IMG/VR virus record: IMGVR_UViG_3300009499_000013 | Location: 1-52,767 of that record | DNA from: a virus | Taxonomy: Duplodnaviria; Caudoviricetes | Length of the DNA stretch: 52,767 bases | Reading direction: 5' to 3' (one strand) | In this document: in pieces, positions 1-52,767 of the stretch | Layout: every line of letters begins with the position of its first letter | How positions within the stretch are numbered: position 1 is the first letter of the stretch | Position numbers and translations under genes: made by a program | Notes under the pieces: model-generated | Told to the model about the DNA's origin: nothing | Databases searched by the model: none | The model's input: the letters and a program-made list of their open reading frames with translations, nothing else

Positions 1-241
1 CCGACGGGTTCATCGCTTCAATCTTCGCAACGGCATCATCAAGAAACTTTTGAACATCCTTAGCATCCTTTTCACGATACTCAGGAGTCAGAACTAGCCG
101 GCTCGTATCAGTCGTCGATGGCTCTAGAACGATTTGTCTCATGTGGTCAGAGATATCTGTCTGTGTTAGCATCGCTAACTGCAATAGCTTCACAAGCTGT
201 GCTAGCACACTGTCATCAAGTCTGTAAAGTTGTCTTTCCAT
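1..241 (-). CDS. hypothetical protein (partial, runs off window)
   Basis: ATG at 241 opens MERQLYRLDDSVLAQLVKLLQLAMLTQ...; TATAAT lies 6 nt upstream. Confidence 0.7.
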   Translation of the reverse strand, partial: MERQLYRLDDSVLAQLVKLLQLAMLTQTDISDHMRQIVLEPSTTDTSRLVLTPEYREKDAKDVQKFLDDAVAKIEAMNPS

Positions 242-278
242 GTTCAAATTATACATGACATGATACAGTTGGGTTCAA
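242..278 (-). promoter_or_regulatory. sigma70-like promoter, likely leaderless
   Basis: TTGAAC-N19-TATAAT-N6-ATG. Confidence 0.6.
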
Positions 279-286
279 CGGCGATG

Positions 287-814
287 CTATCCCTGGATGA
301 ACCAAACAAATGCATCCTCAAATCTGTTCTTTCTGATGAACCTGAGACGCGACTTTATCTCTTCGCCTGAACGAATGACGCTTGTTGATACCCTTGAGTC
401 GTTAATGCACACGACACCATCTCCTGATTCATCTGGTAAGACAAGCGTGTAATGTCCGATTATCGCATCACGCGCATCGCGCCCATAATCATCGTCTGGT
501 CTCCAATACAAAAGAACAACGGCACAGTTCTTACATCTGAGATGCCCAATTATGCTAGCATACGTTGGCAAGCGCCTCTTTTTGATGACTGCAACGCTTC
601 CAAACAGCTTTCTAACCGCTTTGTCAAAATTTGTTATCGACGTTCCCATGATTGGGGTTGTTCGACTGAGCCCAACCAGCTGGTCATGATGCTTTTTGAT
701 TGAAAAACGATACCCAAGCCACTTACCCAGGTTGATTAATGCTGTTGGGCCACATGAATAGCTCGTTCGTTGTCTTGTGTATCTGGGCACCTTCATCCGT
801 TTATTCTTTTTCAC
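287..814 (-). CDS. C39-like cysteine peptidase
   Basis: Q-x5-C motif (QRTSYSCGPTAL), then GHYTLV and IND: a papain-like C/H/D triad. Confidence 0.75.
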   Translation of the reverse strand: MKKNKRMKVPRYTRQRTSYSCGPTALINLGKWLGYRFSIKKHHDQLVGLSRTTPIMGTSITNFDKAVRKLFGSVAVIKKRRLPTYASIIGHLRCKNCAVVLLYWRPDDDYGRDARDAIIGHYTLVLPDESGDGVVCINDSRVSTSVIRSGEEIKSRLRFIRKNRFEDAFVWFIQG

Positions 815-1578
815 ATCGTCTCCGTCCTATCTTCCTCGTCTCTAAGGAATCGCTCAATAAAATCACGGTTCTGAGAAAAGATTGGTGCCTCACTAACGAC
901 CCATGTTGAACGAACGACAGAATTCACGACGTTATCGTTCAACTTTTCTTTTAAGACAACATTTCCACGCTTGAACCCAGCATCATAATCATTCCAATTG
1001 ACACCCTTTTTAAGCATGAGCATATCCATCATCTGTGTTCTGTTCATGCCATGAAGTTCTTTGTGAGAAAAATGGGCCTGTGCAGCCATGCTTATGCTAT
1101 TTCTTTCACAATCACGCTGTCTCCAAATGAAATAATTCGTGACCTCTTCACGCGGGATGTTAAAGCACCTCGCATCGAAGATGGGAAGTTGCCCTTCACG
1201 CGCTCGGTCTGGAAAGTGCATGATGAACTCACGTGCAAACGCAGACGTTGCAGATGCAGCAGCAACAGAGCATATCTTCTGCACCTGATTTGCGAACCAC
1301 GGCTCACTGTTTAGTGTTCGAAAATCTGTCAAAAGCAACGACACCTCATCAGACTGATGATAAGCAATCCTACAGTTCTGTGCTTCAGCAGCCAATCGGC
1401 GAGCAACTGCCTTCATACATACCGTCATTCTATCATCAAACGGTTTATTCATCCCTCGCGTTAGATTGCTGAAATTTTTCCCATCAACACGAACGATGAC
1501 TGGCGATCGTCTCATAAGAGTGTGTTGTGAGACAGCCTCGTACCCCTTCATCCTATTGAAAAACGCATCATCGACCAC
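811..1578 (-). CDS. thg1: tRNA(His) guanylyltransferase Thg1-like protein
   Basis: VRVDGKNFS, KPFD, YHQSDEVSLL, FDAR, YFIWRQRDCERNS, GVNWNDY motifs. Confidence 0.93.
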   Translation of the reverse strand: MVDDAFFNRMKGYEAVSQHTLMRRSPVIVRVDGKNFSNLTRGMNKPFDDRMTVCMKAVARRLAAEAQNCRIAYHQSDEVSLLLTDFRTLNSEPWFANQVQKICSVAAASATSAFAREFIMHFPDRAREGQLPIFDARCFNIPREEVTNYFIWRQRDCERNSISMAAQAHFSHKELHGMNRTQMMDMLMLKKGVNWNDYDAGFKRGNVVLKEKLNDNVVNSVVRSTWVVSEAPIFSQNRDFIERFLRDEEDRTETM

Positions 1579-2254
1579 GGCGACACCTCATATTTTCAAA
1601 CGAAATAAGCTCAATCAAAAGCTTTTGAAAAACAGCCTCTTCATCACAGTTAGCATCAATTATGTTGTATGTTCCACCGACATCTAGCTTCTTGAAGATA
1701 TCAATGTATGAGTTTCTCACCCTTTCTAGAAGAGCTGAATTTTTCTCATACTCATCACGACGTTCTGGGCGCCTGCGAAAGCTCTCCTCGATTGGGATAT
1801 CAAGGTAGATGTTGATGTCTGGCTGTGGAAGATGGCGATACACGTTGATGAGCCAATCAACATCAACACCTGCAGCATGGCCATATGCATATGCAGATGC
1901 ATTGAAGCGGTCTGCGATGAACACGATATCGTCATCTGGTCCATCAGCAGCGAATGGCTTGCGCCGCCACAAGGATTCGGGCATTGACTCAAGTTTATTA
2001 ACAAGATGACAGCATTGAAATGCATATGAAGACACACTCTTTGTGTATTTCTTCACATCAGCATCAGGGCTCAATATCGCAGTCCAATCAGCCTTAAGAT
2101 AGCCTGCGACCATTTCTCCTGAGATTGATTCATACTCAGGCATCGCAAATCTAATGACACGCTTACCGACAGACGTGTAGTACTTTTCAAGTCTCTTCGT
2201 CTGTGAAAATTTTCCGCTTGCGTCTGCACCCTCTAGTGCAATGAACAATGACAT
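1568..2254 (-). CDS. tmk: thymidylate kinase
   Basis: P-loop LEGADASGK, IADRFxxSxxAY, PQPDINIYLD. Confidence 0.88.
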   Translation of the reverse strand: MSLFIALEGADASGKFSQTKRLEKYYTSVGKRVIRFAMPEYESISGEMVAGYLKADWTAILSPDADVKKYTKSVSSYAFQCCHLVNKLESMPESLWRRKPFAADGPDDDIVFIADRFNASAYAYGHAAGVDVDWLINVYRHLPQPDINIYLDIPIEESFRRRPERRDEYEKNSALLERVRNSYIDIFKKLDVGGTYNIIDANCDEEAVFQKLLIELISFENMRCRRGR

Positions 2255-2289
2255 CTAGTCATCATATCATGATGATGACATCAGTATCA

Positions 2290-2790
2290 CTACTTGACAA
2301 GCTTACGAATCGCATCCTCAAGCATCGATTGAACACGGAATAGGCTTGTGTCAGGATGAATGCCTAGACGCTTTGCAAGTCGAAAGACGTACTCAACGTG
2401 CTCTTTGTCTCTCTTTTCAAGCTCTGGAAGCGTCGCGACAGCATCTTCACGTGCAAGCTCTAACATACGAGGCAGTGCATCACGAAGCGTCTTTGATGAT
2501 TCCATCTCATTTGAAAGCGCATTCTCGGCGGCCTCTGTTAGCATCTGCTCTTTGATGAGCTGTTCTTCAAGCTCCTGGATTCGAGCAGTCAATGCTTTCA
2601 CTGAAGCACGTGATGCATGCTTATGAGCTGCACACTGCTCATCTGGTTGGCATATCGGACAGTCTGCACTCGTTCTTGCAGTGCGTGCTCTATTGATGAC
2701 AGACTGTAGCTCTTGTAGCTGCAAGAGCAGGTCAGCATTAAGTTGTAGCAGTTTATCATCAATCATCTGAACCATATGGCTAACTATCAC
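2290..2790 (-). CDS. hypothetical coiled-coil protein with CxxC-x5-C-xx-H
   Basis: ORF in co-oriented gene run; heptad-like composition. Confidence 0.6.
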   Translation of the reverse strand: MIVSHMVQMIDDKLLQLNADLLLQLQELQSVINRARTARTSADCPICQPDEQCAAHKHASRASVKALTARIQELEEQLIKEQMLTEAAENALSNEMESSKTLRDALPRMLELAREDAVATLPELEKRDKEHVEYVFRLAKRLGIHPDTSLFRVQSMLEDAIRKLVK

Positions 2791-2809
2791 GCAGTATATC
2801 GTTCATCAT

Positions 2810-3082
2810 TTAATGAAGAGGCTCTAGGAATATAGCATTGACGTATAACAGCTCATCTTTGTAAAGAACAACGCTCGACCCGAAGCCCAAATGAGTGCTT
2901 GGTGAATCATCAATATGAGCATGACTCTTAATCAACAACAGCGGTTCTCCTGCATGAACACTCGTATCAATGTGATAACCATAACTAAAACGTGAAATCA
3001 TGAGCATCGACAACTCTTCATCAATACGCATGTTGAACTTCGATGTATATAGCATCCCAACATGTAGCTCACTTTGACGCAT
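2810..3082 (-). CDS. hypothetical protein
   Basis: small ORF overlapping the upstream gene. Confidence 0.55.
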   Translation of the reverse strand: MRQSELHVGMLYTSKFNMRIDEELSMLMISRFSYGYHIDTSVHAGEPLLLIKSHAHIDDSPSTHLGFGSSVVLYKDELLYVNAIFLEPLH

Positions 3083-3371
3083 CTTCTAGAATCCTAGAGA
3101 CGATGTTGTAATCAAGAGGCATTATTTTTCGATTCGTGTGAAACACATTACAATCGCATAAAAGACACATCCAATACTCATCGCATGAAACAACCAAAAA
3201 CATTACGCTTCCACACTGAGGAAACTTAAACATCTTCTTGTTCCAGTCATATTCAACACGTGCGATTATATTCTTGTCGAAGACACCGAAACTGTTATGC
3301 GGAAACGTGATTACATCCCCAGTCATGATGTCGGTATCAACCATGTTTGACAAGATTAAATCATCACACAT
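3069..3371 (-). CDS. hypothetical protein
   Basis: small ORF in operon. Confidence 0.55.
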   Translation of the reverse strand: MCDDLILSNMVDTDIMTGDVITFPHNSFGVFDKNIIARVEYDWNKKMFKFPQCGSVMFLVVSCDEYWMCLLCDCNVFHTNRKIMPLDYNIVSRILEDASK

Positions 3372-3395
3372 CTGTCGATGACATTACACAACAGC

Positions 3396-4283
3396 TCAGA
3401 CCTTATCCCTTGGCATCTCAACGGCCTCTGAGCCGTCCCAAAGCCTGATGAACTTCAATCCTCTGAATAGGGTCGGCATCTCTGTCTCCATGATGCGAGC
3501 AATCTGCACATAGACGTCCCTAATCTCGGCCTCAGCGTGCTCAGTTGCTCTTAGCGGTATCGTGTTCCATATTGAGCGAGCATTTGCTGTCATCACCATG
3601 ATTGCCTCTGTGCCGTTCGGAAGAACATCACGTGCAGCTCCTCTAGCCGCCTTTCTTAACATACGCTTCTGCTCTCTTTCTGGATGAACAGACAATGATG
3701 CCATGAACTCCTCGTTCTGTCGCAGGTCATGTTCAATCATCATGAGGATGCTCTTGTATGCATCGAGTGCAGCACGATGTGTGTCTTCAATTGCCGACGT
3801 TGTCGTTGCATTAAGCTGTCCGAGGGGAGGAATTGTGAAGCCCGGGTCCCATGTACCCTCTTCATCACCATCACGCTCAAAATCACAGTATCGTGTGCTG
3901 AGCTGTGAGTATGCCCAACCAGCACGATGGCGTATCTGTTCATGTGAAAATCCTCGACCGGCTCCGACGACGAGAAAGCTGAATGATGCATGCTCAAGCA
4001 CTGAGCCGTGCGCTGGACCTGCTCTGAATGACCCATCAGGAAGCCTACCCAGAAGATTATCGATGTAGGTTGCGTTCGTCTTTGAGCCAGCCTTATTTCC
4101 AAAACTCATGTAGCAACATCTTCCAGCCAACTCTGTCAGCTGTTCAGGACCACATGGAGAATTAGAGCCCAAGGGTTCTGTGGGCCATGCAAGACACTGC
4201 TCTTGTAAGAACGACGTTATTCCCTGAACATTCAGCTGTGATTTGGCGATGAGATAAACTCTGGGCTTTGTGCAAATACGCAT
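3396..4283 (-). CDS. thyX: FAD-dependent thymidylate synthase
   Basis: AGRCCYMS, HGSVLEH, RHRx7S signature (RHRAGWAYSQLSTRY), ARDVLPN, AEAEIR. Confidence 0.93.
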   Translation of the reverse strand: MRICTKPRVYLIAKSQLNVQGITSFLQEQCLAWPTEPLGSNSPCGPEQLTELAGRCCYMSFGNKAGSKTNATYIDNLLGRLPDGSFRAGPAHGSVLEHASFSFLVVGAGRGFSHEQIRHRAGWAYSQLSTRYCDFERDGDEEGTWDPGFTIPPLGQLNATTTSAIEDTHRAALDAYKSILMMIEHDLRQNEEFMASLSVHPEREQKRMLRKAARGAARDVLPNGTEAIMVMTANARSIWNTIPLRATEHAEAEIRDVYVQIARIMETEMPTLFRGLKFIRLWDGSEAVEMPRDKV

Positions 4284-4315
4284 GTGTTCATTTTATATGA
4301 ACTGCGTTTTCATTG

Positions 4316-5035
4316 TCATCTTTTACGACGAAAGACAGAGTCGATGATGGCCTGTTCTTTAGCAGAAAACTCATCATCATCAACATCTATTGACTCAGCA
4401 ACAAGCTTTTTGAAATCTTTCACCTTCATCTTAATCATTTCTTTTGATTTTACTATCGGTGCAGTGCTTTCTTTGATGCTGGCTACTTTTTTCTTTATTT
4501 CTACATGCTTTTTAACAGCTTCTCTGTTAATGTGTTCAGCTACTGATTTTGTTTGAGCTACCTTCTGCTGTGCATTTTCATGCTGTTTTTGCTGTTTTGG
4601 CTGTGAAAGAGTTTGCGGCTGTAGTTGTGGTTTTAGTTGTTGCTTCACAATGGGTTTAGCCATCGATGCCTCAACATTTATTTGCTGCTGTTCAATTACG
4701 CTAGAATGTGTTGCTTGTTGTATCGTTTCTACTTGTACAGACATCGGTCTGACAAAATTTGCATCAAATTGAACTGGGGTAAAGTATCTACCGTCGATAA
4801 TGACTTCAACAAGAGCTTTATACGTTCCTTCATCAAATCCCTTACTCTCCATGCTAGGGACGATAAACTTATGCATACCGTCATCATTTTGCTTACCCTT
4901 AACGACATATGCATTCTCTAAATTCTCAAACACCAACCTAACAGCTGACGGTTCTTTACTTGAGCCCTTTATTGCAACCTTTAAAAGTAACTCATTTGTT
5001 TCATTGAGATTTAAGACTATTTTTTCGTCAGTCAT
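4316..5035 (-). CDS. hypothetical, probable virion protein
   Basis: Ig-like N-terminus, Q-rich linker, late-type TACTTA motif upstream. Confidence 0.6.
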   Translation of the reverse strand: MTDEKIVLNLNETNELLLKVAIKGSSKEPSAVRLVFENLENAYVVKGKQNDDGMHKFIVPSMESKGFDEGTYKALVEVIIDGRYFTPVQFDANFVRPMSVQVETIQQATHSSVIEQQQINVEASMAKPIVKQQLKPQLQPQTLSQPKQQKQHENAQQKVAQTKSVAEHINREAVKKHVEIKKKVASIKESTAPIVKSKEMIKMKVKDFKKLVAESIDVDDDEFSAKEQAIIDSVFRRKR

Positions 5036-5408
5036 TTCTACGCACCATTCCAGCGCTTATAAGTATTTCTGAGTGTTCATTCATGTTATTATTCACATCA
5101 ACGATGACTGCAGACATGATAATTGACGTTGAGTCATCAACTGTAAAGTTTTTTGAACCGACTAGCTCATTTGAAAAATCGATAAATGGCGCAAAAGCTT
5201 TTAAAGAATAATCAATAACTACAGCACGTTGATTATGTCGCTCATCATTTTTAGAACCTGAACCACCACGTAAATGTCTCGGACGGTATAGATTAACAGT
5301 CGATTCATATACTGCATCATCACTTGATTGCATCCCAAGCATACTAATGCTATACGGGCCAGCTAACATGCCCATTGTAGCAATGTCAACAGGAGATACA
5401 ATCAACAT
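5028..5408 (-). CDS. hypothetical protein
   Basis: overlaps neighbouring genes in a structural operon. Confidence 0.6.
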   Translation of the reverse strand: MLIVSPVDIATMGMLAGPYSISMLGMQSSDDAVYESTVNLYRPRHLRGGSGSKNDERHNQRAVVIDYSLKAFAPFIDFSNELVGSKNFTVDDSTSIIMSAVIVDVNNNMNEHSEILISAGMVRRND

Positions 5409-6064
5409 CAGACTCTCGTGACTGTTACAGTTCCATCACCTGCAGTTGATATAGTTTGTTCGATGTCTGAGCCGTCTGACACACGACGCTGTGTTGTAGA
5501 AACTATTAATGGTTTCGTCGGGTCAAGGCCCATGATGTTATACAACTCTAGAAGCATTGTCGCCTGATTGTCAGTGAGACCCTGAGATGCTCTGCTTGAA
5601 ACAGCTGCATCCAAATTATCTATCTTGGGGGCGCGTGCTGTCGTGTATCCCTGTGCAGTTAATGCCGCCTGAACAGTAGCTTGGTCTACACCACCGACAG
5701 TCACAGCAATTGCCGCTGAGGAGCGCTCGATGATGATTGTGACGACAAAATCTCCAAGTGTTGGAGTGAACATTGTAAGGTTTGGGTCAAGTGAGTATAG
5801 ATTTCCAGTTATTCTAACTTCATGGTCAAGCTCTTGAGGTCTAATCATCCACCCATTAGTCGTATTAAGAAAGATGTAGGGTGCAACATACAGGCCAGAA
5901 CCGATTGGGTCTCCACCGATGCTTGAAAAAGCATAAACGTATTTTGAATTATCATCGGTCATGACCCAGTCTTTCCAACGTGAGTACAGGTCTTTGACAG
6001 AGAATGCAGTCGTTCCAGCATCTAATATGACTAACTTGTTCGCTCCGTCGAATGTATACGTCAT
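5408..6064 (-). CDS. putative virion structural protein
   Basis: T/G/S-rich beta composition; in operon with large structural genes. Confidence 0.6.
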   Translation of the reverse strand: MTYTFDGANKLVILDAGTTAFSVKDLYSRWKDWVMTDDNSKYVYAFSSIGGDPIGSGLYVAPYIFLNTTNGWMIRPQELDHEVRITGNLYSLDPNLTMFTPTLGDFVVTIIIERSSAAIAVTVGGVDQATVQAALTAQGYTTARAPKIDNLDAAVSSRASQGLTDNQATMLLELYNIMGLDPTKPLIVSTTQRRVSDGSDIEQTISTAGDGTVTVTRV

Positions 6065-6075
6065 ATGAGCCTAAC

Positions 6076-9000
6076 TCAGGGATTATTGTACTGTCTATCA
6101 ATGACTTGAGCTGCCTGAAGCGTTAATCCAGAACCAAGTGATTGTGAAAGAAAACGTGTATTTTGGTATCCCAATGACAACACAGATATATCAACTGCTG
6201 GATACAACGTAACGTCAATTGATGCTGTGAAAATTCCTGATGTAACAGATTCTTCTCCTGCGACAGATGATGTAGTGTTATATGCAAACACCCTAACCTC
6301 AGACGGATTTTTCAGGTTAGTGATAGTGAGAGGCACAAGGTCTAGAGGGTACTGATAGACCCTAGAACCCGTTGTTGAAAGCGTCAATGAGTATAGAGAC
6401 GTGATTGCTGTAGCGTTGCTTGCGCTTGTGAATAATGAAATCTTTTTTCGAAATCCAAGCGCTGGATTGATGTTCGTTTCATTCGGTAGATGACAGAAGC
6501 GAAGGATACCAGACACTGCGCCGATGTTCGGTCTGTCGATAGATGCAGAACGCGTGTTCAAGACAGACACGACACGTGCACCAGGACTTACGTTTGTTCC
6601 AAACACATAATCATCGGGTGCAACACCATCTGTCACATCCATCGTGACTATTGATGCACCCGACGCGCCGCCTCCTCCAGTCTTCGGTAGAGACATGTTA
6701 TAGAACGTTCCTGACACAGAACCAGAACCGAATCCATTACCATCATTCCTGTCTAGAGCATAATAGATGTTGTAGTTCGTCAGTGTTCCGCCAGCCATGA
6801 TTGGTTCTGCTAGCGCAAATCCAGTATGACCCAAGAAGTAATTCGGTGATGTGAAAATAGCCTGTTGCCCAACGCTGGGCATATAAAGACCGCCGGCTGA
6901 TGTAAATGCTGACGAGCCAGACAATGTATATTGGTCTGACGTATCAGAGGTTGATTCGTTCATCATCAGACCGACTCGACCAGTAGCATTAGTAACATCT
7001 AATGTTCCTGATGTCGAACCAGCGTTTAAGCACGTGAACGTAAACTGACTAGCAGTCACAACAGTGATTGCTTTAGCCCCACGCGTTATTGTCGTATCAC
7101 CACTACTAGCAGAAGACACAATGACTGTCTCACCCGTTCTTAAACCATGTAATGATGATGTCACTGTTGCTGTCGTCGTGACACGTGTCCATGGCACAGC
7201 AGAGCCAGAATATACCTCACCAGTGAAGCAATCGAACCAGTGCGTTCCATACACTGATGTTTGTGCGGTCAATGATGGTGTTGCAAAAGCTCCCTTCAAC
7301 TCTTCATTTAAAGCATTAAACACGGGAGCATTTGTGTAATCTCCCATGACATTTTCAAACAACACGTTCTTGCTAGAGTTATCTGCCGTGTACACGTTCG
7401 TTCTAAGGTGTGGTGTGTAGCATCTTTTAACCTCGATACCATCCGCAGCAGCTCCAGCGACCAATGCAACTAATGTGCTTGTCATAGTTGGATAATAGCT
7501 CAATGTTCCGGAAAGACTGCCGGCGTTTAATGCAGCGAACGTAAATATGTCTGCAGATGGTACCGATGTAACCGTCTTCGCACCAACAGTGACGGCCGCG
7601 ATGTTGCTTGAAACTATCGCATACACAATGTCGTTGACGTTCAGCCCGTGTGCGCTACCCGTGACAGCAGCTGTCGTTGTGATGCGTGACCAGACGAGGT
7701 TGTTTCGTCTCGTATCACCCATATCTAACGGCGATGCATACGAACCGATATTTCTTAATTTAATGTTGCTACAACCAGCCAACCCAACATTTAAAACACC
7801 GTTATACGGTTGAACAAGCGTCAGACCGCCGAATGTCAAGCCGTCGATTGTGATGTTTGTGCATGCAGTAACAAGGTCGAATGCATACATCGGATTCGTT
7901 GTTGCTGTCGTTGATGCAGGCACATCGAAGTATGTCGTCGTCGTGAATGAACAATCTGCACATGTTGTTAAAAACACCCGGCCGCATCCGACTGTCGTAT
8001 TTGACCACACACAGCTAGCCATTCGAGTGATTGTTGCCGCACCGGTCGTGGCATTTCCACGAGCAGCCAGCGAAAACAACTTTACATTGGTGAATGTGAA
8101 TTCCTTTATATCTGCCATCGATACGATGTATGTGCTAGCTGATGCAAGCGTTGCACGTGCAAAGACGCATGTATCAATCGTGCCACCAGCGAAACATAGC
8201 GTCATGTTCAATGCAAGCTGTGCATTTGCTGCTTCATGCCCGACACCGATGTTTGACCATACAATCGGTGATGCTATCTCTTGAACAACGAGTGCAGTTA
8301 AAATTGCTGTGTTCGTTAATGCAACAGAGAAAGGCTGAACAAAGTTGCAATACCAGTTGATGCAGGCCTTGTCGATATCAATGACACCTGCTCCTGTTGT
8401 CGCAAACTCCATTCTTGTTGCAAGCGTAGCATTTGGAAGAACGTTCGCGGTTGGTGTTGCTGCAGTACAACAGACAAAAAATATGTTTGGAATACGAATT
8501 CGTAACCCGCTTGCAGGGATGTATCCTCCGGTTGAATTTGTTCCGTCGTGCCCAAAACGAAGCAAACCAGCAGTCGATATCCAACATACCTTACCCCTGA
8601 CTGCATCCGTCGCTATAGACGCTAAGAGTGCTGTTTGCGAACCAGCGCATGGATAAAATTCATAAACACCAGATGACGCAGATGTCTCAACCCAAACACC
8701 GGGCAGATACACTGCTGATGAGCCATTGCTTGGTATCTGATATGTTGTTGCACGACTGCCATCTGTCGTTCCTATTGCATACCAATCACCCCTGACGAGG
8801 AATGTGTTGAGTCTGTTGACCGTCACTGTGAGTGCATCAACACCGACAATTTCAATCCAACCAGCGATATCAGCTCCTGTTGCACTTGCACTGATACCAG
8901 TCAACGCTCCAGCAGTAAATGCAACAGAGTTCCATTGCTTTATTTTGATGTATCCAGACGCAGGCATTGCAGCACCTGCAGCCGTGGGTGCTACATTCAA

Positions 9001-9309
9001 CGCAGAATACACACCTATCAAAAGCCCGCTAGCCCCGCCGATTGATATTGTTGTGTTGCTAGCGGGTACTGTGCTAGCACCAGTATCAAATGGTATGAGT
9101 CTAACTAGAGTTGAGTTAAATTCAATGGTGCCGCCAAGCGTCGCTGATAGCGTGATGTTGCCCATTCCAGCAGACGTGTTATTATTCGTGCCGTATCTTG
9201 AGTCTTGGTCGACAGTTAGATAACCGCCGTTGATGTTATACGTATCACTGCCTCCCTTAGCAGCGAGGGTATCGATATTGACCGCCGTCGTTATAGCATA
9301 TGTGGTCAT
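6076..9309 (-). CDS. large tail fibre/spike-like protein with beta-helix-like region and two HGL repeats
   Basis: 1077 aa, T/A/G/S-rich; repeats WSRITTTAAVTGSAHGLNVND and WTRVTTTATVTSSLHGLRTGE; C-terminus DRQYNNP. Confidence 0.65.
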   Translation of the reverse strand: MTTYAITTAVNIDTLAAKGGSDTYNINGGYLTVDQDSRYGTNNNTSAGMGNITLSATLGGTIEFNSTLVRLIPFDTGASTVPASNTTISIGGASGLLIGVYSALNVAPTAAGAAMPASGYIKIKQWNSVAFTAGALTGISASATGADIAGWIEIVGVDALTVTVNRLNTFLVRGDWYAIGTTDGSRATTYQIPSNGSSAVYLPGVWVETSASSGVYEFYPCAGSQTALLASIATDAVRGKVCWISTAGLLRFGHDGTNSTGGYIPASGLRIRIPNIFFVCCTAATPTANVLPNATLATRMEFATTGAGVIDIDKACINWYCNFVQPFSVALTNTAILTALVVQEIASPIVWSNIGVGHEAANAQLALNMTLCFAGGTIDTCVFARATLASASTYIVSMADIKEFTFTNVKLFSLAARGNATTGAATITRMASCVWSNTTVGCGRVFLTTCADCSFTTTTYFDVPASTTATTNPMYAFDLVTACTNITIDGLTFGGLTLVQPYNGVLNVGLAGCSNIKLRNIGSYASPLDMGDTRRNNLVWSRITTTAAVTGSAHGLNVNDIVYAIVSSNIAAVTVGAKTVTSVPSADIFTFAALNAGSLSGTLSYYPTMTSTLVALVAGAAADGIEVKRCYTPHLRTNVYTADNSSKNVLFENVMGDYTNAPVFNALNEELKGAFATPSLTAQTSVYGTHWFDCFTGEVYSGSAVPWTRVTTTATVTSSLHGLRTGETVIVSSASSGDTTITRGAKAITVVTASQFTFTCLNAGSTSGTLDVTNATGRVGLMMNESTSDTSDQYTLSGSSAFTSAGGLYMPSVGQQAIFTSPNYFLGHTGFALAEPIMAGGTLTNYNIYYALDRNDGNGFGSGSVSGTFYNMSLPKTGGGGASGASIVTMDVTDGVAPDDYVFGTNVSPGARVVSVLNTRSASIDRPNIGAVSGILRFCHLPNETNINPALGFRKKISLFTSASNATAITSLYSLTLSTTGSRVYQYPLDLVPLTITNLKNPSEVRVFAYNTTSSVAGEESVTSGIFTASIDVTLYPAVDISVLSLGYQNTRFLSQSLGSGLTLQAAQVIDRQYNNP

Positions 9310-9327
9310 GCATTAAACATTATAACA

Positions 9328-11007
9328 TCAAGGATTTTGATAATTTCTTTCTAGAGCAGCGACAAGTGAAATCGTATTAGACGTGCTTCTTGCAATCGTT
9401 CCTTCTGCTCTAACATACTGACCAGTGCTCAAACCGATTGCGATTGCAGTGATTGTTGCATCTGTCGCAGGTGTTCGACCTCCCTGCACGTTTCCATCAT
9501 AGTTAAACGTTCTAGTGATTGTTGATTGACCCAAAATGCTACCTGACATTCGTAGACCAGCGTTATCATTGACGATGACGGCGCCTGATGTTCCGAAATC
9601 GCTACCTGTTCCAGGAAGGTCTGAAAAATACACCCAATAGCTACCACTAGCGTCAGCAGTAAGATTTGAACCAAACTGTAACGATAGCGTTGCTACGAAC
9701 GGGAAACTTCTATCGGTACCACCGTTATCTCTAAATGTCAGTCTGTTCGTGTCAGAGCTATTAAACCCTTCAATGATTACGCCACCGTTTGAGCTACCAG
9801 TCAGCGGATTCGTAGGATTAAGCGTTCCGGCCTCTAGTGTGCTTCCGACGAATCTCAACAAAAGATCAGCAACTGACCCAGTAACGTATGTTCCACCCAA
9901 TGTACCCGTCTGTACATTGATGTTAGCATTCTGTCTAAGACTCCATTGTACCTTTTCGTATATCTCTTCTGCAGAGGGTGCTAATGGCACAGCACGTTGA
10001 ATTGTGTACGACTGACCAAATGATGTGCTTGGAAAGTTCGTTGTCGTTGTCAATCCAAACGGGCCAGGCGTTCCCAAAATAGAATATGTACCCTTATTAG
10101 ACCCAGTGTGGATTGTGAGCGTTCCAGTCGTGTATAGCGACGCTGATATGATTCCAAGCGATGACGAAAATATCGGAGTGCTTCCTGACGTAAAACCATC
10201 AGGACCAGAACATGTTCCTGCATCGATTACGATGCCGAATGACCTCTCACTGTTTGTTGTATCAACGTCTCTCTTATATGATGCGCTGAAGTACTTTATG
10301 TGAATGTTTTGATACGGCTGAGATGATGATATCGCAGTGTCAGCTGCAGTGATGTTAAGGTCAGTCGCAGTGCTAATGGGGAATCGATATGCAATCGAGT
10401 CCATCGACGAAACACCAATGTCGACGAGATTTGCATCATCGTATGTTTGTGCTTGTTCTCGAACGAATAACTTGAATACGTTTCGACGGTCGTAGTCAGA
10501 GCCCTCAGATGTTACTCCATCACCGTCATCGTCTCTAAAAACCTGTACTGCTTGATTAACCTGACCAGTTAATTGAATGTTCGACCCTAGAGTTCCTGTT
10601 GCTTGCTGAAAGTATAACTGGTCATTAGCCTCAATCGTGCCAAGTCCTATGATGCCTGACCATCTCTGTGTAACGTTTCCTAACGTATTTCTTACTGTCC
10701 ATCCACCCGTTCTAATAAGATAACGAGCAGTATCGTTGAACAGGTCCCATCCATCAACAAACTCAAAGCTTTCATCAGTGATGGGCACCATCGGAAAAGG
10801 AAAAGCAGCTAGGTTCTTCGAGTTTGGGTCACTCCGCCACTGTTCCTTTAAGAACGAATACAGACACTTAAGAGTGACGCCATCAGTCGATAAATCTCCG
10901 ACAACGACAAGCTTTATCGTTAGGGTAGATGTGTTGATATACACTTCTGTTGAGTTATCATTCGCTGCGCTGTCTTGAAGTAGGTCTGGGTCAGATATCA
11001 ACGTCAT
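9328..11007 (-). CDS. putative virion structural protein
   Basis: 559 aa, S/G/T-rich; C-terminus ERNYQNP; GGAG RBS and TATTTA upstream. Confidence 0.65.
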   Translation of the reverse strand: MTLISDPDLLQDSAANDNSTEVYINTSTLTIKLVVVGDLSTDGVTLKCLYSFLKEQWRSDPNSKNLAAFPFPMVPITDESFEFVDGWDLFNDTARYLIRTGGWTVRNTLGNVTQRWSGIIGLGTIEANDQLYFQQATGTLGSNIQLTGQVNQAVQVFRDDDGDGVTSEGSDYDRRNVFKLFVREQAQTYDDANLVDIGVSSMDSIAYRFPISTATDLNITAADTAISSSQPYQNIHIKYFSASYKRDVDTTNSERSFGIVIDAGTCSGPDGFTSGSTPIFSSSLGIISASLYTTGTLTIHTGSNKGTYSILGTPGPFGLTTTTNFPSTSFGQSYTIQRAVPLAPSAEEIYEKVQWSLRQNANINVQTGTLGGTYVTGSVADLLLRFVGSTLEAGTLNPTNPLTGSSNGGVIIEGFNSSDTNRLTFRDNGGTDRSFPFVATLSLQFGSNLTADASGSYWVYFSDLPGTGSDFGTSGAVIVNDNAGLRMSGSILGQSTITRTFNYDGNVQGGRTPATDATITAIAIGLSTGQYVRAEGTIARSTSNTISLVAALERNYQNP

Positions 11008-11046
11008 ATCGGGTTAATCACTCCACTGACTAAATAGGCATCGCAT

Positions 11047-14000
11047 CTAGCAACGACTCCACCCACACGAGCTACATGAAACACATCCTTCGCTATAGTG
11101 AAACTTTGTGCCACCACAGCTATCACACTTCTTGACGATGTCAGTCTCTGCACCATCAACGATGTAGCCCTTAAGAACACGTGATAGCACCTTAGCGAAT
11201 GAGAACATATCGCTATCACGGTCGCCCTTCTGCAATTGCTCAACCACCTGCTGTATCGGCGCTCCTTGGCGAAGAGCAAGCGATATCATCCGTGTCATCA
11301 CAGAGTGATTCGGATTATCAAACTGTTCAACGATGTCCTTGATTGTAATATCAGACCCATTGCATATGCGTAGGTCGTATGTCGCGGCCATCGTCTTTCT
11401 TTCGTTCTTGATGATTAGGCCTCTGTCATACTTCTTCGGTATCTCAACGAATCTTGATAAACCGCCGAATATCTCATATGGCTTTTCATCAATCATGCCA
11501 ACTAGTATCGTCCACGCCTCACCCTTGATGTTTGCATGATGAATCTCACATGGAAGCTCTTTCGGCCTTGTCGTCTTTGTCGTCGCTGCAACATCATTTG
11601 TTTTAGCGCTAACGAGAACACCAGCACGGCAACCATCTCGATACACAGTGAAACCCTTACAACCGGTCTTCCATGCACGCATATAGACCTGAGCGACGAC
11701 ATCACGCGTTGTGCTAGCGGGTAGGTTGCACGTCTTGCTGAGGCTATGTTCAATCCAGCGTTGAGCAACTGCTTGAACATCAACAGATGCAACCCAATCA
11801 ACGTCGTTCGACGTCGACATATGATACGGGCTGCTCTTAACATCAGTCAGGCCAGAAACATCTCGCCAATGCTTGAACCCAGGATGAAAAACATCGTACT
11901 CTTGCCACTTGTCGCCCATCGAATCTTCAAAATCAACACGGATACCGACATCATTCTGTGTGAGCTTACGACGACGCACATACTGCAACATGTATGCGGG
12001 TTCAATACCAGACGTCGTCCTAGTCATGAGAGACACAGAGCCAGCAGGAGCAGTCGTTGTGAGACAAATGTTGCGCCGGCCGTATTTCATGAATGCCGCT
12101 CGTGTCTCAGCGTCTGATGCATCTAACAGACGTGAAATGAATTGATGTTTGACCATTCTGCTGACATCACAGATGGGAAATGCACCACGCTCAACAGCTA
12201 GTTGCACAGAGCTCTTGTTGGCTGCGACAGCCAAAGAACGATACAGCTCCTCAATCATGAGGATGCTCTCCTTTGAACCGTATCTGATGTTTAGATATGC
12301 CAATGTATCACCGACACCCGTGAGGCCCAGGCCTGTTCTGCGACCCTTGACACATGCATCCCTAATCTTCTGCCATAGCGCTGTCTCGATTGCTTTGATA
12401 TCATCAGGTTCAGGGTCAGATTCAACCTTCTTGATTATCGCATCGATGTGCTCAATCTCAATGTCGATTAAGTCATCCATCAATCTCTGTGCCTTGACTG
12501 CATGCTCGTTGAACAGCTTCAAGTCGAATGTTGCATCTTCAGTGAATGCATTTCTCACATAAGAAAGAGCATTGACAACGAGCAATCTGCAACTATCATA
12601 AGGACTTAGAACAATTTCACCACAATTTTTTACACACAAACCAGACGCTTGAATGAACTTATCGTCTGGGCTTCCAGATGTAATAACATGATAGTTGTGA
12701 TTATCATCGACAGTAATATTGAACACATCCTCATAACCGAAAAATTCAACACTAACAACCTTGTGGTTATTGATAACCCTGTCTTTAAAAGCAGAAAATC
12801 GCTTGAAACGAAATTCATTAGCAACATGACAGGGTAAGCCATGTTGCTTAGCATAGTTTGTCCATATGCTAACTGTGAGTCGTCCATTTTCTGATAAGGC
12901 TTTTCTTCCGTGCTCTATCAATTCATCATTTGTGACGCCTAAATAACGCCCATTTTTCTCACCTGGATGACTAGCGAAGTTATGTTTTTGTTCAGCAGTC
13001 ATTCTGTGATATGGATTTGCGGCACCGCGCATGCAGTCAGCATGTAATGCTCTATGCTCTTCATGCGTCATTAACTGCAAATTACTGATATTATCATTGG
13101 TGCTATCAAAATCGATATGATGAATTGCGATGTTTTTGGCGTCAACATCTCCATGATAAAACTCATTGATTAATCGATATTGGCGACGATTTCGTTTAGC
13201 TCCTCCAGCCATATCAGCACCAGTATTTGCTACCTGTCGATACCCGTTTGAATTGAATGAATAAAACGGAAAAACACTCATGCCCGCCTTGAGCTTAGAC
13301 AGCTCAACATACTCTAGCGTCTTCAACATTACTTTATGGTCAGGAGTAGCTATCAATGAGCTTCCATCATCAAGAATCAACTTCCAAACCTCTTTCATTT
13401 CTCCAGTTTTTCTAGGATTTCGACCCATTTTTATTTCAACTCGACCCGTCGTAGGATTTGTAGAATAAACGGGAACATCCTGCCCAACATCAGCTAAACT
13501 TTTAATTGAAACAGCATTTCTACCGTCAGCAACAGCTATGAGTGTCTCACCGACGATGCAGGGATTCGTCGAAACAGAACCGAACCCTTCATCTGAAAAT
13601 ATGTCAGCCGGTGTTTCACGCTTGACAGTATCCCAGAACAGAACACCCGGTTCTGCTGCGCTCCATGCTGAGTCAATTATCTTATCCCATATCTGTCGTG
13701 CTTTAACGGTGCGTGTGTAAGTTGGTTCTATTGCGTCAACAGGCCATTGAAGTGTAAAATCGCTATCATCTTCAACGGCTTTCATAAATTCATCTGATAC
13801 ACGAAGAGAGATGTTTGCACCCGTGATTTTTGTTAAGTCTTTCTTGATGTCGATGAACGTCTCGACGTCAGGATGTCTGATGTCAAGAGTAAGCATCAGT
13901 GCGCCGCGGCGGCCACCCTGTGCAACCTCGCGACATGAGTTCGAAAATCTTTGCATGAAAACTGCTATGCCATCAGTTGTTCTAGACGCATTCGACGTGA

Positions 14001-14439
14001 TAAGACCAGCAGGCCTAATTGTTGAGATGTCGAAACCCACACCCCCGCGTCTCTTCATTATCTGAACCTGTTCTTGGTCAGTGTAAAGAATGCCGCCGTA
14101 TGAGTCATACGGCGACTTGATTACAAAACAATTCGACAGGCTTTGTATGCTATAGTCGTTTCCGATTCCAGACATCGGGCTACCCTGTGGAACGATGTAT
14201 CTAAAATCTCGGAGCAGTTCAAATATCTCATCCTCAGACATCGGGTTCGGATACTTCGCCTCAATCCTAGCAAACTCACGTGCCAAACGTCTGTGCATGT
14301 CATCGGGCGTCATCTCAAGTAGTTCATGATTTTCATCACGCAACGCATACTTTTTGATGAACACATCTGCGGCCATCTCATCACCGCCGAAGTACTCAAC
14401 TGATGCAGCTAATGCGTCTTTAAAGGAAACCATCGTCAT
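11047..14439 (-). CDS. nrdJ: class II (adenosylcobalamin-dependent) ribonucleotide reductase with intein
   Basis: SLSNCFV, RRGGVG, QGGRRGA, EPGVLF, NP[intein]CGE, RRTGLG, TTAPAGS, GIEP, SKTCNLP, KGFTVYRDG; C-terminal TSCPD-like domain and Zn ribbon. Confidence 0.93.
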   Translation of the reverse strand: MTMVSFKDALAASVEYFGGDEMAADVFIKKYALRDENHELLEMTPDDMHRRLAREFARIEAKYPNPMSEDEIFELLRDFRYIVPQGSPMSGIGNDYSIQSLSNCFVIKSPYDSYGGILYTDQEQVQIMKRRGGVGFDISTIRPAGLITSNASRTTDGIAVFMQRFSNSCREVAQGGRRGALMLTLDIRHPDVETFIDIKKDLTKITGANISLRVSDEFMKAVEDDSDFTLQWPVDAIEPTYTRTVKARQIWDKIIDSAWSAAEPGVLFWDTVKRETPADIFSDEGFGSVSTNPCIVGETLIAVADGRNAVSIKSLADVGQDVPVYSTNPTTGRVEIKMGRNPRKTGEMKEVWKLILDDGSSLIATPDHKVMLKTLEYVELSKLKAGMSVFPFYSFNSNGYRQVANTGADMAGGAKRNRRQYRLINEFYHGDVDAKNIAIHHIDFDSTNDNISNLQLMTHEEHRALHADCMRGAANPYHRMTAEQKHNFASHPGEKNGRYLGVTNDELIEHGRKALSENGRLTVSIWTNYAKQHGLPCHVANEFRFKRFSAFKDRVINNHKVVSVEFFGYEDVFNITVDDNHNYHVITSGSPDDKFIQASGLCVKNCGEIVLSPYDSCRLLVVNALSYVRNAFTEDATFDLKLFNEHAVKAQRLMDDLIDIEIEHIDAIIKKVESDPEPDDIKAIETALWQKIRDACVKGRRTGLGLTGVGDTLAYLNIRYGSKESILMIEELYRSLAVAANKSSVQLAVERGAFPICDVSRMVKHQFISRLLDASDAETRAAFMKYGRRNICLTTTAPAGSVSLMTRTTSGIEPAYMLQYVRRRKLTQNDVGIRVDFEDSMGDKWQEYDVFHPGFKHWRDVSGLTDVKSSPYHMSTSNDVDWVASVDVQAVAQRWIEHSLSKTCNLPASTTRDVVAQVYMRAWKTGCKGFTVYRDGCRAGVLVSAKTNDVAATTKTTRPKELPCEIHHANIKGEAWTILVGMIDEKPYEIFGGLSRFVEIPKKYDRGLIIKNERKTMAATYDLRICNGSDITIKDIVEQFDNPNHSVMTRMISLALRQGAPIQQVVEQLQKGDRDSDMFSFAKVLSRVLKGYIVDGAETDIVKKCDSCGGTKFHYSEGCVSCSSCGWSRC
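12625..13560 (-). mobile_element. 312-aa intein with HNH endonuclease in the RNR active site
   Basis: starts CIVGETLI after STNP; block B ATPDHKV; HHIDFDSTNDNISNLQL HNH motif; DVFNITVDDNHNY; ends VKN|CGEI. Confidence 0.92.
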
Positions 14440-15695
14440 TCATCCTCACCAGAGCTTGAACCATTGGCTACCTTGTTGATGCTTCTTAAAGACACCATCC
14501 TGTCTGCTGAGACCTGCTCCCATTTGTCTTTAAGGAGCTGTTTCATTCCTGTGTCTGCACTCATTTGGAAATCCTCTAAATCAACGTTCGCGTCAAGCAC
14601 TTCAATGATTGAGCGTGATGTGTCTATCTTACCAGGAAAAATGATGCCGTCCTTACCGAGTCTGCTTTTTGGAATGAAAATGTTGCAGAGACCCTTCGCC
14701 TTCTGTATCGGTTTCCTAGATAATGAGATGATGAAATCACAAATCATCGCCTTACCATAGCTTTCTGATATCTTGTCTAGGCCGACGACATCAGTGTCAG
14801 AACCATCGCGATTCACCTGACTCGCTGTCCAGATTGGAACATTGAGCTCCATTGCAAGTGTGCGCAGCTCTTCATAAACCAGCTTAAGCTCATGTCGAAG
14901 AGAATCAAACTGCCTAGATGACCTCATGATGTCAGCGTAGTCAATGATGATTACGTCAGGCCTAAATGACTTTGTGATTGCGAGCTTTTCGATGTGCGCC
15001 TTCAGCATCATGATTGTAGCCGTGCTGGTTGGATACTCCTTAATGATTAAACGACCCCAGTTAGACTTGTTCGATTCATAATGCGTTCTGATGAACTCTT
15101 TTTCATCAGGCACATCAGTCGCACTCACATTTGAGAGGTTTGAGTCATATCGGATACCGACCTTCTTCTCAGAAAGCTCGAACGTATAATGAAGAACATT
15201 TCGACCAGACTTCACAGCATTCGCTCCCAACTGAACGAGAAAATGTGAATTATGAGAAAGAATGTCATTCGTGTAAAAGCAATGAGTATCAGCAACTTGT
15301 AAATCAAATAGGGACTCATTTTCAATAACTGTCTCATTCGATTCAACAACAACTGCCGTATAGCCACCCCTAACAACTATTAAATCACCTTTAATAACAT
15401 TTTGTGCATACTTCCATCCGACAGTTGTTAAAACATTATGTTTAAATGCACACTCAAGCGACATTGCACCAAGCATTTCATGCATAACAGTAAGTCGCCA
15501 TATTGGAAGATGCTCTGTTTTTCTGAAACCCTCAACTTGCTTAAAACAATCATTTTTCGTAGAAGCATCATACGATAAAATTTGTATATCGAAATTTGCT
15601 GACACTTCAATGTTTTCACCAGAAATCTTAAGCTCATCAAAGAGCGCACTCAAACTAACATCACGTTCAACAATATTACGGCTGATTGATAGCAT
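14436..15695 (-). CDS. replicative helicase C-terminal half, fused to C-intein
   Basis: likely ATG at 15695 with GAGG RBS; after ILSHN come SHFLVQ, HYTFELSE, IIDYADIM, WTASQVNR, KSRLG (DnaB/gp41 motifs). Confidence 0.9.
   Translation of the reverse strand: MLSISRNIVERDVSLSALFDELKISGENIEVSANFDIQILSYDASTKNDCFKQVEGFRKTEHLPIWRLTVMHEMLGAMSLECAFKHNVLTTVGWKYAQNVIKGDLIVVRGGYTAVVVESNETVIENESLFDLQVADTHCFYTNDILSHNSHFLVQLGANAVKSGRNVLHYTFELSEKKVGIRYDSNLSNVSATDVPDEKEFIRTHYESNKSNWGRLIIKEYPTSTATIMMLKAHIEKLAITKSFRPDVIIIDYADIMRSSRQFDSLRHELKLVYEELRTLAMELNVPIWTASQVNRDGSDTDVVGLDKISESYGKAMICDFIISLSRKPIQKAKGLCNIFIPKSRLGKDGIIFPGKIDTSRSIIEVLDANVDLEDFQMSADTGMKQLLKDKWEQVSADRMVSLRSINKVANGSSSGEDE
15249..15695 (-). mobile_element. 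split intein C-fragment (149 aa)
   Basis: block B-like CAFKHNVLTTVGWK, block F LFDLQVADTHCFYTN, terminal SHN|S. Confidence 0.9.
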
Positions 15696-16824
15696 TTTTA
15701 ACCTCAAAAATAACTTCTGACCGACGATAACACCAATCTTTACCACGCACAACGATAACGTTATAGCCAGCATCAGTTAATGCTTTTAGTTTTAAGTTGT
15801 CATGTTCCCACATCTGTTTAGCGGTTAATTTTGTGCGTGGATGAACCCATGTAGGAGAAAATGCGTCTGCATGTGGATGCCAAAATTCTCCCATATATTC
15901 GACGATAACACGTTTAACGGGAAAAACAATATCACAGTTATATGTTAAAACTCTTATATTTGTTTCAATAAGCTCATCACAAAATTGTTCTTTTAAAACG
16001 TTTTGAAGCTCAATTTCACCAGATGAACGATTATAAAATGCTTTAGGCATATTTGCAGCAATCTGTTCTTTAACGTCAGCTGTGTGATGTTTCCCAAACA
16101 TCGGATGCTTTTCATTCGTGCGTCCGTAACATGGCGTTAGTTTAACTGCTTCATCAATAGAAATACCAGCTCTTGTTGCAATTGATACTAATGACATCGG
16201 ATTTTTATCACCCAACATCGCTTCAGAGCGTGCATTAAGAGTTTCAGGTTTATTGTTTTGACAAAGACTAGCTTTAATTTGAAACTCTTTAACACACTCT
16301 TTTGCTTCGTCAAATGAAAACCCTTTTCTTACCCAATGTTTTATTTCTGACGGAAACGAGCGCCAATCAAGAAAGGCAGCTCGTACAGTCGGGTCTTTAA
16401 ATTTTTCTTTAGCATTTTTTGAAGCTTTTTCTCTATCTTCTGTTGCTGTTCTTTGAATAATGCAGTTAGGATATTTTAGCTTATACTCTTTGCCTGTAAT
16501 GTTATGTCTTCTATTAATGTGAGACACAATAGATGAAGCAGTCTCAAATCCACAAATTTTACATACGATTTTATCAGTCCAACAGCGATTTTCTTTAGCT
16601 TCTTTTGCAGCAATGTTTTTTCTATAAACAGAATTATAGTCTCGTCTGTCATCACTCATCTTTTGCTTAACAGCATCAGAAAATCGAAATACAACTTTCG
16701 CTGGATATAAAAGTTTATACTCAGCAATCGTTATGTTGTGTCGCTTAATGATATGTGTTATTAAATTGCTGTCTGCTTCAAATCCACAGATAGCACATGA
16801 TAACGTATCAGACCAGCTCATCAT
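15676..16824 (-). CDS. free-standing homing endonuclease (C2H2 fingers, NUMOD3-like motif, Vsr/EDxHD-like nuclease)
   Basis: CAICGF...THIIKRH and CKICGF...SHINRRH; HPMFGKHHT; SSGEIEL...CDIV...IVEYMGEFWH...DNLK; AT-rich. Confidence 0.85.
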   Translation of the reverse strand: MMSWSDTLSCAICGFEADSNLITHIIKRHNITIAEYKLLYPAKVVFRFSDAVKQKMSDDRRDYNSVYRKNIAAKEAKENRCWTDKIVCKICGFETASSIVSHINRRHNITGKEYKLKYPNCIIQRTATEDREKASKNAKEKFKDPTVRAAFLDWRSFPSEIKHWVRKGFSFDEAKECVKEFQIKASLCQNNKPETLNARSEAMLGDKNPMSLVSIATRAGISIDEAVKLTPCYGRTNEKHPMFGKHHTADVKEQIAANMPKAFYNRSSGEIELQNVLKEQFCDELIETNIRVLTYNCDIVFPVKRVIVEYMGEFWHPHADAFSPTWVHPRTKLTAKQMWEHDNLKLKALTDAGYNVIVVRGKDWCYRRSEVIFEVKNAINQP

Positions 16825-17608
16825 CTTCTCGAATATCACTCACAATGATATTTCCTCGTTTTGTCATAACAAACTGCCAAGGATAATATGCTTTTCCATT
16901 AATCAAAACTTGTTCATGTTTAATATGAACAATTGAATTACCACGAGCGCATTTGCCGACGCCAGTGCCGGCCAAGATGCAACCCAGTTCTCCACCACCC
17001 AAGCCACCATTCATCACATCACGTGTGTCAAGATGTGCTAGACCGGTTGCGACAGTCGTTCTGTTCTCTTTAACGAAGCGTGCCTCTGCGTCCTCAAAAA
17101 AATCGTGGCCAGCAGTGTTGGGTGTGCCGACAGTGATTGCTGACTTGATTCGACCGACAATCTCTTCATAACGCTCATTCTTCGTCAAATCGACTGCTTC
17201 TTCAAGAGCATGCTTAAGCGCTTGGTTCTTACAAAAATTTAAAGACCTATCCTTCACCCACGGGAGGTCATTGATGTTTGGATTGCTCTTAAGCCCACCA
17301 AGGAATGAAACGACCTGAGCACACATCACCTCATCGTTTCCCTCACTGAGCTGGTCGCGTGCCATCGTGGCAAGAAGCGTGATTGAAGGAAACGTTTTAT
17401 ACGTCTGATAATGTCTCTGATAGATGTCAAACAGGTATCGAAGGTGTGCAACCTCGAAATACTCAAGCTTAAGAACCTCCATCATCTGCTGCGACCAGGC
17501 ATGGTCTGACAAGAGCGCCTGAATCACTCGTTCTTGGAAAGGACGACCGAACGACTTAAAAGAAACATCACCTTCATCAGCTGACATCAATGACCTCGAA
17601 AAAAACAA
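16808..17608 (-). CDS. replicative helicase N-terminal half, fused to N-intein
   Basis: TGLAHLD...GGLGGGELGCILAGTGVGK (Walker A, cut before the Ser) then CARGNSIV...; start may be the ATG at 17587. Confidence 0.9.
   Translation of the reverse strand: MFFSRSLMSADEGDVSFKSFGRPFQERVIQALLSDHAWSQQMMEVLKLEYFEVAHLRYLFDIYQRHYQTYKTFPSITLLATMARDQLSEGNDEVMCAQVVSFLGGLKSNPNINDLPWVKDRSLNFCKNQALKHALEEAVDLTKNERYEEIVGRIKSAITVGTPNTAGHDFFEDAEARFVKENRTTVATGLAHLDTRDVMNGGLGGGELGCILAGTGVGKCARGNSIVHIKHEQVLINGKAYYPWQFVMTKRGNIIVSDIREDDELV
16811..16951 (-). mobile_element. split intein N-fragment (47 aa)
   Basis: GK|CARGNSIVHIK block A at the classic P-loop insertion site; stop codon follows. Confidence 0.85.
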
Positions 17609-17617
17609 AAAACGCGT

Positions 17618-18559
17618 TTATATCTTAGAGAATGCGAAAAAGAAATCCAAAGCATCAAACGTGCCCAATCCTTCATCGATGAGCACTCTCATCAACTGAA
17701 TCTGGTTTCTAACAGGTTTAAATGATTGGATTATTGAATCGATTCTCATGATTTGAACAGCCGCAAGATTGGCTGTGTCAAGATACATAACCCTGAAGTT
17801 TCGAGAAAGCAACTCTTCGTTTTGAGCGATTGAGCTGAATATCTTTGGGCCATCTTCACACTTCTCTTTCGCCATCTTAACAAGCTCAGGAACAGAGATT
17901 GGTTCATCACCCGTAAGGTCGAAGCGCTTTGCAAGGCCTTTAAAGCCAACGCCCTTAACACCCGGGACGTTATCACTAACATCACCGCACACAGCCTTCG
18001 CAAGCACAAAGTTCGATGGTGAAATGTTAAACTGTGCCTTCACTTCATCTGGTCCGATGAATTTCTTCGATGCCCATGAATACACCATCGTGTTTCTATC
18101 CAAGAGTTGATAAAAATCCCTATCAGATGATGCGATGATTTTCTTCTCATCCCTGAATGTGTTGCGGCTGAGGTAACCGATGACGTCATCAGCCTCACAG
18201 TTCTCAACAAACAGCTGACAGACGGGCACATGCTTAAGCACCTCTGTCAAGAACAGCTGTTGATGGGCACGGTTCTCTTTTGAATCAGGAATATCGTCTT
18301 CGTAGTATCGATTGAGCTTTGGAGGTTTTCTACCCTCCTTGTATCCTGGAAAGATAGCCCTACGACGAGGAGAACCACCACTCTCCCAAATGATGTATAC
18401 TGCTCGTGGATTCGTAAGCGTCGTAAGATAAGCTAACGAGCCGAGAAACCCAACGATACCACCCGCCTGATGCCCATGTGATGACATCGCAGGATGTCTA
18501 ATGTAATGACGTGCAAAGCAGTTAAGAGCATCGATGAAAAGAATCGGTCGAGCATCCAT
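17618..18559 (-). CDS. 5'-3' exonuclease / flap endonuclease (T4 RNase H or PolI N-terminal type)
   Basis: FIDALN, YKEGR, EADDVIG, SSDRDFYQL, GDVSDNVPGVKGVG. Confidence 0.92.
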   Translation of the reverse strand: MDARPILFIDALNCFARHYIRHPAMSSHGHQAGGIVGFLGSLAYLTTLTNPRAVYIIWESGGSPRRRAIFPGYKEGRKPPKLNRYYEDDIPDSKENRAHQQLFLTEVLKHVPVCQLFVENCEADDVIGYLSRNTFRDEKKIIASSDRDFYQLLDRNTMVYSWASKKFIGPDEVKAQFNISPSNFVLAKAVCGDVSDNVPGVKGVGFKGLAKRFDLTGDEPISVPELVKMAKEKCEDGPKIFSSIAQNEELLSRNFRVMYLDTANLAAVQIMRIDSIIQSFKPVRNQIQLMRVLIDEGLGTFDALDFFFAFSKI

Positions 18560-18598
18560 GTATCCATTATCATCAATCTACGTGAATGTGTTCAAACA

Positions 18599-18865
18599 TC
18601 ATTCATTGACGGCGGGCCTGATGTAGCATCCGGAGCCATCATTTTTACAGATAAGGTTTATGAACATTGGAATATATCCAACCTTTGTGCTAACAGTGCA
18701 ATGTGATATCGGCCCAGGGTAGTCATTGACACAACTGCGCCGGCTAGCATCGATGCCCATCTCGCTCAGCCAAATGTCGACAGACTTTTCAGGAATAGAC
18801 TTATATTTCATATCACATCCGAAAAGTAAAACAAATGCAGCTAGATGAATAATCTTAGAAGTCAT
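18599..18865 (-). CDS. small putative lipoprotein
   Basis: signal peptide with lipobox-like LLFGC; Cys-rich. Confidence 0.6.
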   Translation of the reverse strand: MTSKIIHLAAFVLLFGCDMKYKSIPEKSVDIWLSEMGIDASRRSCVNDYPGPISHCTVSTKVGYIPMFINLICKNDGSGCYIRPAVNE

Positions 18866-19014
18866 GATAACACCCTATCTGTGTCTGTGAATGTTTGAAG
18901 TCCATGAGCCGCAGCTATATCATTTGAGCGTTTGATATCATCAACAAGCCTCTTCTTATAGTCAAATAGATGCTTTTTACGCTCATCAGCGGTCATCCGT
19001 GATAAAATTTTATA
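18862..19014 (-). pseudogene. orphaned 3' part of the gene starting at 20017, separated by inversion
   Basis: YKILSRMTADERKK...DRVLS* is in frame with TAT at 20302-20304 once 19012-20304 is reversed; ATGA overlap with 18865. Confidence 0.65.
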
Positions 19015-19223
19015 ATCTAGATAAGAGACTCTACGACGACTTTATAAAGAACCTCGGGCACAGCCTCTGGTATGACGTTAGTACTAACATCGGCAACAAT
19101 CTTGCGATTAGTCTTAGGGACAGCTTCTGGGTGCATCGAGATCAGAGCATCATGGATGATATTAGTGACAATCTCCGAAACGTCAGAAACATTCATGATT
19201 CTGAAGTGACCAACAATGCGTGA
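18999..19223 (+). CDS. small paralog-array protein (original start lost at inversion junction)
   Basis: YNLDKRLYDDF...GHSLW...RDSFW; ends NNA* overlapping the next ATG. Confidence 0.6.
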   Translation: MIKFYNLDKRLYDDFIKNLGHSLWYDVSTNIGNNLAISLRDSFWVHRDQSIMDDISDNLRNVRNIHDSEVTNNA

Positions 19224-19421
19224 CTTGAACGAGAAACTCGAGAACAGCTCTGGGACAGTCTTGAGCACAGCCTCATGGACAGCCTCAGGGACAGCCTTGG
19301 GAATAGCCTCGGATTCAGTCTTGGGTGCAACCTCAGTGACAGCCTCAAGAACAGTCTTGGAAACAACCTTACACAAACCACACAGAACGAACAGAGCGTT
19401 GAGGAGACCAACGATGCGTGA
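19216..19421 (+). pseudogene. paralog-array unit with 1-nt deletion near 19248
   Basis: the alternative frame gives WDSLEHSLMDSLRDSLGNSL...QNEQSVEETNDA*, matching the next unit. Confidence 0.7.
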
Positions 19422-19580
19422 CTTGAACAAGAAATTCGGGAACTGTCTCAGGGACAACCTCTGGGTCAGCATCGCAAACAACCTCGGAAACAGTCTCAGG
19501 GACAGCCTCTGGAACAACAACCTCTGGGACAACAGCTTCGGGCACAGCCTCGGGCACAGCCTCGAGCACAGCCTCGAGCA
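19240..19580 (+). repeat. degenerate 12-bp tandem repeat (ACAGCCTCNNGN)
   Basis: many cagcctc/cagtct copies with 12-nt period. Confidence 0.8.
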
Positions 19581-19626
19581 AACCGCACAGAACGAACAGA
19601 GCGTCAAAGAGACGAACGATGCGTGA
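19414..19626 (+). CDS. paralog-array protein with xxSL tetrapeptide repeats
   Basis: MRDLNKKF...GNSLRDSLW...GHSLGHSLEHSLEQ; GAGGAG RBS. Confidence 0.75.
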   Translation: MRDLNKKFGNCLRDNLWVSIANNLGNSLRDSLWNNNLWDNSFGHSLGHSLEHSLEQTAQNEQSVKETNDA

Positions 19627-19828
19627 CGTGAACAAGAAATTTGAGAAAGTTTTTAGAGATGAAGTTTCACATAACATTTGGCCCGATGTTAAAAACACAC
19701 TCATTAATGCGTTTTTTATTGAGCTTACTTTTGGTCGCAGCGAACACAGTAATCTTGGCATCTGTGATGGTCTCATTGAATGTTTAAGCGACAATCATAA
19801 AAAAGATGATGGAATGTCAAATGCATGA
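19619..19828 (+). CDS. paralog-array protein
   Basis: MRDVNKKF start; ATGCGTGA overlap. Confidence 0.7.
   Translation: MRDVNKKFEKVFRDEVSHNIWPDVKNTLINAFFIELTFGRSEHSNLGICDGLIECLSDNHKKDDGMSNA
19770..19826 (+). repeat. 57-bp repeat, inverted copy at 20303-20359
   Basis: 56/57 identical; both copies encode LIECLSDNHKKDDGMSNA. Confidence 0.95.
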
Positions 19829-20024
19829 CGTGAATGATAAATTTGAGATTGAATTAATTGAAGCCACTAGTAGTTTTGTAAATGTGAATTTGTTCGAACG
19901 CAACAGTTTTAAACACATCTACATCTATAGTAATTTTGAACATTTTTATAAACTTGGTTTAGACATAGAAATCAACAAAAAAATTAACAAGATAGCGAAA
20001 AGAGATGAGAACACAGATGAGTGA
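19821..20024 (+). CDS. paralog-array protein
   Basis: MHDVNDKFEIEL resembles MRDKNDEFEISL; ATGCATGA overlap. Confidence 0.7.
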   Translation: MHDVNDKFEIELIEATSSFVNVNLFERNSFKHIYIYSNFEHFYKLGLDIEINKKINKIAKRDENTDE

Positions 20025-20334
20025 TTTTGAAATTGTTCAAGCAATCGACAGTCTCACGACAGAAATAAAAGCATTGCGAGATGCAATCGAGGCATCTGAA
20101 AAGGAAAGACTAGCGAAGCAAATGAAAAGTAAAGAGCGTTCTGGTCGATATAGTTCTGCAGTTGATGCCGGCTATCTTGGCGAGCTTTTGATTGAGATGA
20201 TGATATCAACTTTTTTGCGTGAAAAAGAAATTGATGTTTTTTTGTCTAAACCATTCTATGTCAGATGGTTTGATGATAGCGACTACAAATATTACTCAAG
20301 CTATGCATTTGACATTCCATCATCTTTTTTATGA
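20017..20334 (+). CDS. hypothetical protein, truncated/chimeric at inversion junction 20304
   Basis: MSDFEIVQ...; last 10 aa read from the antisense strand of the repeat. Confidence 0.65.
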   Translation: MSDFEIVQAIDSLTTEIKALRDAIEASEKERLAKQMKSKERSGRYSSAVDAGYLGELLIEMMISTFLREKEIDVFLSKPFYVRWFDDSDYKYYSSYAFDIPSSFL

Positions 20335-20508
20335 TTGTCACTTAAACATTCAATGAGACAATTACAAAGAATATCGCTAGTGATGTCGCTGAGGTAGTAC
20401 CTAATCTTGAATATAAGACTGCTGTTGAGGTTGTAATTACTGATGACTTCATCAAGTCCATTACCGATTGATGAAGTTGTTATGTAGTCTCTCATTCAAG
20501 TTACGCAT
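20301..20508 (-). pseudogene. paralog-array unit with frameshift
   Basis: family start MRNLNERLHNNFINR* stops early; the body GNGLDEV...MSNA* is in another frame. Confidence 0.6.
20303..20359 (-). repeat. 57-bp repeat, second copy
   Basis: reverse complement of 19770-19826 with one mismatch. Confidence 0.95.
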
Positions 20509-20716
20509 CGTTTGACCATTCGTTGCTTCGAGTACGAATATTTGTTTGTACATCTGACACAAGGTTACTCCAAAGACTGCTTCGAAGCATAAAATTTATG
20601 TTTGATTGATTGACGTCATGACCGATATCATCGATATTACCGTGCATCTTTTCACGCATGCAACGCCACAAATCATGATGAAGGTCGTCAATGAATCTTT
20701 GATACATGTCAATCAT
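20501..20716 (-). CDS. paralog-array protein
   Basis: MIDMYQRFIDDL...RSSLWSNL...SNDA*; 8-nt overlaps at both ends. Confidence 0.7.
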   Translation of the reverse strand: MIDMYQRFIDDLHHDLWRCMREKMHGNIDDIGHDVNQSNINFMLRSSLWSNLVSDVQTNIRTRSNEWSNDA

Positions 20717-20882
20717 CAGACTTCTCATCACTCTTGGAGTTCATTAGCTCAAGACTATGAACAAGCTCGTGTTGAAAATTATGGACAAAACGTAAGACAT
20801 CCCTATATCCAAGTAAATTTATAAAATCAGCTCTAAAGTTTGGAATCAAGCTAATTTCAAATTCATCATTCTTGTCACGCAT
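20709..20882 (-). CDS. paralog-array protein
   Basis: MRDKNDEFEISL; ATGCGTGA overlap with the HTH gene. Confidence 0.7.
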   Translation of the reverse strand: MRDKNDEFEISLIPNFRADFINLLGYRDVLRFVHNFQHELVHSLELMNSKSDEKSDD

Positions 20883-21195
20883 CACTGAAAATCTCAGAGC
20901 TAGACACAGCATCATCCTGTGGGATGGGTTGAAACTCAATATCACTCAATTGAGATTCGGCCGCCCAGGCAAGAGAAGCAACCTCACGCAACGTAATGTC
21001 GTCGTCACCATCAAGAATGTCGTTAATTCTATTCAATGAAATTCCCGTTCGAAGAGAAACGTCTGCACGGTTGATGCCCTTTTCCTGATAGAGCCCATAC
21101 AGCTCCTCCTTGACTGCCAGTATCAGCTTCTCTTCAAGAAGAAGTCTCTTCTGCGTTGGTGTCTTAAAGAGTTCGTTAAAGAGTTCGTCTTTCAT
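20875..21195 (-). CDS. XRE-family helix-turn-helix regulator
   Basis: EKGINRADVSLRTGISLNRINDILDGDDDITLREVA; GGAG RBS before ATG 21195. Confidence 0.8.
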   Translation of the reverse strand: MKDELFNELFKTPTQKRLLLEEKLILAVKEELYGLYQEKGINRADVSLRTGISLNRINDILDGDDDITLREVASLAWAAESQLSDIEFQPIPQDDAVSSSEIFSDA

Positions 21196-21196
21196 A

Positions 21197-21742
21197 TCAT
21201 CTCCCAGTTGAGCCGAAGCCCTTGTTCCCGCGTTTCGTTTGTTTGACCTCATCGACAAGCTCAAACTCGATGCTCGGAGCGATGAGACTGACGTAGAAAA
21301 CCATCTGTGCGATGCGGTCTCCAACGTTGATTGTGTAATCGTTACCTGACATATTGGCCAGTGTGATTCGCAGCTCTCCACGGTATGTGGGGTCAATCAC
21401 GCCACCAACTGGAAAGATACCCTTGATACCCAATGACGAACGCCCCTCAATCTTTGGCCACACCGTCAGGTTCTCAATGAACATGACATCGCCAGCGACG
21501 TACTGTGAGCCCTGCCCAGGATGGTCGCACTCATTTTCTCGCGGAAGAAACACTGTGTCTTCATGAGAATGAAGCCTGATATGGGGTTGATAATGAGCGA
21601 TGTATAGACCCGTATCAACGGGCAAAATTCTACCCGTGGGTATCATCACTTCCTCTGTTGAGTATAGGTCGAAGCCGATATCATCCTTAGATTGTGAAGG
21701 AAGACGAGCCTTTGAAGATGAAAGCTTCAGCTGAATCTGCAT
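21197..21742 (-). CDS. dut: trimeric dUTPase
   Basis: GFDLYS, GRSSLG, GVIDPTYRGE, GDRIAQ, RGNKGFGSTG. Confidence 0.95.
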   Translation of the reverse strand: MQIQLKLSSSKARLPSQSKDDIGFDLYSTEEVMIPTGRILPVDTGLYIAHYQPHIRLHSHEDTVFLPRENECDHPGQGSQYVAGDVMFIENLTVWPKIEGRSSLGIKGIFPVGGVIDPTYRGELRITLANMSGNDYTINVGDRIAQMVFYVSLIAPSIEFELVDEVKQTKRGNKGFGSTGR

Positions 21743-21774
21743 AAGACATGGTATCACACGTCATATTACAGATA

Positions 21775-22311
21775 TCAATGCTGAACATTCGATGTAATGG
21801 GACCGTCACACATGATTGTCAGCGACACACGACATGGCTTGTCGTCGCTGTAGTCAAGCGTCGTCATAAAGACATCCTTGACCCAAGCATCGTGCATGTG
21901 CCACACTCGAATGTCATGGCCCATTGCATCTAGCAACCTGATTGTGAACATGAACCTGCGACCCTGCGCGAGTGTGCTACCCTGACACAGGTTATCGACA
22001 AGCGTGCTCATATCATGACAATCTGCAAGAGTGATATAAAGCGGCTCATACGTTCTATTACCACTCTTGTCTATATGAAAGCACGGTTGTGTCACTTTTA
22101 TGACAAGATACGGTGCAATTTCAGGAATTTCGACGATGAAGCGATTAGAGGTAATCGACGCTACATGTTCATCAACTGACTGTTCTGTTGATTGTTCGAC
22201 GACATCTGGGCGAGCAACAGCACGCATTCGCTTCATATCCCTGAAGCCCTCTAAAGCTAGAACAAAAAAAAGCGCCAATAAAAATCCCATAATACCCGAC
22301 ACAATCATCAT
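21775..22311 (-). CDS. tail-tube (gp19-like) paralog with N-terminal transmembrane helix
   Basis: aligns by eye with 47157-47645 (NRFIV/FRWIL, YEPLYITLAD/WQPMAIELYD, LLDAMG/MLDPVG, WVKDV/WPKDI, LDYS/LSYD); hydrophobic residues 3-20. Confidence 0.7.
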   Translation of the reverse strand: MMIVSGIMGFLLALFFVLALEGFRDMKRMRAVARPDVVEQSTEQSVDEHVASITSNRFIVEIPEIAPYLVIKVTQPCFHIDKSGNRTYEPLYITLADCHDMSTLVDNLCQGSTLAQGRRFMFTIRLLDAMGHDIRVWHMHDAWVKDVFMTTLDYSDDKPCRVSLTIMCDGPITSNVQH

Positions 22312-23537
22312 GACTCTGGGTCTCCCATATCAGCATCCAAACCATCAGCGATGCTTTGCATCTCAACCAATGATTCTGCATCGACGTCGATGTCTGCAGA
22401 ATCATTCATCTTTCTCATCATCCTCAGCTCAATTAGCTTATCAAGATACGGCTTAAATTTCTCATCATCGAGCACTTCATCGAATGCATTCTTATTGAAC
22501 TTCTTCTCATGTATGAGCTTTCCCGTTGCATCCTTGACGCTGAATGTCTTCCACGCACCTGTGCCCTCGACCTCAACATCAAACTCTTTTCCATTGAGCT
22601 CGATTCGACCAGGGCCGAATGGCCTGAGAAAATCAAACAGCTCTTCATGCTCTTTGAGCCCGACGCCGAAATGGATTTGAAAATCACACTTACGAAATGG
22701 CGGAGACACCTTGTTCTTAATCGTCTTCGCATTAACGTTGATGCCTATCACTTCTCCTGCCTTATTCTCAATATGAGACCCAGCCCCGAGCTTTATTCGA
22801 ACAGATGCATGGAATGGAATCGCCTTACCTCCTGGAGGAACCTGTGGGTCTCCATACATCTGCCCGATGCTCGTCCGCGTCTGGTTCAGGGCAAGGAACG
22901 TTATGCGATTTGCACCCACGATGCTAGTGATTTTTCTGAATCCCTTTGAAAGAGCGCGTGCCTGAAGACCGATGCTATCCTTATCATAATCCCCTTCGAG
23001 CTCAGCCTTTGGAGATGTGGCAGCAACGCTATCCCAGATGATTGTCACTGGAACGTCTTTCTTAAGAGCACGTGTCTTAAGAATGATGCCCTCTGCAATC
23101 TCAAACACGCGTTCAGTGCAGACTGCATCACAATAAATAAGATTCTTACCGATATTGACACCAAGAAGCTGGAGGTTCTCTACACTTGTGCTTGACTCAG
23201 AATCAATCAATACAACAATTCCACCCATTTTTTGAGTGCTTTTAGCAATTTGTGCAGCGATATGACTTTTTCCAATACTTGGAGGACCGAAAATCTCAAT
23301 CAATCGACCCTCTGGAAGACCACCTCCGGGCCTGTTGGCGATGATATAATCAAGTTGTCTAGACCCAGTTGAAATCCAACGATGAACCTTCGTCGGTGCA
23401 TCATCCTTGAGGAGATTGTACGCAATCTTTTCACCACCGCCATGTTCAGAGTTAAGACTCTTGATGAGACTGTCGGTAAATCCTTTCAGCCCATCTTCAA
23501 TAGGAGTATCAACGATAACACTGTCTTTCTTTTTCAT
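22308..23537 (-). CDS. recA: RecA/UvsX-like recombinase
   Basis: ISTGS, GGLPEGRLIEIFGPPSIGKS, IWDSVAA, GLQAR, NQTR, GGKAIPFHASVR, KNKVSPPF. Confidence 0.95.
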   Translation of the reverse strand: MKKKDSVIVDTPIEDGLKGFTDSLIKSLNSEHGGGEKIAYNLLKDDAPTKVHRWISTGSRQLDYIIANRPGGGLPEGRLIEIFGPPSIGKSHIAAQIAKSTQKMGGIVVLIDSESSTSVENLQLLGVNIGKNLIYCDAVCTERVFEIAEGIILKTRALKKDVPVTIIWDSVAATSPKAELEGDYDKDSIGLQARALSKGFRKITSIVGANRITFLALNQTRTSIGQMYGDPQVPPGGKAIPFHASVRIKLGAGSHIENKAGEVIGINVNAKTIKNKVSPPFRKCDFQIHFGVGLKEHEELFDFLRPFGPGRIELNGKEFDVEVEGTGAWKTFSVKDATGKLIHEKKFNKNAFDEVLDDEKFKPYLDKLIELRMMRKMNDSADIDVDAESLVEMQSIADGLDADMGDPES

Positions 23538-23597
23538 ATATTCACCTTGTCATAATCTTAATGGGTGCATACAGTTACGTTCAAATAGCTCTGCAAC

Positions 23598-24830
23598 TTA
23601 AATCGTCGTCGTTGCAGTTTTAATCTTCATCACGCCGTATAGTCCAACCTCTAAACTAATTCGACTAGCAACACCAACACCCAGACCAGCGACATCTTGA
23701 ATCCAAGACCTATTGCCAATATCATTAATGAGGCGCCATCTAAGCACACCATTTGATAGAACTGTTGAGCCTGACTGTGGCGGGCTTAAGGCCAAGACTG
23801 TCCCAGGGGGCCCATGATTGCCGGCAACAAGCTCCGGCGCGTATACATCTCCTGGAGCAGGAACACCAGAAACGCGAAGACCACTTAAACGTTGGCCCTC
23901 TATTCTAAGACCCTCACCCTCCCACCCAGCTATGCCTCCGCACACGACAGTCTGCGGCGACATCATGCTTTTTAGCTGGTCTGATTCAGCATAACAGCCG
24001 ACAAAGACAGAGCGTGCGCTAACACCCGTGACAGCGTAGCCACGATACACTACACCGCTCTTATCTTTCGTTGTAGCAGTCTGGGCACCTATGAATGTGT
24101 TTCCCAAAAATGAACCATCAATGATTGCAGCAGGCTCTCCAAGAGCTTGGCGCCAAAACTCGCCCCTCGTGCAACAGCCCCCGACATCAAGAGCAGTAAA
24201 CACATTTACATTTGCGTCTGGGCCCTTAATCCACACTGCAGCATGCTCTGTTGTTTGAATCTGTGTGTTATAGACGCGCGCTCCATTTACGTTGCTTGGA
24301 ACTGCATCCTTCACATTTCCAAAAATCTTTATGCCGTTAACGAACCCTCTGATGTAGATGTTCTCGATGATTGCTCGACCGTTCAACAATATTGCGCTAC
24401 GCTCAACGTTTGATTTAAGCGTCGTAACGATTGCCATGTCTGATATCTGTGAACACTGTGCCTTGAGTGGCACGACGAATCCGTTCGTTTGTGATTTGAC
24501 ACGCAGCAATGTTGCAGCTGATGCTGAGCCACCACCCGCTCCCTTGATTACCATGCAGCTTGGTAGAATAACCTCATCATGAAGCTCAAATTCACCGGGA
24601 GGAATTGTGATTACACCCGCAGCAACTCCCATCTGTGGTCTAAATGGTGATAACAACGTGATTGCATCAAAGACACGCTTAAATGCTGGTGCTAAATCAC
24701 ACGCTGTTGCAGTGCAATCTTCTTGTTGAACGAAATCGGTGATATCATAGACCTGACGTTTCCCTGGAATGTTCAACACGCTTATATCTCGATGAAGACA
24801 TGACCACATGCGACACAAACGCTGGCACAT
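23598..24830 (-). CDS. pectate-lyase-like beta-helix protein (start uncertain)
   Basis: YDITDF...DLAPAFKRVFD...GVITIPPGEF...IKGAG N-terminal pattern. Confidence 0.65.
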   Translation of the reverse strand: MCQRLCRMWSCLHRDISVLNIPGKRQVYDITDFVQQEDCTATACDLAPAFKRVFDAITLLSPFRPQMGVAAGVITIPPGEFELHDEVILPSCMVIKGAGGGSASAATLLRVKSQTNGFVVPLKAQCSQISDMAIVTTLKSNVERSAILLNGRAIIENIYIRGFVNGIKIFGNVKDAVPSNVNGARVYNTQIQTTEHAAVWIKGPDANVNVFTALDVGGCCTRGEFWRQALGEPAAIIDGSFLGNTFIGAQTATTKDKSGVVYRGYAVTGVSARSVFVGCYAESDQLKSMMSPQTVVCGGIAGWEGEGLRIEGQRLSGLRVSGVPAPGDVYAPELVAGNHGPPGTVLALSPPQSGSTVLSNGVLRWRLINDIGNRSWIQDVAGLGVGVASRISLEVGLYGVMKIKTATTTI

Positions 24831-24997
24831 CTCACATTATCATACGGTGATAGATTTGCATACTGTTTAACGGTGAAGCCAACACCACATAGCTTACACT
24901 TGTGTTTTATCTGTGAGCGACGAAATGAACGTTTAACTTTTTTGTCAGACATAAAAATAAATGTCAAAGCACCGTCATAGCCCAGATGAGAACTCAT
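24782..24997 (-). CDS. small Zn-ribbon protein
   Basis: CKLCG and CVACG; probable start MSDKK. Confidence 0.5.
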   Translation of the reverse strand: MSSHLGYDGALTFIFMSDKKVKRSFRRSQIKHKCKLCGVGFTVKQYANLSPYDNVRCASVCVACGHVFIEI

Positions 24998-25082
24998 CGG
25001 CCTCAGCTCGGGTGCATACCAAGGGTCGTGATGGTGCAGATTTCATCTGCATAAGACATAATCAAACTACACTTTTCTCAAA

Positions 25083-25862
25083 TTACTCATCTTCAGTGAT
25101 GGCGTCAAACTTGGCCAACACATCATCCATCGTTGAAGCATCAGACGTATCAACAACCCTCTTCTGTGGAGACTTCTCCAACCCGTCAGACGACGACGTG
25201 CCATTCAAGTGGTCGTTAACTCTCTTCTCAATCTCGTCAGCAGACAGCTTCATGTTCGCATAAATCTCATCAAGATTTGGAACGTTGGCCATCCACTCCT
25301 TCACCTGCTTCGCAGCGCCAGCCTCTGACTCCTTCAGACGAGGCGTCGCAGTCGTATCAACGAACTGCTTGCCAGCAGGCTGTGAGCATGTGATTTTCAC
25401 ATCACGACCCGTCTTAAGGTCAGTGAAGTCTCCATAATCACCCATCATGTGATTAAGAAGCTCTTGAACCACAGTCTTACCAAATGACCATAACCGAACA
25501 CCCTCTTCTTCTTCACCTCGAACGATGACGGGAGCATAATACCTTCGCTTCGAATAGAACTGCTTAGCTAGCTCCATCGACGCAGGCGTCCCTTCAGCAC
25601 GAAGCTTATTGATGAGGTCCTGAATCGGATCTGATTCACCAAACTGTGAGGGTGCAAGGATTGCACGCCCACCGCCGATGTTGTAGTAGAACGAACGCTC
25701 CTTAAATGGCTGTCCGTCATTACCATCTGGCCACGGCAGAATGCGTAAGTTGTATTCCTTCGCAGAGCCGCCAGGGCCGGCCTTAGGCGACCAAAGCGCC
25801 GACTTTCTATTTCCCGAGAGTTGTTCAACCTTCTTTCGAATCTTGTCAAAATCAATAGCCAT
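25083..25862 (-). CDS. gp32-like single-stranded DNA-binding protein
   Basis: LRILPW, PF..FYY.I, DPI, RYYAPVIVRG, LWSFGK, YGDFTDLKTGRD, acidic tail. Confidence 0.85.
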   Translation of the reverse strand: MAIDFDKIRKKVEQLSGNRKSALWSPKAGPGGSAKEYNLRILPWPDGNDGQPFKERSFYYNIGGGRAILAPSQFGESDPIQDLINKLRAEGTPASMELAKQFYSKRRYYAPVIVRGEEEEGVRLWSFGKTVVQELLNHMMGDYGDFTDLKTGRDVKITCSQPAGKQFVDTTATPRLKESEAGAAKQVKEWMANVPNLDEIYANMKLSADEIEKRVNDHLNGTSSSDGLEKSPQKRVVDTSDASTMDDVLAKFDAITEDE

Positions 25863-25873
25863 ATATTCCTCTT

Positions 25874-26890
25874 TTAGATTTCAGTCATTTTGTCGCTAAA
25901 AAGCCTAACGACCAGCTGTTTTTCATTACCACTCTTCACTACTTTTTTCCACTCTTTGTCTGTTAATCTTACCAACTTTTTTCCCATTTGTTTAAACCAC
26001 ATGCATTGTTTAGCATCACGTAGCTTCGTTCCCAAAATTACTGCGTCTCTTCTATTATTTGACACATGAAGTTCATCAACTGTCTTGTCATAACCATGCC
26101 AGTAAACGCCGTCGAACTGAACGAATGTATCAATCAACGGCACATAAAAATCAATTGCCCAACCATTGATGACGACCTGTCGTTCAACGTTTTCAAAGAT
26201 AGATGAGAGCACATCAAAAAATGAATCTTCTGTCTTAGAGCGACCGAAACTGCCATTCTTTTTCATTGTCGCGTGTCGTTTTTCAACTGCGGCGCTCCAA
26301 TCAATCTGATTTTTTATGAATGAAGACTGCATCGGCCAGTCAACGCCATAAACGCTCTGACACGTCGCTCTTGCACGAATATTATATTCAGCGCTTTGTG
26401 CATAATGCGACACACCGAAACGAGTGATGCATGTTTCTCTAATCTTTGATTTGATGACGTCAGACTGAAATGGATGCTCAACACCGTAGCGACTGATTGA
26501 TGTTGCTTTTACTTTGTCTTTATGTTCTGGTAGTTGAGATGCATTTGATAAACCTGTCGCTTCTTTGAAGCGTAATTGCATTAGTTCGTGGCTTAATAAT
26601 CCAAATTTTTCTTTTTTTGTCTTATTCTGTTTAGCAATAACATCAGCACACTGAGTGGGATAATCGACACCTCGGCGCTTAATGTTTGTTTGTCTTATCT
26701 GTTCAGATAGGACTTTTTTCTTTTGCTGCCCTAAACGATAACAGCTTCTACTACAAAAGTGTATATTTTTATTCCGTGCTTTAAATGAACTTTCGAAAAA
26801 AACTCCACATTCATCACATCGACATACACACACTCTAGAGATATTTGCTCTTGATGAACGCTTAAGCTGTTTAATGAAGACTAGCGCCAC
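25874..26890 (-). CDS. homing endonuclease-like protein (Zn module, YGV repeats, Vsr-like nuclease)
   Basis: CDECG...FCSRSC; repeats RGVDYPTQ, YGVEHPFQ, FGVSHYAQ, YGVDWPMQ; SKTE...IDFY...QFDGVYWHG...RDAKQ. Confidence 0.8.
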   Translation of the reverse strand: MALVFIKQLKRSSRANISRVCVCRCDECGVFFESSFKARNKNIHFCSRSCYRLGQQKKKVLSEQIRQTNIKRRGVDYPTQCADVIAKQNKTKKEKFGLLSHELMQLRFKEATGLSNASQLPEHKDKVKATSISRYGVEHPFQSDVIKSKIRETCITRFGVSHYAQSAEYNIRARATCQSVYGVDWPMQSSFIKNQIDWSAAVEKRHATMKKNGSFGRSKTEDSFFDVLSSIFENVERQVVINGWAIDFYVPLIDTFVQFDGVYWHGYDKTVDELHVSNNRRDAVILGTKLRDAKQCMWFKQMGKKLVRLTDKEWKKVVKSGNEKQLVVRLFSDKMTEI

Positions 26891-26937
26891 GTAATATTAA
26901 AAGAGACATGAAGACTGTCTCTCCAACGAACAGTTTA

Positions 26938-27156
26938 TTATACCAACGAACCAGTCGCTTGTAAAGGTTTTTGAACTAAAGTAGAGCCACAAAACGGACA
27001 GTGTCTAACATTGATGTATTCAGGCGTACCAAGACACACATGCGATATCATGCTCCATCCCTCTGCTCTAGGCCCGATGAATGAGCTAGCATATCTCCAC
27101 GTTATGGATGATGATGCAGTGAGACAGCACTCAATGTATCTAACGGGTATTTTCAC
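26938..27156 (-). CDS. hypothetical protein with CPFCG
   Basis: small ORF overlapping the upstream stop. Confidence 0.55.
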   Translation of the reverse strand: MKIPVRYIECCLTASSSITWRYASSFIGPRAEGWSMISHVCLGTPEYINVRHCPFCGSTLVQKPLQATGSLV

Positions 27157-28292
27157 ACAAAGCTTCCACCACCAAATGACCCAGCACTGATTTTAAGTCT
27201 CTTTCTACGTTGGCGCTTATTGAGATTTGTTCTACCCATCGGAAGAACGTATCCCCTTATATCTCCACCTGCTGCTGCTCCACCACCGCTGGCTTCGTCT
27301 GTCTGTTCAGAACCATCATCCACACTCTTTTCATCGGTGTCATCTGGTTCATTTATGACACGTCTCTTGCCCTCAGCGATATGAACACGACACAGACCCG
27401 AGACACAACCCAAACACGTCGCTTTACCCATCTTTAACGATATCGGCGATGTTCTATTCCATACCTCAACACGATCGACGACCCATGAACCGACTATCGG
27501 TATCTCAGGTTGTTGTTGCCCGCTTGGAAGGTACGCTAGAGTGATGTGTCCCTGGTACGTCGGGTGTGATTTTACTGGAATTCCTGATGTTTGAAGCGCA
27601 GCAGACAGTGCTTCATGAAGCTCTGATAATCTAGGAGATGATACTCTAACATGAAACACACTGGCGTCATCATTAAAGAAATAACCTGTTCCGCATAACT
27701 CAACCTGAAATGGTTGCATCGCAGACAGCACTTGCATGCATATCGGTTTGACTCTGGTTGCCTGTTCGTCGCTGAGGTCATCTGTTAAAACGACTGATAT
27801 ATGAGCAGGGCTAGCATCACGTGCAAACCTATCTAGCATCGCTGGGTAGAGCGCCTCGAGCTGTCTGACTATCGTATTCGGTACAGGAATGAAGACGCCG
27901 TATGACACGCCGACGCTGTTCTCACTCAACAGACCCCCCGAAAAGACCAGCGCGCAGTTCAGACCAATGTCTGGTTGGTTAGCGACAGTGTTTCGTGGTT
28001 GCAAAAATAACTTCGACTGCTTCTTAAAGAGCGTGTCATACCACTCTTTATCATCATCATTCATGATGACGTTTTGCATTAGCTGTGATGCAGAAACATC
28101 AGGAGACGTTGACGGTTCTCCTCGTGTAAGAATGGGTATCTTTCCCGTTTTTCTATCTGGATTATCAATCCGAGCAGACCCAGCAGAGCCGCCGACGTTT
28201 CCAATCGACGATGGAAACAACGGAGCTTTTTCTACAGGATTAACGTTCTGTGCTGTCGGCTGAAGGGCTCTCTTCCTACGTTTCTGTGGCAC
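27153..28292 (-). CDS. 2H phosphoesterase domain within a low-complexity, virion-like protein
   Basis: PAHISVV and YQGHITLAY HxS/T motifs; late-type TACTTA upstream. Confidence 0.8.
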   Translation of the reverse strand: MPQKRRKRALQPTAQNVNPVEKAPLFPSSIGNVGGSAGSARIDNPDRKTGKIPILTRGEPSTSPDVSASQLMQNVIMNDDDKEWYDTLFKKQSKLFLQPRNTVANQPDIGLNCALVFSGGLLSENSVGVSYGVFIPVPNTIVRQLEALYPAMLDRFARDASPAHISVVLTDDLSDEQATRVKPICMQVLSAMQPFQVELCGTGYFFNDDASVFHVRVSSPRLSELHEALSAALQTSGIPVKSHPTYQGHITLAYLPSGQQQPEIPIVGSWVVDRVEVWNRTSPISLKMGKATCLGCVSGLCRVHIAEGKRRVINEPDDTDEKSVDDGSEQTDEASGGGAAAGGDIRGYVLPMGRTNLNKRQRRKRLKISAGSFGGGSFV

Positions 28293-28325
28293 AACTCATA
28301 AGTATGTCGTGCATACGCAACACAA

Positions 28326-29522
28326 TCATATGATTCGAACTCTTTCAAATGCAAAATAACTATTGAGTCGATTGACGCATGTGAATGCACCCGTTAGCTT
28401 TCGAAGCTCACCATCCCACACGAAAACGATGCCCTCAACATTTTTGTTAAAATGACTAACGTCTGCACGCCTGATGGCTGATGCAGCTCTTTCTAGAACT
28501 CTTTGCTCTGGTGCCCAGAGTCGTCCGTCCTTTAATGCAAGCTTTGCGTTATTGACCATCTCACGCATCCTCGTCAGATGGTCAACGTCATCGACTATCG
28601 CTAGCTTAAAGTCATAGCTGTCAATCGCGTAGGAACCTAGCTCTCTAAAGAATTCTTCAATGGGAAGTATCGCTTCACCGACGAATGAAGCACGTTCATC
28701 ATCTATGCGCTTGAATTCGCTCCAAGTGTCGCCGGGAAATTCCCTATGACTGATTATCGATGCATCATCATAGGCCAACCTGCGTGCAGCAGAAAGAAGC
28801 TTTGCACCCGAAAGATGCACATTGTTTTTGAGAGAATGACAGACGTGTGTCGTGAGCATGTCTCCCATCGTCGCATTGCCACCGAAGCTCTTTGTAAGAG
28901 CATTCCACTTTTGAATAAGATTTTCTTGAATTACCTCGTTCTCTTGGAGAGGCCTGAATTCAACGAAAGGAGCACCCATGATAGTCCATCCATTGACTAT
29001 CCCGTTGTCATGTGCGATGTCCTGAAGGCGCTGGAGCTGTTTTGACATAACACCGTCGAAGTGTCTAGCTCCAATCGGTTGAGAACCAATGATGCAAACA
29101 TAGTTTCCTGAATATCTGACAACATTTCTATTAATCGGTGAAACAACCTCAGATTGAACAACAACGGCACCGTCATAAAAGATTGAATTAATGAGTTCGT
29201 ATGGTGAGCTATGAACCAAATGCTGCAATGCATCATATGCACCAAGAAATGCATCTCTTACCTGTGGCTTATCAGCGTAATGTTCAGCAAGCTCATCTCT
29301 GTTTAGACCTTCACGAGCACGTATCCACTTCGGACAACCCTTTCCCATAAAACGAACGCTGTCGCCGATGACGGTGAATGTGAAATTTTGACCGTCAAGC
29401 TTTTCACGAGGAGATTGAAGCTCACCTGACATGACACTCTTAATGAGTCTTGGAACCGAGGATAAGGGAAGATGCATATCCTCATAGAAATTGAGGATAT
29501 GAGTGTCCATGTCAGATGGCAT
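28326..29522 (-). CDS. ligase-like covalent nucleotidyltransferase
   Basis: motif I EKLDGQN, motif IV EGIVF, motif V RKLTG. Confidence 0.65.
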   Translation of the reverse strand: MPSDMDTHILNFYEDMHLPLSSVPRLIKSVMSGELQSPREKLDGQNFTFTVIGDSVRFMGKGCPKWIRAREGLNRDELAEHYADKPQVRDAFLGAYDALQHLVHSSPYELINSIFYDGAVVVQSEVVSPINRNVVRYSGNYVCIIGSQPIGARHFDGVMSKQLQRLQDIAHDNGIVNGWTIMGAPFVEFRPLQENEVIQENLIQKWNALTKSFGGNATMGDMLTTHVCHSLKNNVHLSGAKLLSAARRLAYDDASIISHREFPGDTWSEFKRIDDERASFVGEAILPIEEFFRELGSYAIDSYDFKLAIVDDVDHLTRMREMVNNAKLALKDGRLWAPEQRVLERAASAIRRADVSHFNKNVEGIVFVWDGELRKLTGAFTCVNRLNSYFAFERVRII

Positions 29523-29563
29523 GGTTCATTGTAATATCAATCGTTCATCGAAATCAATACGAA

Positions 29564-30223
29564 TTAAAGCTTCGAAGGGGCGGCATCGAACAACGACGTT
29601 CGCATCTTTTCACACTGCGTCGACCATCTATCTGCCCAATGAACAATCAACGCAAGTGATGGCTCTTTCATACCGTATTCTCGATTACCCTCAGCATACA
29701 TCCCATCATTCAAGAGCACTGAGAGATATTCATCCTCCGACAACTTCACGCCAAATTGGCTCATCGTGAACAGACCAAGCTGTGAGTTTGGCATGCGGAT
29801 TGAATCATTCTTGCGATACATCTGACCCTGCTTGTTATGCCACTGGCTGTCTTGCATGACGTAGTAATCAGCGTCAAGCGTACCAACCTTACCCCAATCA
29901 TGAAGTGCAGCAGCGATGATGATGCTATCCTTCGATGACTTCACATTAAGAGCCGCCGAGATATTGATTGCAGTCCTTAAGACTCTTAATGAGTGGTCGA
30001 TGAACCCACCCGGAAATGCATTATGAAACTCAATCCGCGTCGACGCTGGAGCAATGCACGCCCTTTCACCGAAATGATTGAGCATCTCCTTCAGCTGTGG
30101 AGCCCTTGCACCAGTCTGCTCAAGCAATCCGTTGAATGAATCCCAGTTTTCTTTGATTTTTTGAAAATGCTCTTCACTCTTCCATGTTGCCTTTATTTTC
30201 GATATTTCTGAATCATCAAACAT
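29564..30223 (-). CDS. HD-domain phosphohydrolase
   Basis: APAS..FH.AFPGG..DHS, LHDWGK, HWAD. Confidence 0.85.
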   Translation of the reverse strand: MFDDSEISKIKATWKSEEHFQKIKENWDSFNGLLEQTGARAPQLKEMLNHFGERACIAPASTRIEFHNAFPGGFIDHSLRVLRTAINISAALNVKSSKDSIIIAAALHDWGKVGTLDADYYVMQDSQWHNKQGQMYRKNDSIRMPNSQLGLFTMSQFGVKLSEDEYLSVLLNDGMYAEGNREYGMKEPSLALIVHWADRWSTQCEKMRTSLFDAAPSKL

Positions 30224-31424
30224 CTATAAACTCCACCCTGACTGGGAATGATGCATCAAACCCCTTGATGCTTTCACATGAACGTGCTACATCATCAATG
30301 TATCCAACGAAATCAGGATGGATATCAATCATGAGTGCGTCATGTATTATGAACAACGGATGCATTAACATACAGCGCTCTTTGATGAATGCAATCGCTT
30401 TGCTGAAACCCAGCACCGCGGCGTCTGACGCTGTTGATTGTGTGTAATAATTGATTAGCTTTTTTGCGTTTGATACAAAGATTGGTCTGCCGTATCCGTT
30501 TTTTATCATTCCATCATGCGCAGATGCAGTTATCGACCGCAGCAGTCCATCGATGTTGAGATATTCTGCAATGAGTTGCGTTGCTAGTGATAGCATGGGT
30601 TCAGACAGGCCAGTCATGTGTCCAATCGTCTTTTTTGATGCACCGTATAGTAGCGATATCGTGGCGATTTTTGCCTGTTCACGTGTAATAATACCCACGA
30701 CATCGTCTGACACGTGTGCATACACATCTGTGTGGGGTATCCTATTCGTTGAAAGCATTGCAACACGTGCCTCGAGTGAGCGATAGTCTATAAGCGCTAT
30801 GCGACCGCCAACGTATCTAGATTTTAGAGCACCGCGATACCGCTTTGAAAGCGTAAGCATCCTCGGGCCAGATGTGATTGTCAGGCGACCCGTCACCGTT
30901 GAAAGCTGGTCATACGTCGGTACTTTCGCATATCCATCAGCATCAGGCCTGAGTGTCTCTAGTGCAGCCCGATTTGTGTGGTTGGCTTCATTGCTGATGA
31001 ATGATTCAAGCCTGTCGATGTCGATGCAAGCATGCTCTAATGCTCCCAATGTCTCTCTAATGCATTGAAACACGTCAGTATAGTATGTCATATGCTCTGA
31101 GCTCAGAGTTCTTGTGATGTCATCTAGAAGCCCAGACATGAATGAGTCAAACACGCTTTTTGGTAATGCAGACCGCCAACGAATGGGCACGCCCGGAGCT
31201 AGCATGTCATACGCATCCTTGAACTGCTTCGGTGGAGACGTTCTGATGGGTGTTCCACCGAGTGATGCCAATGCGTCAATGCTCATCAATGCATTTGTGT
31301 CGCCGACGACCCATGTGCTCTTCGATGGCACACCATCGCATATCCGATATTTCATCGTGTCTGTGTCATAAAGCACATCAAGCTTTTCACCCAACACATC
31401 TCTTAATATGCACACAGAAACCAC
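30216..31424 (-). CDS. compact family A DNA polymerase
   Basis: TVTGRL, motif A DYRSLEAR, motif B REQAKIATISLLYG, NYYTQSTASD, motif C IHDA. Confidence 0.85.
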   Translation of the reverse strand: MVSVCILRDVLGEKLDVLYDTDTMKYRICDGVPSKSTWVVGDTNALMSIDALASLGGTPIRTSPPKQFKDAYDMLAPGVPIRWRSALPKSVFDSFMSGLLDDITRTLSSEHMTYYTDVFQCIRETLGALEHACIDIDRLESFISNEANHTNRAALETLRPDADGYAKVPTYDQLSTVTGRLTITSGPRMLTLSKRYRGALKSRYVGGRIALIDYRSLEARVAMLSTNRIPHTDVYAHVSDDVVGIITREQAKIATISLLYGASKKTIGHMTGLSEPMLSLATQLIAEYLNIDGLLRSITASAHDGMIKNGYGRPIFVSNAKKLINYYTQSTASDAAVLGFSKAIAFIKERCMLMHPLFIIHDALMIDIHPDFVGYIDDVARSCESIKGFDASFPVRVEFIDV

Positions 31425-31485
31425 ATGTCATTGTATCTAATGTCAGGTGTTGATAACACAACACAACATTTGATATGATACAAGC
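31425..31485. promoter_or_regulatory. divergent sigma70-like promoters
   Basis: plus strand TTGATA-N18-TATGAT-N6-ATG; minus strand TACAAT-N5-GTG. Confidence 0.6.
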
Positions 31486-32085
31486 ATGAAGACAAAAGAG
31501 CTCATTCAACGCTTAAACGAAGCTGACCCGGGTGGTGATGCTGAGTGCTGCATCAACAATCATGACATCTTATACGTCGAATCGATGCCCACATGGTATG
31601 ACGGTAAGTTGGAAATCCTAGATAGAGATAAAAGCATCGACGGATATAACGTCATCGGTGCACGTGTCGTTGCTAGCGGTCAAAAAATTAAAATACATTC
31701 ACACTCAATAGAGGACATGATAGGTGTATCGCATAAGCTTCCCGTCGACCTATCTGATATCAAGAACACAACAATCATCAAAGCATATGAAGCGATGATT
31801 GAGCAGTTCAGAAAAGACTCAATCACAGTCAAACATGATGCCGCCCTGTGGTCATTTAGATTGTTCATCGAAAAAAAGGTAAAAGAAGCCGGTGTGAGGT
31901 TGAATGAATCAATGATTGAAGGCGCTGCTCGAACGTTCTTCGACAATAATCTGTCTGATGATGATGCGATGCCAGCAGACATATGTGAAAAGCAACTAAG
32001 CTGGACTGACAGACGTCATATGCAATGGGATAGAGAGCTCTCTGTTTCAGTGACAGATAGCTCAATTGAAATCAAGCGTGCATGA
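31486..32085 (+). CDS. hypothetical protein
   Basis: 199-aa ORF, MKTKELIQRLNEADP start, own promoter. Confidence 0.75.
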   Translation: MKTKELIQRLNEADPGGDAECCINNHDILYVESMPTWYDGKLEILDRDKSIDGYNVIGARVVASGQKIKIHSHSIEDMIGVSHKLPVDLSDIKNTTIIKAYEAMIEQFRKDSITVKHDAALWSFRLFIEKKVKEAGVRLNESMIEGAARTFFDNNLSDDDAMPADICEKQLSWTDRRHMQWDRELSVSVTDSSIEIKRA

Positions 32086-32104
32086 AACATCGTCTCTTGC
32101 TTGC

Positions 32105-34903
32105 TTATTTCTTTGTTTTATTCTGCAAATCGTCAAGCTGTTGTAGCATTGTGCCGACCTGATTTGGAAGGCTTTCATAGCGACCGTATGCGTCAAGTGG
32201 GACAAAATCGATTTTGCTCTCAAATCGACCCGGAGATATCTCATGTGTGAGTTTGTTGATGCCGTAGATGTTATCGATCGTTGTGTTTGTCATAAAATCT
32301 AAAAACATCTGTTGTGCGTAGCTGAATAAAGGACATCCAACAGTCGTCATGCTTACCTTTGCGGGTAACGTTCGAAGTGGAAGATTCGATTTTGTAAGAC
32401 CACTTGGTGCAAGTGGACCTGCATCACCTGCTCTTAACATGTGTATCGTTGAGAGATTTGGGTTTTGTATCGTTGAGAACGTCGCGTCCTTGATGCCAGT
32501 GTTATTGCTTCCATACGTCAGCGTCGGTACGTTCTGTCTGATGAATGCTCGTAGCTTGTCGATGTCAAACGTTATGTTATAAACATTACCGGGTTCAGAT
32601 ATGCTAGCATTGACCTTTTCAAGCTTTGCCTTGACGTCTGTCGCTGAGACAACGACACCCGCGGTGTTTGCTCGTTTTATCGTTTCATTAAAGACGCGAG
32701 CATGCTCGCTAGCGATATTGTTCGCGACGTTTCCTATCGTTCTAAGGTCCTCTTCTCTACTTGCTAGGATGAGTGAGCTGATGCCCTCATATGCAGTCGC
32801 GCATTTATCAAACACGTGAATTTTGAGGATTGTTCGAAGCTTCTCTGCACTCTGCAGCTGTCCTGAGTCAATGGCAACTGCAGGTACTGTCTCTATTATC
32901 AAGTCTATCTGCGGAGGCTTAAAAACACCGTCCTGAGACCCTATCTGCAACAGACGCGCCTGAACATGGTCATATAGCTTCGTCGCTTCAAGATTTTTGG
33001 GTCTTCCGCTTGGTTGCGTTCTAACACCCGTCTTTGGGTCTATCTCTGTTGAATAGAAGTTGCTCAGACCGTATGCGGGATTTGCAACATCATCGATGAA
33101 ATTGTTTGAGATGTATTGCATGAAATCACGCAATGATAGTTGAAGGCCTCTGCTTCTTGCTATCGCCTCAAGGCCCTTCTCAAGCTCATTGATTTTGATG
33201 ATAAACTCTGCGATATTGTGGTTGCTACACGCGCCCGCTTTAGCGTTGAACGGATAAAAGATTAGTTGAACATCGTCATACTTCTCTTCACCCTGTGTCG
33301 CTATCGGAAGCCCAACGAACGTCGCTAACAACCTTCCCAATGAAACGTAGCCTGTGCGGTCAGTGTCTATCTTGATGTCCTTTACCTTGTTAAGCTTCTC
33401 TTTTGCGCTAAACAAGAACGGGTCGTCTTTCTTCGTCGCTTTTTTGAACCCATTCAACTTCGCTGATATCGTTGATGCAACAGATTTATTGAGGTCTGCA
33501 ACAGCTTGGCTACCCTTTCCGTTCTTACCATAGAGGTCAGTCAACGCTTTTGCGAGGTCCTTGATATCACCATTTGAGCTCTTTGCAGCGTTGTCGATGA
33601 ACTTCATTAAAACTGAGCGTGATTGGTCTGATAGAACAAGCGCAGAACCGATGTCTTCTGAGTTTGAAAATAAATGTTGTTCGCCACGAATCTCTTTATT
33701 TCCGCTATCATTACTCTGTGAAAGCTTCGCCCTAATTGCAGCGATTGATTTTTGCAGATTTCTGACGGCCCTTATCGCGTCAACCGCAGATTTTTGGTCG
33801 CCTATTCTGACTGTCTGAAAATCACTCATTCCTCTAGTGAATAACTTGAGCTTGATTTTCACCTCGCCGTTTTTTGTCATGGAGAACTGTGAGTTAACGA
33901 TGCCATACTTTTCTTTGGCTCGCATTGAATTCAGAAGGTCTGCGTAGATGTTATCACCGCTAGTGTCAGGATGGCTCCACCCGTATTCAATGGAAAGTTC
34001 AGTCGTTCCGTAGAGGTCTGCTCTTATGAAGTCGGCTATCTCAGAAAGTCGTGACCTATCATGAAGTGTGATATCGAGGTCTGCGGTTCGATACGCAAAA
34101 AACCCAACCTGTGGCGTCAGCTCAACGCTAAATCTTTCAATCGACATGAACGGCTTAAACTTATCAAGCGCAACGCCAGCACGAAGGGCATCAATCGTCG
34201 GGTCCGGGTTGTTAAGCGTCTGTGGTGATGTAAAAAGCTCCATACCAGACACTGTCGTGTCTACTGCAGTCTTCGTGTCAACGCCATCTGTCATGCTAGC
34301 CTGACCCTGTAGCGCCATCACAAGAAGCTTTTCATTTTGACTCGTTGATACATCATAGGCTCCACCCAAAAATTTATTGATTGTAAGCCCCTGCACACGA
34401 TTATCACCAGAAATTGGAGGTCGGCCAGTCTGCACGTCTATCGTAAGATACGGCACACAACGTGATAACTCTATTGTAGGAATCATCGTCAGCAATGCAC
34501 ACACTGCACCGACATCACGACCAGCAGGAGTTATACGAATTGTATCAACCTGAATGATTGACAGCTTCATCTTGTCCTGCTTTATGATTGGAGCGATGAG
34601 GTTGTTTGGCTGGAGCGTGTTGCCATCAACATACAGTGAAATGAACTTATCAATCTCTGATTTTGCGCTTCCATCATTCGTTGCAAAGTCATTCAACAGC
34701 TTTGCTATCTGTTTTGCAGACAACCCACCATCAGACACGTCCATAATCTTAAAAAGCACACTGATGATGTCGGATTTCGTCTTTGTCGATGCACCCGTCG
34801 ATTGATTTGGAGACAGCACAGAAAGGTCGATGTTCGACTGTTTCGGTTGCTCCATGTAGTATAGAAGCCTGTCAAGCGCTTCATGTGTTCTATCGATAGT
34901 CAT
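32105..34903 (-). CDS. putative baseplate hub protein
   Basis: IEYGWSHP; C-terminal SMTTVGCP...DNIYGINKLTHEISPGRFES; follows the LysM-like gene. Confidence 0.65.
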   Translation of the reverse strand: MTIDRTHEALDRLLYYMEQPKQSNIDLSVLSPNQSTGASTKTKSDIISVLFKIMDVSDGGLSAKQIAKLLNDFATNDGSAKSEIDKFISLYVDGNTLQPNNLIAPIIKQDKMKLSIIQVDTIRITPAGRDVGAVCALLTMIPTIELSRCVPYLTIDVQTGRPPISGDNRVQGLTINKFLGGAYDVSTSQNEKLLVMALQGQASMTDGVDTKTAVDTTVSGMELFTSPQTLNNPDPTIDALRAGVALDKFKPFMSIERFSVELTPQVGFFAYRTADLDITLHDRSRLSEIADFIRADLYGTTELSIEYGWSHPDTSGDNIYADLLNSMRAKEKYGIVNSQFSMTKNGEVKIKLKLFTRGMSDFQTVRIGDQKSAVDAIRAVRNLQKSIAAIRAKLSQSNDSGNKEIRGEQHLFSNSEDIGSALVLSDQSRSVLMKFIDNAAKSSNGDIKDLAKALTDLYGKNGKGSQAVADLNKSVASTISAKLNGFKKATKKDDPFLFSAKEKLNKVKDIKIDTDRTGYVSLGRLLATFVGLPIATQGEEKYDDVQLIFYPFNAKAGACSNHNIAEFIIKINELEKGLEAIARSRGLQLSLRDFMQYISNNFIDDVANPAYGLSNFYSTEIDPKTGVRTQPSGRPKNLEATKLYDHVQARLLQIGSQDGVFKPPQIDLIIETVPAVAIDSGQLQSAEKLRTILKIHVFDKCATAYEGISSLILASREEDLRTIGNVANNIASEHARVFNETIKRANTAGVVVSATDVKAKLEKVNASISEPGNVYNITFDIDKLRAFIRQNVPTLTYGSNNTGIKDATFSTIQNPNLSTIHMLRAGDAGPLAPSGLTKSNLPLRTLPAKVSMTTVGCPLFSYAQQMFLDFMTNTTIDNIYGINKLTHEISPGRFESKIDFVPLDAYGRYESLPNQVGTMLQQLDDLQNKTKK

Positions 34904-35199
34904 CAGGCCACCAGGTTTGCGACCTCAGAGAGGTCAATAGGAATAACTAACCTTGTCCCAGGAGCAACCTGAAGCCCCCATCCGATGCCTGATGCAGCAG
35001 CAATGACCCACCAGCTGCTCGAGTCGCCGTATTCACGACCAGCTATGATGTCTAGACGTTCAACACCCTGTAGGGTGATTACACGTGTTCTGATGACGTT
35101 ATTATCGACAGCCTGCTTGATGACATTCGTTGCAAGTGATGTTCCATATGCACCACCGCCAGAAATGATTGGAGCGCGTGCGTATCTTTTAAGTCCCAT
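34903..35199 (-). CDS. LysM/tail X-like baseplate wedge protein
   Basis: ERLDIIAGREYGDSSSWWVIAAAS...PGTRLVIP. Confidence 0.85.
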   Translation of the reverse strand: MGLKRYARAPIISGGGAYGTSLATNVIKQAVDNNVIRTRVITLQGVERLDIIAGREYGDSSSWWVIAAASGIGWGLQVAPGTRLVIPIDLSEVANLVA

Positions 35200-35204
35200 A
35201 TGTT

Positions 35205-38200
35205 TTATCCGATGATATCATCGCTCTTAAATAATCTCTCAACAGCATCAGCGTTTTTCTTATGAATCTCTCGTGCAGTCTTCGTATCACCGTATGGGTC
35301 TGATGCAACCTCATTAACGATGTGTCCAACGTTATAAACGGGTGCCCTGTTAAAGCCGTCAGCGTCGATGCCAGGAGCAATATCATGTATCGGCTGAAAT
35401 GTCATTTTAACGATGCAGTGCTGCGGTGCCTTTGAACCGAGGTTGATTTCCCATGATGGTGTTTTCCAATCGAATGAAACGTTAGTAATCACGCCCGCAA
35501 GGCCTCGGCCTCGTGTTGACTCAAATGAACGAACTATGACGTTGTTGTCAGCTGAAAAGAAGCTCTCCACAGCACGTTGTTCGGCCGTTGGTGAGTCTGT
35601 CAGACCAAGCTTATCAAGCGCTCTTGAAAGTATAAATTCTTCGTCGGGCATCAAATCATTGTGCTCAACGATGTATGGACCGGCATAAACGCCCTCAGGT
35701 GGGCTATCAAACACGACAGTGTATATCTCAACCTGAATCTTTGTGCTTGGATTCGTGCTTTTACCGCGGCTGTTGATTGTGCAAACGAGCGGCTCATTCG
35801 TATTTTGAATCTTCTTTTTATTTGAGAATCCAAGTATAGGAAGAGGCGCAGCACGCTTTTCATTGACCTTCAGCGCAGCCTTATCACCCTCATGGTAACC
35901 GTCGTCTTCTGGCTTAGCAGAACCGACTGGGTCTGTCATCATTTTATCACGAATCTTCTTTGCTTCTGCATTGATTTTTTCTGCTCGCTCAGCAGCCATC
36001 GTTCCAGCAGTTCCATCAAGCTTAAAGTCCTCTGTTCCGATGCCGAACAAACGCGCAAGACCGAACTTAGAGTAGTTCGAACGATAGAGGTCTCCAAGCC
36101 GAAGCCTTATGACAGGTGATGATGTCATGACCTGAGAAAACGGTTGTATGAATGCGTCCTGTCCGGCCTCAACTTTTCGCCCTCTAGACCACTGTGGGTA
36201 GAGCATTGTGATGAGCTTATTAATCTTCCACCACATGACATCGAAATCTGCATGACTTGTTGCAATGACATGGAAGCTTAGATTAATCGATCTGTCTGTG
36301 CCCGTGTAGCCCAACACTGGGTCGACACGACCGAAGTATGTGTCTTTAACATAGTTTGCGTTGAATGATTCATCAATCGCTGACAAGAATGCGTGGAATG
36401 AAACGATTTCATTCGTTCGTAGGTCATGAAAATAAAATGGTACGTATTCACTTTCTAGATGGTCTTCAATCCTTTTAACGTCATCACCCTTTATTCGACC
36501 CGTTGCATTAATAACGCTAGTGTCAATAGAGACGCCCTGTTCTGAGATTATTCGTGCGTCTGCTATGTTTCCAACACCCTCAAGCGTTGATTTATCCTGT
36601 GTGAATGATGATGCAGCACCCGTCGCAGATGGAGGAAGCAGATACAACGATGGTGTTGATGATGTTCTCCATGATAGACCAGGTACCATCGATTTTGCTC
36701 TGCTCTTTCTAACGTGAGTTATCGCGTTATCTGCTAGTCTGTCGATGTATGATATTCTGCCGTCAGGCGTTCCCTCGGCTGGGTCGCCAAGCGCGCCAAG
36801 AGCGCCTGTCGACAAAAAGCCATTATCCTCAAGATAAAGAACGGTATCGCCCAAGCCCGCTAACATGTTTATAAATCCAATCAATGTCGACGTTTTGATG
36901 ACATCTATCAGGCCAGATAGCGCCTGAAGAGCAGTTATCGGATTCGTCAGGTTGCTGAATATGTCTCCAAACGCTTTAACGACCTCACCACCAGAACGAA
37001 TGATTGCTCTTACTAACACAGCGTAATATCCGGGTGATTTAATGACGCGTACGTAATCACCGAATGAGTCAAGTTGAAAGAAGACGTCGATTCCCCTGTT
37101 AACTGACGTCAGATAATCGTGTCTCACTTCATGAATGCCGAGGTCCTGCAGTGAAATGAGACCACCAGCCATCTGCGTCTTACCGCGTGATGCACCAAGA
37201 GGATGAATGGCAGTCGTGCTTGGAAGCCCAGTCGCATTGATGTTGACGCCGACCAAACCGTTTAGGCCCAACAGAAACCCTTCTATCAAAAGCTTAACGA
37301 CGAGAACAAGTGCAACACCCAACGCAATCATCGTGATGGGTGCAAAACCATCGAACTGCGCAATGTATGAGTTAAGGTTTCCGTATGAATTGCGTCCATT
37401 GTCTAGGATTAATTCACTATCTAGATGCGGTTTTTGGTCAAACCCGGGAGGGATTCCCTGAATCGACGTTAGATTTTTTGCTAGCATCGACCTCGGGTCG
37501 ACGACCTGCGACGCCAAAAGCTGTGCATATCCGGGTAAAAGGCCTCCTGCCTCTGTCGCAATTCTATCTGGATTTCCGAGTGGGCTTCCGTCCTTCGTGA
37601 TGATGCCTGTCGCTCTAAGCATTAATGCCAGACCGACCTTCTTCATCTCTTCATATGTGATGCCTGTAGTGCCATCGACAGAGACGTTATCATATCCACC
37701 GAGGTTCGTCTGTAGCTTGCCCATTGGGCGCTTGTCGATTGTCGTAGCAGATGGTGAGACAGCATACGGTGTGTTCCCTGGATTAGGGTTGAATCTATTT
37801 CGCTTCAATACCTCAGATATCTTCTTCTGTATCTCAGGAGCATCTGGTGGCGTAGCAATCTCAGCATGATGATTACCGACGTTTGCTGACTGCCCACCTG
37901 ACTTCTGAAGCTTACCCTGTGGATTGCCAACTATATGACGTAAGACCTCATGGAATCCAGTCTTTGGGTCCCTTAGCTTCGTGAGTGTTTCATCATCGAA
38001 CGTCGCACCTATGACGCCCAGCGCTTCAAGCAGCGCAGCAGATGCAAAAACTCCATCAGATGGAGTGATAAACTGTGCAGGAGAGCCGTCAGTGTCCTTA
38101 AGAGACAGCGTCGCCTGTAGCTCTGACACTGGGTAGCTGTTCTGTGCCTGTCCCTCTGACGTCAATGACCTGATGTATGAGGCCATCGATTCAAGCGTGA

Positions 38201-38363
38201 TTGGGGCCTTGCCTGCGCTGTCAAGAACTTTTACTGCGGGACCCGCTGTCGATACACTCTTCGGTATGTCGTCGCCCTGCTTAAGCAGCGTGTTACCGTG
38301 GCTGTCATTACCGGTGCCCTCAACAATCATCGCTCTTTTTTTATCGCGTTCGTCAGTCATCAT
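35205..38363 (-). CDS. large baseplate / tail-tube initiator-like protein
   Basis: PFYFHDLRTNEIVSFHAF...FGRVDPV..YTGTDRSINLSF, PVIRLRLGDL, WEI...P tube-fold motifs. Confidence 0.65.
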   Translation of the reverse strand: MMTDERDKKRAMIVEGTGNDSHGNTLLKQGDDIPKSVSTAGPAVKVLDSAGKAPITLESMASYIRSLTSEGQAQNSYPVSELQATLSLKDTDGSPAQFITPSDGVFASAALLEALGVIGATFDDETLTKLRDPKTGFHEVLRHIVGNPQGKLQKSGGQSANVGNHHAEIATPPDAPEIQKKISEVLKRNRFNPNPGNTPYAVSPSATTIDKRPMGKLQTNLGGYDNVSVDGTTGITYEEMKKVGLALMLRATGIITKDGSPLGNPDRIATEAGGLLPGYAQLLASQVVDPRSMLAKNLTSIQGIPPGFDQKPHLDSELILDNGRNSYGNLNSYIAQFDGFAPITMIALGVALVLVVKLLIEGFLLGLNGLVGVNINATGLPSTTAIHPLGASRGKTQMAGGLISLQDLGIHEVRHDYLTSVNRGIDVFFQLDSFGDYVRVIKSPGYYAVLVRAIIRSGGEVVKAFGDIFSNLTNPITALQALSGLIDVIKTSTLIGFINMLAGLGDTVLYLEDNGFLSTGALGALGDPAEGTPDGRISYIDRLADNAITHVRKSRAKSMVPGLSWRTSSTPSLYLLPPSATGAASSFTQDKSTLEGVGNIADARIISEQGVSIDTSVINATGRIKGDDVKRIEDHLESEYVPFYFHDLRTNEIVSFHAFLSAIDESFNANYVKDTYFGRVDPVLGYTGTDRSINLSFHVIATSHADFDVMWWKINKLITMLYPQWSRGRKVEAGQDAFIQPFSQVMTSSPVIRLRLGDLYRSNYSKFGLARLFGIGTEDFKLDGTAGTMAAERAEKINAEAKKIRDKMMTDPVGSAKPEDDGYHEGDKAALKVNEKRAAPLPILGFSNKKKIQNTNEPLVCTINSRGKSTNPSTKIQVEIYTVVFDSPPEGVYAGPYIVEHNDLMPDEEFILSRALDKLGLTDSPTAEQRAVESFFSADNNVIVRSFESTRGRGLAGVITNVSFDWKTPSWEINLGSKAPQHCIVKMTFQPIHDIAPGIDADGFNRAPVYNVGHIVNEVASDPYGDTKTAREIHKKNADAVERLFKSDDIIG

Positions 38364-38593
38364 CGCCTCTTGAGCGTTGCTTCAAACTTTGCTCTAGTCT
38401 CAGGGTCATTCAGCGTTTTCACAAAAGCATCGAGACCCTTTGCTACCTCAGCAGTGAATGTCATGACTGTCGTTTCAATCTGCTTTCTAGCGAATTCGTC
38501 ATGCGTTCCACTCAATATCTGCTGATATCGCTCATCTGTCGCAAGATGTTGCAACACGTAGTCATTGATGCTTGTGTATTTTTCATCACTCAT
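38360..38593 (-). CDS. hypothetical protein
   Basis: ATGA overlaps on both sides. Confidence 0.7.
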   Translation of the reverse strand: MSDEKYTSINDYVLQHLATDERYQQILSGTHDEFARKQIETTVMTFTAEVAKGLDAFVKTLNDPETRAKFEATLKRR

Positions 38594-41500
38594 CTTGTCG
38601 GTTTCTCAGTGCTGACGATGCCATGCTCTGATAGCACTTTCGCTAGCTTATCTGCCTCCATCGTGACGTTGACGTTTAGCGTTATGTTTAGCTGACCCTG
38701 CTTAACGCGGAATTTTTCGTTGTCTATGCCAAGCTTATCTGCAAGCGCCTTTAGCTTTATGTCTAGATTAACGATATCAAGGTTCGCTAGACTGTCGTTA
38801 ATTGTGTTTGCTTCATCAATCATTGATGTGATGACAGCGACTGCGGGTGATGTGAAGTTTTTAACGCCCTTAATCACGCTAGAGCTGCTAAGAGCATCTG
38901 ATATCGCCTTAAGACTCTTATCAGCAATCATCTCCATGTTCGACGGCATGATGCTCAGGCTATCACTCAGGCTCTTTGAAATATTGGTACCCATGGCCAT
39001 TGCCTCTGTCGATGGCGAGTGAATACCCCACACGTCCTTGAATGCTTGGATGCCACTTGAAGCTGCATCGCTGAACGTGCTCTTGACGCTTGAAAATGCT
39101 TTATCAAATCCCTTCTTAAGACCATCAGCTAGCGCGCCGCCCATGCTTGTGATACCGCTGATGATTCCCTTGACTACGCTGACGCCGACATCAACGAATG
39201 TATCCCATGCTCCTGACACCCATCCAGTCAATGACTTGATGATGTCTCCAAACGACATATTCATCAAAACGTTTGCTGCTTTAAGAGTTTCATTGAACTT
39301 ATCAGACAACCAACCAAAGAATGTCCCGAGCGCACTGAATAGGTCGCCGACGCCCTTCGTGATGTCCTTTAACATTGAGCCGATGATTGGTATCTGTCCC
39401 AGTGCATCTCCAATCTTATAAGCAAACGACGCAATGACACCAGATACTACCTGCAACGCGGTCGATGTCATCTTTAAAAGCCATGGGATAAGCTTTGTGA
39501 TGACGATTGCAAGGCCCTTCATCAACCATATACCGAGTTGTGTTGTGATACCGATTGTCAGTGCAGGAAGCTTATACACGAACAACTTAAGTTGGTCTCC
39601 AATGAAACTAACGAGCCTATCTCCAAAATTAGATGCTGCAGTCTGTACGTCTGCAGAGCTACCATTCATCACCGCAGATATCAGCTCACCCAACGAACCG
39701 AATATCTCAATTCCCTCTCTTACTGTTTCTCTAAACATCCTTGCAATCTCTTTACCGAAAGGCAAAGATGTTATTCCATCAAACAGGCTCTTTGATAACG
39801 ATGCGGCCTGCTTTCCAATCATCTTAATCACACTGTCTGGTATCAACCCAAACGAAATCGTGTCAGCAATGCCTGCTATGGATGCACCAACCATTGAGTC
39901 CGTCTTACCAAACTCTTTGCTCAAATCATCACGAAACTTCTTCATTCCCCTATTTGTACCGATTGCTGTCGCTAGCACTCCACCGATAAGAGCTGGGATG
40001 ATGACAAACGGGCTAGCCAATGCAGTAGCCAATGTCTCTCCAGCTCCTGCTAATATTCCACTAGCAGATGAGATTCCTCCACCAGACACCCACGTTGCAA
40101 GACCACTCAACGCTGCCTGCGAAACGCTAAAAACAAGCGCTGATGTTGCTGCCTTGATGAATGCAGACCCAAATATGACGCTAGCTGCACCTATCGCTAG
40201 TGGTGTGAGCGCACCCTTAATATCATCACCGTGCTTATCCCATATCTTTTCAAGCATTGTCTTGAATGCAGGCCAAAGCTTCTTGATTGGGCCGTTATCA
40301 TTATTGAACTCCTTGATGATTGGGTCAAGTAACGACCTCGCGATGCCTCCTCCAGGGATGTTCTTTGGCATACCCTCACCAGTGATGATGCTAGTGATGA
40401 TTTGGAATATCTGAACAGCTCCGTTCGAAAATTCTCTAATTAAACCAGCGACGATATTACCGATTGCACTGAACAGCTGCTTACCATTGCCCTCTGCACC
40501 CTTTACATCAAATGATGATAAAAACTCTGAGAATGATGACTTTAGCTCAACAAAAAGCCTTGAGACTGCCCCGGGGCCATCTTTGATTGTCTTAAAGAAC
40601 TTCATGAATGAATCACGAACGCCTGTTATGAACTTACCAAAGGGTGCGAAACCATCTCCAACCTTGAGCATATTTCGCAGACCCTCAGTGATTCCCTTGA
40701 TACCTGGGAAGAAGTCCATGAATGCTTGCCCCATCTCAATTCCTACCTGATACGTTCTATGCAATGCACCATGAAGCTTAACCATCAGGTCTCTAAAATC
40801 ACGTGCGTTGAATATTCCGCGTGCAAAACCGTCAGCAAGCGCTTGTAAAAATCCAGCGAATTGCTTAAACGGTTTAATGACACGCTCAATCGATTTTTGC
40901 ACCTCTGCGACAGCTTCAGCGGTTGTAAGTTGTCGTTGTTCTGTTATCTTCCCCTGTTTTTCAAGCTCTTGCATTGAAATACCAGCGTTCTTTTGTGATA
41001 ATGCAACCCTAGCGGTCTCTTCAGACAAACCAGTCGTCTGTGCAAGTAGCTTAAGCTCCTGACGTGATAACATGTCTGCAGACTTTCCCGTTGATAAGAA
41101 AGCTCTTCTAAGCTCTTCGATACGCTCAGCAGGGTTCTCTGATTTCATTAGTTTAATTGCATCAACATTTGCGCCGAACGCTTGTGAAAGCATCGCAGCG
41201 CTCTCTGCAGCGCTTTCAAACGTATCAAACTTATCAACGACACCAAGTAAATCTTGAACATCAAGTCCAAGCTTTCTTGCATAAACACTCACCCTCGCAA
41301 GCTCTTTTGGTGCCATGTTGCCGAAATGCTTGACATCACCCACCATCAAGCCCATATCACGAGAAATGAGCTTTTGAGATACTCCAAACTTTTTGCCGAA
41401 ATCGACAGAGAACTTTGTCATCTCCTTCAGCTGTGAAGATATCGGCGAACCCACTGCTTTCGCTCTTTTTGCGAGAGCCTTCATGTTTTCATCAGTCAGG

Positions 41501-42303
41501 CCAAGACCCTTCTGAAGAAGCATGACAGCGCCATTTCCTTTGAGAATCTCATCACTGAAAAGCTCAAACGTTGCACCCATTGCTGTCGCTAGCTTATTGA
41601 CTGCCTGAAGTCGTTCATCCAACGACCCAAAGACACGATACCCGCCCAAACCGATGTTTTCGAACCCAGTGCCTATGTTCTTAGCTGTCTCAATGATGTC
41701 TCTGCCTGAACCTGAGTTGATATCGCCGAACTGCTTTCGAACCTCTTCCGTCGCTCGTGCTATGGCCTCCATCAGTGGCACAAGCTTATTCGAGATTGCA
41801 ATCAATGCACTGAGCGACCTGAATGGTATCGCTGCGATTGATAGGCTTGTGTCTTTTATCCCCTTCGTCATCGCGCCGACAAGTCCTATGGTCGCGCTCA
41901 ATGTATGCTTAACAAGCTTGAATCCACTTATGAGACCGTCAGCGAATCCAGCGACCGCAGCGCTAGCTGGGCCGTATTGCTTCGTCAGTTTTTCTGTTGC
42001 AATCTTTAGACCCGTTGTCGCATCCTTCGATTTCAATATTTTTTCTGCAATTTTTATCGCAGAGACCTGCCCAGATATCTGCAACTCTTCGAAACGCTCT
42101 GTCGTATCACCAAGAGCCTCGTGCATGCTCTTGATTGTTGCGAGGATATCCTCCTGCTTCGGTTCAACCTCAGTCCATGCCTGCTTCAATCCGATGACAT
42201 CAGCTAGCTGTGATTTAACGAGCTTTGATTGCTCACTAAGCAACTCGTTTCGTGCAGTAAGAACACGATTAAGTGCTAGCTGTAATTCAAGTTGAGATGC
42301 CAC
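38590..42303 (-). CDS. tape measure protein
   Basis: 1237 aa, helical, A/G/S-rich with hydrophobic stretches; between chaperone and baseplate genes. Confidence 0.8.
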   Translation of the reverse strand: MASQLELQLALNRVLTARNELLSEQSKLVKSQLADVIGLKQAWTEVEPKQEDILATIKSMHEALGDTTERFEELQISGQVSAIKIAEKILKSKDATTGLKIATEKLTKQYGPASAAVAGFADGLISGFKLVKHTLSATIGLVGAMTKGIKDTSLSIAAIPFRSLSALIAISNKLVPLMEAIARATEEVRKQFGDINSGSGRDIIETAKNIGTGFENIGLGGYRVFGSLDERLQAVNKLATAMGATFELFSDEILKGNGAVMLLQKGLGLTDENMKALAKRAKAVGSPISSQLKEMTKFSVDFGKKFGVSQKLISRDMGLMVGDVKHFGNMAPKELARVSVYARKLGLDVQDLLGVVDKFDTFESAAESAAMLSQAFGANVDAIKLMKSENPAERIEELRRAFLSTGKSADMLSRQELKLLAQTTGLSEETARVALSQKNAGISMQELEKQGKITEQRQLTTAEAVAEVQKSIERVIKPFKQFAGFLQALADGFARGIFNARDFRDLMVKLHGALHRTYQVGIEMGQAFMDFFPGIKGITEGLRNMLKVGDGFAPFGKFITGVRDSFMKFFKTIKDGPGAVSRLFVELKSSFSEFLSSFDVKGAEGNGKQLFSAIGNIVAGLIREFSNGAVQIFQIITSIITGEGMPKNIPGGGIARSLLDPIIKEFNNDNGPIKKLWPAFKTMLEKIWDKHGDDIKGALTPLAIGAASVIFGSAFIKAATSALVFSVSQAALSGLATWVSGGGISSASGILAGAGETLATALASPFVIIPALIGGVLATAIGTNRGMKKFRDDLSKEFGKTDSMVGASIAGIADTISFGLIPDSVIKMIGKQAASLSKSLFDGITSLPFGKEIARMFRETVREGIEIFGSLGELISAVMNGSSADVQTAASNFGDRLVSFIGDQLKLFVYKLPALTIGITTQLGIWLMKGLAIVITKLIPWLLKMTSTALQVVSGVIASFAYKIGDALGQIPIIGSMLKDITKGVGDLFSALGTFFGWLSDKFNETLKAANVLMNMSFGDIIKSLTGWVSGAWDTFVDVGVSVVKGIISGITSMGGALADGLKKGFDKAFSSVKSTFSDAASSGIQAFKDVWGIHSPSTEAMAMGTNISKSLSDSLSIMPSNMEMIADKSLKAISDALSSSSVIKGVKNFTSPAVAVITSMIDEANTINDSLANLDIVNLDIKLKALADKLGIDNEKFRVKQGQLNITLNVNVTMEADKLAKVLSEHGIVSTEKPTR

Positions 42304-42351
42304 TCATCACACCGATAGTCTTAAGTATGACGTGGTGAAGTTTGACGTTGT

Positions 42352-42645
42352 TTAAAGTGGCCAAGGAACGCCGAGAATACGCTCAAACTCATCAGCGTCC
42401 ACGTGTGCTAACTGAAGCTTATCCATGATTGATTGCACGGTTGCACCGGGCCTATGAAGCTCATTCTGAAACGCCTTAGATGAAAGAAGCGCGCGCTTCA
42501 GAATGTCAATCTCATCAGGCGTCCCTTTAATCTTTATGTTCGTCGCTTTTCCAAGAATTGATGCAGCAACACCCGCCAAGAACAGTTTTCCGACAGTGCT
42601 GATTTGAAAATTATCGAAAAAACCCTCGTTCAACGTCTTACCCAT
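42352..42645 (-). CDS. hypothetical virion-associated protein
   Basis: ORF in tail operon; LNE near the N-terminus. Confidence 0.65.
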   Translation of the reverse strand: MGKTLNEGFFDNFQISTVGKLFLAGVAASILGKATNIKIKGTPDEIDILKRALLSSKAFQNELHRPGATVQSIMDKLQLAHVDADEFERILGVPWPL

Positions 42646-42661
42646 GTCTTTACCTATTCAG

Positions 42662-42907
42662 CTAGAACCTCTTCTTATGGGGTTGTGATTTACTCAACAA
42701 CCGTGCAATGGTCGCATCGTTCTTGTCGTGACTATCGTCTTCACTTCCTGACTGCTTCTCAAGCTCAGCGTTGATTCTTTGTATGAACCATTGTCTCCAT
42801 TTAATTGGTAGGTTCCATGCTTCAACAAATGAAAACCCACCATGATATGTGAGCAAGAACGTCGGTTCAAGAAAGACATCCTGGTCATTCGGACCCAGGC
42901 CAAAAAA
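42662..42907 (-). CDS. tail assembly chaperone C-terminal extension (+1 frame, no ATG)
   Basis: FFGLGPNDQDVFLEPTFLLTYHGGFSFVEAWNLPIKWRQWFIQRI; frame opens just before a T7 run. Confidence 0.65.
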   Translation of the reverse strand, partial: FFGLGPNDQDVFLEPTFLLTYHGGFSFVEAWNLPIKWRQWFIQRINAELEKQSGSEDDSHDKNDATIARLLSKSQPHKKRF

Positions 42908-43730
42908 ACTCTGGCCCCAGGGACACGCTCACCTCCCCGGTGTAATTACATGATGGACACGTCATTTCACCGTTGAGCTGCATCCCTGGCTCATTGTCTT
43001 GAATGAATCGACGAAGTGCCTTTGAGTCAAATGCTGGCATACGAGGAATTGCTAACGCAATCTGATTTCTGTCTGTGATTCCGTTGATGGACACGACGGA
43101 CTGTATAAGCCCTGATGTAATGATATCAGCGTCTCCAACACCCGGACCAATCTTCTTTTTTTGCGTTTGTGCAACAGAAAACTCTTCCTCATCAGCACCC
43201 GTCAAAAACCTAAAACGCACGACTGCCTTTGTCTGTGGCAACGTCATCTCAAAAAGATTCATACCATTTTCCACGGGCTTAAGCGAGAGGTATCTGATAG
43301 GGAATTTTTCTAGGTTAAACACCTGCTGTGATTTTTCTTCACACTCAGTGCATGATACCTTAAACTTGTAATCTGCACCGTATCCTGAGATACGTGCTGC
43401 TATCATTATGACTGAGCGGTCGCCCATCAACATCTCACGTGCGTTGATTTTTTTGTCTTGCAGACATGATTGCACAAACTGCGTTAGAAGTGTGCCTTTC
43501 TTTGCAAGCGATTTATTAGTTAGAATGTTTTCCTGAGCCGCTGTCATTGATGAAATAACGACACTTGTTTTTCCTGATAGGGGGTGACCCTCTGGATACA
43601 CACTACCCATTGAAGGAAGAGGTACATCAATCGTCGGAACATCAAAAACTAGGCCTGTCTGGTTTTGAACGTGTTGTCTTTCTTCACCTGCTGGAATGAA
43701 GATTTCGTTCTTACGTGGTGTGTCAATCAT
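42885..43730 (-). CDS. tail/baseplate assembly chaperone (T4 gp26-like)
   Basis: VPLPSMG..YP, MTAAQENILT, GDR...ARISGYG, CTEC, LPQTK..VRFRFLTG, CPSC, FFWP end. Confidence 0.75.
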   Translation of the reverse strand: MIDTPRKNEIFIPAGEERQHVQNQTGLVFDVPTIDVPLPSMGSVYPEGHPLSGKTSVVISSMTAAQENILTNKSLAKKGTLLTQFVQSCLQDKKINAREMLMGDRSVIMIAARISGYGADYKFKVSCTECEEKSQQVFNLEKFPIRYLSLKPVENGMNLFEMTLPQTKAVVRFRFLTGADEEEFSVAQTQKKKIGPGVGDADIITSGLIQSVVSINGITDRNQIALAIPRMPAFDSKALRRFIQDNEPGMQLNGEMTCPSCNYTGEVSVSLGPEFFWPGSE

Positions 43731-43769
43731 CGTATGATACTATATCACATAACGCTATTTTCTGTTAGG

Positions 43770-44819
43770 TTAAAGCCCACTTCCTGATGCTGGACCCAAT
43801 GCAAACGCATCGTTATTCGTGTTATTGTGTGTCGCGCTCACCTTAAAAATCTGGTCGATGCCACCGCTTTGAAAACGAACTATGCCTCCAGCTTCATCAG
43901 ATGTATGAAATACACCTCTGTATATCCCTAATGCACGAGCTGGTGCCGCTCCTGTAGCACCTGCACCGTAAGCAGAAACCGGATACACAACCTGCCTAGA
44001 ACCAGCTGGTGTTGCTTTCCACGTCGAATAGTCATCATATGCGACAGTTTGCGTACCGTCCTTAAACATATATTGCCATACGTTAGTACTCAATCCAGAA
44101 GTTGCATCTCCGTATGCTACACCACCAGACACAATGAACACACCGGCGTGGCTTGTCGAATTTGTGTTGTTATGACCGAAAAATGTTGTGAGTGATGACC
44201 AGAATGTTGTTGAGATAACAACTGGTCCTGACGTAACAATCCCGTATATGCGGAAATTGTTTTCTCCGCTCAAACCGTCATGGCTCTCCACGACAGCTCC
44301 AGCCAGGAATCCAAACGTTCCCGATGACGATGACCTATCCTTGAAGCCAACAAAGATGTTGTCCTCGCTCTCAAGCACGAACGATGCGCTTATCGAGCCT
44401 GTGTTTGCGCAGAACCAGTATCCGCTCCAACGCGGGTTGCCAGTCGCTGTCTGAAAGGGTCTGTCAGCGTTCTGCCCCCTGAAGCTTCCCGAACCGTTCT
44501 CGGTGATGTCGGGCGTCAGTCCGACCGCGAGTCGATACTGATACGTTGCTGCTGCCGCGGCATCATCAGGCGCCCTATAAGCCGTCGAACCCGTGATGTT
44601 GTATGCCAACACGACGTTGCAATTGCTTGACGTGCTGTATGTCGCATTCGGCCTGAAGAGCAGAGATGTCGTTCCCGTGTTCGGTGTCTCAACAAGCGTC
44701 CAATACTGACAGCTCTGAAGCTGTGATTTCAAAGTTGCGATAACGTTCGTTGCCGCTGTCGATGACGGGATGCTCGGGGTCGCCGCGATGCGCCAATTGA
44801 GCTTCGGAAGGTTTGTCAT
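43770..44819 (-). CDS. putative virion protein, paralog of 44821-45921
   Basis: colinear shared motifs with the upstream gene. Confidence 0.65.
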   Translation of the reverse strand: MTNLPKLNWRIAATPSIPSSTAATNVIATLKSQLQSCQYWTLVETPNTGTTSLLFRPNATYSTSSNCNVVLAYNITGSTAYRAPDDAAAAATYQYRLAVGLTPDITENGSGSFRGQNADRPFQTATGNPRWSGYWFCANTGSISASFVLESEDNIFVGFKDRSSSSGTFGFLAGAVVESHDGLSGENNFRIYGIVTSGPVVISTTFWSSLTTFFGHNNTNSTSHAGVFIVSGGVAYGDATSGLSTNVWQYMFKDGTQTVAYDDYSTWKATPAGSRQVVYPVSAYGAGATGAAPARALGIYRGVFHTSDEAGGIVRFQSGGIDQIFKVSATHNNTNNDAFALGPASGSGL

Positions 44820-44820
44820 A

Positions 44821-45921
44821 TCACTGCCTGTTCAGGAAGACGATTGCATCTGATGAGTTTAATGAATCGGGCCCAAATGTGATACCAACTGTCGACGTCG
44901 CATTGACACCTGTTGCAATTAACATCAAAGCAGGGAAATCTTGCGTCATGTATGTCTGTCGTAAGAACCCGATTAACCTCATCGGCGAGGCGGCCGAAAC
45001 GATTGGTATCGGCCATCCAATGAGACTCTCTGTTGATGTGGTGTGCTGACCCCTGTCTGATGATGTGTCTGACGCACCTGCAAGTGTTGCTTGTGCAACC
45101 CTACTAACTAGTTCCCATGTATTTGAATTTGCTGCGCCTGTTGCAGTCGGTGCGTTCGGCACACCTCCTGAGACAGGGAAAACACCAGCCAAACACGTGT
45201 TTACTGTCGTGGTATTACCAAAAAATCCAGATGTCAACGTTGATAACCACGTCGCACCAAATGTTGCAGCGGTCATCGTCATCCCATACACACGCCCTGT
45301 CGAGCCCGTCTCCTGCTCACCGCTACCGCTATCACAGCTCTGGATGAAGGCTCCGCAGCCGATGCCGTAGTGGTTTGTGTTGCCTCTGCGACCCTTAAAT
45401 CCGACCCAGAGCGTCTCCTGGCTCTCAATGAGATACATCTGGTCAGCTGAGTTCGTGCCATTCAAGAAACCCGTGTAATACTTGCTCCAACGAACGTTTG
45501 GGCCCCATGGCCTGTCTGAGTTCCACGACCCAGTTACCCATACGTTATTCGGTGTGACGTCGGGCGTGAAGCCCATCAAGAACGCGTTCGTGGTCGCTGT
45601 GTCAGCCACACCTGCAGTTCTATCCTGCATTATCTGCGTCGTCGTTGCACCACCGAGCGCACCTGAGACGTTCATCGTTGCGATGATGCGCATGTTCTGC
45701 GTCGAAGAGTAGTCAGGGTTGGGCTTGAGCACCAACGCCTCAGTCGCACTCCCCGTCACGTCCTGCACATCAACGAGCCAGTAGCTCGACGACTGGATGA
45801 GGCGCTGAAGTGTATACATGAGATACTGCTTCGAGGCATTCCCAGAGGCTCCAGGCTGTGCGACGCCAGAGACGATTGCGACGGGTCCGACGAGGTTCCA
45901 TGTTAAGGTTGGTAGCACCAT
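44821..45921 (-). CDS. putative virion protein, paralog of 43770-44819
   Basis: T/G/S-rich; colinear shared motifs. Confidence 0.65.
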   Translation of the reverse strand: MVLPTLTWNLVGPVAIVSGVAQPGASGNASKQYLMYTLQRLIQSSSYWLVDVQDVTGSATEALVLKPNPDYSSTQNMRIIATMNVSGALGGATTTQIMQDRTAGVADTATTNAFLMGFTPDVTPNNVWVTGSWNSDRPWGPNVRWSKYYTGFLNGTNSADQMYLIESQETLWVGFKGRRGNTNHYGIGCGAFIQSCDSGSGEQETGSTGRVYGMTMTAATFGATWLSTLTSGFFGNTTTVNTCLAGVFPVSGGVPNAPTATGAANSNTWELVSRVAQATLAGASDTSSDRGQHTTSTESLIGWPIPIVSAASPMRLIGFLRQTYMTQDFPALMLIATGVNATSTVGITFGPDSLNSSDAIVFLNRQ

Positions 45922-46251
45922 TTAGACGACCCTCACTGCGCTTCCAGAAAATACAAGAATATCGGTTGAAATGTTAAACGCAGGTATGAAATTTAGTGCA
46001 ACGACAATCGGTGCACGTGTCCAACCGTTTCCGAACGTATCAGGTGTCCCACCGGTGATTGTGATGAACCCATTCGCGGCGTCGATTGATGTTCTGTAGT
46101 TATAGACGACCATCGTGGAGCTCAGTACTCCAGTGTAGTTGGGCATTGTCATTATTGATGTTGGTGTTGCAAAGGGCGAAACAGTCAGCCAATAAACCCA
46201 ACCAGCCGTCCCTGTATCACGGGCACGCATGTAGTATGTCTGAATATCCAC
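45922..46251 (-). CDS. hypothetical virion-like protein
   Basis: GAGG before GTG; abuts the next gene. Confidence 0.6.
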   Translation of the reverse strand: MDIQTYYMRARDTGTAGWVYWLTVSPFATPTSIMTMPNYTGVLSSTMVVYNYRTSIDAANGFITITGGTPDTFGNGWTRAPIVVALNFIPAFNISTDILVFSGSAVRVV

Positions 46252-46291
46252 CTCTGATAGGTATTCAGCCGCACATTTGGCAAATTGACAA

Positions 46292-46489
46292 TCATTTCAA
46301 CATTAAGAATGATATCGTCAAATCATCAATGTCTTTTTTTTCTCCAAATTGCGTTAATACGACGTAAGTTTGTCCAAAACGTCCCACAACTACATTCAAA
46401 ACAACGCAACATTTACCGTAATAGCTATCGAGTTGCTCAAATACAATAAGTTCACCAACTGTGTGGTGCTGCGCTTTATGCGTCGTCAT
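46292..46489 (-). CDS. small hypothetical protein
   Basis: overlapping small-ORF operon. Confidence 0.55.
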   Translation of the reverse strand: MTTHKAQHHTVGELIVFEQLDSYYGKCCVVLNVVVGRFGQTYVVLTQFGEKKDIDDLTISFLMLK

Positions 46490-46688
46490 ATAAGTTTAGT
46501 TTAATCGGTTCAAACGTTGCAAACAAAAAAGTTACATCAGATTTTTCTTCTAAAAATCCATCAGATGTAAGAACAGTGTACCACGAAAAAATCTTACCAT
46601 GTTGTTCAATCGAGCTTCTGATGAAGATGCATGGCTCGTTGTCGATGAACACGAGGTCTCCCAATCGAAGCTTTGAGGCATCAATCAT
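46476..46688 (-). CDS. small hypothetical protein
   Basis: LRLGDLVFID KOW/SH3-like start. Confidence 0.55.
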   Translation of the reverse strand: MIDASKLRLGDLVFIDNEPCIFIRSSIEQHGKIFSWYTVLTSDGFLEEKSDVTFLFATFEPIKLNLYDDA

Positions 46689-46915
46689 ATGTTCTCAAGC
46701 ACCGTAATGTTATACATGCGTGTGTAAGACCACGTTACAACATTCATCTTAGATAATGACAAAAATTTGATGAACTGATGCCCGAGCCAGACGTCTGGTA
46801 AATCTGGTAAATCAACCGTCTGCAAAAAGATACCGACGTCTGTCTTGAACTCAAAACCGTTACTATGATTCACGGTTTCATAATATAGAAAAGTGAACAG
46901 AGCTCCTTCCACCAT
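46685..46915 (-). CDS. small hypothetical protein
   Basis: TATTCT-N6-ATG promoter. Confidence 0.55.
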   Translation of the reverse strand: MVEGALFTFLYYETVNHSNGFEFKTDVGIFLQTVDLPDLPDVWLGHQFIKFLSLSKMNVVTWSYTRMYNITVLENI

Positions 46916-47078
46916 TTACATAGAATATCACACGTGATGGGACGATATCATTGCAACGTGATTGGCGTCTCTCTTCATCGACGATGTTATGTGTCGTTTT
47001 AAGGTGTAAAGATAATGTAGGTTCTTTGCTAAACGATAAAGAGCAAATTGGGCATGCTAATGTCTTGAGCGGTCTCAT
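46878..47078 (-). pseudogene. C2H2 zinc-finger remnant, possibly a truncated homing endonuclease
   Basis: CPICSLSFSKEPTLSLHLKTTHNI, then runs through the next gene's promoter. Confidence 0.45.
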
Positions 47079-47156
47079 TGATTATGGTGCACAAGATTTA
47101 GCACCATTAATCATTATAATATCATGCTGTGGTACATGACACCAAACAATAGCAAC

Positions 47157-47645
47157 TCAGTACTGTAAGCACGCGTTATCGAATCTCACTAACATAGTGA
47201 TTGTAGCAGCATCATTATTGTCGTAAGACAGTTCGTTATAGTTGATGTCTTTCGGCCAACAACCTTTGATCTCCCAAAGCTCTATAGCCGTACCGACTGG
47301 GTCCAGCATCAAAAGTTGAATGTCTCTCTTGTAGAAGTCAGCGTAGCCAGCTCTACCAGAGATGCTCTCAAAGTTCAAACGAATCCACTCTTCAACCTGC
47401 TGTGCCCCCGACGGCGCGATTGGGTCATAGAGCTCAATCGCCATCGGTTGCCAGTCATGCTTACCAGCGAGGTAGCGCTTGCTGTTAATCCAATCGACTG
47501 CAATCTCTTCAAAGACGCGTTGTGGGCGCGCAGTGCTCTTTGCGAGGAAGGCATCGATACCCTCAACACGTAATATCCATCTAAACTTTCTTTTGGGTTC
47601 GAAGGCGTTCGGTATCATGTCGCTGACATCAAGTGTTTCAGCCAT
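47157..47645 (-). CDS. tail tube protein (T4 gp19-like)
   Basis: FEPKRKFRW, GKHDWQPM.IELYDPI, LDPVG...WEIKGCWP, LSYD; AGGAG RBS. Confidence 0.9.
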   Translation of the reverse strand: MAETLDVSDMIPNAFEPKRKFRWILRVEGIDAFLAKSTARPQRVFEEIAVDWINSKRYLAGKHDWQPMAIELYDPIAPSGAQQVEEWIRLNFESISGRAGYADFYKRDIQLLMLDPVGTAIELWEIKGCWPKDINYNELSYDNNDAATITMLVRFDNACLQY

Positions 47646-47785
47646 TTTTAATCACTCCTGCTGTTCATCGACAGCACTGATGCCAGTTTGGTCATCGACA
47701 ATAACTATCCATCAGTCAACATTTTACAATCATCGACATAATGATATGCATGCTTAGCATGACTTCTGTGTGCGTATTATCTTAA

Positions 47786-48163
47786 TCACAGTTCTTCATT
47801 CACAAGCTGATGCAACGCATCGATGAATTTTGATGCATTTTCATGTACTGGCTCACCCTTTACGATAGGAATCGCCTTACCCTCGGGTGGTTGATGTGCC
47901 TGTGCAATCCTTGCCAAAAATGACCTGGGTGAGAATCGTTTTCCTCTAACCTCAATCGTTTCAACACGATTTGATTCAATCCAATCACGAAGTGCACGAA
48001 GCTCCATTGATTGTGGTCCCGGAATCGGTCTGTCCCATCTGTCTGTGAATGACACGTTCTTCGGGTCAAACTGGATGTGTGAATACATCTCAGAACGTGC
48101 CATCCCAGGATGCTTTTCGACAAGCATCGTTCTAATGATGTTTCGTAGTTGGCCTAATTTCAT
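47786..48163 (-). CDS. putative internal head protein
   Basis: N-terminal LGQLRNIIRTMLVE helix. Confidence 0.55.
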   Translation of the reverse strand: MKLGQLRNIIRTMLVEKHPGMARSEMYSHIQFDPKNVSFTDRWDRPIPGPQSMELRALRDWIESNRVETIEVRGKRFSPRSFLARIAQAHQPPEGKAIPIVKGEPVHENASKFIDALHQLVNEEL

Positions 48164-49860
48164 TTTTTGCCCTTCGAGCCGAGGTGCTTCAACAGCTCTT
48201 CCTCAGGAGATAATTTCTTTTTCTGCGCAGGTTCATAATCTTCAGGTGATAGAGACTGTATGAACTTCCTCATCTGTGCCATCTTCGACATCTCAATATC
48301 ATCTGTGCTGCCGTCGGCGTCATCGTCATCATCATCAAGACCAGAGGCTGACAGAGGTTCAGCCTCGAGCTGCTCAATGTCAGATGAACCAGCACGACGA
48401 ACCACAGCCTGATGACCACCATGAACAACGGGCGCCTTCTTTGCAAGCGTTGATTTCTCTTGAGGAGACATCACAACATGACGTTCGGCCTTGTCTGGCA
48501 TATCCCAACCAAGCTTAAAAAACAGCGCCTGGATGTCGTCGCCCTTCGGCCATGGAGAAGAACCATACACGCTCTTCTTTTCTGTTGAGCCACTCTCTTC
48601 AGCGGCCTTATTCAATCGTTTTTGCAATCCCATCGGAAGGTAGTAGGCAAGATAATGAACATCGTCGCCCGTGAACAGAGGCTTTCCGTCTGGTGAGTAT
48701 TGTAGCTTTGCCTTGCTCCATCCCTCGAGTTTTCGGCCTGCACTCTTATCAATGTACGACTTTTGTCCAACAGACGTTGCACCTGAAAGGCTTGACTTTG
48801 TATTAAAGATTGGTTCAGCAGAAGCCTTCGGCAATTGAAGAGGTTCTGCATCTGAAGAGCCTGCTTTTTCTGAGTCTACTGTTCCACCCAGGTGTGGGCT
48901 TTTTCCTGCTGATGATTGTGCGGGTTTTGAGCGATCGACGCTGTGTAGCGTCTGACCAGCGAGTGCATCTTTCTCTAGACCCTTTGTGAAACCAGGCGAA
49001 AGCGATGATGGAGCGTCAGCTTTTTCATAATGAACGATTTTCTCCATATGGAATCCATCGTTTTCCATCTTCTTGATTGCGTCAACAAGGGGTCCATATC
49101 CCTTTTCTTTGAGATTCTTAATGATTGTCTCTTTGTCTCCACCAGCAGAGACTATCGCACGGACACCTGACTGTGAACGAGGGGCGGGTGATTCACCATG
49201 TGGCGGACCTGAGCCCTGCCAGTCTGCGTATCCCATCTCCATTGCGACCTCACCCACAGCAACGTTCGGTACCTTTTGTCCAGGAAACTGTTTTTGGGGA
49301 GTGACACGATAATCACAACGTGCAGTCTGCTCGACGGAGACCCAACGCTCTTTTCCTGTGCTTGGGTCGGTCTTGAGTTCCCTTGCCCACTTATTATATG
49401 CCTCAGGACGTGCGCGCTTGCGACCAGGAGCTGGTTCTTCACCCGGCTCAACAATGTTGCCTGCATCATCTAGCCAGTATGCATTCTTAATGTCTTTCGG
49501 GTCGACGGTGTCATCAGCCAAGGGACACATGTACCACCTGACCATCCACCCATTATTGTTGATTTTTCCCTTCGACGTTAACTCTGTACTCTGTGATGTC
49601 GGTGGTATGACGCCCTTAAAGTTTTTCGCTATCTTTTCACGCTTTGCGTCTTCTGCTTCCTTCGTGCCGGGTTCGATTTTCGTTCGTTTAACGAGTTTCG
49701 GTTTCAAGGGAAGATGATGTCTTGGACAGAAAAACGTAGCTGCTTTATCCTCAATGGATTTCATGAAATCTGATTTTTCTTTCGGCTTCTCTTCAGCCTC
49801 AAGCAATTCTCTAACGTGCATGTGAATCACATCACGAATATTCATTTTCTTAAACTTCAT
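48160..49860 (-). CDS. putative internal head protein
   Basis: N-terminal IRDVIHMHVRELLE; K/P/G-rich low complexity. Confidence 0.6.
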   Translation of the reverse strand: MKFKKMNIRDVIHMHVRELLEAEEKPKEKSDFMKSIEDKAATFFCPRHHLPLKPKLVKRTKIEPGTKEAEDAKREKIAKNFKGVIPPTSQSTELTSKGKINNNGWMVRWYMCPLADDTVDPKDIKNAYWLDDAGNIVEPGEEPAPGRKRARPEAYNKWARELKTDPSTGKERWVSVEQTARCDYRVTPQKQFPGQKVPNVAVGEVAMEMGYADWQGSGPPHGESPAPRSQSGVRAIVSAGGDKETIIKNLKEKGYGPLVDAIKKMENDGFHMEKIVHYEKADAPSSLSPGFTKGLEKDALAGQTLHSVDRSKPAQSSAGKSPHLGGTVDSEKAGSSDAEPLQLPKASAEPIFNTKSSLSGATSVGQKSYIDKSAGRKLEGWSKAKLQYSPDGKPLFTGDDVHYLAYYLPMGLQKRLNKAAEESGSTEKKSVYGSSPWPKGDDIQALFFKLGWDMPDKAERHVVMSPQEKSTLAKKAPVVHGGHQAVVRRAGSSDIEQLEAEPLSASGLDDDDDDADGSTDDIEMSKMAQMRKFIQSLSPEDYEPAQKKKLSPEEELLKHLGSKGKK

Positions 49861-50978
49861 CTCTTGTGACCCTTCGTCGGTTTAACGCCTGCAAGTCGTG
49901 ACCTTATGACTGCATCTATGTTTCGCACGAAGCGTGCGTCTGTGGCATCTGTCGATGATTTAGCATGACGTACAGCAACAGCACGTAGTGCTTCTAGTTC
50001 ATTGATGTCCATCGACTCAAGGTCTGGCTTGATACCCTTCGCAATCTGTGCATTTCTAACAGCTGCTGAGGCTGCATGTGATGGAGAGCCACCTGGCCCT
50101 GAAGCTGCAGGTGTGCTTCCCATTATCTCAGGTTCTAGGATGCCTCCACCACCACCCCTGATACGAACTGATGGATTGTCCTCGAGTTCTGGCTTCTGTC
50201 CGTATTTCGTGGGTTCTTTTCGTGGAAAATCACCCTTATCACGTGGGTCGATGTATCCAAGCGCTTCTCTTTGTGCCCGTGTGAGTTCATCGACAGTGCG
50301 CCACGTACGTGGCTTTTCAGGAACGTAGTGTGGATTATCGATGAGCTTTCCTGTCTTTTGGTCTCGTATCTTTGGTTCGCCCTTCGGCGGAACACCAGCC
50401 CATACCATCATCCTTGCAGACGCCTGCTTCGGATGCAGCACAATGTATGGGCCCCTCATCTCAATGCGACCCTCTACTGGGATAGCGCCGAACGCCGCTG
50501 GATTGCGCTTCTTTAGGTCACTTGGTGTAATCTCAACACGTTTCGGCGGCATCACATACGGTGCCTGCCGTGATTGACCAGTGTAATCCTTCGTGATTGG
50601 CTTGACTGCAGGAGCCTGCTTGATTGCATGAACACCAGCACCTGGCTCTTTCATCTGTGGACGACGTTCGTCTGTATGGTATGACCTCAGCATCGTATCA
50701 ATACGTTCATCGTTTCGCATCTTAAATGCAGCATCAATCGATATCGGACGTTGACCAGAAAGACGTGCATATTCACGTGATGCAGCGTCAAAGGCGGCGA
50801 GCTGTTCAGGAGAGATGTCAGCTCCAGGCACGTAGCCATCGGGTATTGAGTGTAGCATCTTGTCAAGAGCGTCAGCCTTCTCAATGATTGATGACTCATC
50901 TGCAGCCTCAAGCATCAATAGGTTGCGAAGCATATTTCTGAATGAACTGACCCCGAGTCGTAGTTGTGCCATGGCCAA
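49857..50978 (-). CDS. putative internal head protein
   Basis: N-terminal FRNMLRNLLMLE; late-type TAGTTA upstream. Confidence 0.6.
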   Translation of the reverse strand: MAMAQLRLGVSSFRNMLRNLLMLEAADESSIIEKADALDKMLHSIPDGYVPGADISPEQLAAFDAASREYARLSGQRPISIDAAFKMRNDERIDTMLRSYHTDERRPQMKEPGAGVHAIKQAPAVKPITKDYTGQSRQAPYVMPPKRVEITPSDLKKRNPAAFGAIPVEGRIEMRGPYIVLHPKQASARMMVWAGVPPKGEPKIRDQKTGKLIDNPHYVPEKPRTWRTVDELTRAQREALGYIDPRDKGDFPRKEPTKYGQKPELEDNPSVRIRGGGGGILEPEIMGSTPAASGPGGSPSHAASAAVRNAQIAKGIKPDLESMDINELEALRAVAVRHAKSSTDATDARFVRNIDAVIRSRLAGVKPTKGHKR

Positions 50979-51010
50979 CCGATAACTATATGCGTATCGA
51001 TGTTAAAACG

Positions 51011-51352
51011 TCATCTAGATAGTCTAAGAACATCCTTAAATAAAAGCATAGATGATGCACGCATTGGACATCTTAATATCTGGCCCGCGTCATTAATGAG
51101 TGTGTAGTATCCATTTTTATCATCTATCGTCGACAGTAGCCACGGCCCATCACCCTCATCACCGAATCCATTCGTGATGTATACAGCGTCACCACGCTCG
51201 ATATCAGCGTTCATGTTCATCGACCTTCCGAAGTCTACGATGAAACGACGCATCTCCCAGAAGCGAGGTTGCACAAGGTCATCAACGGTCACATCACCCA
51301 GTCGAACATCATCATGAAGTCCTATCGTCGCGTATGTATTGACATCAATCAT
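51011..51352 (-). CDS. hypothetical protein
   Basis: TACAAT-N7-ATG promoter. Confidence 0.6.
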   Translation of the reverse strand: MIDVNTYATIGLHDDVRLGDVTVDDLVQPRFWEMRRFIVDFGRSMNMNADIERGDAVYITNGFGDEGDGPWLLSTIDDKNGYYTLINDAGQILRCPMRASSMLLFKDVLRLSR

Positions 51353-51562
51353 ATCGATGATTGTATCTTAGACGTATGTCATTGTTTCGACGATGATGCA
51401 GGACACAGCCAAGTCGATGATATGAAGGCTTCCATGGTATATCATTTCGATGCATTAGAGATGATTTGGTAGAACCGTCTGCTAAGCAACGACTATAATT
51501 TTGACTTAACAGCTTAAATCATCTTTCGTTTATTAAACACACTCAATTGTATTGATGCTATC

Positions 51563-52767
51563 TTATGAAACTGCCCCGCCAGCATTCGTCAGAACGAAAT
51601 CAATCGACACAACTTCGGCCGTTCTTGTGGGTTCGACATACACAACTCCACGGATAGTATTGTTTTCCACGTCTGCCTGTGTCGTCGTCGTAGTATCAAT
51701 CTTCACCTTGAAGCGATTGATACCCTGCTGCTCCTGTATTCTTGCAAGAATTGGAACAACCTGACCAGAGAACCTCGTGAGCGTGGCCTCCCTGTTGGGC
51801 TCAAAGAGCAATCCATTAACGACCTGCCTGACCTGACGACGCAAATCAATCATCAATCTTCTAACGTTGATTCTGTCGAGCGCAGATGCAGCAGCCTGCA
51901 ATGTCTTTTGACCCCAGATGACAACGCCATCAGAGCCAGGGAAGCTCACAATCGGATTGATGTGTGCATCCTGAAGGACATCCATGTTCTCCCTTAGAAG
52001 ACCCACAGCAGCCCTATCTGTCGTCTGTAGCGCACCGCGGGCATAACCAGCGGGTGCAAACCACGGATGTGCGACTGCATCATTCAGTGCCATGGCACCG
52101 AGAACGACGACAGACGGAGGAACCTCCGTCGGAAGCTGTGTGAATGGGTTCTGCATGATTGCATTCGGGAAGTAGCTAGCAGCAAAGTTGCTGTTGATAC
52201 CTCTGAGGCTAAAGTTTGTCGCAGTGTTCAAAACATTGATATCCTGCAACGAGCTTGTCACATCAACGTTCATGGTATCGACCTCCTCGATATCCATGAC
52301 ATACATCGCGTCGAACCTATCGCTTTCAACGGTCGTGATTGCAGCATCTGTCACAATCGGATGCCTGATGCCTGGGATTGCAAGAAGCTTGATATCAACA
52401 TCAACAACGCTACCCATGATGTTGAGCGCCGTCTTGTACGCCCTAACTGTTGGGCCCTGGTCCTGACCACGTGCAGAATCATTCATCTCCTGAACTATCG
52501 CAGTGTTCGTCAAGTCAGATGTATTCCTGTTGAAGATATTGACACCGTCAAATCCACCCTGGATGAAGAAGCTGAACTTATTTAGCGCTCGTGCTGTCTT
52601 CGAACCAAAATCGAGTGCAACATTGTATGCCCTTGTCTTGTTCGCTTCATTCGCGGCGATTAGACCGTTTCTAACGTATGACATCGATACCAGCTGCTTG
52701 GCGTCGATGATACCATCAGAACCCGTCCTGACCTGTATGCGGTCAAGTGCGAATAGGTTGTTATTGA
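51563..52767 (-). CDS. tail sheath protein (C-terminal part; begins outside window)
   Basis: LLAIPG, AASYFP, VPPS, PWFAPAG..RG, INPI, IWGQKTLQ, ALDRINVRRL, FEPN, PTRTAE. Confidence 0.95.
   Translation of the reverse strand, partial: NNNLFALDRIQVRTGSDGIIDAKQLVSMSYVRNGLIAANEANKTRAYNVALDFGSKTARALNKFSFFIQGGFDGVNIFNRNTSDLTNTAIVQEMNDSARGQDQGPTVRAYKTALNIMGSVVDVDIKLLAIPGIRHPIVTDAAITTVESDRFDAMYVMDIEEVDTMNVDVTSSLQDINVLNTATNFSLRGINSNFAASYFPNAIMQNPFTQLPTEVPPSVVVLGAMALNDAVAHPWFAPAGYARGALQTTDRAAVGLLRENMDVLQDAHINPIVSFPGSDGVVIWGQKTLQAAASALDRINVRRLMIDLRRQVRQVVNGLLFEPNREATLTRFSGQVVPILARIQEQQGINRFKVKIDTTTTTQADVENNTIRGVVYVEPTRTAEVVSIDFVLTNAGGAVS

Follow-up and report, generated by a model that had tools for sequence, protein, structure and literature searches.

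A segment of 1293 bp (19012..20304) is inverted in the window, i.e., in the whole stretch of 52,767 nucleotides analysed here, relative to the ancestral all-minus gene order. This observation is confirmed by opposite-strand joints in the contigs of three other metagenome runs (X2, X3 and X4). The source of the window is an uncultured myovirus, of whose genome the window is only a part, since the same proteins are encoded by contigs of up to 182 kb. Taken as a whole, the data are best explained by a single conservative and reciprocal inversion of 1293 bp in one lineage, quite probably through illegitimate recombination. The finding is ordinary but well documented and does not reveal any new mechanism. 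For an uncultured phage, the states before and after a structural mutation are here available as a clean natural pair, the base-exact breakpoints, the ancestral allele and the damage being all known; moreover, the rearrangement was predicted from the raw sequence alone and then confirmed by public data.

The ORF list agrees with the claim that the inverted block is the only multi-gene block on the plus strand; one other plausible plus-strand gene was seen, at 31486-32085. The sequence-only reading had proposed a flip at a three-letter match, ATA at 19012..19014 and TAT at 20302..20304. The left one is localized inside an AT-rich palindrome, ATAAAATTTTAT (19002-19013), and the right one abuts the palindrome ATGCAT (20303-20308); both are found in the sequence and in the contigs (three letters in the class «both» for the left one). 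Reversing 19012-20304 in silico at this match restores an unbroken minus-strand chain of small genes, with the two products that had been announced: (i) the stop of gene E (...MSNA) is put over the ATG opening MHNLDKRL... (71 aa from this ATG), and proteins with that start exist in the protein collection, i.e., P0008 (71 aa) and P0009 (76 aa); (ii) a single ORF is obtained, MSDFEIVQ...YYSSY followed by KILSRMTADERKK...DRVLS, with an ATGA overlap between its stop and the start of the 88-aa gene at 18865. This predicted 145-aa fusion is identical letter for letter (100% identity) to P0001, found in public assemblies and the protein collection, and homologs at 85, 85, 55 and 43% identity pass straight over the breakpoint. 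Both junctions are reciprocal, with no base lost or gained, since the flip reproduces P0001 and P0008 exactly.

In the window the 145-aa gene is split, the left break being located inside codons 96-97. Its 5' part (residues 1-96) occupies 20017..20304 on the plus strand, where the ORF reads on to 20334 through 9 foreign residues and gives a 105-aa product (P0007). The orphaned 3' part (residues 97-145) occupies 18862..19011 on the minus strand; an internal ATG at 18996 opens a 44-aa ORF (P0024), and the ATGA shared with the 88-aa gene is still in place. The latter (18599..18865, minus strand), downstream of the array of small genes described below, is intact and has no family match. Two homologs, P0011 (55% identity) and P0012 (43%), align over the breakpoint, thus the intact 145-aa gene is ancestral. 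The AlphaFold2 model of P0001 is all-helical (pLDDT 86), and the 5' piece is devoid of the best-predicted helix (residues 104-131). With this model Foldseek gave no match at E <= 0.001 against PDB and BFVD, the best hit of a PDB sequence search with profile A2 had E = 0.3, and no usable match to P0001 was obtained in the ESM Atlas. No relatives of P0001 were found in JGI metagenome contigs or GTDB genome contigs, which is no evidence of absence. The 105-aa ORF has only two matches in IMG/VR, of 15 residues each, and they were judged spurious.

The orientation was compared in the Logan contigs of four runs: X1, which may be the source of the window, and X2, X3 and X4 (three studies); the stretch is present in 16 further runs. 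The un-inverted joint is present in contigs of 3/3 other runs, where 19011/19014 is connected with 20304/20301 across opposite strands, 3 letters being shared. Record 17 of X3 (56,286 nt) and record 24 of X4 (9,033 nt) run from 19797 to 20301 and then from 19014 to 18300 («both» = 3), and record 14 of X2 has an un-inverted joint identical to these («both» = 3). No inverted joint was seen in the contigs of these three runs, which can miss rare variants. Record 1 of X1 (6,625 nt) runs colinear to the window from 18300 to 19614, has 0 differences from it and therefore spans the left junction in the inverted form. Record 7 of X1 overlaps the right junction by 28 letters, i.e., below the 31-letter rule. 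The opposite-strand joint occurs in 0 contigs of X1, a count compatible with a minority orientation as contigs drop rare variants. It must be added that, with 31-letter words, contigs are blind to the orientation of the 476-bp piece between the repeat arms described below.

The protein collection gives the same distribution. The full-length forms of 145, 147 and 151 aa are encoded by 3 (P0001), 2 (P0005), 2 (P0002), 8 (P0003), 1 (P0010) and 2 (P0025) contigs, and the forms with the MHNLDKRL start by 2 (P0008) and 1 (P0009). The truncated products of the window are found in 2 (P0007), 2 (P0024) and 1 (P0004) contigs; those contigs (longest 52,767 nt each) are probably the window's own sequence filed in two sources. 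Between the flipped segment and the other strains there is only about one letter of difference per contig piece. With respect to X2, X3 and X4, the lineage of the window has a private difference at 18831 and a 5-nt gap at 20466, and therefore represents a separate lineage. The un-inverted form is the ancestral state, because it is present in 3/3 other runs and because the 145-aa gene is intact in homologs down to 43% identity; the claim of a recent inversion is supported by these two results and by the small divergence of the flipped segment.

The inverted form is on record only for a contig of the window's own length and in run X1, its possible source. An inversion created by library preparation (e.g., whole-genome amplification of low biomass) or by assembly, the real phage being un-inverted, would agree with this distribution, though we consider it unlikely. 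X1 is a subsurface metagenome with a depth of about 9-11, and its library type is not on record. Multiple displacement amplification is described in PMC1855051 as producing chimeras that are mostly inverted joins starting at 2-21 complementary bases, a range that includes the 3-nt match observed here. However, the inverted sequences of that account come with intervening deletions, as single junctions and in a minority of reads, whereas here both reciprocal junctions are present at the consensus level and nothing is lost. The inverted left junction is given by two assemblies (that of the window and that of Logan for X1), possibly from one library, and X1 has no un-inverted contig; if X1 is the window's own sample, this agreement is assembler-independent but not library-independent. 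By reasoning, the un-inverted assembly graph contains direct repeats only and would offer no route to an inversion. Finally, the same contig carries the further private differences at 18831 and the 5-nt gap.

Spontaneous inversions are known in bacteria and phages, where illegitimate recombination produces them at microhomology or at very short inverted repeats. The present inversion has the same characteristics: two breakpoints, a reciprocal product, joints that share few bases, the absence of a dedicated enzyme or site, disruption of the genes at the breakpoints and an un-rearranged allele kept in relatives. It differs from them in that the states before and after were recovered in natural populations instead of a selection experiment, and in that one break is located exactly on a gene boundary. 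According to the preferred explanation, one reciprocal inversion would have occurred in the sampled lineage between two sites with a 3-bp inverted match (ATA/TAT), one break falling exactly at the E/B1 gene boundary and the other within the 145-aa gene; we infer a one-off illegitimate recombination. Breakage and rejoining, or template switching at microhomology, are candidate routes, and an exchange of the type II topoisomerase style would be a further route to an equally conservative product. The 3-nt microhomology by itself is not significant, an inverted match of at least 3 letters being obtained for 5.7% of 200,000 random breakpoint pairs in the same region. A literature search on microhomology inversions in phages returned nothing specific among the records listed. 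The inversion would be tolerated because the array is presumably dispensable, and a second lesion, the 5-nt frameshift in gene E, fits a dispensable array.

Invertase switches (Gin with the G segment of Mu, Cin of P1, Hin of Salmonella) have inverted sites of tens of bp and an adjacent serine invertase; each orientation provides a functional gene end of its own, and a population contains the two orientations side by side. The present case is similar in that a segment of about 1 kb is inverted, altering what the segment can express. It is dissimilar in that long inverted sites, an adjacent invertase, alternative gene ends and coexisting orientations were not found in the window and the contigs, the latter dropping rare variants. 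The switch that the sequence-only reading had put beside a recent inversion is thus not upheld. A programmed reversible switch, in which a host enzyme, or one whose gene is located outside the window, would flip the segment at AT-rich palindromes and toggle five to six genes of the array, is extremely improbable, even though (i) the exchange is perfectly conservative and reciprocal, like site-specific recombination; (ii) both breakpoints are located in or beside short palindromes, ATAAAATTTTAT and ATGCAT; (iii) one of them is exactly on a gene boundary; (iv) a recombinase may be encoded elsewhere, the window being part of a genome. Indeed the ends have just 3 nt of inverted identity, and among the 13 inverted-repeat pairs found in 18000-22000 there is no extended inverted repeat joining 19012 with 20304. 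A single orientation is found in the contigs (rare variants dropped) of each of the four runs. The flipped state cuts a conserved gene in two and yields no alternative product. In addition, the unrelated array frameshift in the same strain suits decay better than regulation. Near-identical phages of other samples are unflipped, therefore an ordinary one-off mutation is likelier than a switch.

It had also been stated that no recombinase is present. This is right for serine and tyrosine recombinases, none of which is seen in the window: a Pfam scan of the 38 window ORFs of at least 110 aa gave 0/38 matches to resolvase, invertase or integrase families, 20/38 matching nothing. It is not right in general, since a recombinase of the RecA/UvsX type is encoded at 22308-23537. 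We give very little credit to the proposal of a reversible, enzyme-driven inversion at ATGCAT and ATAAAATTTTAT, of which the flip would be one state, each sampled population being nearly clonal for one or the other. If such a reversible reading were true, five to six accessory genes of a widespread phage would be switched as a block. In a weaker version, the new 57-nt inverted repeats would have made the 476-bp piece that they flank invertible by the RecA-like recombinase of the phage.

These repeats had been overlooked by the sequence-only reading. Arm R2 (19770..19826, plus strand) comprises the 3' end of B4 and ATGCAT, and arm R1 (20303..20359, minus strand) the 3' end of gene E and ATGCAT. 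The arms are identical at 56/57 positions, and the right breakpoint is in contact with the inner end of R1, i.e., with the palindrome ATGCAT. R1 and R2 were a direct repeat at two gene boundaries in the ancestor; the inverted repeat that now flanks the 476-bp piece is a result of the inversion. As a primary driver of the inversion the 57-nt repeat was rejected, its copies being direct in the ancestor. The right breakpoint is located within 0-3 nt of both the gene boundary and the repeat end, a coincidence that a random break would produce in a few percent of cases (rough estimate) and that may point to a non-random mechanism. An alternative is survival bias, because a break at the gene boundary spares the protein of gene E.

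A multi-step rearrangement via R1/R2, either excision and re-insertion of a cassette or repeated flips between the arms, is also very doubtful as a replacement for the simple inversion. The right breakpoint is the inner repeat end, the phage encodes a RecA-like recombinase, and T4-type variable regions are reported, in PMC2839356 and PMC4122927, to be shuffled by recombination at short conserved boundary motifs. However, exchange between direct copies would by reasoning lead to deletion or duplication and not to inversion, three or more breaks would be needed where a single two-break inversion accounts for both junctions exactly, and nothing at the left breakpoint resembles the repeat.

The inversion affects a variable, lineage-specific array of about ten small genes located between dUTPase and RNase H, all of them on the minus strand in the ancestor and most chained by 8-nt stop/start overlaps. 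The array genes on the plus strand in the window are B1 (19014..19223), B2 + B3 (19216..19626), B4 (19619..19828, 69 aa, the last 57 nt being R2) and C (19821..20024, 67 aa, MHDVNDKF...). B1 has lost its ATG-CAT start at the breakpoint, and a GTG at 18999 opens the 74-aa ORF (P0004) reported by gene callers. B2 and B3 contain repeats of 12-nt period (xSLx tetrapeptide repeats); the frame of B2 changes after MRDLNEKLENS, thus B2 continues into B3 as a 136-aa ORF. As a side observation, the coverage of parts of 19250-19650 consists solely of many short loose-ended contigs in all four runs, a sign at most of variation in repeat number.

The remaining genes are on the minus strand: E (20301..20508), F1 (20501..20728, 75 aa), F2 (20709..20882, 57 aa from a family-type MRD start, P0020) and, upstream, ORF G (20875..21252), whose stop overlaps the F2 start (GATGCGTGA). 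The 5 nt behind 20466 are missing from gene E in the window and present in X2, X3 and X4; from the family-type start (ATG 20508) a stop is therefore reached after 15 codons, and in the window the remainder of the gene is readable solely from the ATG at 20495. Of 12 array proteins compared with Pfam and PHROGs, none has a match above the curated cut-offs, the one exception being ORF G, where a weak helix-turn-helix match was obtained (phrog_1373, E = 1e-5).

The consequences for the sequence are thus a split 145-aa gene, a B1 without ATG, and B1 to B4, C and the 5' piece of the 145-aa gene now antisense to all neighbours. The earlier claim that half of the array is turned off is a reasonable inference from gene orientation, because five to six genes are now antisense to their neighbours. 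This natural knock-out suggests that the phage can do without the 145-aa gene and half of the array, at least temporarily, in the sampled habitat. The products of 105, 74 and 44 aa called on the window contig are fragments, which is a warning for annotation. The inversion is also a strain marker for a phage found in many kinds of metagenome.

The 8-nt overlap had been described as used across the array. The motif RATGCRTRA is indeed found at 6 array junctions in the window, but its ATGCAT form at only 2, B4|C and E|B1. The former matches the motif; the latter does not because the inversion turned it into ...TAG. T4-type hyperplastic regions, as presented in PMC2839356 and PMC4122927, are comparable in that small non-essential genes of unknown function are located between conserved replication genes, in that the block varies among close relatives and in that short conserved sequences occur at gene boundaries. 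In those accounts promoter/stem-loop cassettes (PeSLs) are shuffled, whereas here the motif at the boundaries (RATGCRTRA) is a stop/start overlap of coding sequences and not a promoter-terminator cassette; insertions, deletions, replacements and mini-circles are described there, and an inversion is observed here. A scan of 18400-21900 gave 10 promoter-like sites for 8.0 expected and 2 terminator-like sites for 2.7 expected, i.e., not above shuffles, and none at the array boundaries.

The replication module of the phage contains gp32, a RecA/UvsX-like protein, a DnaB-type helicase, RNase H, dUTPase, ribonucleotide reductase and PolA. The relationship of the phage to T4 is only distant, and a near search of GenBank phages with 17600-21800 gave no match. 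The family profile A3 retrieved 11 proteins at E <= 0.001 among 34 candidates, mostly the window's own or near-identical ones, with a few true relatives (e.g., P0028 and P0029). The boundary motif GATGCGTGA has single matches in 3 of 28 related loci, thus the array family is absent from those relatives. In L003, the closest relative in IMG/VR (RNase H 67% identical), the interval from dUTPase to RNase H contains one 73-aa ORF instead of the array, which is thus accessory.

The run of small ORFs lies between the RNase H and dUTPase genes. The minus strand carries, from 20945 down to 20301, G (the ORF at the array head) and the array genes F2, F1 and E; the plus strand carries, within 19014-20334, the array genes B1 (without its ATG), B2/B3, B4 and C and the ORF beginning MSDFEIVQ; a 44-aa ORF (18862-18996) and, beyond it, an 88-aa gene are on the minus strand. 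The two ends match as ATA (19012-19014) and TAT (20302-20304). A scripted reverse complement of 19012-20304 restores a single uninterrupted minus-strand gene chain and reproduces both repairs claimed by the sequence-only reading: (i) the stop of E overlaps the ATG opening MHNLDKRL, the start predicted for B1; (ii) the MSDFEIVQ ORF continues in frame through KILSRMTADERKK..., and its stop overlaps the start of the 88-aa gene.

The rebuilt 145-aa protein exists in the public collection. Searched with the 105-aa ORF, the collection gives P0001 (145 aa), an exact match to the predicted fusion, and two 147-aa relatives (~85% identity) with the same continuation. In cluster look-ups, full-length forms are carried by 3 (P0001), 2 (P0005), 2 (P0002), 8 (P0003), 1 (P0010) and 2 (P0025) contigs. 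B1 with its predicted start is found as P0008 (71 aa, 2 contigs, the longest of 50,599 nt) and as P0009 (76 aa, from a 944-nt Logan contig). The window's fragments P0007 (105 aa), P0024 (44 aa) and P0004 (74 aa) are on 2, 2 and 1 contigs, the longest being each time 52,767 nt, most likely a single contig entered in two sources. Run exhaustively against 1.84 billion representatives, phmmer returned 5 proteins at E <= 0.001; the alignments of P0011 (55% identity) and P0012 (43%) run from about residue 2-11 to 137-140 and span the breakpoint between residues 96 and 97. The homolog search proposed for the rebuilt protein thus ends in an exact match and in relatives down to 43% identity that cross the breakpoint. 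Since full-length relatives cross it, the intact gene is the ancestral form and the window's arrangement is derived.

Logan contigs of four sequencing runs (X1-X4) were placed on 18300-21000. X3 (56,286 nt) and X4 (9,033 nt) have one long contig each running 19797->20301, then 19014->18300, and X2 has the identical un-inverted joint on a 134-nt contig; all three joints are of the opposite-strand type, with 3 letters fitting either side. The same three runs have contigs with 28 unplaced letters followed by sequence from 19012 on, which matches the expected second un-inverted junction. The comparison with related sequences suggested as a check has therefore recovered the un-inverted joint in X2, X3 and X4. 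X1 is possibly the window's own sample; one of its contigs (6,625 nt) follows the window colinearly across 18300-19614 without a single difference and thus spans the left junction of the inverted arrangement. A 536-nt contig of X1 (19797-20332) passes the right junction by 28 letters, i.e., under the 31-letter rule of the tool, and no opposite-strand joint was found among X1 contigs on 18300-21000. On these contigs, which show the presence and not the absence of a form, the inversion occurs in a single lineage or sample and in none of three others. It must be added that X2 has two alleles of the middle part of the 145-aa gene (records 14 and 15, 20202-20304, depths 60 and 22), the minor one with a 6-nt insertion behind 20276 and 7 changed letters, of the 147-aa type seen in P0002 and P0003.

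The library type of X1 is off record and its depth is low, which would suit an amplification or assembly artefact. This origin is nevertheless improbable: the junctions are balanced and reciprocal, at consensus level and in two assemblies, unlike the chimeras described in PMC1855051. The feature is an ordinary structural variant, well documented.

Both junctions retain the 3-nt match, with zero bases lost or gained; the exchange is conservative. The match is in itself unremarkable: among random breakpoint pairs drawn from this region, 5.7% share as much. No longer inverted repeat pairing both ends was found. Compared with the other strains, the inverted segment has about one changed letter per contig piece, so the inversion is recent; the derived state and this low divergence bear out that part of the sequence-only reading. 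The Pfam scan of 38 ORFs of at least 110 aa revealed no serine or tyrosine recombinase; the earlier statement that the window has no recombinase holds for these types and fails for a RecA/UvsX-like protein (22308-23537). We conclude that the inversion arose by one-off illegitimate recombination; candidate routes are breakage followed by rejoining, template switching and an exchange of topoisomerase type.

A 57-nt repeat absent from the sequence-only reading (19770-19826 vs. 20303-20359, 56/57 identical, inverted in the window) has the palindrome ATGCAT at its inner end, where it touches the right breakpoint. Before the inversion the copies formed a direct repeat, each consisting of a gene's 3' end (that of E or of B4) and the two opening codons of the gene that follows. 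The repeat is thus ruled out as the cause of the inversion, and the coincidence is just one break on a gene boundary. The protein of E is unaltered by this break (its stop changes from TAA to TAG), so survival bias may explain the position. Through the inversion the repeat has become an inverted pair flanking a 476-bp piece (C and the 5' gene fragment), which the RecA-like recombinase of the phage could now flip. The window's assembly puts this piece in the stated orientation; the X1 contigs, made of 31-letter words, would look alike for either.

Array members (57-76 aa) share just 15-29% pairwise identity, a common start (M-R/H-D/N-L/V-N) and a common end (S/T-N-D/N-A). The overlap RATGCRTRA links them into a chain; 6 of its 10 matches in the window fall within 19215-20883. 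The ORF at the array head (20875-21252, minus strand) resembles a helix-turn-helix protein only weakly (phrog_1373, transcriptional regulator, E = 1e-5), with a Pfam HTH_26 match under its cut-off, and ends in a stop that overlaps the first family gene through the same GATGCGTGA motif. B2 and B3 contain 12-nt-period repeats encoding xSLx tetrapeptides, whose copy number differs among strains (P0027 is 8 residues shorter); all four runs have numerous skip or go-back joints and loose ends at 19250-19650, and these repeats probably gave rise to the antisense ORFs 19017-19607 and 19369-19794 as by-products. In B2 (19216-19421, plus strand) the frame shifts after MRDLNEKLENS, around 19245-19250, with the family-like continuation LWDSLEHSL... 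in another frame, and the ORF therefore runs into B3 (136 aa in total). The X2 contig has no gap there, so this frameshift is common to other strains; the relatives P0028 and P0029 have the intact pattern. A family profile search gave few relatives outside this lineage, and the closest IMG/VR relative has a lone unrelated 73-aa ORF in the array's place. In its setting the array is like the hyperplastic regions of T4-type phages (PMC2839356 and PMC4122927), but it lacks their promoter/stem-loop cassettes.

Gene E carries a second lesion. Five letters behind 20466, present in X2, X3 and X4, are missing from the window (20461-20508, minus strand): with them the family-type start of E opens a 70-aa family member, and without them this frame ends after 15 codons. 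Such a pair of independent lesions in one strain agrees better with relaxed selection on the array than with a regulated switch. A programmed switch, the other half of the sequence-only reading, finds no support and is unlikely, the ends sharing only 3 nt and the 38 scanned ORFs including no serine or tyrosine recombinase.

Five to six genes are now antisense relative to their neighbours, and it is plausible that their expression is lost; no promoter-like or terminator-like signal stood out in a scan. For B1, gene callers take the GTG at 18999 instead of the lost ATG. The 145-aa protein is modelled as all-helical (pLDDT 86), and the break deletes its best-predicted helix (residues 104-131). 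The protein has no match in Pfam, PHROG, PDB-sequence, Atlas or Foldseek.

The window (52,767 bases) is the whole assembly, and almost all of its genes are on the minus strand according to the ORF list; the only other sizeable plus-strand ORF not shadowing a minus-strand gene is 31486-32085 (199 aa, no Pfam match). Pfam matches include a 5'-3' exonuclease/RNase H (17618-18559), a dUTPase (21197-21757), gp32, ThyX, a PolA fragment and T4 baseplate, gp19 tail tube and sheath domains; the virus is a myovirus. A Thg1-like enzyme (811-1578, minus strand), a tRNA-His guanylyltransferase homolog (E = 5e-32), is generally unusual among phages. The RecA of the closest isolated phage is only 37% identical, and near-identical DNA is absent from GenBank phages. 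For 18500-20800, 12 runs match at least half of the sampled words, and 20 rows from 16 studies match at least in part; near-identical sequence occurs in subsurface, wastewater, groundwater, activated sludge, sludge, aquatic, marine and soil runs, as these are labelled (2017-2025), which means an unusually widespread phage, a widespread host or a common contaminant. A class I ribonucleotide reductase with an intein and HNH domain is listed together with a DnaB-type helicase for 11047-14439 and 14436-17608 (minus strand). The helicase region is apparently broken by a 387-aa ORF (15676-16839) with NUMOD3 and zinc-finger motifs; a second ORF of this kind, with DUF7487, is found at 25874-26890. These elements are probably homing endonucleases.

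Follow-up and report, generated by a model that had tools for sequence, protein, structure and literature searches.

A putative operon of eight paralogous small genes in a dispensable island of an uncultured T4-like phage

T4-type phages carry hyperplastic regions, in which clusters of small, non-essential ORFans lie between conserved core genes (Arbiol et al., 2010; PMC2839356). According to the model proposed there, genes are inserted, deleted and shuffled through recombination at short conserved intergenic regulatory sequences, the PeSL cassettes, each consisting of a sigma-70-like early promoter and a terminator stem-loop. The locus described here is an array of eight paralogous units of 57-74 aa each, located behind a weak XRE-like HTH gene at positions 18999-20945 of a 52,767-nt window (the whole stretch of DNA that was analysed). 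Like the PeSL regions as characterized there, it combines small non-essential ORFans between T4-like core genes with short conserved sequences that may promote shuffling. The cassette of the array, in contrast, is a translational junction composed of the Shine-Dalgarno-coding tail of the upstream unit, the 8-nt stop/start overlap and the first eight codons of the next unit. The array further differs from that description in having no intergenic space, in promoter-like and terminator-like sites at chance level (10 against 8.0 ± 2.6 and 2 against 2.7 ± 1.9, respectively), and in genes that are mutual paralogues.

Other known systems share individual features with the array. Pentapeptide-repeat proteins (A[D/N]LXX) also have short repeats centred on Asp/Asn-Leu in long unbroken runs, whereas the units have a period of 4.0 rather than 5, no match to the Pfam Pentapeptide family and a helical rather than beta-helical model. 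The internal proteins IPI-III of phage T4, encoded by a polymorphic locus, are several small proteins with a common short N-terminal signal sequence, a combination also seen in the array; the latter, however, lacks a general LxE protease site and lies in the replication module. Finally, acr-aca operons unite small unannotated phage genes and an HTH protein in one operon, as does the array, but here the HTH gene is first and chained to the next gene by an overlap, and the units are paralogous repeat proteins.

Phage, island and native gene order

The array is carried by an uncultured T4-like phage that has T4-type sheath, tube, baseplate, gp32 and UvsX genes and whose DNA was found in runs of 13 studies, among them wastewater, groundwater, sludge and marine samples. 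It is part of a 2.6-kb island, comprising the XRE-like gene, the eight units, a 145-aa gene and an 88-aa gene, between the genes for dUTPase and flap endonuclease (FEN). This places the array in the replication module, chained to the dUTPase and HTH genes and with no head genes nearby. The island is dispensable, given that the closest relative (L005) lacks it and has just 334 nt between its dUTPase and FEN genes. Units were also absent from 26 FEN loci of related phages (profile search, best E 0.73), and tblastn of one unit against GenBank phages, with the low-complexity filter on, gave no match. In IMG/VR, from which records very close to the window may be missing, the junction pattern had 0 matches, the unit alignment 90 pattern matches of which 0 were confirmed, and the 145-aa gene no relative. 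Among 185,579 species genomes, the junction pattern occurred as nine single matches, which we ascribe to chance because the profile detects no unit in any of these genomes (best E 0.27); no phage host was found by this search.

The original prediction distributed the units over both strands, an arrangement that is specific to this record and not the native architecture. A block of 1,287 bp (19015-20301) is present in the opposite orientation in contigs of four other runs, and X11, X16 and X7 show the joint between 19014 and 20301, on opposite strands, at the full depth of the region; the contigs of X5 and X7 open with unmatched sequence 28 nt ahead of 19012. Re-inverting the block restores two genes at once, namely the start of U1 and the 145-aa gene, and yields one co-directional chain in the order XRE-U6-U7-U8-U1-U2-U3-U4-U5, followed by a single 145-aa ORF as the last gene. 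The fused form of the latter exists elsewhere, both 100% identical (P0058, three contigs) and at 85-86% identity (P0059 and P0060). The odd layout of the record is thus a strain-specific or assembly-specific inversion splitting two genes, and anyone annotating this record must reckon with it. The ends of the block share 3 nt of microhomology. We rejected a site-specific invertible segment, since the block ends lack flanking inverted repeats and there is no invertase; the single orientation at full depth in the other four runs likewise disfavours it.

All eight predicted units could be located, with the start of U1 and the frames of U2 and U8 corrected. In native order, the island opens with the XRE-like HTH gene (20875-21195, minus strand, 106 aa), whose stop overlaps the start of U6 (ATGCGTGA). 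Its assignment as an XRE regulator is backed by PHROG 1373, transcriptional regulator (E 1.2e-5), but the Pfam families HTH_26 (18.2 bits, cut-off 22) and HTH_3 (17.6 bits, cut-off 23) both stay below threshold; its match in PADLOC is marginal (E 0.0086). The diverged unit U6 (20709-20882, minus strand, 57 aa, profile E 1.3e-16) is similar to U3 (z 9.2) and U5 (z 6.5). It is followed by U7 (20501-20716, minus strand, 71 aa, start junction ATGATTGA, profile E 1.9e-15), to which a protein on seven contigs (P0010, longest contig 182 kb) is identical; contigs of 81-182 kb carry units identical to those of the window. U8 (20301-20508, minus strand, start junction ATGCGTAA) loses its frame after 15 codons because 5 nt are deleted at 20466/20467; what remains is a 64-aa ORF starting from an internal ATG at 20495. 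This deletion is private to the window: in all four other runs, five additional bases follow 20466 with full depth of coverage, and the intact form is P0012. The body of U1 (19015-19223, plus strand) has no ATG in the window because the inversion breakpoint severed its start; the GTG at 18999 is fortuitous, and the authentic start codon is to be found on the minus strand, at 20306-20308. The restored U8 stop/U1 start junction reads ATGCATAA, with U1 beginning MHNLDKRL.

The clean xxSL unit U2 (19216-19421, plus strand, in-frame piece 19224-19421) has a 1-nt deletion near 19247-19248, and 19216-19626 therefore reads as one fused U2-U3 ORF of 136 aa. In this region the X5 and X7 contigs have no indel relative to the window, i.e. 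the frameshift is common to other samples, and P0050, from another assembly, has the same fused frame. No slippery heptamer is visible at 19240-19252, and a programmed frameshift was discarded. U3 (19414-19626, plus strand, 70 aa) is the canonical unit, with the N-terminal motif, xxSL repeats and a ..QSVKETNDA tail. Next come U4 (19619-19828, plus strand, 69 aa) and the most diverged unit, U5 (19821-20024, plus strand, 67 aa), which is tied to the family via its ends and U6 and has an orthologue of 67% identity (P0009). G6 (20017-20334, plus strand), joined to U5 by ATGAGTGA, is no paralogue of the units; it is the N-terminal 95 codons of the 145-aa gene, the codons past 20301 being fortuitous, and the C-terminal part (g44 plus six linking codons) lies at 18862-19014 on the minus strand.

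Paralogy, coding evidence and junctions

Relatedness of the units is well separated from background. Of 28 unit pairs, 11 scored above all 300 composition-preserving shuffles, compared to none of 38 control pairs, which involve four neighbouring proteins (the closest control was reached by three of 300 shuffles). The similarity extends beyond the junctions: after trimming of the first and last eight residues, seven of the eight units keep at least one partner at z >= 4.4, the best value for U5 being 2.6. Accordingly, a unit profile recovers all eight units and nothing else at E < 0.01 in the 52.8-kb window. Codon usage scores best in the claimed frame for six of the eight units; the scores of the units (0.05-0.25) are under the phage mean of 0.33, and one antisense frame scores slightly above the sense frame in U2 and U3. 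U4-U8 stay open while their off-frames are full of stops. The antisense ORFs at 19017-19607 and 19369-19794 were dismissed as genes, being by-products of the stop-free repeat. RNA-library contigs (X11 and X16) span most of the array but demonstrate neither transcription nor strand, since contigs are strandless and DNA may be present in libraries of this kind; nothing is to be read into their gap at about 19070-19257.

Each unit consists of three parts. At its start, an 8-residue motif, M-[RH]-[DN]-[LMV]-N-[KE]-K-[FL], is constrained at the protein level: across 46 unit starts it is written in synonymous codons (GAC 22/GAT 16, AAC 27/AAT 11, AAA 25/AAG 13, TTT 16/TTC 15), and conservation by codon position is 1.04, 1.36 and 0.78 bits, i.e. 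lowest at the third. The body comprises 5-20 repeats of the type [DNH]-S-[LIF]-[RGWE], specified by 12-nt DNA repeats and variably decayed; the residue after S[LIF] is R in 61 cases, G in 50, E in 30 and W in 28. The repeats are clearest in the tandem tracts of U2 and U3 (19244-19598, plus strand, consensus ACAGCCTCNGGG), with 14 copies in register and 94% matches at period 12, which encode [DNH]-S-L-[RGWE]. The codons of the tail, in turn, form the Shine-Dalgarno sequence and the overlapping ATGnnTGA start of the next unit.

The chaining by 8-nt ATGnnTRA overlaps was predicted correctly, with eight overlaps in the window (plus-strand starts at 19216, 19414, 19619, 19821 and 20017; minus-strand starts at 20508, 20716 and 20882) and a ninth, between U8 and U1, emerging once the inverted block is restored. 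These overlaps are a habit of the whole phage rather than a hallmark of the array, because 132 such sites occur phage-wide compared to 93.7 ± 8.5 in shuffles. The shared unit ends noted in the original prediction are of two kinds: the N-terminal start is conserved as protein, whereas the conserved ..NDA tail is mostly a nucleic-acid constraint, imposed by the Shine-Dalgarno sequence and overlapping start of the next cistron, and not a protein feature. An [x][DN]A end is present in 19 of 20 units that overlap a following unit and in none of 19 that do not. The ..EETNDA tail is a clear case of how seeming protein conservation can be the ribosome-binding site and overlapping start of the next gene.

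Comparison of copies suggests that the units vary by slippage of the 12-nt repeat and by recombination at their 3' ends. Strain variants differ from U3 in repeat number (P0054, which is 8 aa shorter, and P0050), and U4 and U8 share 40-67% identity for about 150 nt, rising to 90-100% in the final 64 nt, a mosaic that matches the pattern expected of recombination at unit ends. Their shared 3' end and junction form a 77-nt inverted repeat of 90% (19763-19839, partner 20290-20366), which becomes a direct repeat in the native order. The proposal that the junctions favour recombination is consistent with these mosaic ends. Growth and shuffling of the array might thus proceed through 12-nt slippage together with recombination between junction cassettes of roughly 60 nt, and the locus illustrates how these processes can build and erode gene arrays. 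DGR-type mutagenesis was rejected, given that no RT domain is found among 54 window ORFs searched against Pfam and that units are invariant between samples. The middles, predicted to be hypervariable, are so between paralogues but not between strains: U6-U8 are identical in four runs from three studies but for one indel, which argues against ongoing strain-level diversification.

Relatives beyond the window

The units match no entry in Pfam (seven units scanned), PHROG, NCBIfam or PADLOC, and the array has no match in Rfam. For PADLOC, which covers defence and not anti-defence proteins, the count is none of six window units (U3-U7 and the intact U8, P0012) and none of two units from another contig. 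A profile search, proposed along with the original prediction, was run against 1.84 billion representatives and brought up 47 proteins with E <= 1e-3; 17 of these are 60-136 aa long, 11 of which do not come from the window itself. Within 26 kb of one metagenome contig there are 39 copies, on a single strand, grouped into 14 runs of units and with 20 exact 8-nt overlaps; 36 of the copies are intact ORFs of 44-102 aa. The same contig encodes a 182-aa protein in which the N-terminus of the units is placed on an unrelated body. Several window units are nearer to units of this contig than to their own neighbours, and therefore represent copies kept for a long time. The units constitute an unannotated small phage protein family that is far larger on the other contig. 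The view of an expanding, diverging family with conserved junctions is borne out by the paralogy, the repeat-number variants and these 39 copies. A frameshift also disrupts one unit on the other contig, whose intact form occurs elsewhere as P0052; together with the U2 frameshift in all samples seen and the broken U8 and U1 of this record, this fits weak selection.

Among the long profile matches, 20 of 30 carry PF20530 (DUF6745) after a [DA][SN]L[RWG] tract, and the 39-unit array has a DUF6745 gene in its midst. In proteins of this type, which include bacterial and phage members such as a 425-aa protein of Caudoviricetes sp. MW202476, the tetrapeptide type [DA]-[SN]-L-[RWG], the alternation of R, W and G, and the reading frame are all as in the units. 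The tract is frequent but not universal, being absent from P0049 and from gp174 of Microcystis phage Ma-LMM01. The units, by contrast, are stand-alone proteins of 57-102 aa with their own N-terminal octapeptide and lack both the PF20530 domain of roughly 200 aa and the N-terminal domain of those proteins; PF20530 is absent from all six frames of the 52.8-kb window (about 15% of the genome). The resemblance is one of low-complexity sequence and may reflect homology or could be convergent. A literature search found no mention of DUF6745 and none of the units' repeat peptide strings, and broader searches on tetrapeptide or multigene families in phages turned up no pertinent work. The array thereby links an unannotated family to the repeat tract of a domain family for which no literature was found.

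Competing explanations and mode of action

We lean towards a real operon of eight paralogous genes, members of an unannotated small phage protein family in a dispensable island. It is rather unlikely, in our view, that the units are instead functionless, self-propagating repeat ORFs, with easily duplicated repeats and junction cassettes (Shine-Dalgarno sequence, overlapping start and A-rich early codons) spreading in a hyperplastic region while copies decay. Such decay would account for the frameshift of U2 in every sample seen, for the deletion in U8 and the beheading of U1 by the inversion in this record, and for the frameshifted unit that is intact as P0052; the absence of the island from L005, the low codon-usage scores and a repeat that is open by composition in three sense and two antisense frames also agree with it. 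It is harder to reconcile with an N-terminal motif held at the protein level despite synonymous turnover, with the 36 of 39 intact copies on the other contig, with diverged, non-repetitive units (U4-U8) that are open where other frames are closed, and with the long-kept copies that are nearest to that contig. Some of these observations also bear on a non-coding role, in which the 12-nt repeats would act as iterons, or as some other DNA or RNA element belonging to the replication module, with ORFs that are merely incidental. Within this module, a GC-rich repeat tract (19400-19599, 56% GC) does adjoin an AT-rich stretch (19800-19999, 27.5%), and the antisense frame slightly outscores the sense frame in U2 and U3. 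Third-position variation in the N-terminal motif, ORF boundaries conserved in 39 plus eight copies, the frame kept by five of eight window units with little or no repeat, annotated DUF6745 proteins that read the repeat in the same frame and the lack of an Rfam match bring this reading close to refutation.

As suggested in the original prediction, the array could be an anti-defence or decoy cassette; in such an arms race, each unit would block or distract a different immune protein of the host, and the XRE-like gene would be a repressor of the Aca type. Small, mildly acidic proteins encoded beside an HTH gene in a variable island, and the large expansion and divergence of the family, are in keeping with this idea, which we nevertheless consider improbable: the units have no homology to annotated families, are invariant in four runs and three studies apart from one indel, and tolerate broken copies, and an HTH gene that is upstream and translationally chained is unlike typical acr-aca operons. 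Very improbable is a T4-style set of virion-packaged, injected proteins, for which the N-terminal octapeptide would serve as capsid-targeting signal and the variable bodies would counter the host on entry. The T4-type sheath, tube, baseplate, gp32 and UvsX genes, the N-terminal motif conserved as protein ahead of highly variable bodies, and the 182-aa protein with the same N-terminus on an unrelated body would all suit such proteins. The T4 prohead protease, however, cleaves at (L/I)xE, a motif found in some units only (LNE, including U2) while most have LNK, and the array sits in the replication module without head genes nearby.

Returning to the favoured operon of paralogous genes, we consider it likely that the units act as proteins at all. 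They would be translated in succession through termination-reinitiation coupling, and their products would be non-essential accessory factors. A doubtful but possible function, suggested by the shared repeat, is that the units are stand-alone copies of the inter-domain repeat tract of DUF6745 proteins and bind, or compete for, the target of that tract. They might act specifically against host defence. DNA mimicry was rejected, given that the units are just mildly acidic (net charge -3 to -8, median -3). We also regard as unlikely, yet worth stating, that the locus is a gene nursery, in which the 12-nt repeat and a portable junction cassette mint small genes, eight units here and at least 39 on the other contig, whose products would form a diversified set of binders or decoys, or would be injected proteins addressed through their N-termini. 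These products would be stand-alone tracts of the DUF6745 type, possibly with an unseen fold based on an exact 4-residue hydrophobic period, and their target would be a host or phage factor yet to be described.

The prediction of small helical proteins is partly borne out by an AlphaFold2 model of U3, which is a helical hairpin but of moderate confidence only (pLDDT 68, pTM 0.31). Foldseek found no match to this model in the PDB, and the ESM Atlas gave just unnamed viral clusters (0.87-0.88, under lead level). The hydrophobic period of the units is 4.0 (power 1.34, compared to 0.18 at period 5) and not 3.6, a spacing that does not sit easily with a simple amphipathic helix.

Eight paralogous units and their anatomy

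The array is real: all eight small units (U1-U8, 18999-20945; U1-U5 on the plus strand, U6-U8 on the minus strand) were confirmed in the window sequence at the positions originally predicted. Local alignment against 300 shuffles per pair joins all eight in one network, with 11 of the 28 unit pairs never equalled by any shuffle, while none of 38 control pairs, involving the non-paralogous neighbours G6 (20017, plus) and g44 (18862..19014, minus), the 88-aa gene g88 and the XRE-like protein (20875..21195, minus), performed as well. Similarity restricted to the junctions, the outcome that would have spoken against the original prediction, was not seen. When eight residues were trimmed from either end of every unit before alignment, U2-U3 (z 9-11) and U4-U8 (z 9-10) were still similar, as were U1-U3, U1-U4, U2-U7 and U3-U6 (z 4-6.5); seven of the eight units thus keep partners beyond the junctions, U5 being the sole one without a significant match. 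A unit profile search of the window matched these eight copies and no further one. At the DNA level, the region carries 12-nt tandem repeats (19244-19598) and, in four copies at 64-86% identity, a 44-nt junction family; 19763-19839 and 20290-20366 form an inverted repeat of 77 nt at 90% identity.

The anatomy of a unit was derived from 46 unit starts. Because synonymous choices alternate freely in the codons of the N-terminal octapeptide and information is lowest at the third codon position, this element is constrained at the protein level. The same pattern speaks against a non-coding array, which we consider extremely unlikely; with high probability, the array is coding. Of 20 units with an overlapping unit behind, 19 bear the ..Q-S-V-E-E-T-N-D-A tail, against none of 19 run-ending units. 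The GAGGAG codons of the tail form a Shine-Dalgarno sequence 7 nt upstream of the ATG, and the 8-nt overlap dictates the tail's final two residues; the tail is thus, for the most part, the translation initiation region of the cistron that follows. Expression plausibly runs along a long operon by translational coupling. The body follows an exact four-residue hydrophobic period, in which D/N/H precedes S-[LIF] and R/G/E/W succeeds it. AlphaFold2 models U3 (54-row alignment) as a helical hairpin, in keeping with the small helical proteins originally proposed, although at moderate confidence (pLDDT 68).

Native order and evolution of the array

Contigs of four other public runs (two RNA-library, two DNA; three studies) were mapped on 18600-21400. 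An opposite-strand joint, 19014/20301, occurs at full local depth in three runs; contigs of the DNA runs X5 and X7 reach U1 at 19012 out of 28 unmatched bases, and an X5 contig also reaches the other junction, 20304, out of 31. The block 19015-20301 is therefore inverted in the window relative to these samples. Scripted re-inversion yields one minus-strand chain of the XRE-like gene, U6, U7, U8, U1, U2/U3, U4 and U5, followed by a 145-149-aa ORF (G6 plus g44), g88 and the endonuclease gene. In this chain, the U8 stop and U1 start form a ATGCATAA overlap and U1 regains a canonical start, MHNLDKRL. Independent support for the native order comes from the protein collection, in which 3 contigs encode the fused 145-aa protein at 100% identity and 2 and 8 contigs encode forms at 85-86% identity. 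Five extra bases behind 20466 in all four runs restore the U8 frame, whose intact protein is also in the collection (P0012). At the U2 frameshift, none of the four runs carries an indel, and the fused U2-U3 frame recurs in P0050, which comes from another assembly. Given the inverted block and the extra U8 bases, the window is a variant with U1 decapitated, U8 frameshifted and the 145-aa gene split. As 0.99 of sampled words are present in the probable source run, a real strain variant seems a better fit than assembler error. Within the 145-aa gene, X7 and part of X5 also show a 6-nt insertion at 20276 and a substitution cluster (20232-20276), in agreement with the 147-aa forms P0059 and P0060.

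Across the contigs of the four runs, units are invariant except in the repeat tract, and near-identical strains vary in U3 repeat number (P0054 is 8 aa shorter; the tract of P0050 is rearranged). U4 and U8 share 40-67% identity over 150 columns and 90-100% over the last 64 nt, a jump indicative of recent exchange at a unit's 3' end and its junction. Frameshifts are recurrent, affecting U2, the window's U8 and one unit of a 39-unit metagenome contig (intact form, P0052). U1, U2, U3 and U7 obtain higher scores with units of that contig than with their own neighbours, so the paralogues are old and not the product of a recent local burst. We infer that the array evolves as repeats slip, unit ends recombine and copies decay. 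The island is accessory, because in the nearest relative that has these flanking genes (endonuclease 67% identical) dUTPase and endonuclease are separated by one 73-aa ORF, with no array.

Relatives of the units and their possible role

A search with the unit profile, run against 1.84 billion representatives (E <= 1e-3), returned 47 matches, 17 of them small proteins and 11 of these outside the window's own. The 39-unit metagenome contig was assembled twice, with identical shared parts. Its 39 unit starts fall within 26 kb on a single strand and form 14 runs in which 20 exact 8-nt overlaps occur; between them lie ORFans, two HTH proteins, a kinase-like ATPase and a DUF6745 gene. The units are all that this stretch has in common with the window. 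A 182-aa protein on this contig (L031:7491-8036) bears the unit N-terminal motif (MHDINKKL) and is likewise chained by an 8-nt overlap; its body is unrelated to the units and matches no family. In runs X5, X7, X11 and X16, summed contig depth over 19258-19633 (repeat tract and junction) is 4-18x that of the flanks, with many skipping or back-going joints and loose ends whose sequences diverge past the shared junction. Many more family members than the window's eight are thus present in these metagenomes.

No match to the units came from Pfam, PHROGs, NCBIfam or PADLOC, and none to the array region from Rfam; the units form a new, unnamed family. DUF6745 is their one informative relation: in 20 of 30 long profile matches, PF20530 follows a long [DA]-[SN]-L-[RWG] tract, and the region's only GenBank phage match is a protein of this kind. 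Phage homologues that lack the tract occur in the replication module of Microcystis phage Ma-LMM01; one, gp174, has DNA polymerase genes on one side and uracil-DNA glycosylase on the other. The literature searched held no mention of DUF6745, and the window has no such gene, its record being 15% complete (CheckV) with 85% of the genome outside view. Our leading guess, a tentative one, is that the units, as stand-alone repeat-tract proteins, would act on the DUF6745 tract's partner. That they are tolerated junk is rather unlikely; anti-defence proteins seem less probable still, and packaging in the manner of internal proteins is a distinctly improbable reading.

Phage setting

The 52.8-kb fragment bears almost all genes on the minus strand and has the content of a T4-like myovirus, including tail sheath, two gp19-like tube proteins, a T4 baseplate protein, gp32, a RecA/UvsX-like recombinase, dUTPase, 5'-3' flap endonuclease, DnaB-like helicase and ribonucleotide reductase (each interrupted by sequences of intein or homing-endonuclease type), ThyX and Thg1. 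The phage has no close cultured relative; its best RecA match, to Microcystis phage Mel-JY01, is at 37% identity. The helicase is split over three minus-strand ORFs (14436-17608): its N-terminal part occupies 16808-17608, its C-terminal part, which has a weak intein-splicing match, 14436-15773, and a homing-endonuclease-like ORF of the NUMOD3/zinc-finger type lies at 15676-16839, a layout suggestive of an inserted intein or homing endonuclease. The 1,130-aa reductase (11047-14439, minus) has a C-terminal TSCPD domain and, at residues about 304-584, an intein with an HNH endonuclease. Of the two tube paralogues (21775-22311 and 47157-47645, both minus), one is oddly placed in the replication module between RecA/UvsX and dUTPase. 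ATGNNTRA overlaps are enriched across the whole window (132 sites versus 93.7 +/- 8.5; none of 100 shuffles reached 132) and several gene pairs elsewhere than in the array are joined in this way, those at 5028-5035 and 30216-30223 among them. The Thg1-like tRNA-His guanylyltransferase (811-1578, minus; Pfam E 5e-32) adjoins thymidylate kinase and ThyX.

Follow-up and report, generated by a model that had tools for sequence, protein, structure and literature searches.

Tail tube proteins are known as structural subunits in phage tails, tailocins, injection systems and type VI secretion systems. Those of contractile systems (T4 gp19, PF06841; Afp1, Pvc1, AlgoCIS and Anabaena CIS) fold as a β-sandwich plus a helix, an arrangement predicted for the whole domain of the protein described below. 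The loop between β2 and β3 makes the largest ring-to-ring contact in tail tubes; once it is deleted, T5 forms no tube, the tube of SPP1 does not grow, and YSD1 yields free hexameric rings (PMC8718954). In myoviruses, the N-loop and the α-loop of the tube protein are described as touching both the sheath and the β2-β3 loop (PMC8718954).

In phage T4, the distal ring of the tube, (gp48)6, is reported to keep the transmembrane helices of the tape-measure protein in place at the membrane while the genome is delivered, and the C-terminal loops of the tape measure bind this distal tube end (bioRxiv 10.64898/2026.03.06.709160). According to the same source, the T4 membrane protein Imm excludes superinfection through binding of the tape-measure protein (bioRxiv 10.64898/2026.03.06.709160). 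Another T4 protein, gp40, acts on the portal and not on the tail, and helps to start portal assembly at the membrane (PMC9958956).

The locus compared here with these systems lies in a window of 52,767 bases, by which is meant the whole stretch of DNA that was analysed; it is an entire IMG/VR virus record, with completeness rated at 15%. Nearly all long ORFs of the window are carried by the minus strand. Pfam and phrog matches place nucleotide-metabolism and replication genes in bases 1-31,400 (Thg1-like, thymidylate synthase, ribonucleotide reductase, DnaB-like helicase, exonuclease, dUTPase, RecA/UvsX, gp32-like SSB and a PolA fragment) and tail genes in bases 32,000-52,700 (tape measure, baseplate hub, tube and sheath). 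The source virus is a large myovirus, given that related IMG/VR records are as long as 239.5 kb. Its closest cultured phage is Microcystis phage Mel-JY01, with 42.6% identity in the tube and 37% in RecA. Near-identical DNA is found in runs from 12 studies, one of them possibly the window's own source, with study labels that include wastewater, groundwater, subsurface, marine and activated sludge.

Within the replication half, a small ORF stands between recA and dut (Table 1). Its ATG (22311-22309) shares 4 nt with the recA stop (ATGA), and dut starts 17 nt past its own stop. The distance to the tube gene is 24.8 kb, so that the initial annotation was right to describe a gene coupled to recA some 25 kb from the tube. 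Homologues are rare. A search of 5.8 billion clusters found three others, with 96%, 52% and 53% identity, the first comprising five members whose contigs reach 182 kb; homologue P0002 is encoded on a contig of 69 kb. When 1.84 billion representatives were searched with a profile, 18 matched at E ≤1e-3, namely one close homologue, 16 tube-like proteins of 123-222 aa (P0005-P0020) and a 1015-aa repeat protein, which was set aside as spurious.

Table 1. Positions, in the window, of the recA-dut ORF, its parts and the genes with which it is compared.
Feature	Coordinates	Strand	Length or basis
Whole ORF, predicted membrane-anchored minimal tail-tube-fold protein	21775..22311	-	178 aa + stop
Ribosome-binding site GGGAGA, within the end of recA	22321..22326	-	9 nt before ATG; sequence
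Predicted transmembrane helix, residues 1-22, small-xxx-small (S5, G9)	22246..22311	-	Kyte-Doolittle; AF2
Basic stretch, then variable, probably disordered linker, residues 23-54	22150..22245	-	Alignment; pLDDT
Predicted minimal tail-tube (gp19/Hcp) fold domain, residues 55-178 (124 aa)	21778..22149	-	AF2, VIA-align, Foldseek, hhalign
Shortened β2-β3 hairpin, residues 77-90, 12 aa shorter than in true tubes	22042..22083	-	Anchor spacing; alignments
RecA/UvsX-like recombinase	22308..23537	-	Pfam RecA 1.7e-54; phrog_97
dUTPase (dut)	21197..21757	-	Pfam dUTPase 5e-25
True tail tube gene, 162 aa, comparator	47157..47645	-	phrog_4542 5.4e-32; PF06841 30.4 bits

It is extremely improbable that the ORF is an artefact, either as a non-functional gene or as one whose true start lies past the hydrophobic segment. 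M26 and M29 could serve as internal starts in the window copy; however, neither is conserved in the homologues, which places the start upstream of the hydrophobic helix. In all three homologue clusters, the most distant at 52% identity, residues 1-7, 9 and 10 do not vary and position 8 holds either M or L. A ribosome-binding site precedes M1. The downstream start that had initially been named as fatal to the annotation is thus contradicted by the conserved N-terminus and by the lack of any conserved internal Met. Ten population variants occur within the ORF in contigs of four runs; six are synonymous, and the four non-synonymous ones (M8L, M121I, N175S and H178Y) are conservative or C-terminal. 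The gene itself is present in the runs of the 12 studies. Judged from these sequences, the ORF is a real gene and evolves under purifying selection.

The N-terminal helix is what sets this protein apart from tail tubes. Its 19-residue Kyte-Doolittle maximum of 2.66 is the highest among 43 ORFs scanned in the window, and the value is 2.59-2.92 in all four members of the clade (the protein and its homologues), as against ≤1.21 in 16/16 other profile matches and <1.6 in 116/116 tube-family proteins among the matches listed. The hydrophobic N-terminal helix is therefore present in three of three homologue clusters and in none of 132 other tube-family proteins examined. Past residue 10 the helix stays hydrophobic among homologues although its residues change. 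AF2 predicts one helix at residues 2-30, with pLDDT <50 for residues 25-55, and the linker, about 30 aa here, differs among homologues in both length and sequence. Hydropathy, the modelled helix and its conservation all bear out the transmembrane helix proposed at the outset. Small-xxx-small patterns, such as the one in this helix, often mediate helix packing.

The positively charged flank of a transmembrane helix faces the cytoplasm (the positive-inside rule). The helix has no charged residue in front of it, R24 does not vary in the clade, and the 16 residues after the helix hold five K/R in the protein and in homologue P0001, one in P0002 and two in P0003. Because charge is lacking before the helix and five K/R follow it, the tube domain should face the cytoplasm, a topology predicted from sequence for which the weak flanks of P0002 and P0003 leave room for doubt.

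BLASTP aligns the protein with the phage's own tube over only 45 aa (24% identity, E 5e-6). At the level of profiles, however, the relation extends over nearly the whole domain: hhalign pairs the clade profile with a profile made from tubes only at 98.2% probability (E 3.5e-14), with residues 54-172 matched to tube residues 19-159, and in this form the colinear similarity to the tube at 47157-47645 claimed by the initial annotation is upheld. PF06841 (Phage_T4_gp19) scores 18.2 bits against the protein, 21.5 against P0003 and 28.6 against P0002 (cut-off 28.2), and the tail tube family phrog_4542 matches it at 2.2e-7. In NCBIfam, the only hit is TIGR02241, far below cut-off.

The AF2 model of residues 50-178, built from a 33-row alignment, reaches a pLDDT of 93.0 and a pTM of 0.84. 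VIA-align superposes it best on the AlgoCIS tube 7adz_1a (Z 14.7, rmsd 1.9 Å, 125/129 residues), followed by the Anabaena CIS tube (Z 14.5), T4 gp19 5w5f_A (Z 13.2), T4 chain 9mkb_AC (Z 12.8), and lambda gpV and Hcp proteins (10-11). For the contractile-system tubes as a group the Z scores are 13.2-14.7 with rmsd 1.9-2.4 Å over 123-125 of 129 residues, and the sequence relation is weak but consistent. Foldseek at E ≤0.001 returns 63 PDB and 124 BFVD matches, baseplate tube proteins among them. Since the alignment used for folding includes true tubes, the predicted fold is not independent of the sequence relation; a partial independent check is the ESM Atlas's own model, which has a TM score of 0.67-0.70 to gp19 clusters. 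Failure to predict a tube fold would have told against the initial annotation, and hhalign, Foldseek and VIA-align all predict one. On these models, the globular part is a β-sandwich plus α-helix tail-tube fold, and the protein as a whole is predicted to be a single-pass membrane protein with a minimal version of it.

The fold is minimal because loops are missing. Loop lengths were taken as residue counts between invariant anchor positions, and the true tubes P0007 and P0015 were left out of the tube-like set, leaving 14 proteins for comparison. Between P76 and D97, which bound the β2-β3 hairpin, there are 20 residues in 4/4 clade members and 32-33 in 15/15 true tubes; the other tube-like proteins have 15-21 (13/14). 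Between D97 and G131, covering the helix and the α-loop, the clade has 28-33 residues and the other tube-like proteins 30-34 (13/14), as against 43-58 in true tubes, which makes the α-loop of the protein about 10-15 aa shorter. True tubes also have an N-terminal segment with a FEPK-type motif (the N-loop), and in its place stand the anchor and linker. Compared with the tubes of contractile systems, the protein thus has a membrane anchor, shortened β2-β3 and α-loops and a replaced N-loop. The initial annotation had placed a gap of about 14 aa in the ring-stacking hairpin; the place is right, the deletion is 12 aa, and a second one of about 10-15 aa lies past the helix, in the α-loop.

Given the known roles of these loops and their loss here, it is reasonable to infer that the protein at most forms rings that are unable to stack into a tube. 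The fold, the conserved anchor and the lost ring-stacking loop fit the non-polymerising, membrane-tethered ring first proposed, in which the ring form itself is presumed. A complex prediction with four copies of the domain scored 0.62 against 0.52 for the control, a result that bears neither way on ring formation.

Maximum-likelihood analysis of 33 proteins recovers the clade as monophyletic (SH-aLRT 99). It stands on a long, separate branch, apart from the phage's own tube, which falls inside a tight group of 162-aa tubes. This separate long branch indicates that the protein belongs to an old, divergent lineage, and is not a recent duplicate of this phage's tube. The description "tail-tube paralog" therefore holds for the tube-family fold but not in the sense of a copy of the tube encoded in the window. 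The analysis neither establishes nor rejects a single clade that would unite the transmembrane proteins with the remaining short tube-like ones (p-AU 0.38).

These other short proteins, from uncultured phages, share the short loops in 13 of 14 cases, but none has a hydrophobic N-terminus. Among the 16 tube-like profile matches, 13 have both loops short, and their N-terminal extensions, of 9-95 aa, are of quite different kinds. This variety hints at a tube core used as a reusable module, and tube proteins that are short, lack the loops and differ in their N-terminal modules may belong to a so far unrecognised family of tube-fold rings with non-structural roles. Two of the short tube-like proteins were searched for in the viral contig collection and neither was found; tblastn of two such proteins against cultured phage records matched only main tube genes.

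A reusable core would also suit a function unrelated to tails, in which the tube fold serves as an anchored ring module for DNA tethering, lysis timing or a membrane scaffold. The translational coupling to recA is in keeping with such a function, as are four cysteines (C77, C109, C160 and C168) and two histidines (H79 and H99) that are invariant in the clade and not found in true tubes. However, the domain is acidic, as in DNA-conducting tubes, and not basic; neither a second domain nor a family match suggests a different activity; and relatives couple recA straight to dut or to a 5'-3' exonuclease. A tail-unrelated role accordingly appears rather unlikely. Cysteine makes up 4.0% of the domain, as against 1.09% of the ORFs of the window. 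C160 recurs in five short tube-like proteins; in the other three columns cysteine is rare or absent in tube relatives, C109 recurring in P0009 and P0019. The invariant cysteines could form disulfides or a metal site, and disulfides would argue for a periplasmic domain.

RecA served to follow the distribution of the gene and led to 55 related loci in IMG/VR, at 36-68% identity and with flanks of at most 6 kb. In none of the 55 did an HMM search (E ≤0.01) find a tube-like ORF in the recA flanks. The gene after recA was classified in 47 loci, leaving out the eight with a partial RecA match (L060-L067); classes were read from the N-terminal sequence, and 12 representatives were checked in Pfam. 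It encodes a 5'-3' exonuclease in 31 loci and a dUTPase in nine, in which it follows recA directly and mostly overlaps its stop; in six it is some other gene, endonuclease-like or unassigned, and the last locus meets the contig edge. In locus L045, the dUTPase that occupies this slot begins with a hydrophobic extension (Kyte-Doolittle 1.77), which was considered as a sign that the anchor is ancestral to the slot. This idea was dropped, as BLASTP finds no similarity to the helix described here and the DNA match is out of frame.

Whole records were searched for nine relatives, none of which holds a second tube match: eight have exactly one, and a 40.8-kb fragment has zero. One of the nine is a complete genome of 239,550 bp with terminal repeats, and the gene is absent from it. 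Four of five cultured or assembled relatives likewise have a single tube match, and phage Phosso has two adjacent ones, which lie in the tail module. The gene is absent from Mel-JY01, an immuto phage, RM378 and LR756508. Searches of 50,697 phage records by tblastn and blastn gave no match, and the clade alignment, used for pattern scans of viral, metagenome and genome contig collections, turned up no relative. From its absence from the 55 recA loci and the nine relatives' records it follows that the gene is an accessory, lineage-specific insertion at a conserved recA-dut junction. Tail tube genes, by contrast, lie in the tail module beside the sheath gene and are conserved in relatives. As these relatives build tails without it, an essential role in tail assembly is unlikely.

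Accessory distribution counts against two further explanations. The first is an assembly platform or chaperone, a membrane ring that would accept tube subunits or the tape-measure end and so nucleate or organise the assembly of the hub or tube, in the manner of gp40. Like the gene in the window, T4 gene 40 directly follows uvsX/recA with overlapping stop and start (8 nt in T4), and its product is membrane-associated and annotated as an initiator of head vertex assembly. A loop-less ring could moreover still accept the loops of another ring placed on top, to judge from the tube contacts described (PMC8718954). Against this, the complete related genome and the eight other related records lack the gene, as do the four cultured or assembled phages named above; the gene stands among replication genes, far from the tail module; and gp40 shows no homology (hhalign 0.3%) and has no N-terminal transmembrane helix. 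The family phrog_999, which gp40 matches at 1.3e-43, is not matched by the protein. Such a platform is quite unlikely.

The second is a virion component, a protein of the distal or proximal end of the tube, with a hydrophobic N-terminus that would lie in the lumen and insert into the host membrane on infection. Tube-end proteins do share the tube fold, as seen in the match to T4 chain 9mkb_AC and in the baseplate tubes found by Foldseek, and the T4 distal tube ring contacts transmembrane helices at the membrane (bioRxiv 10.64898/2026.03.06.709160). This is nonetheless a very improbable explanation, in view of the accessory distribution and of the location among replication genes; in addition, the N-terminal region of the myovirus tube is described as contacting the sheath side and not the lumen (PMC8718954).

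Accessory and rare occurrence is as expected for exclusion genes, and the exclusion genes imm and sp of T4 are also located among replication genes. The architecture, this accessory behaviour and the known biology of the tube end together determine how the explanations rank. From them we infer, as a best guess, that the protein serves in superinfection exclusion; of the three roles offered by the initial annotation (nucleation of assembly, exclusion and decoy), nucleation is the least likely. Specifically, we tentatively suggest that a membrane-tethered, non-stacking mimic of the tube end traps the incoming tape measure or tube tip and thereby excludes superinfecting phages, a possibility that still falls clearly short of being probable.

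Under this proposal, the protein would be made together with the replication genes, ahead of tail building, a timing suggested by the position of the gene. It would form rings incapable of stacking into a tube, and these rings would be tethered at the inner membrane. There they would mimic the distal tube end, the normal holder of the tape-measure protein at the membrane. The tape measure or the tube tip of a superinfecting related phage would be captured, and delivery of its genome would be blocked. The action would be analogous to that of T4 Imm, which binds the tape-measure protein, but by a different fold. The tape-measure protein encoded in the window (38590-42303) has hydrophobic segments. 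The predicted cytoplasmic position of the domain counts against the simplest form of exclusion, in which the two partners would meet in the periplasm; the proposal then needs the incoming end of the tape measure to reach the cytoplasmic face.

The likeness to Imm and gp48 is one of arrangement. Imm, too, is a small membrane protein, but it is all-helical, spans the membrane several times and has no tube fold; hhalign gives 4.6% against Imm, aligning only 15 hydrophobic residues, and 1.0% against Sp, so that no sequence relation is apparent. In the T4 (gp48)6 ring, a tube-fold ring stands beside transmembrane helices (bioRxiv 10.64898/2026.03.06.709160), and the protein would unite both in one chain. 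By contrast, gp48 is a larger virion protein without a transmembrane helix of its own, encoded in the baseplate module.

The predicted cytoplasmic domain is in keeping with an anti-defence decoy, in which an early tube-like protein would bind a host sensor of tubes without triggering it, the lost loops and the tether keeping it out of tails. The DSR2 defence is activated by a phage tail tube protein and is countered by a phage protein (PMC10981675, PMC11087589). An accessory, lineage-specific gene among replication genes, whose product keeps the core fold and has lost the assembly loops, would suit such a role. However, a decoy needs no membrane anchor, which would make it meet a soluble sensor less often; the abstracts on DSR2 do not describe its known inhibitor as tube-like (PMC10981675, PMC11087589); and the protein matches no known anti-defence protein, a PADLOC search giving no hit. 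A decoy is thus a doubtful explanation, ranking behind exclusion.

The tube fold is known; the architecture (an anchor plus a minimal tube) and the genomic behaviour are new. A full-text literature search, judged on titles and the beginnings of abstracts, returned no description of a membrane-anchored tube-fold protein. It is conceivable, though not to be counted on, that this is the first case of a tail tube turned into a protein for superinfection exclusion (or anti-defence), a minimal, non-stacking ring exapted and fixed in the inner membrane that would trap the tape measure or tube tip of incoming related phages. A ring-forming core with its own anchor, encoded by an accessory gene among those for replication, would demonstrate reuse of the fold in a non-structural role. 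Should that role be exclusion or counter-defence through imitation of the phage's own tail end, it would be a new mechanism in conflicts between phages and between phage and host. The protein would also be a naturally occurring "ring-only" variant with which to study the start and stop of tube polymerisation.

Scans for promoters and terminators stayed at chance level (12 against 10.4 expected; 5 against 4.6 expected). One metatranscriptomic library (X7) yielded a contig covering the gene, which in itself is no proof of transcription. A weak promoter-like site lies inside the 3' end of recA (22444-22417).

A profile search with the clade of the membrane-anchored, tail-tube-fold protein encoded between recA and dut recovered 16 tube-like proteins, 123-222 aa long, that come from uncultured phages (P0005-P0020, among which P0007 and P0015 are true tubes). 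Both the long β2-β3 loop and the long α-loop are missing in 13 of the remaining 14, as they are in the anchored protein. The N-terminal extensions of these proteins (9-95 aa) are very unlike one another, and some are lysine-rich and helical-looking. When two of the set were used as tblastn queries, no second-gene match was found in cultured phages. Together, the P0005-P0020 proteins may make up a hitherto unrecognised family that has the tube fold but does not stack.

T4 Imm (nucleotides 8374-8622 of the T4 locus, L005) was also compared with the anchor helix: 15 hydrophobic residues of its first transmembrane helix align with residues 1-15, and a VSG motif is common to both helices. The hhalign probability is 4.6%, and the match is taken to be a chance resemblance of hydrophobic helices. 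In one related RecA locus (L045), the dUTPase carries a 46-aa N-terminal extension in the slot of the anchor, which starts with a hydrophobic stretch (Kyte-Doolittle 1.77) and continues with a basic one; its similarity to the anchored protein is not significant.

Features of the virus record and of the related locus L045
Feature	Position	Strand	Remarks
Ribonucleotide reductase large subunit	11047-14439	-	1130 aa
DnaB-like helicase	14436-17608	-	apparently split
Helicase C-terminal part	14436-15773	-	
ORF separating helicase parts	15676-16839	-	NUMOD3, zinc-finger, endonuclease matches
Helicase N-terminal part	16808-17608	-	
Break in long-ORF pattern	18999-20950	both	several small ORFs
410-aa ORF	23598-24830	-	between gp32-like SSB gene and recA
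1052-aa ORF	35205-38363	-	tail region; very large
Tape-measure protein	38590-42303	-	tail region; very large
dUTPase with N-terminal extension	L045:1192-1755		overlaps recA stop; one related contig

The 410-aa ORF has no match in Pfam or PHROG, and its only PDB sequence matches, all weak (best E 0.027), are inulin fructotransferases. Because these are right-handed β-helix enzymes, the ORF may encode a tailspike- or depolymerase-like protein among the replication genes. Strong hydrophobic segments occur in the 1052-aa protein (residue 342, Kyte-Doolittle 2.54) and in the tape-measure protein (residues ~698-727, 763-781 and 917-943), making both candidate membrane-inserting ejection proteins.

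The domain matches of the ORF lying between the helicase parts suggest a homing-endonuclease insertion. In the reductase, HNH-endonuclease matches at residues 338-480, between its two reductase segments, point to either an intein or an endonuclease domain inserted into the enzyme. The small ORFs resemble one another at the N-terminus (MRD-x-N-x-KF type) and end in acidic stretches, and their region includes tandem repeats of 12 and 24 nt at 19267-19580.
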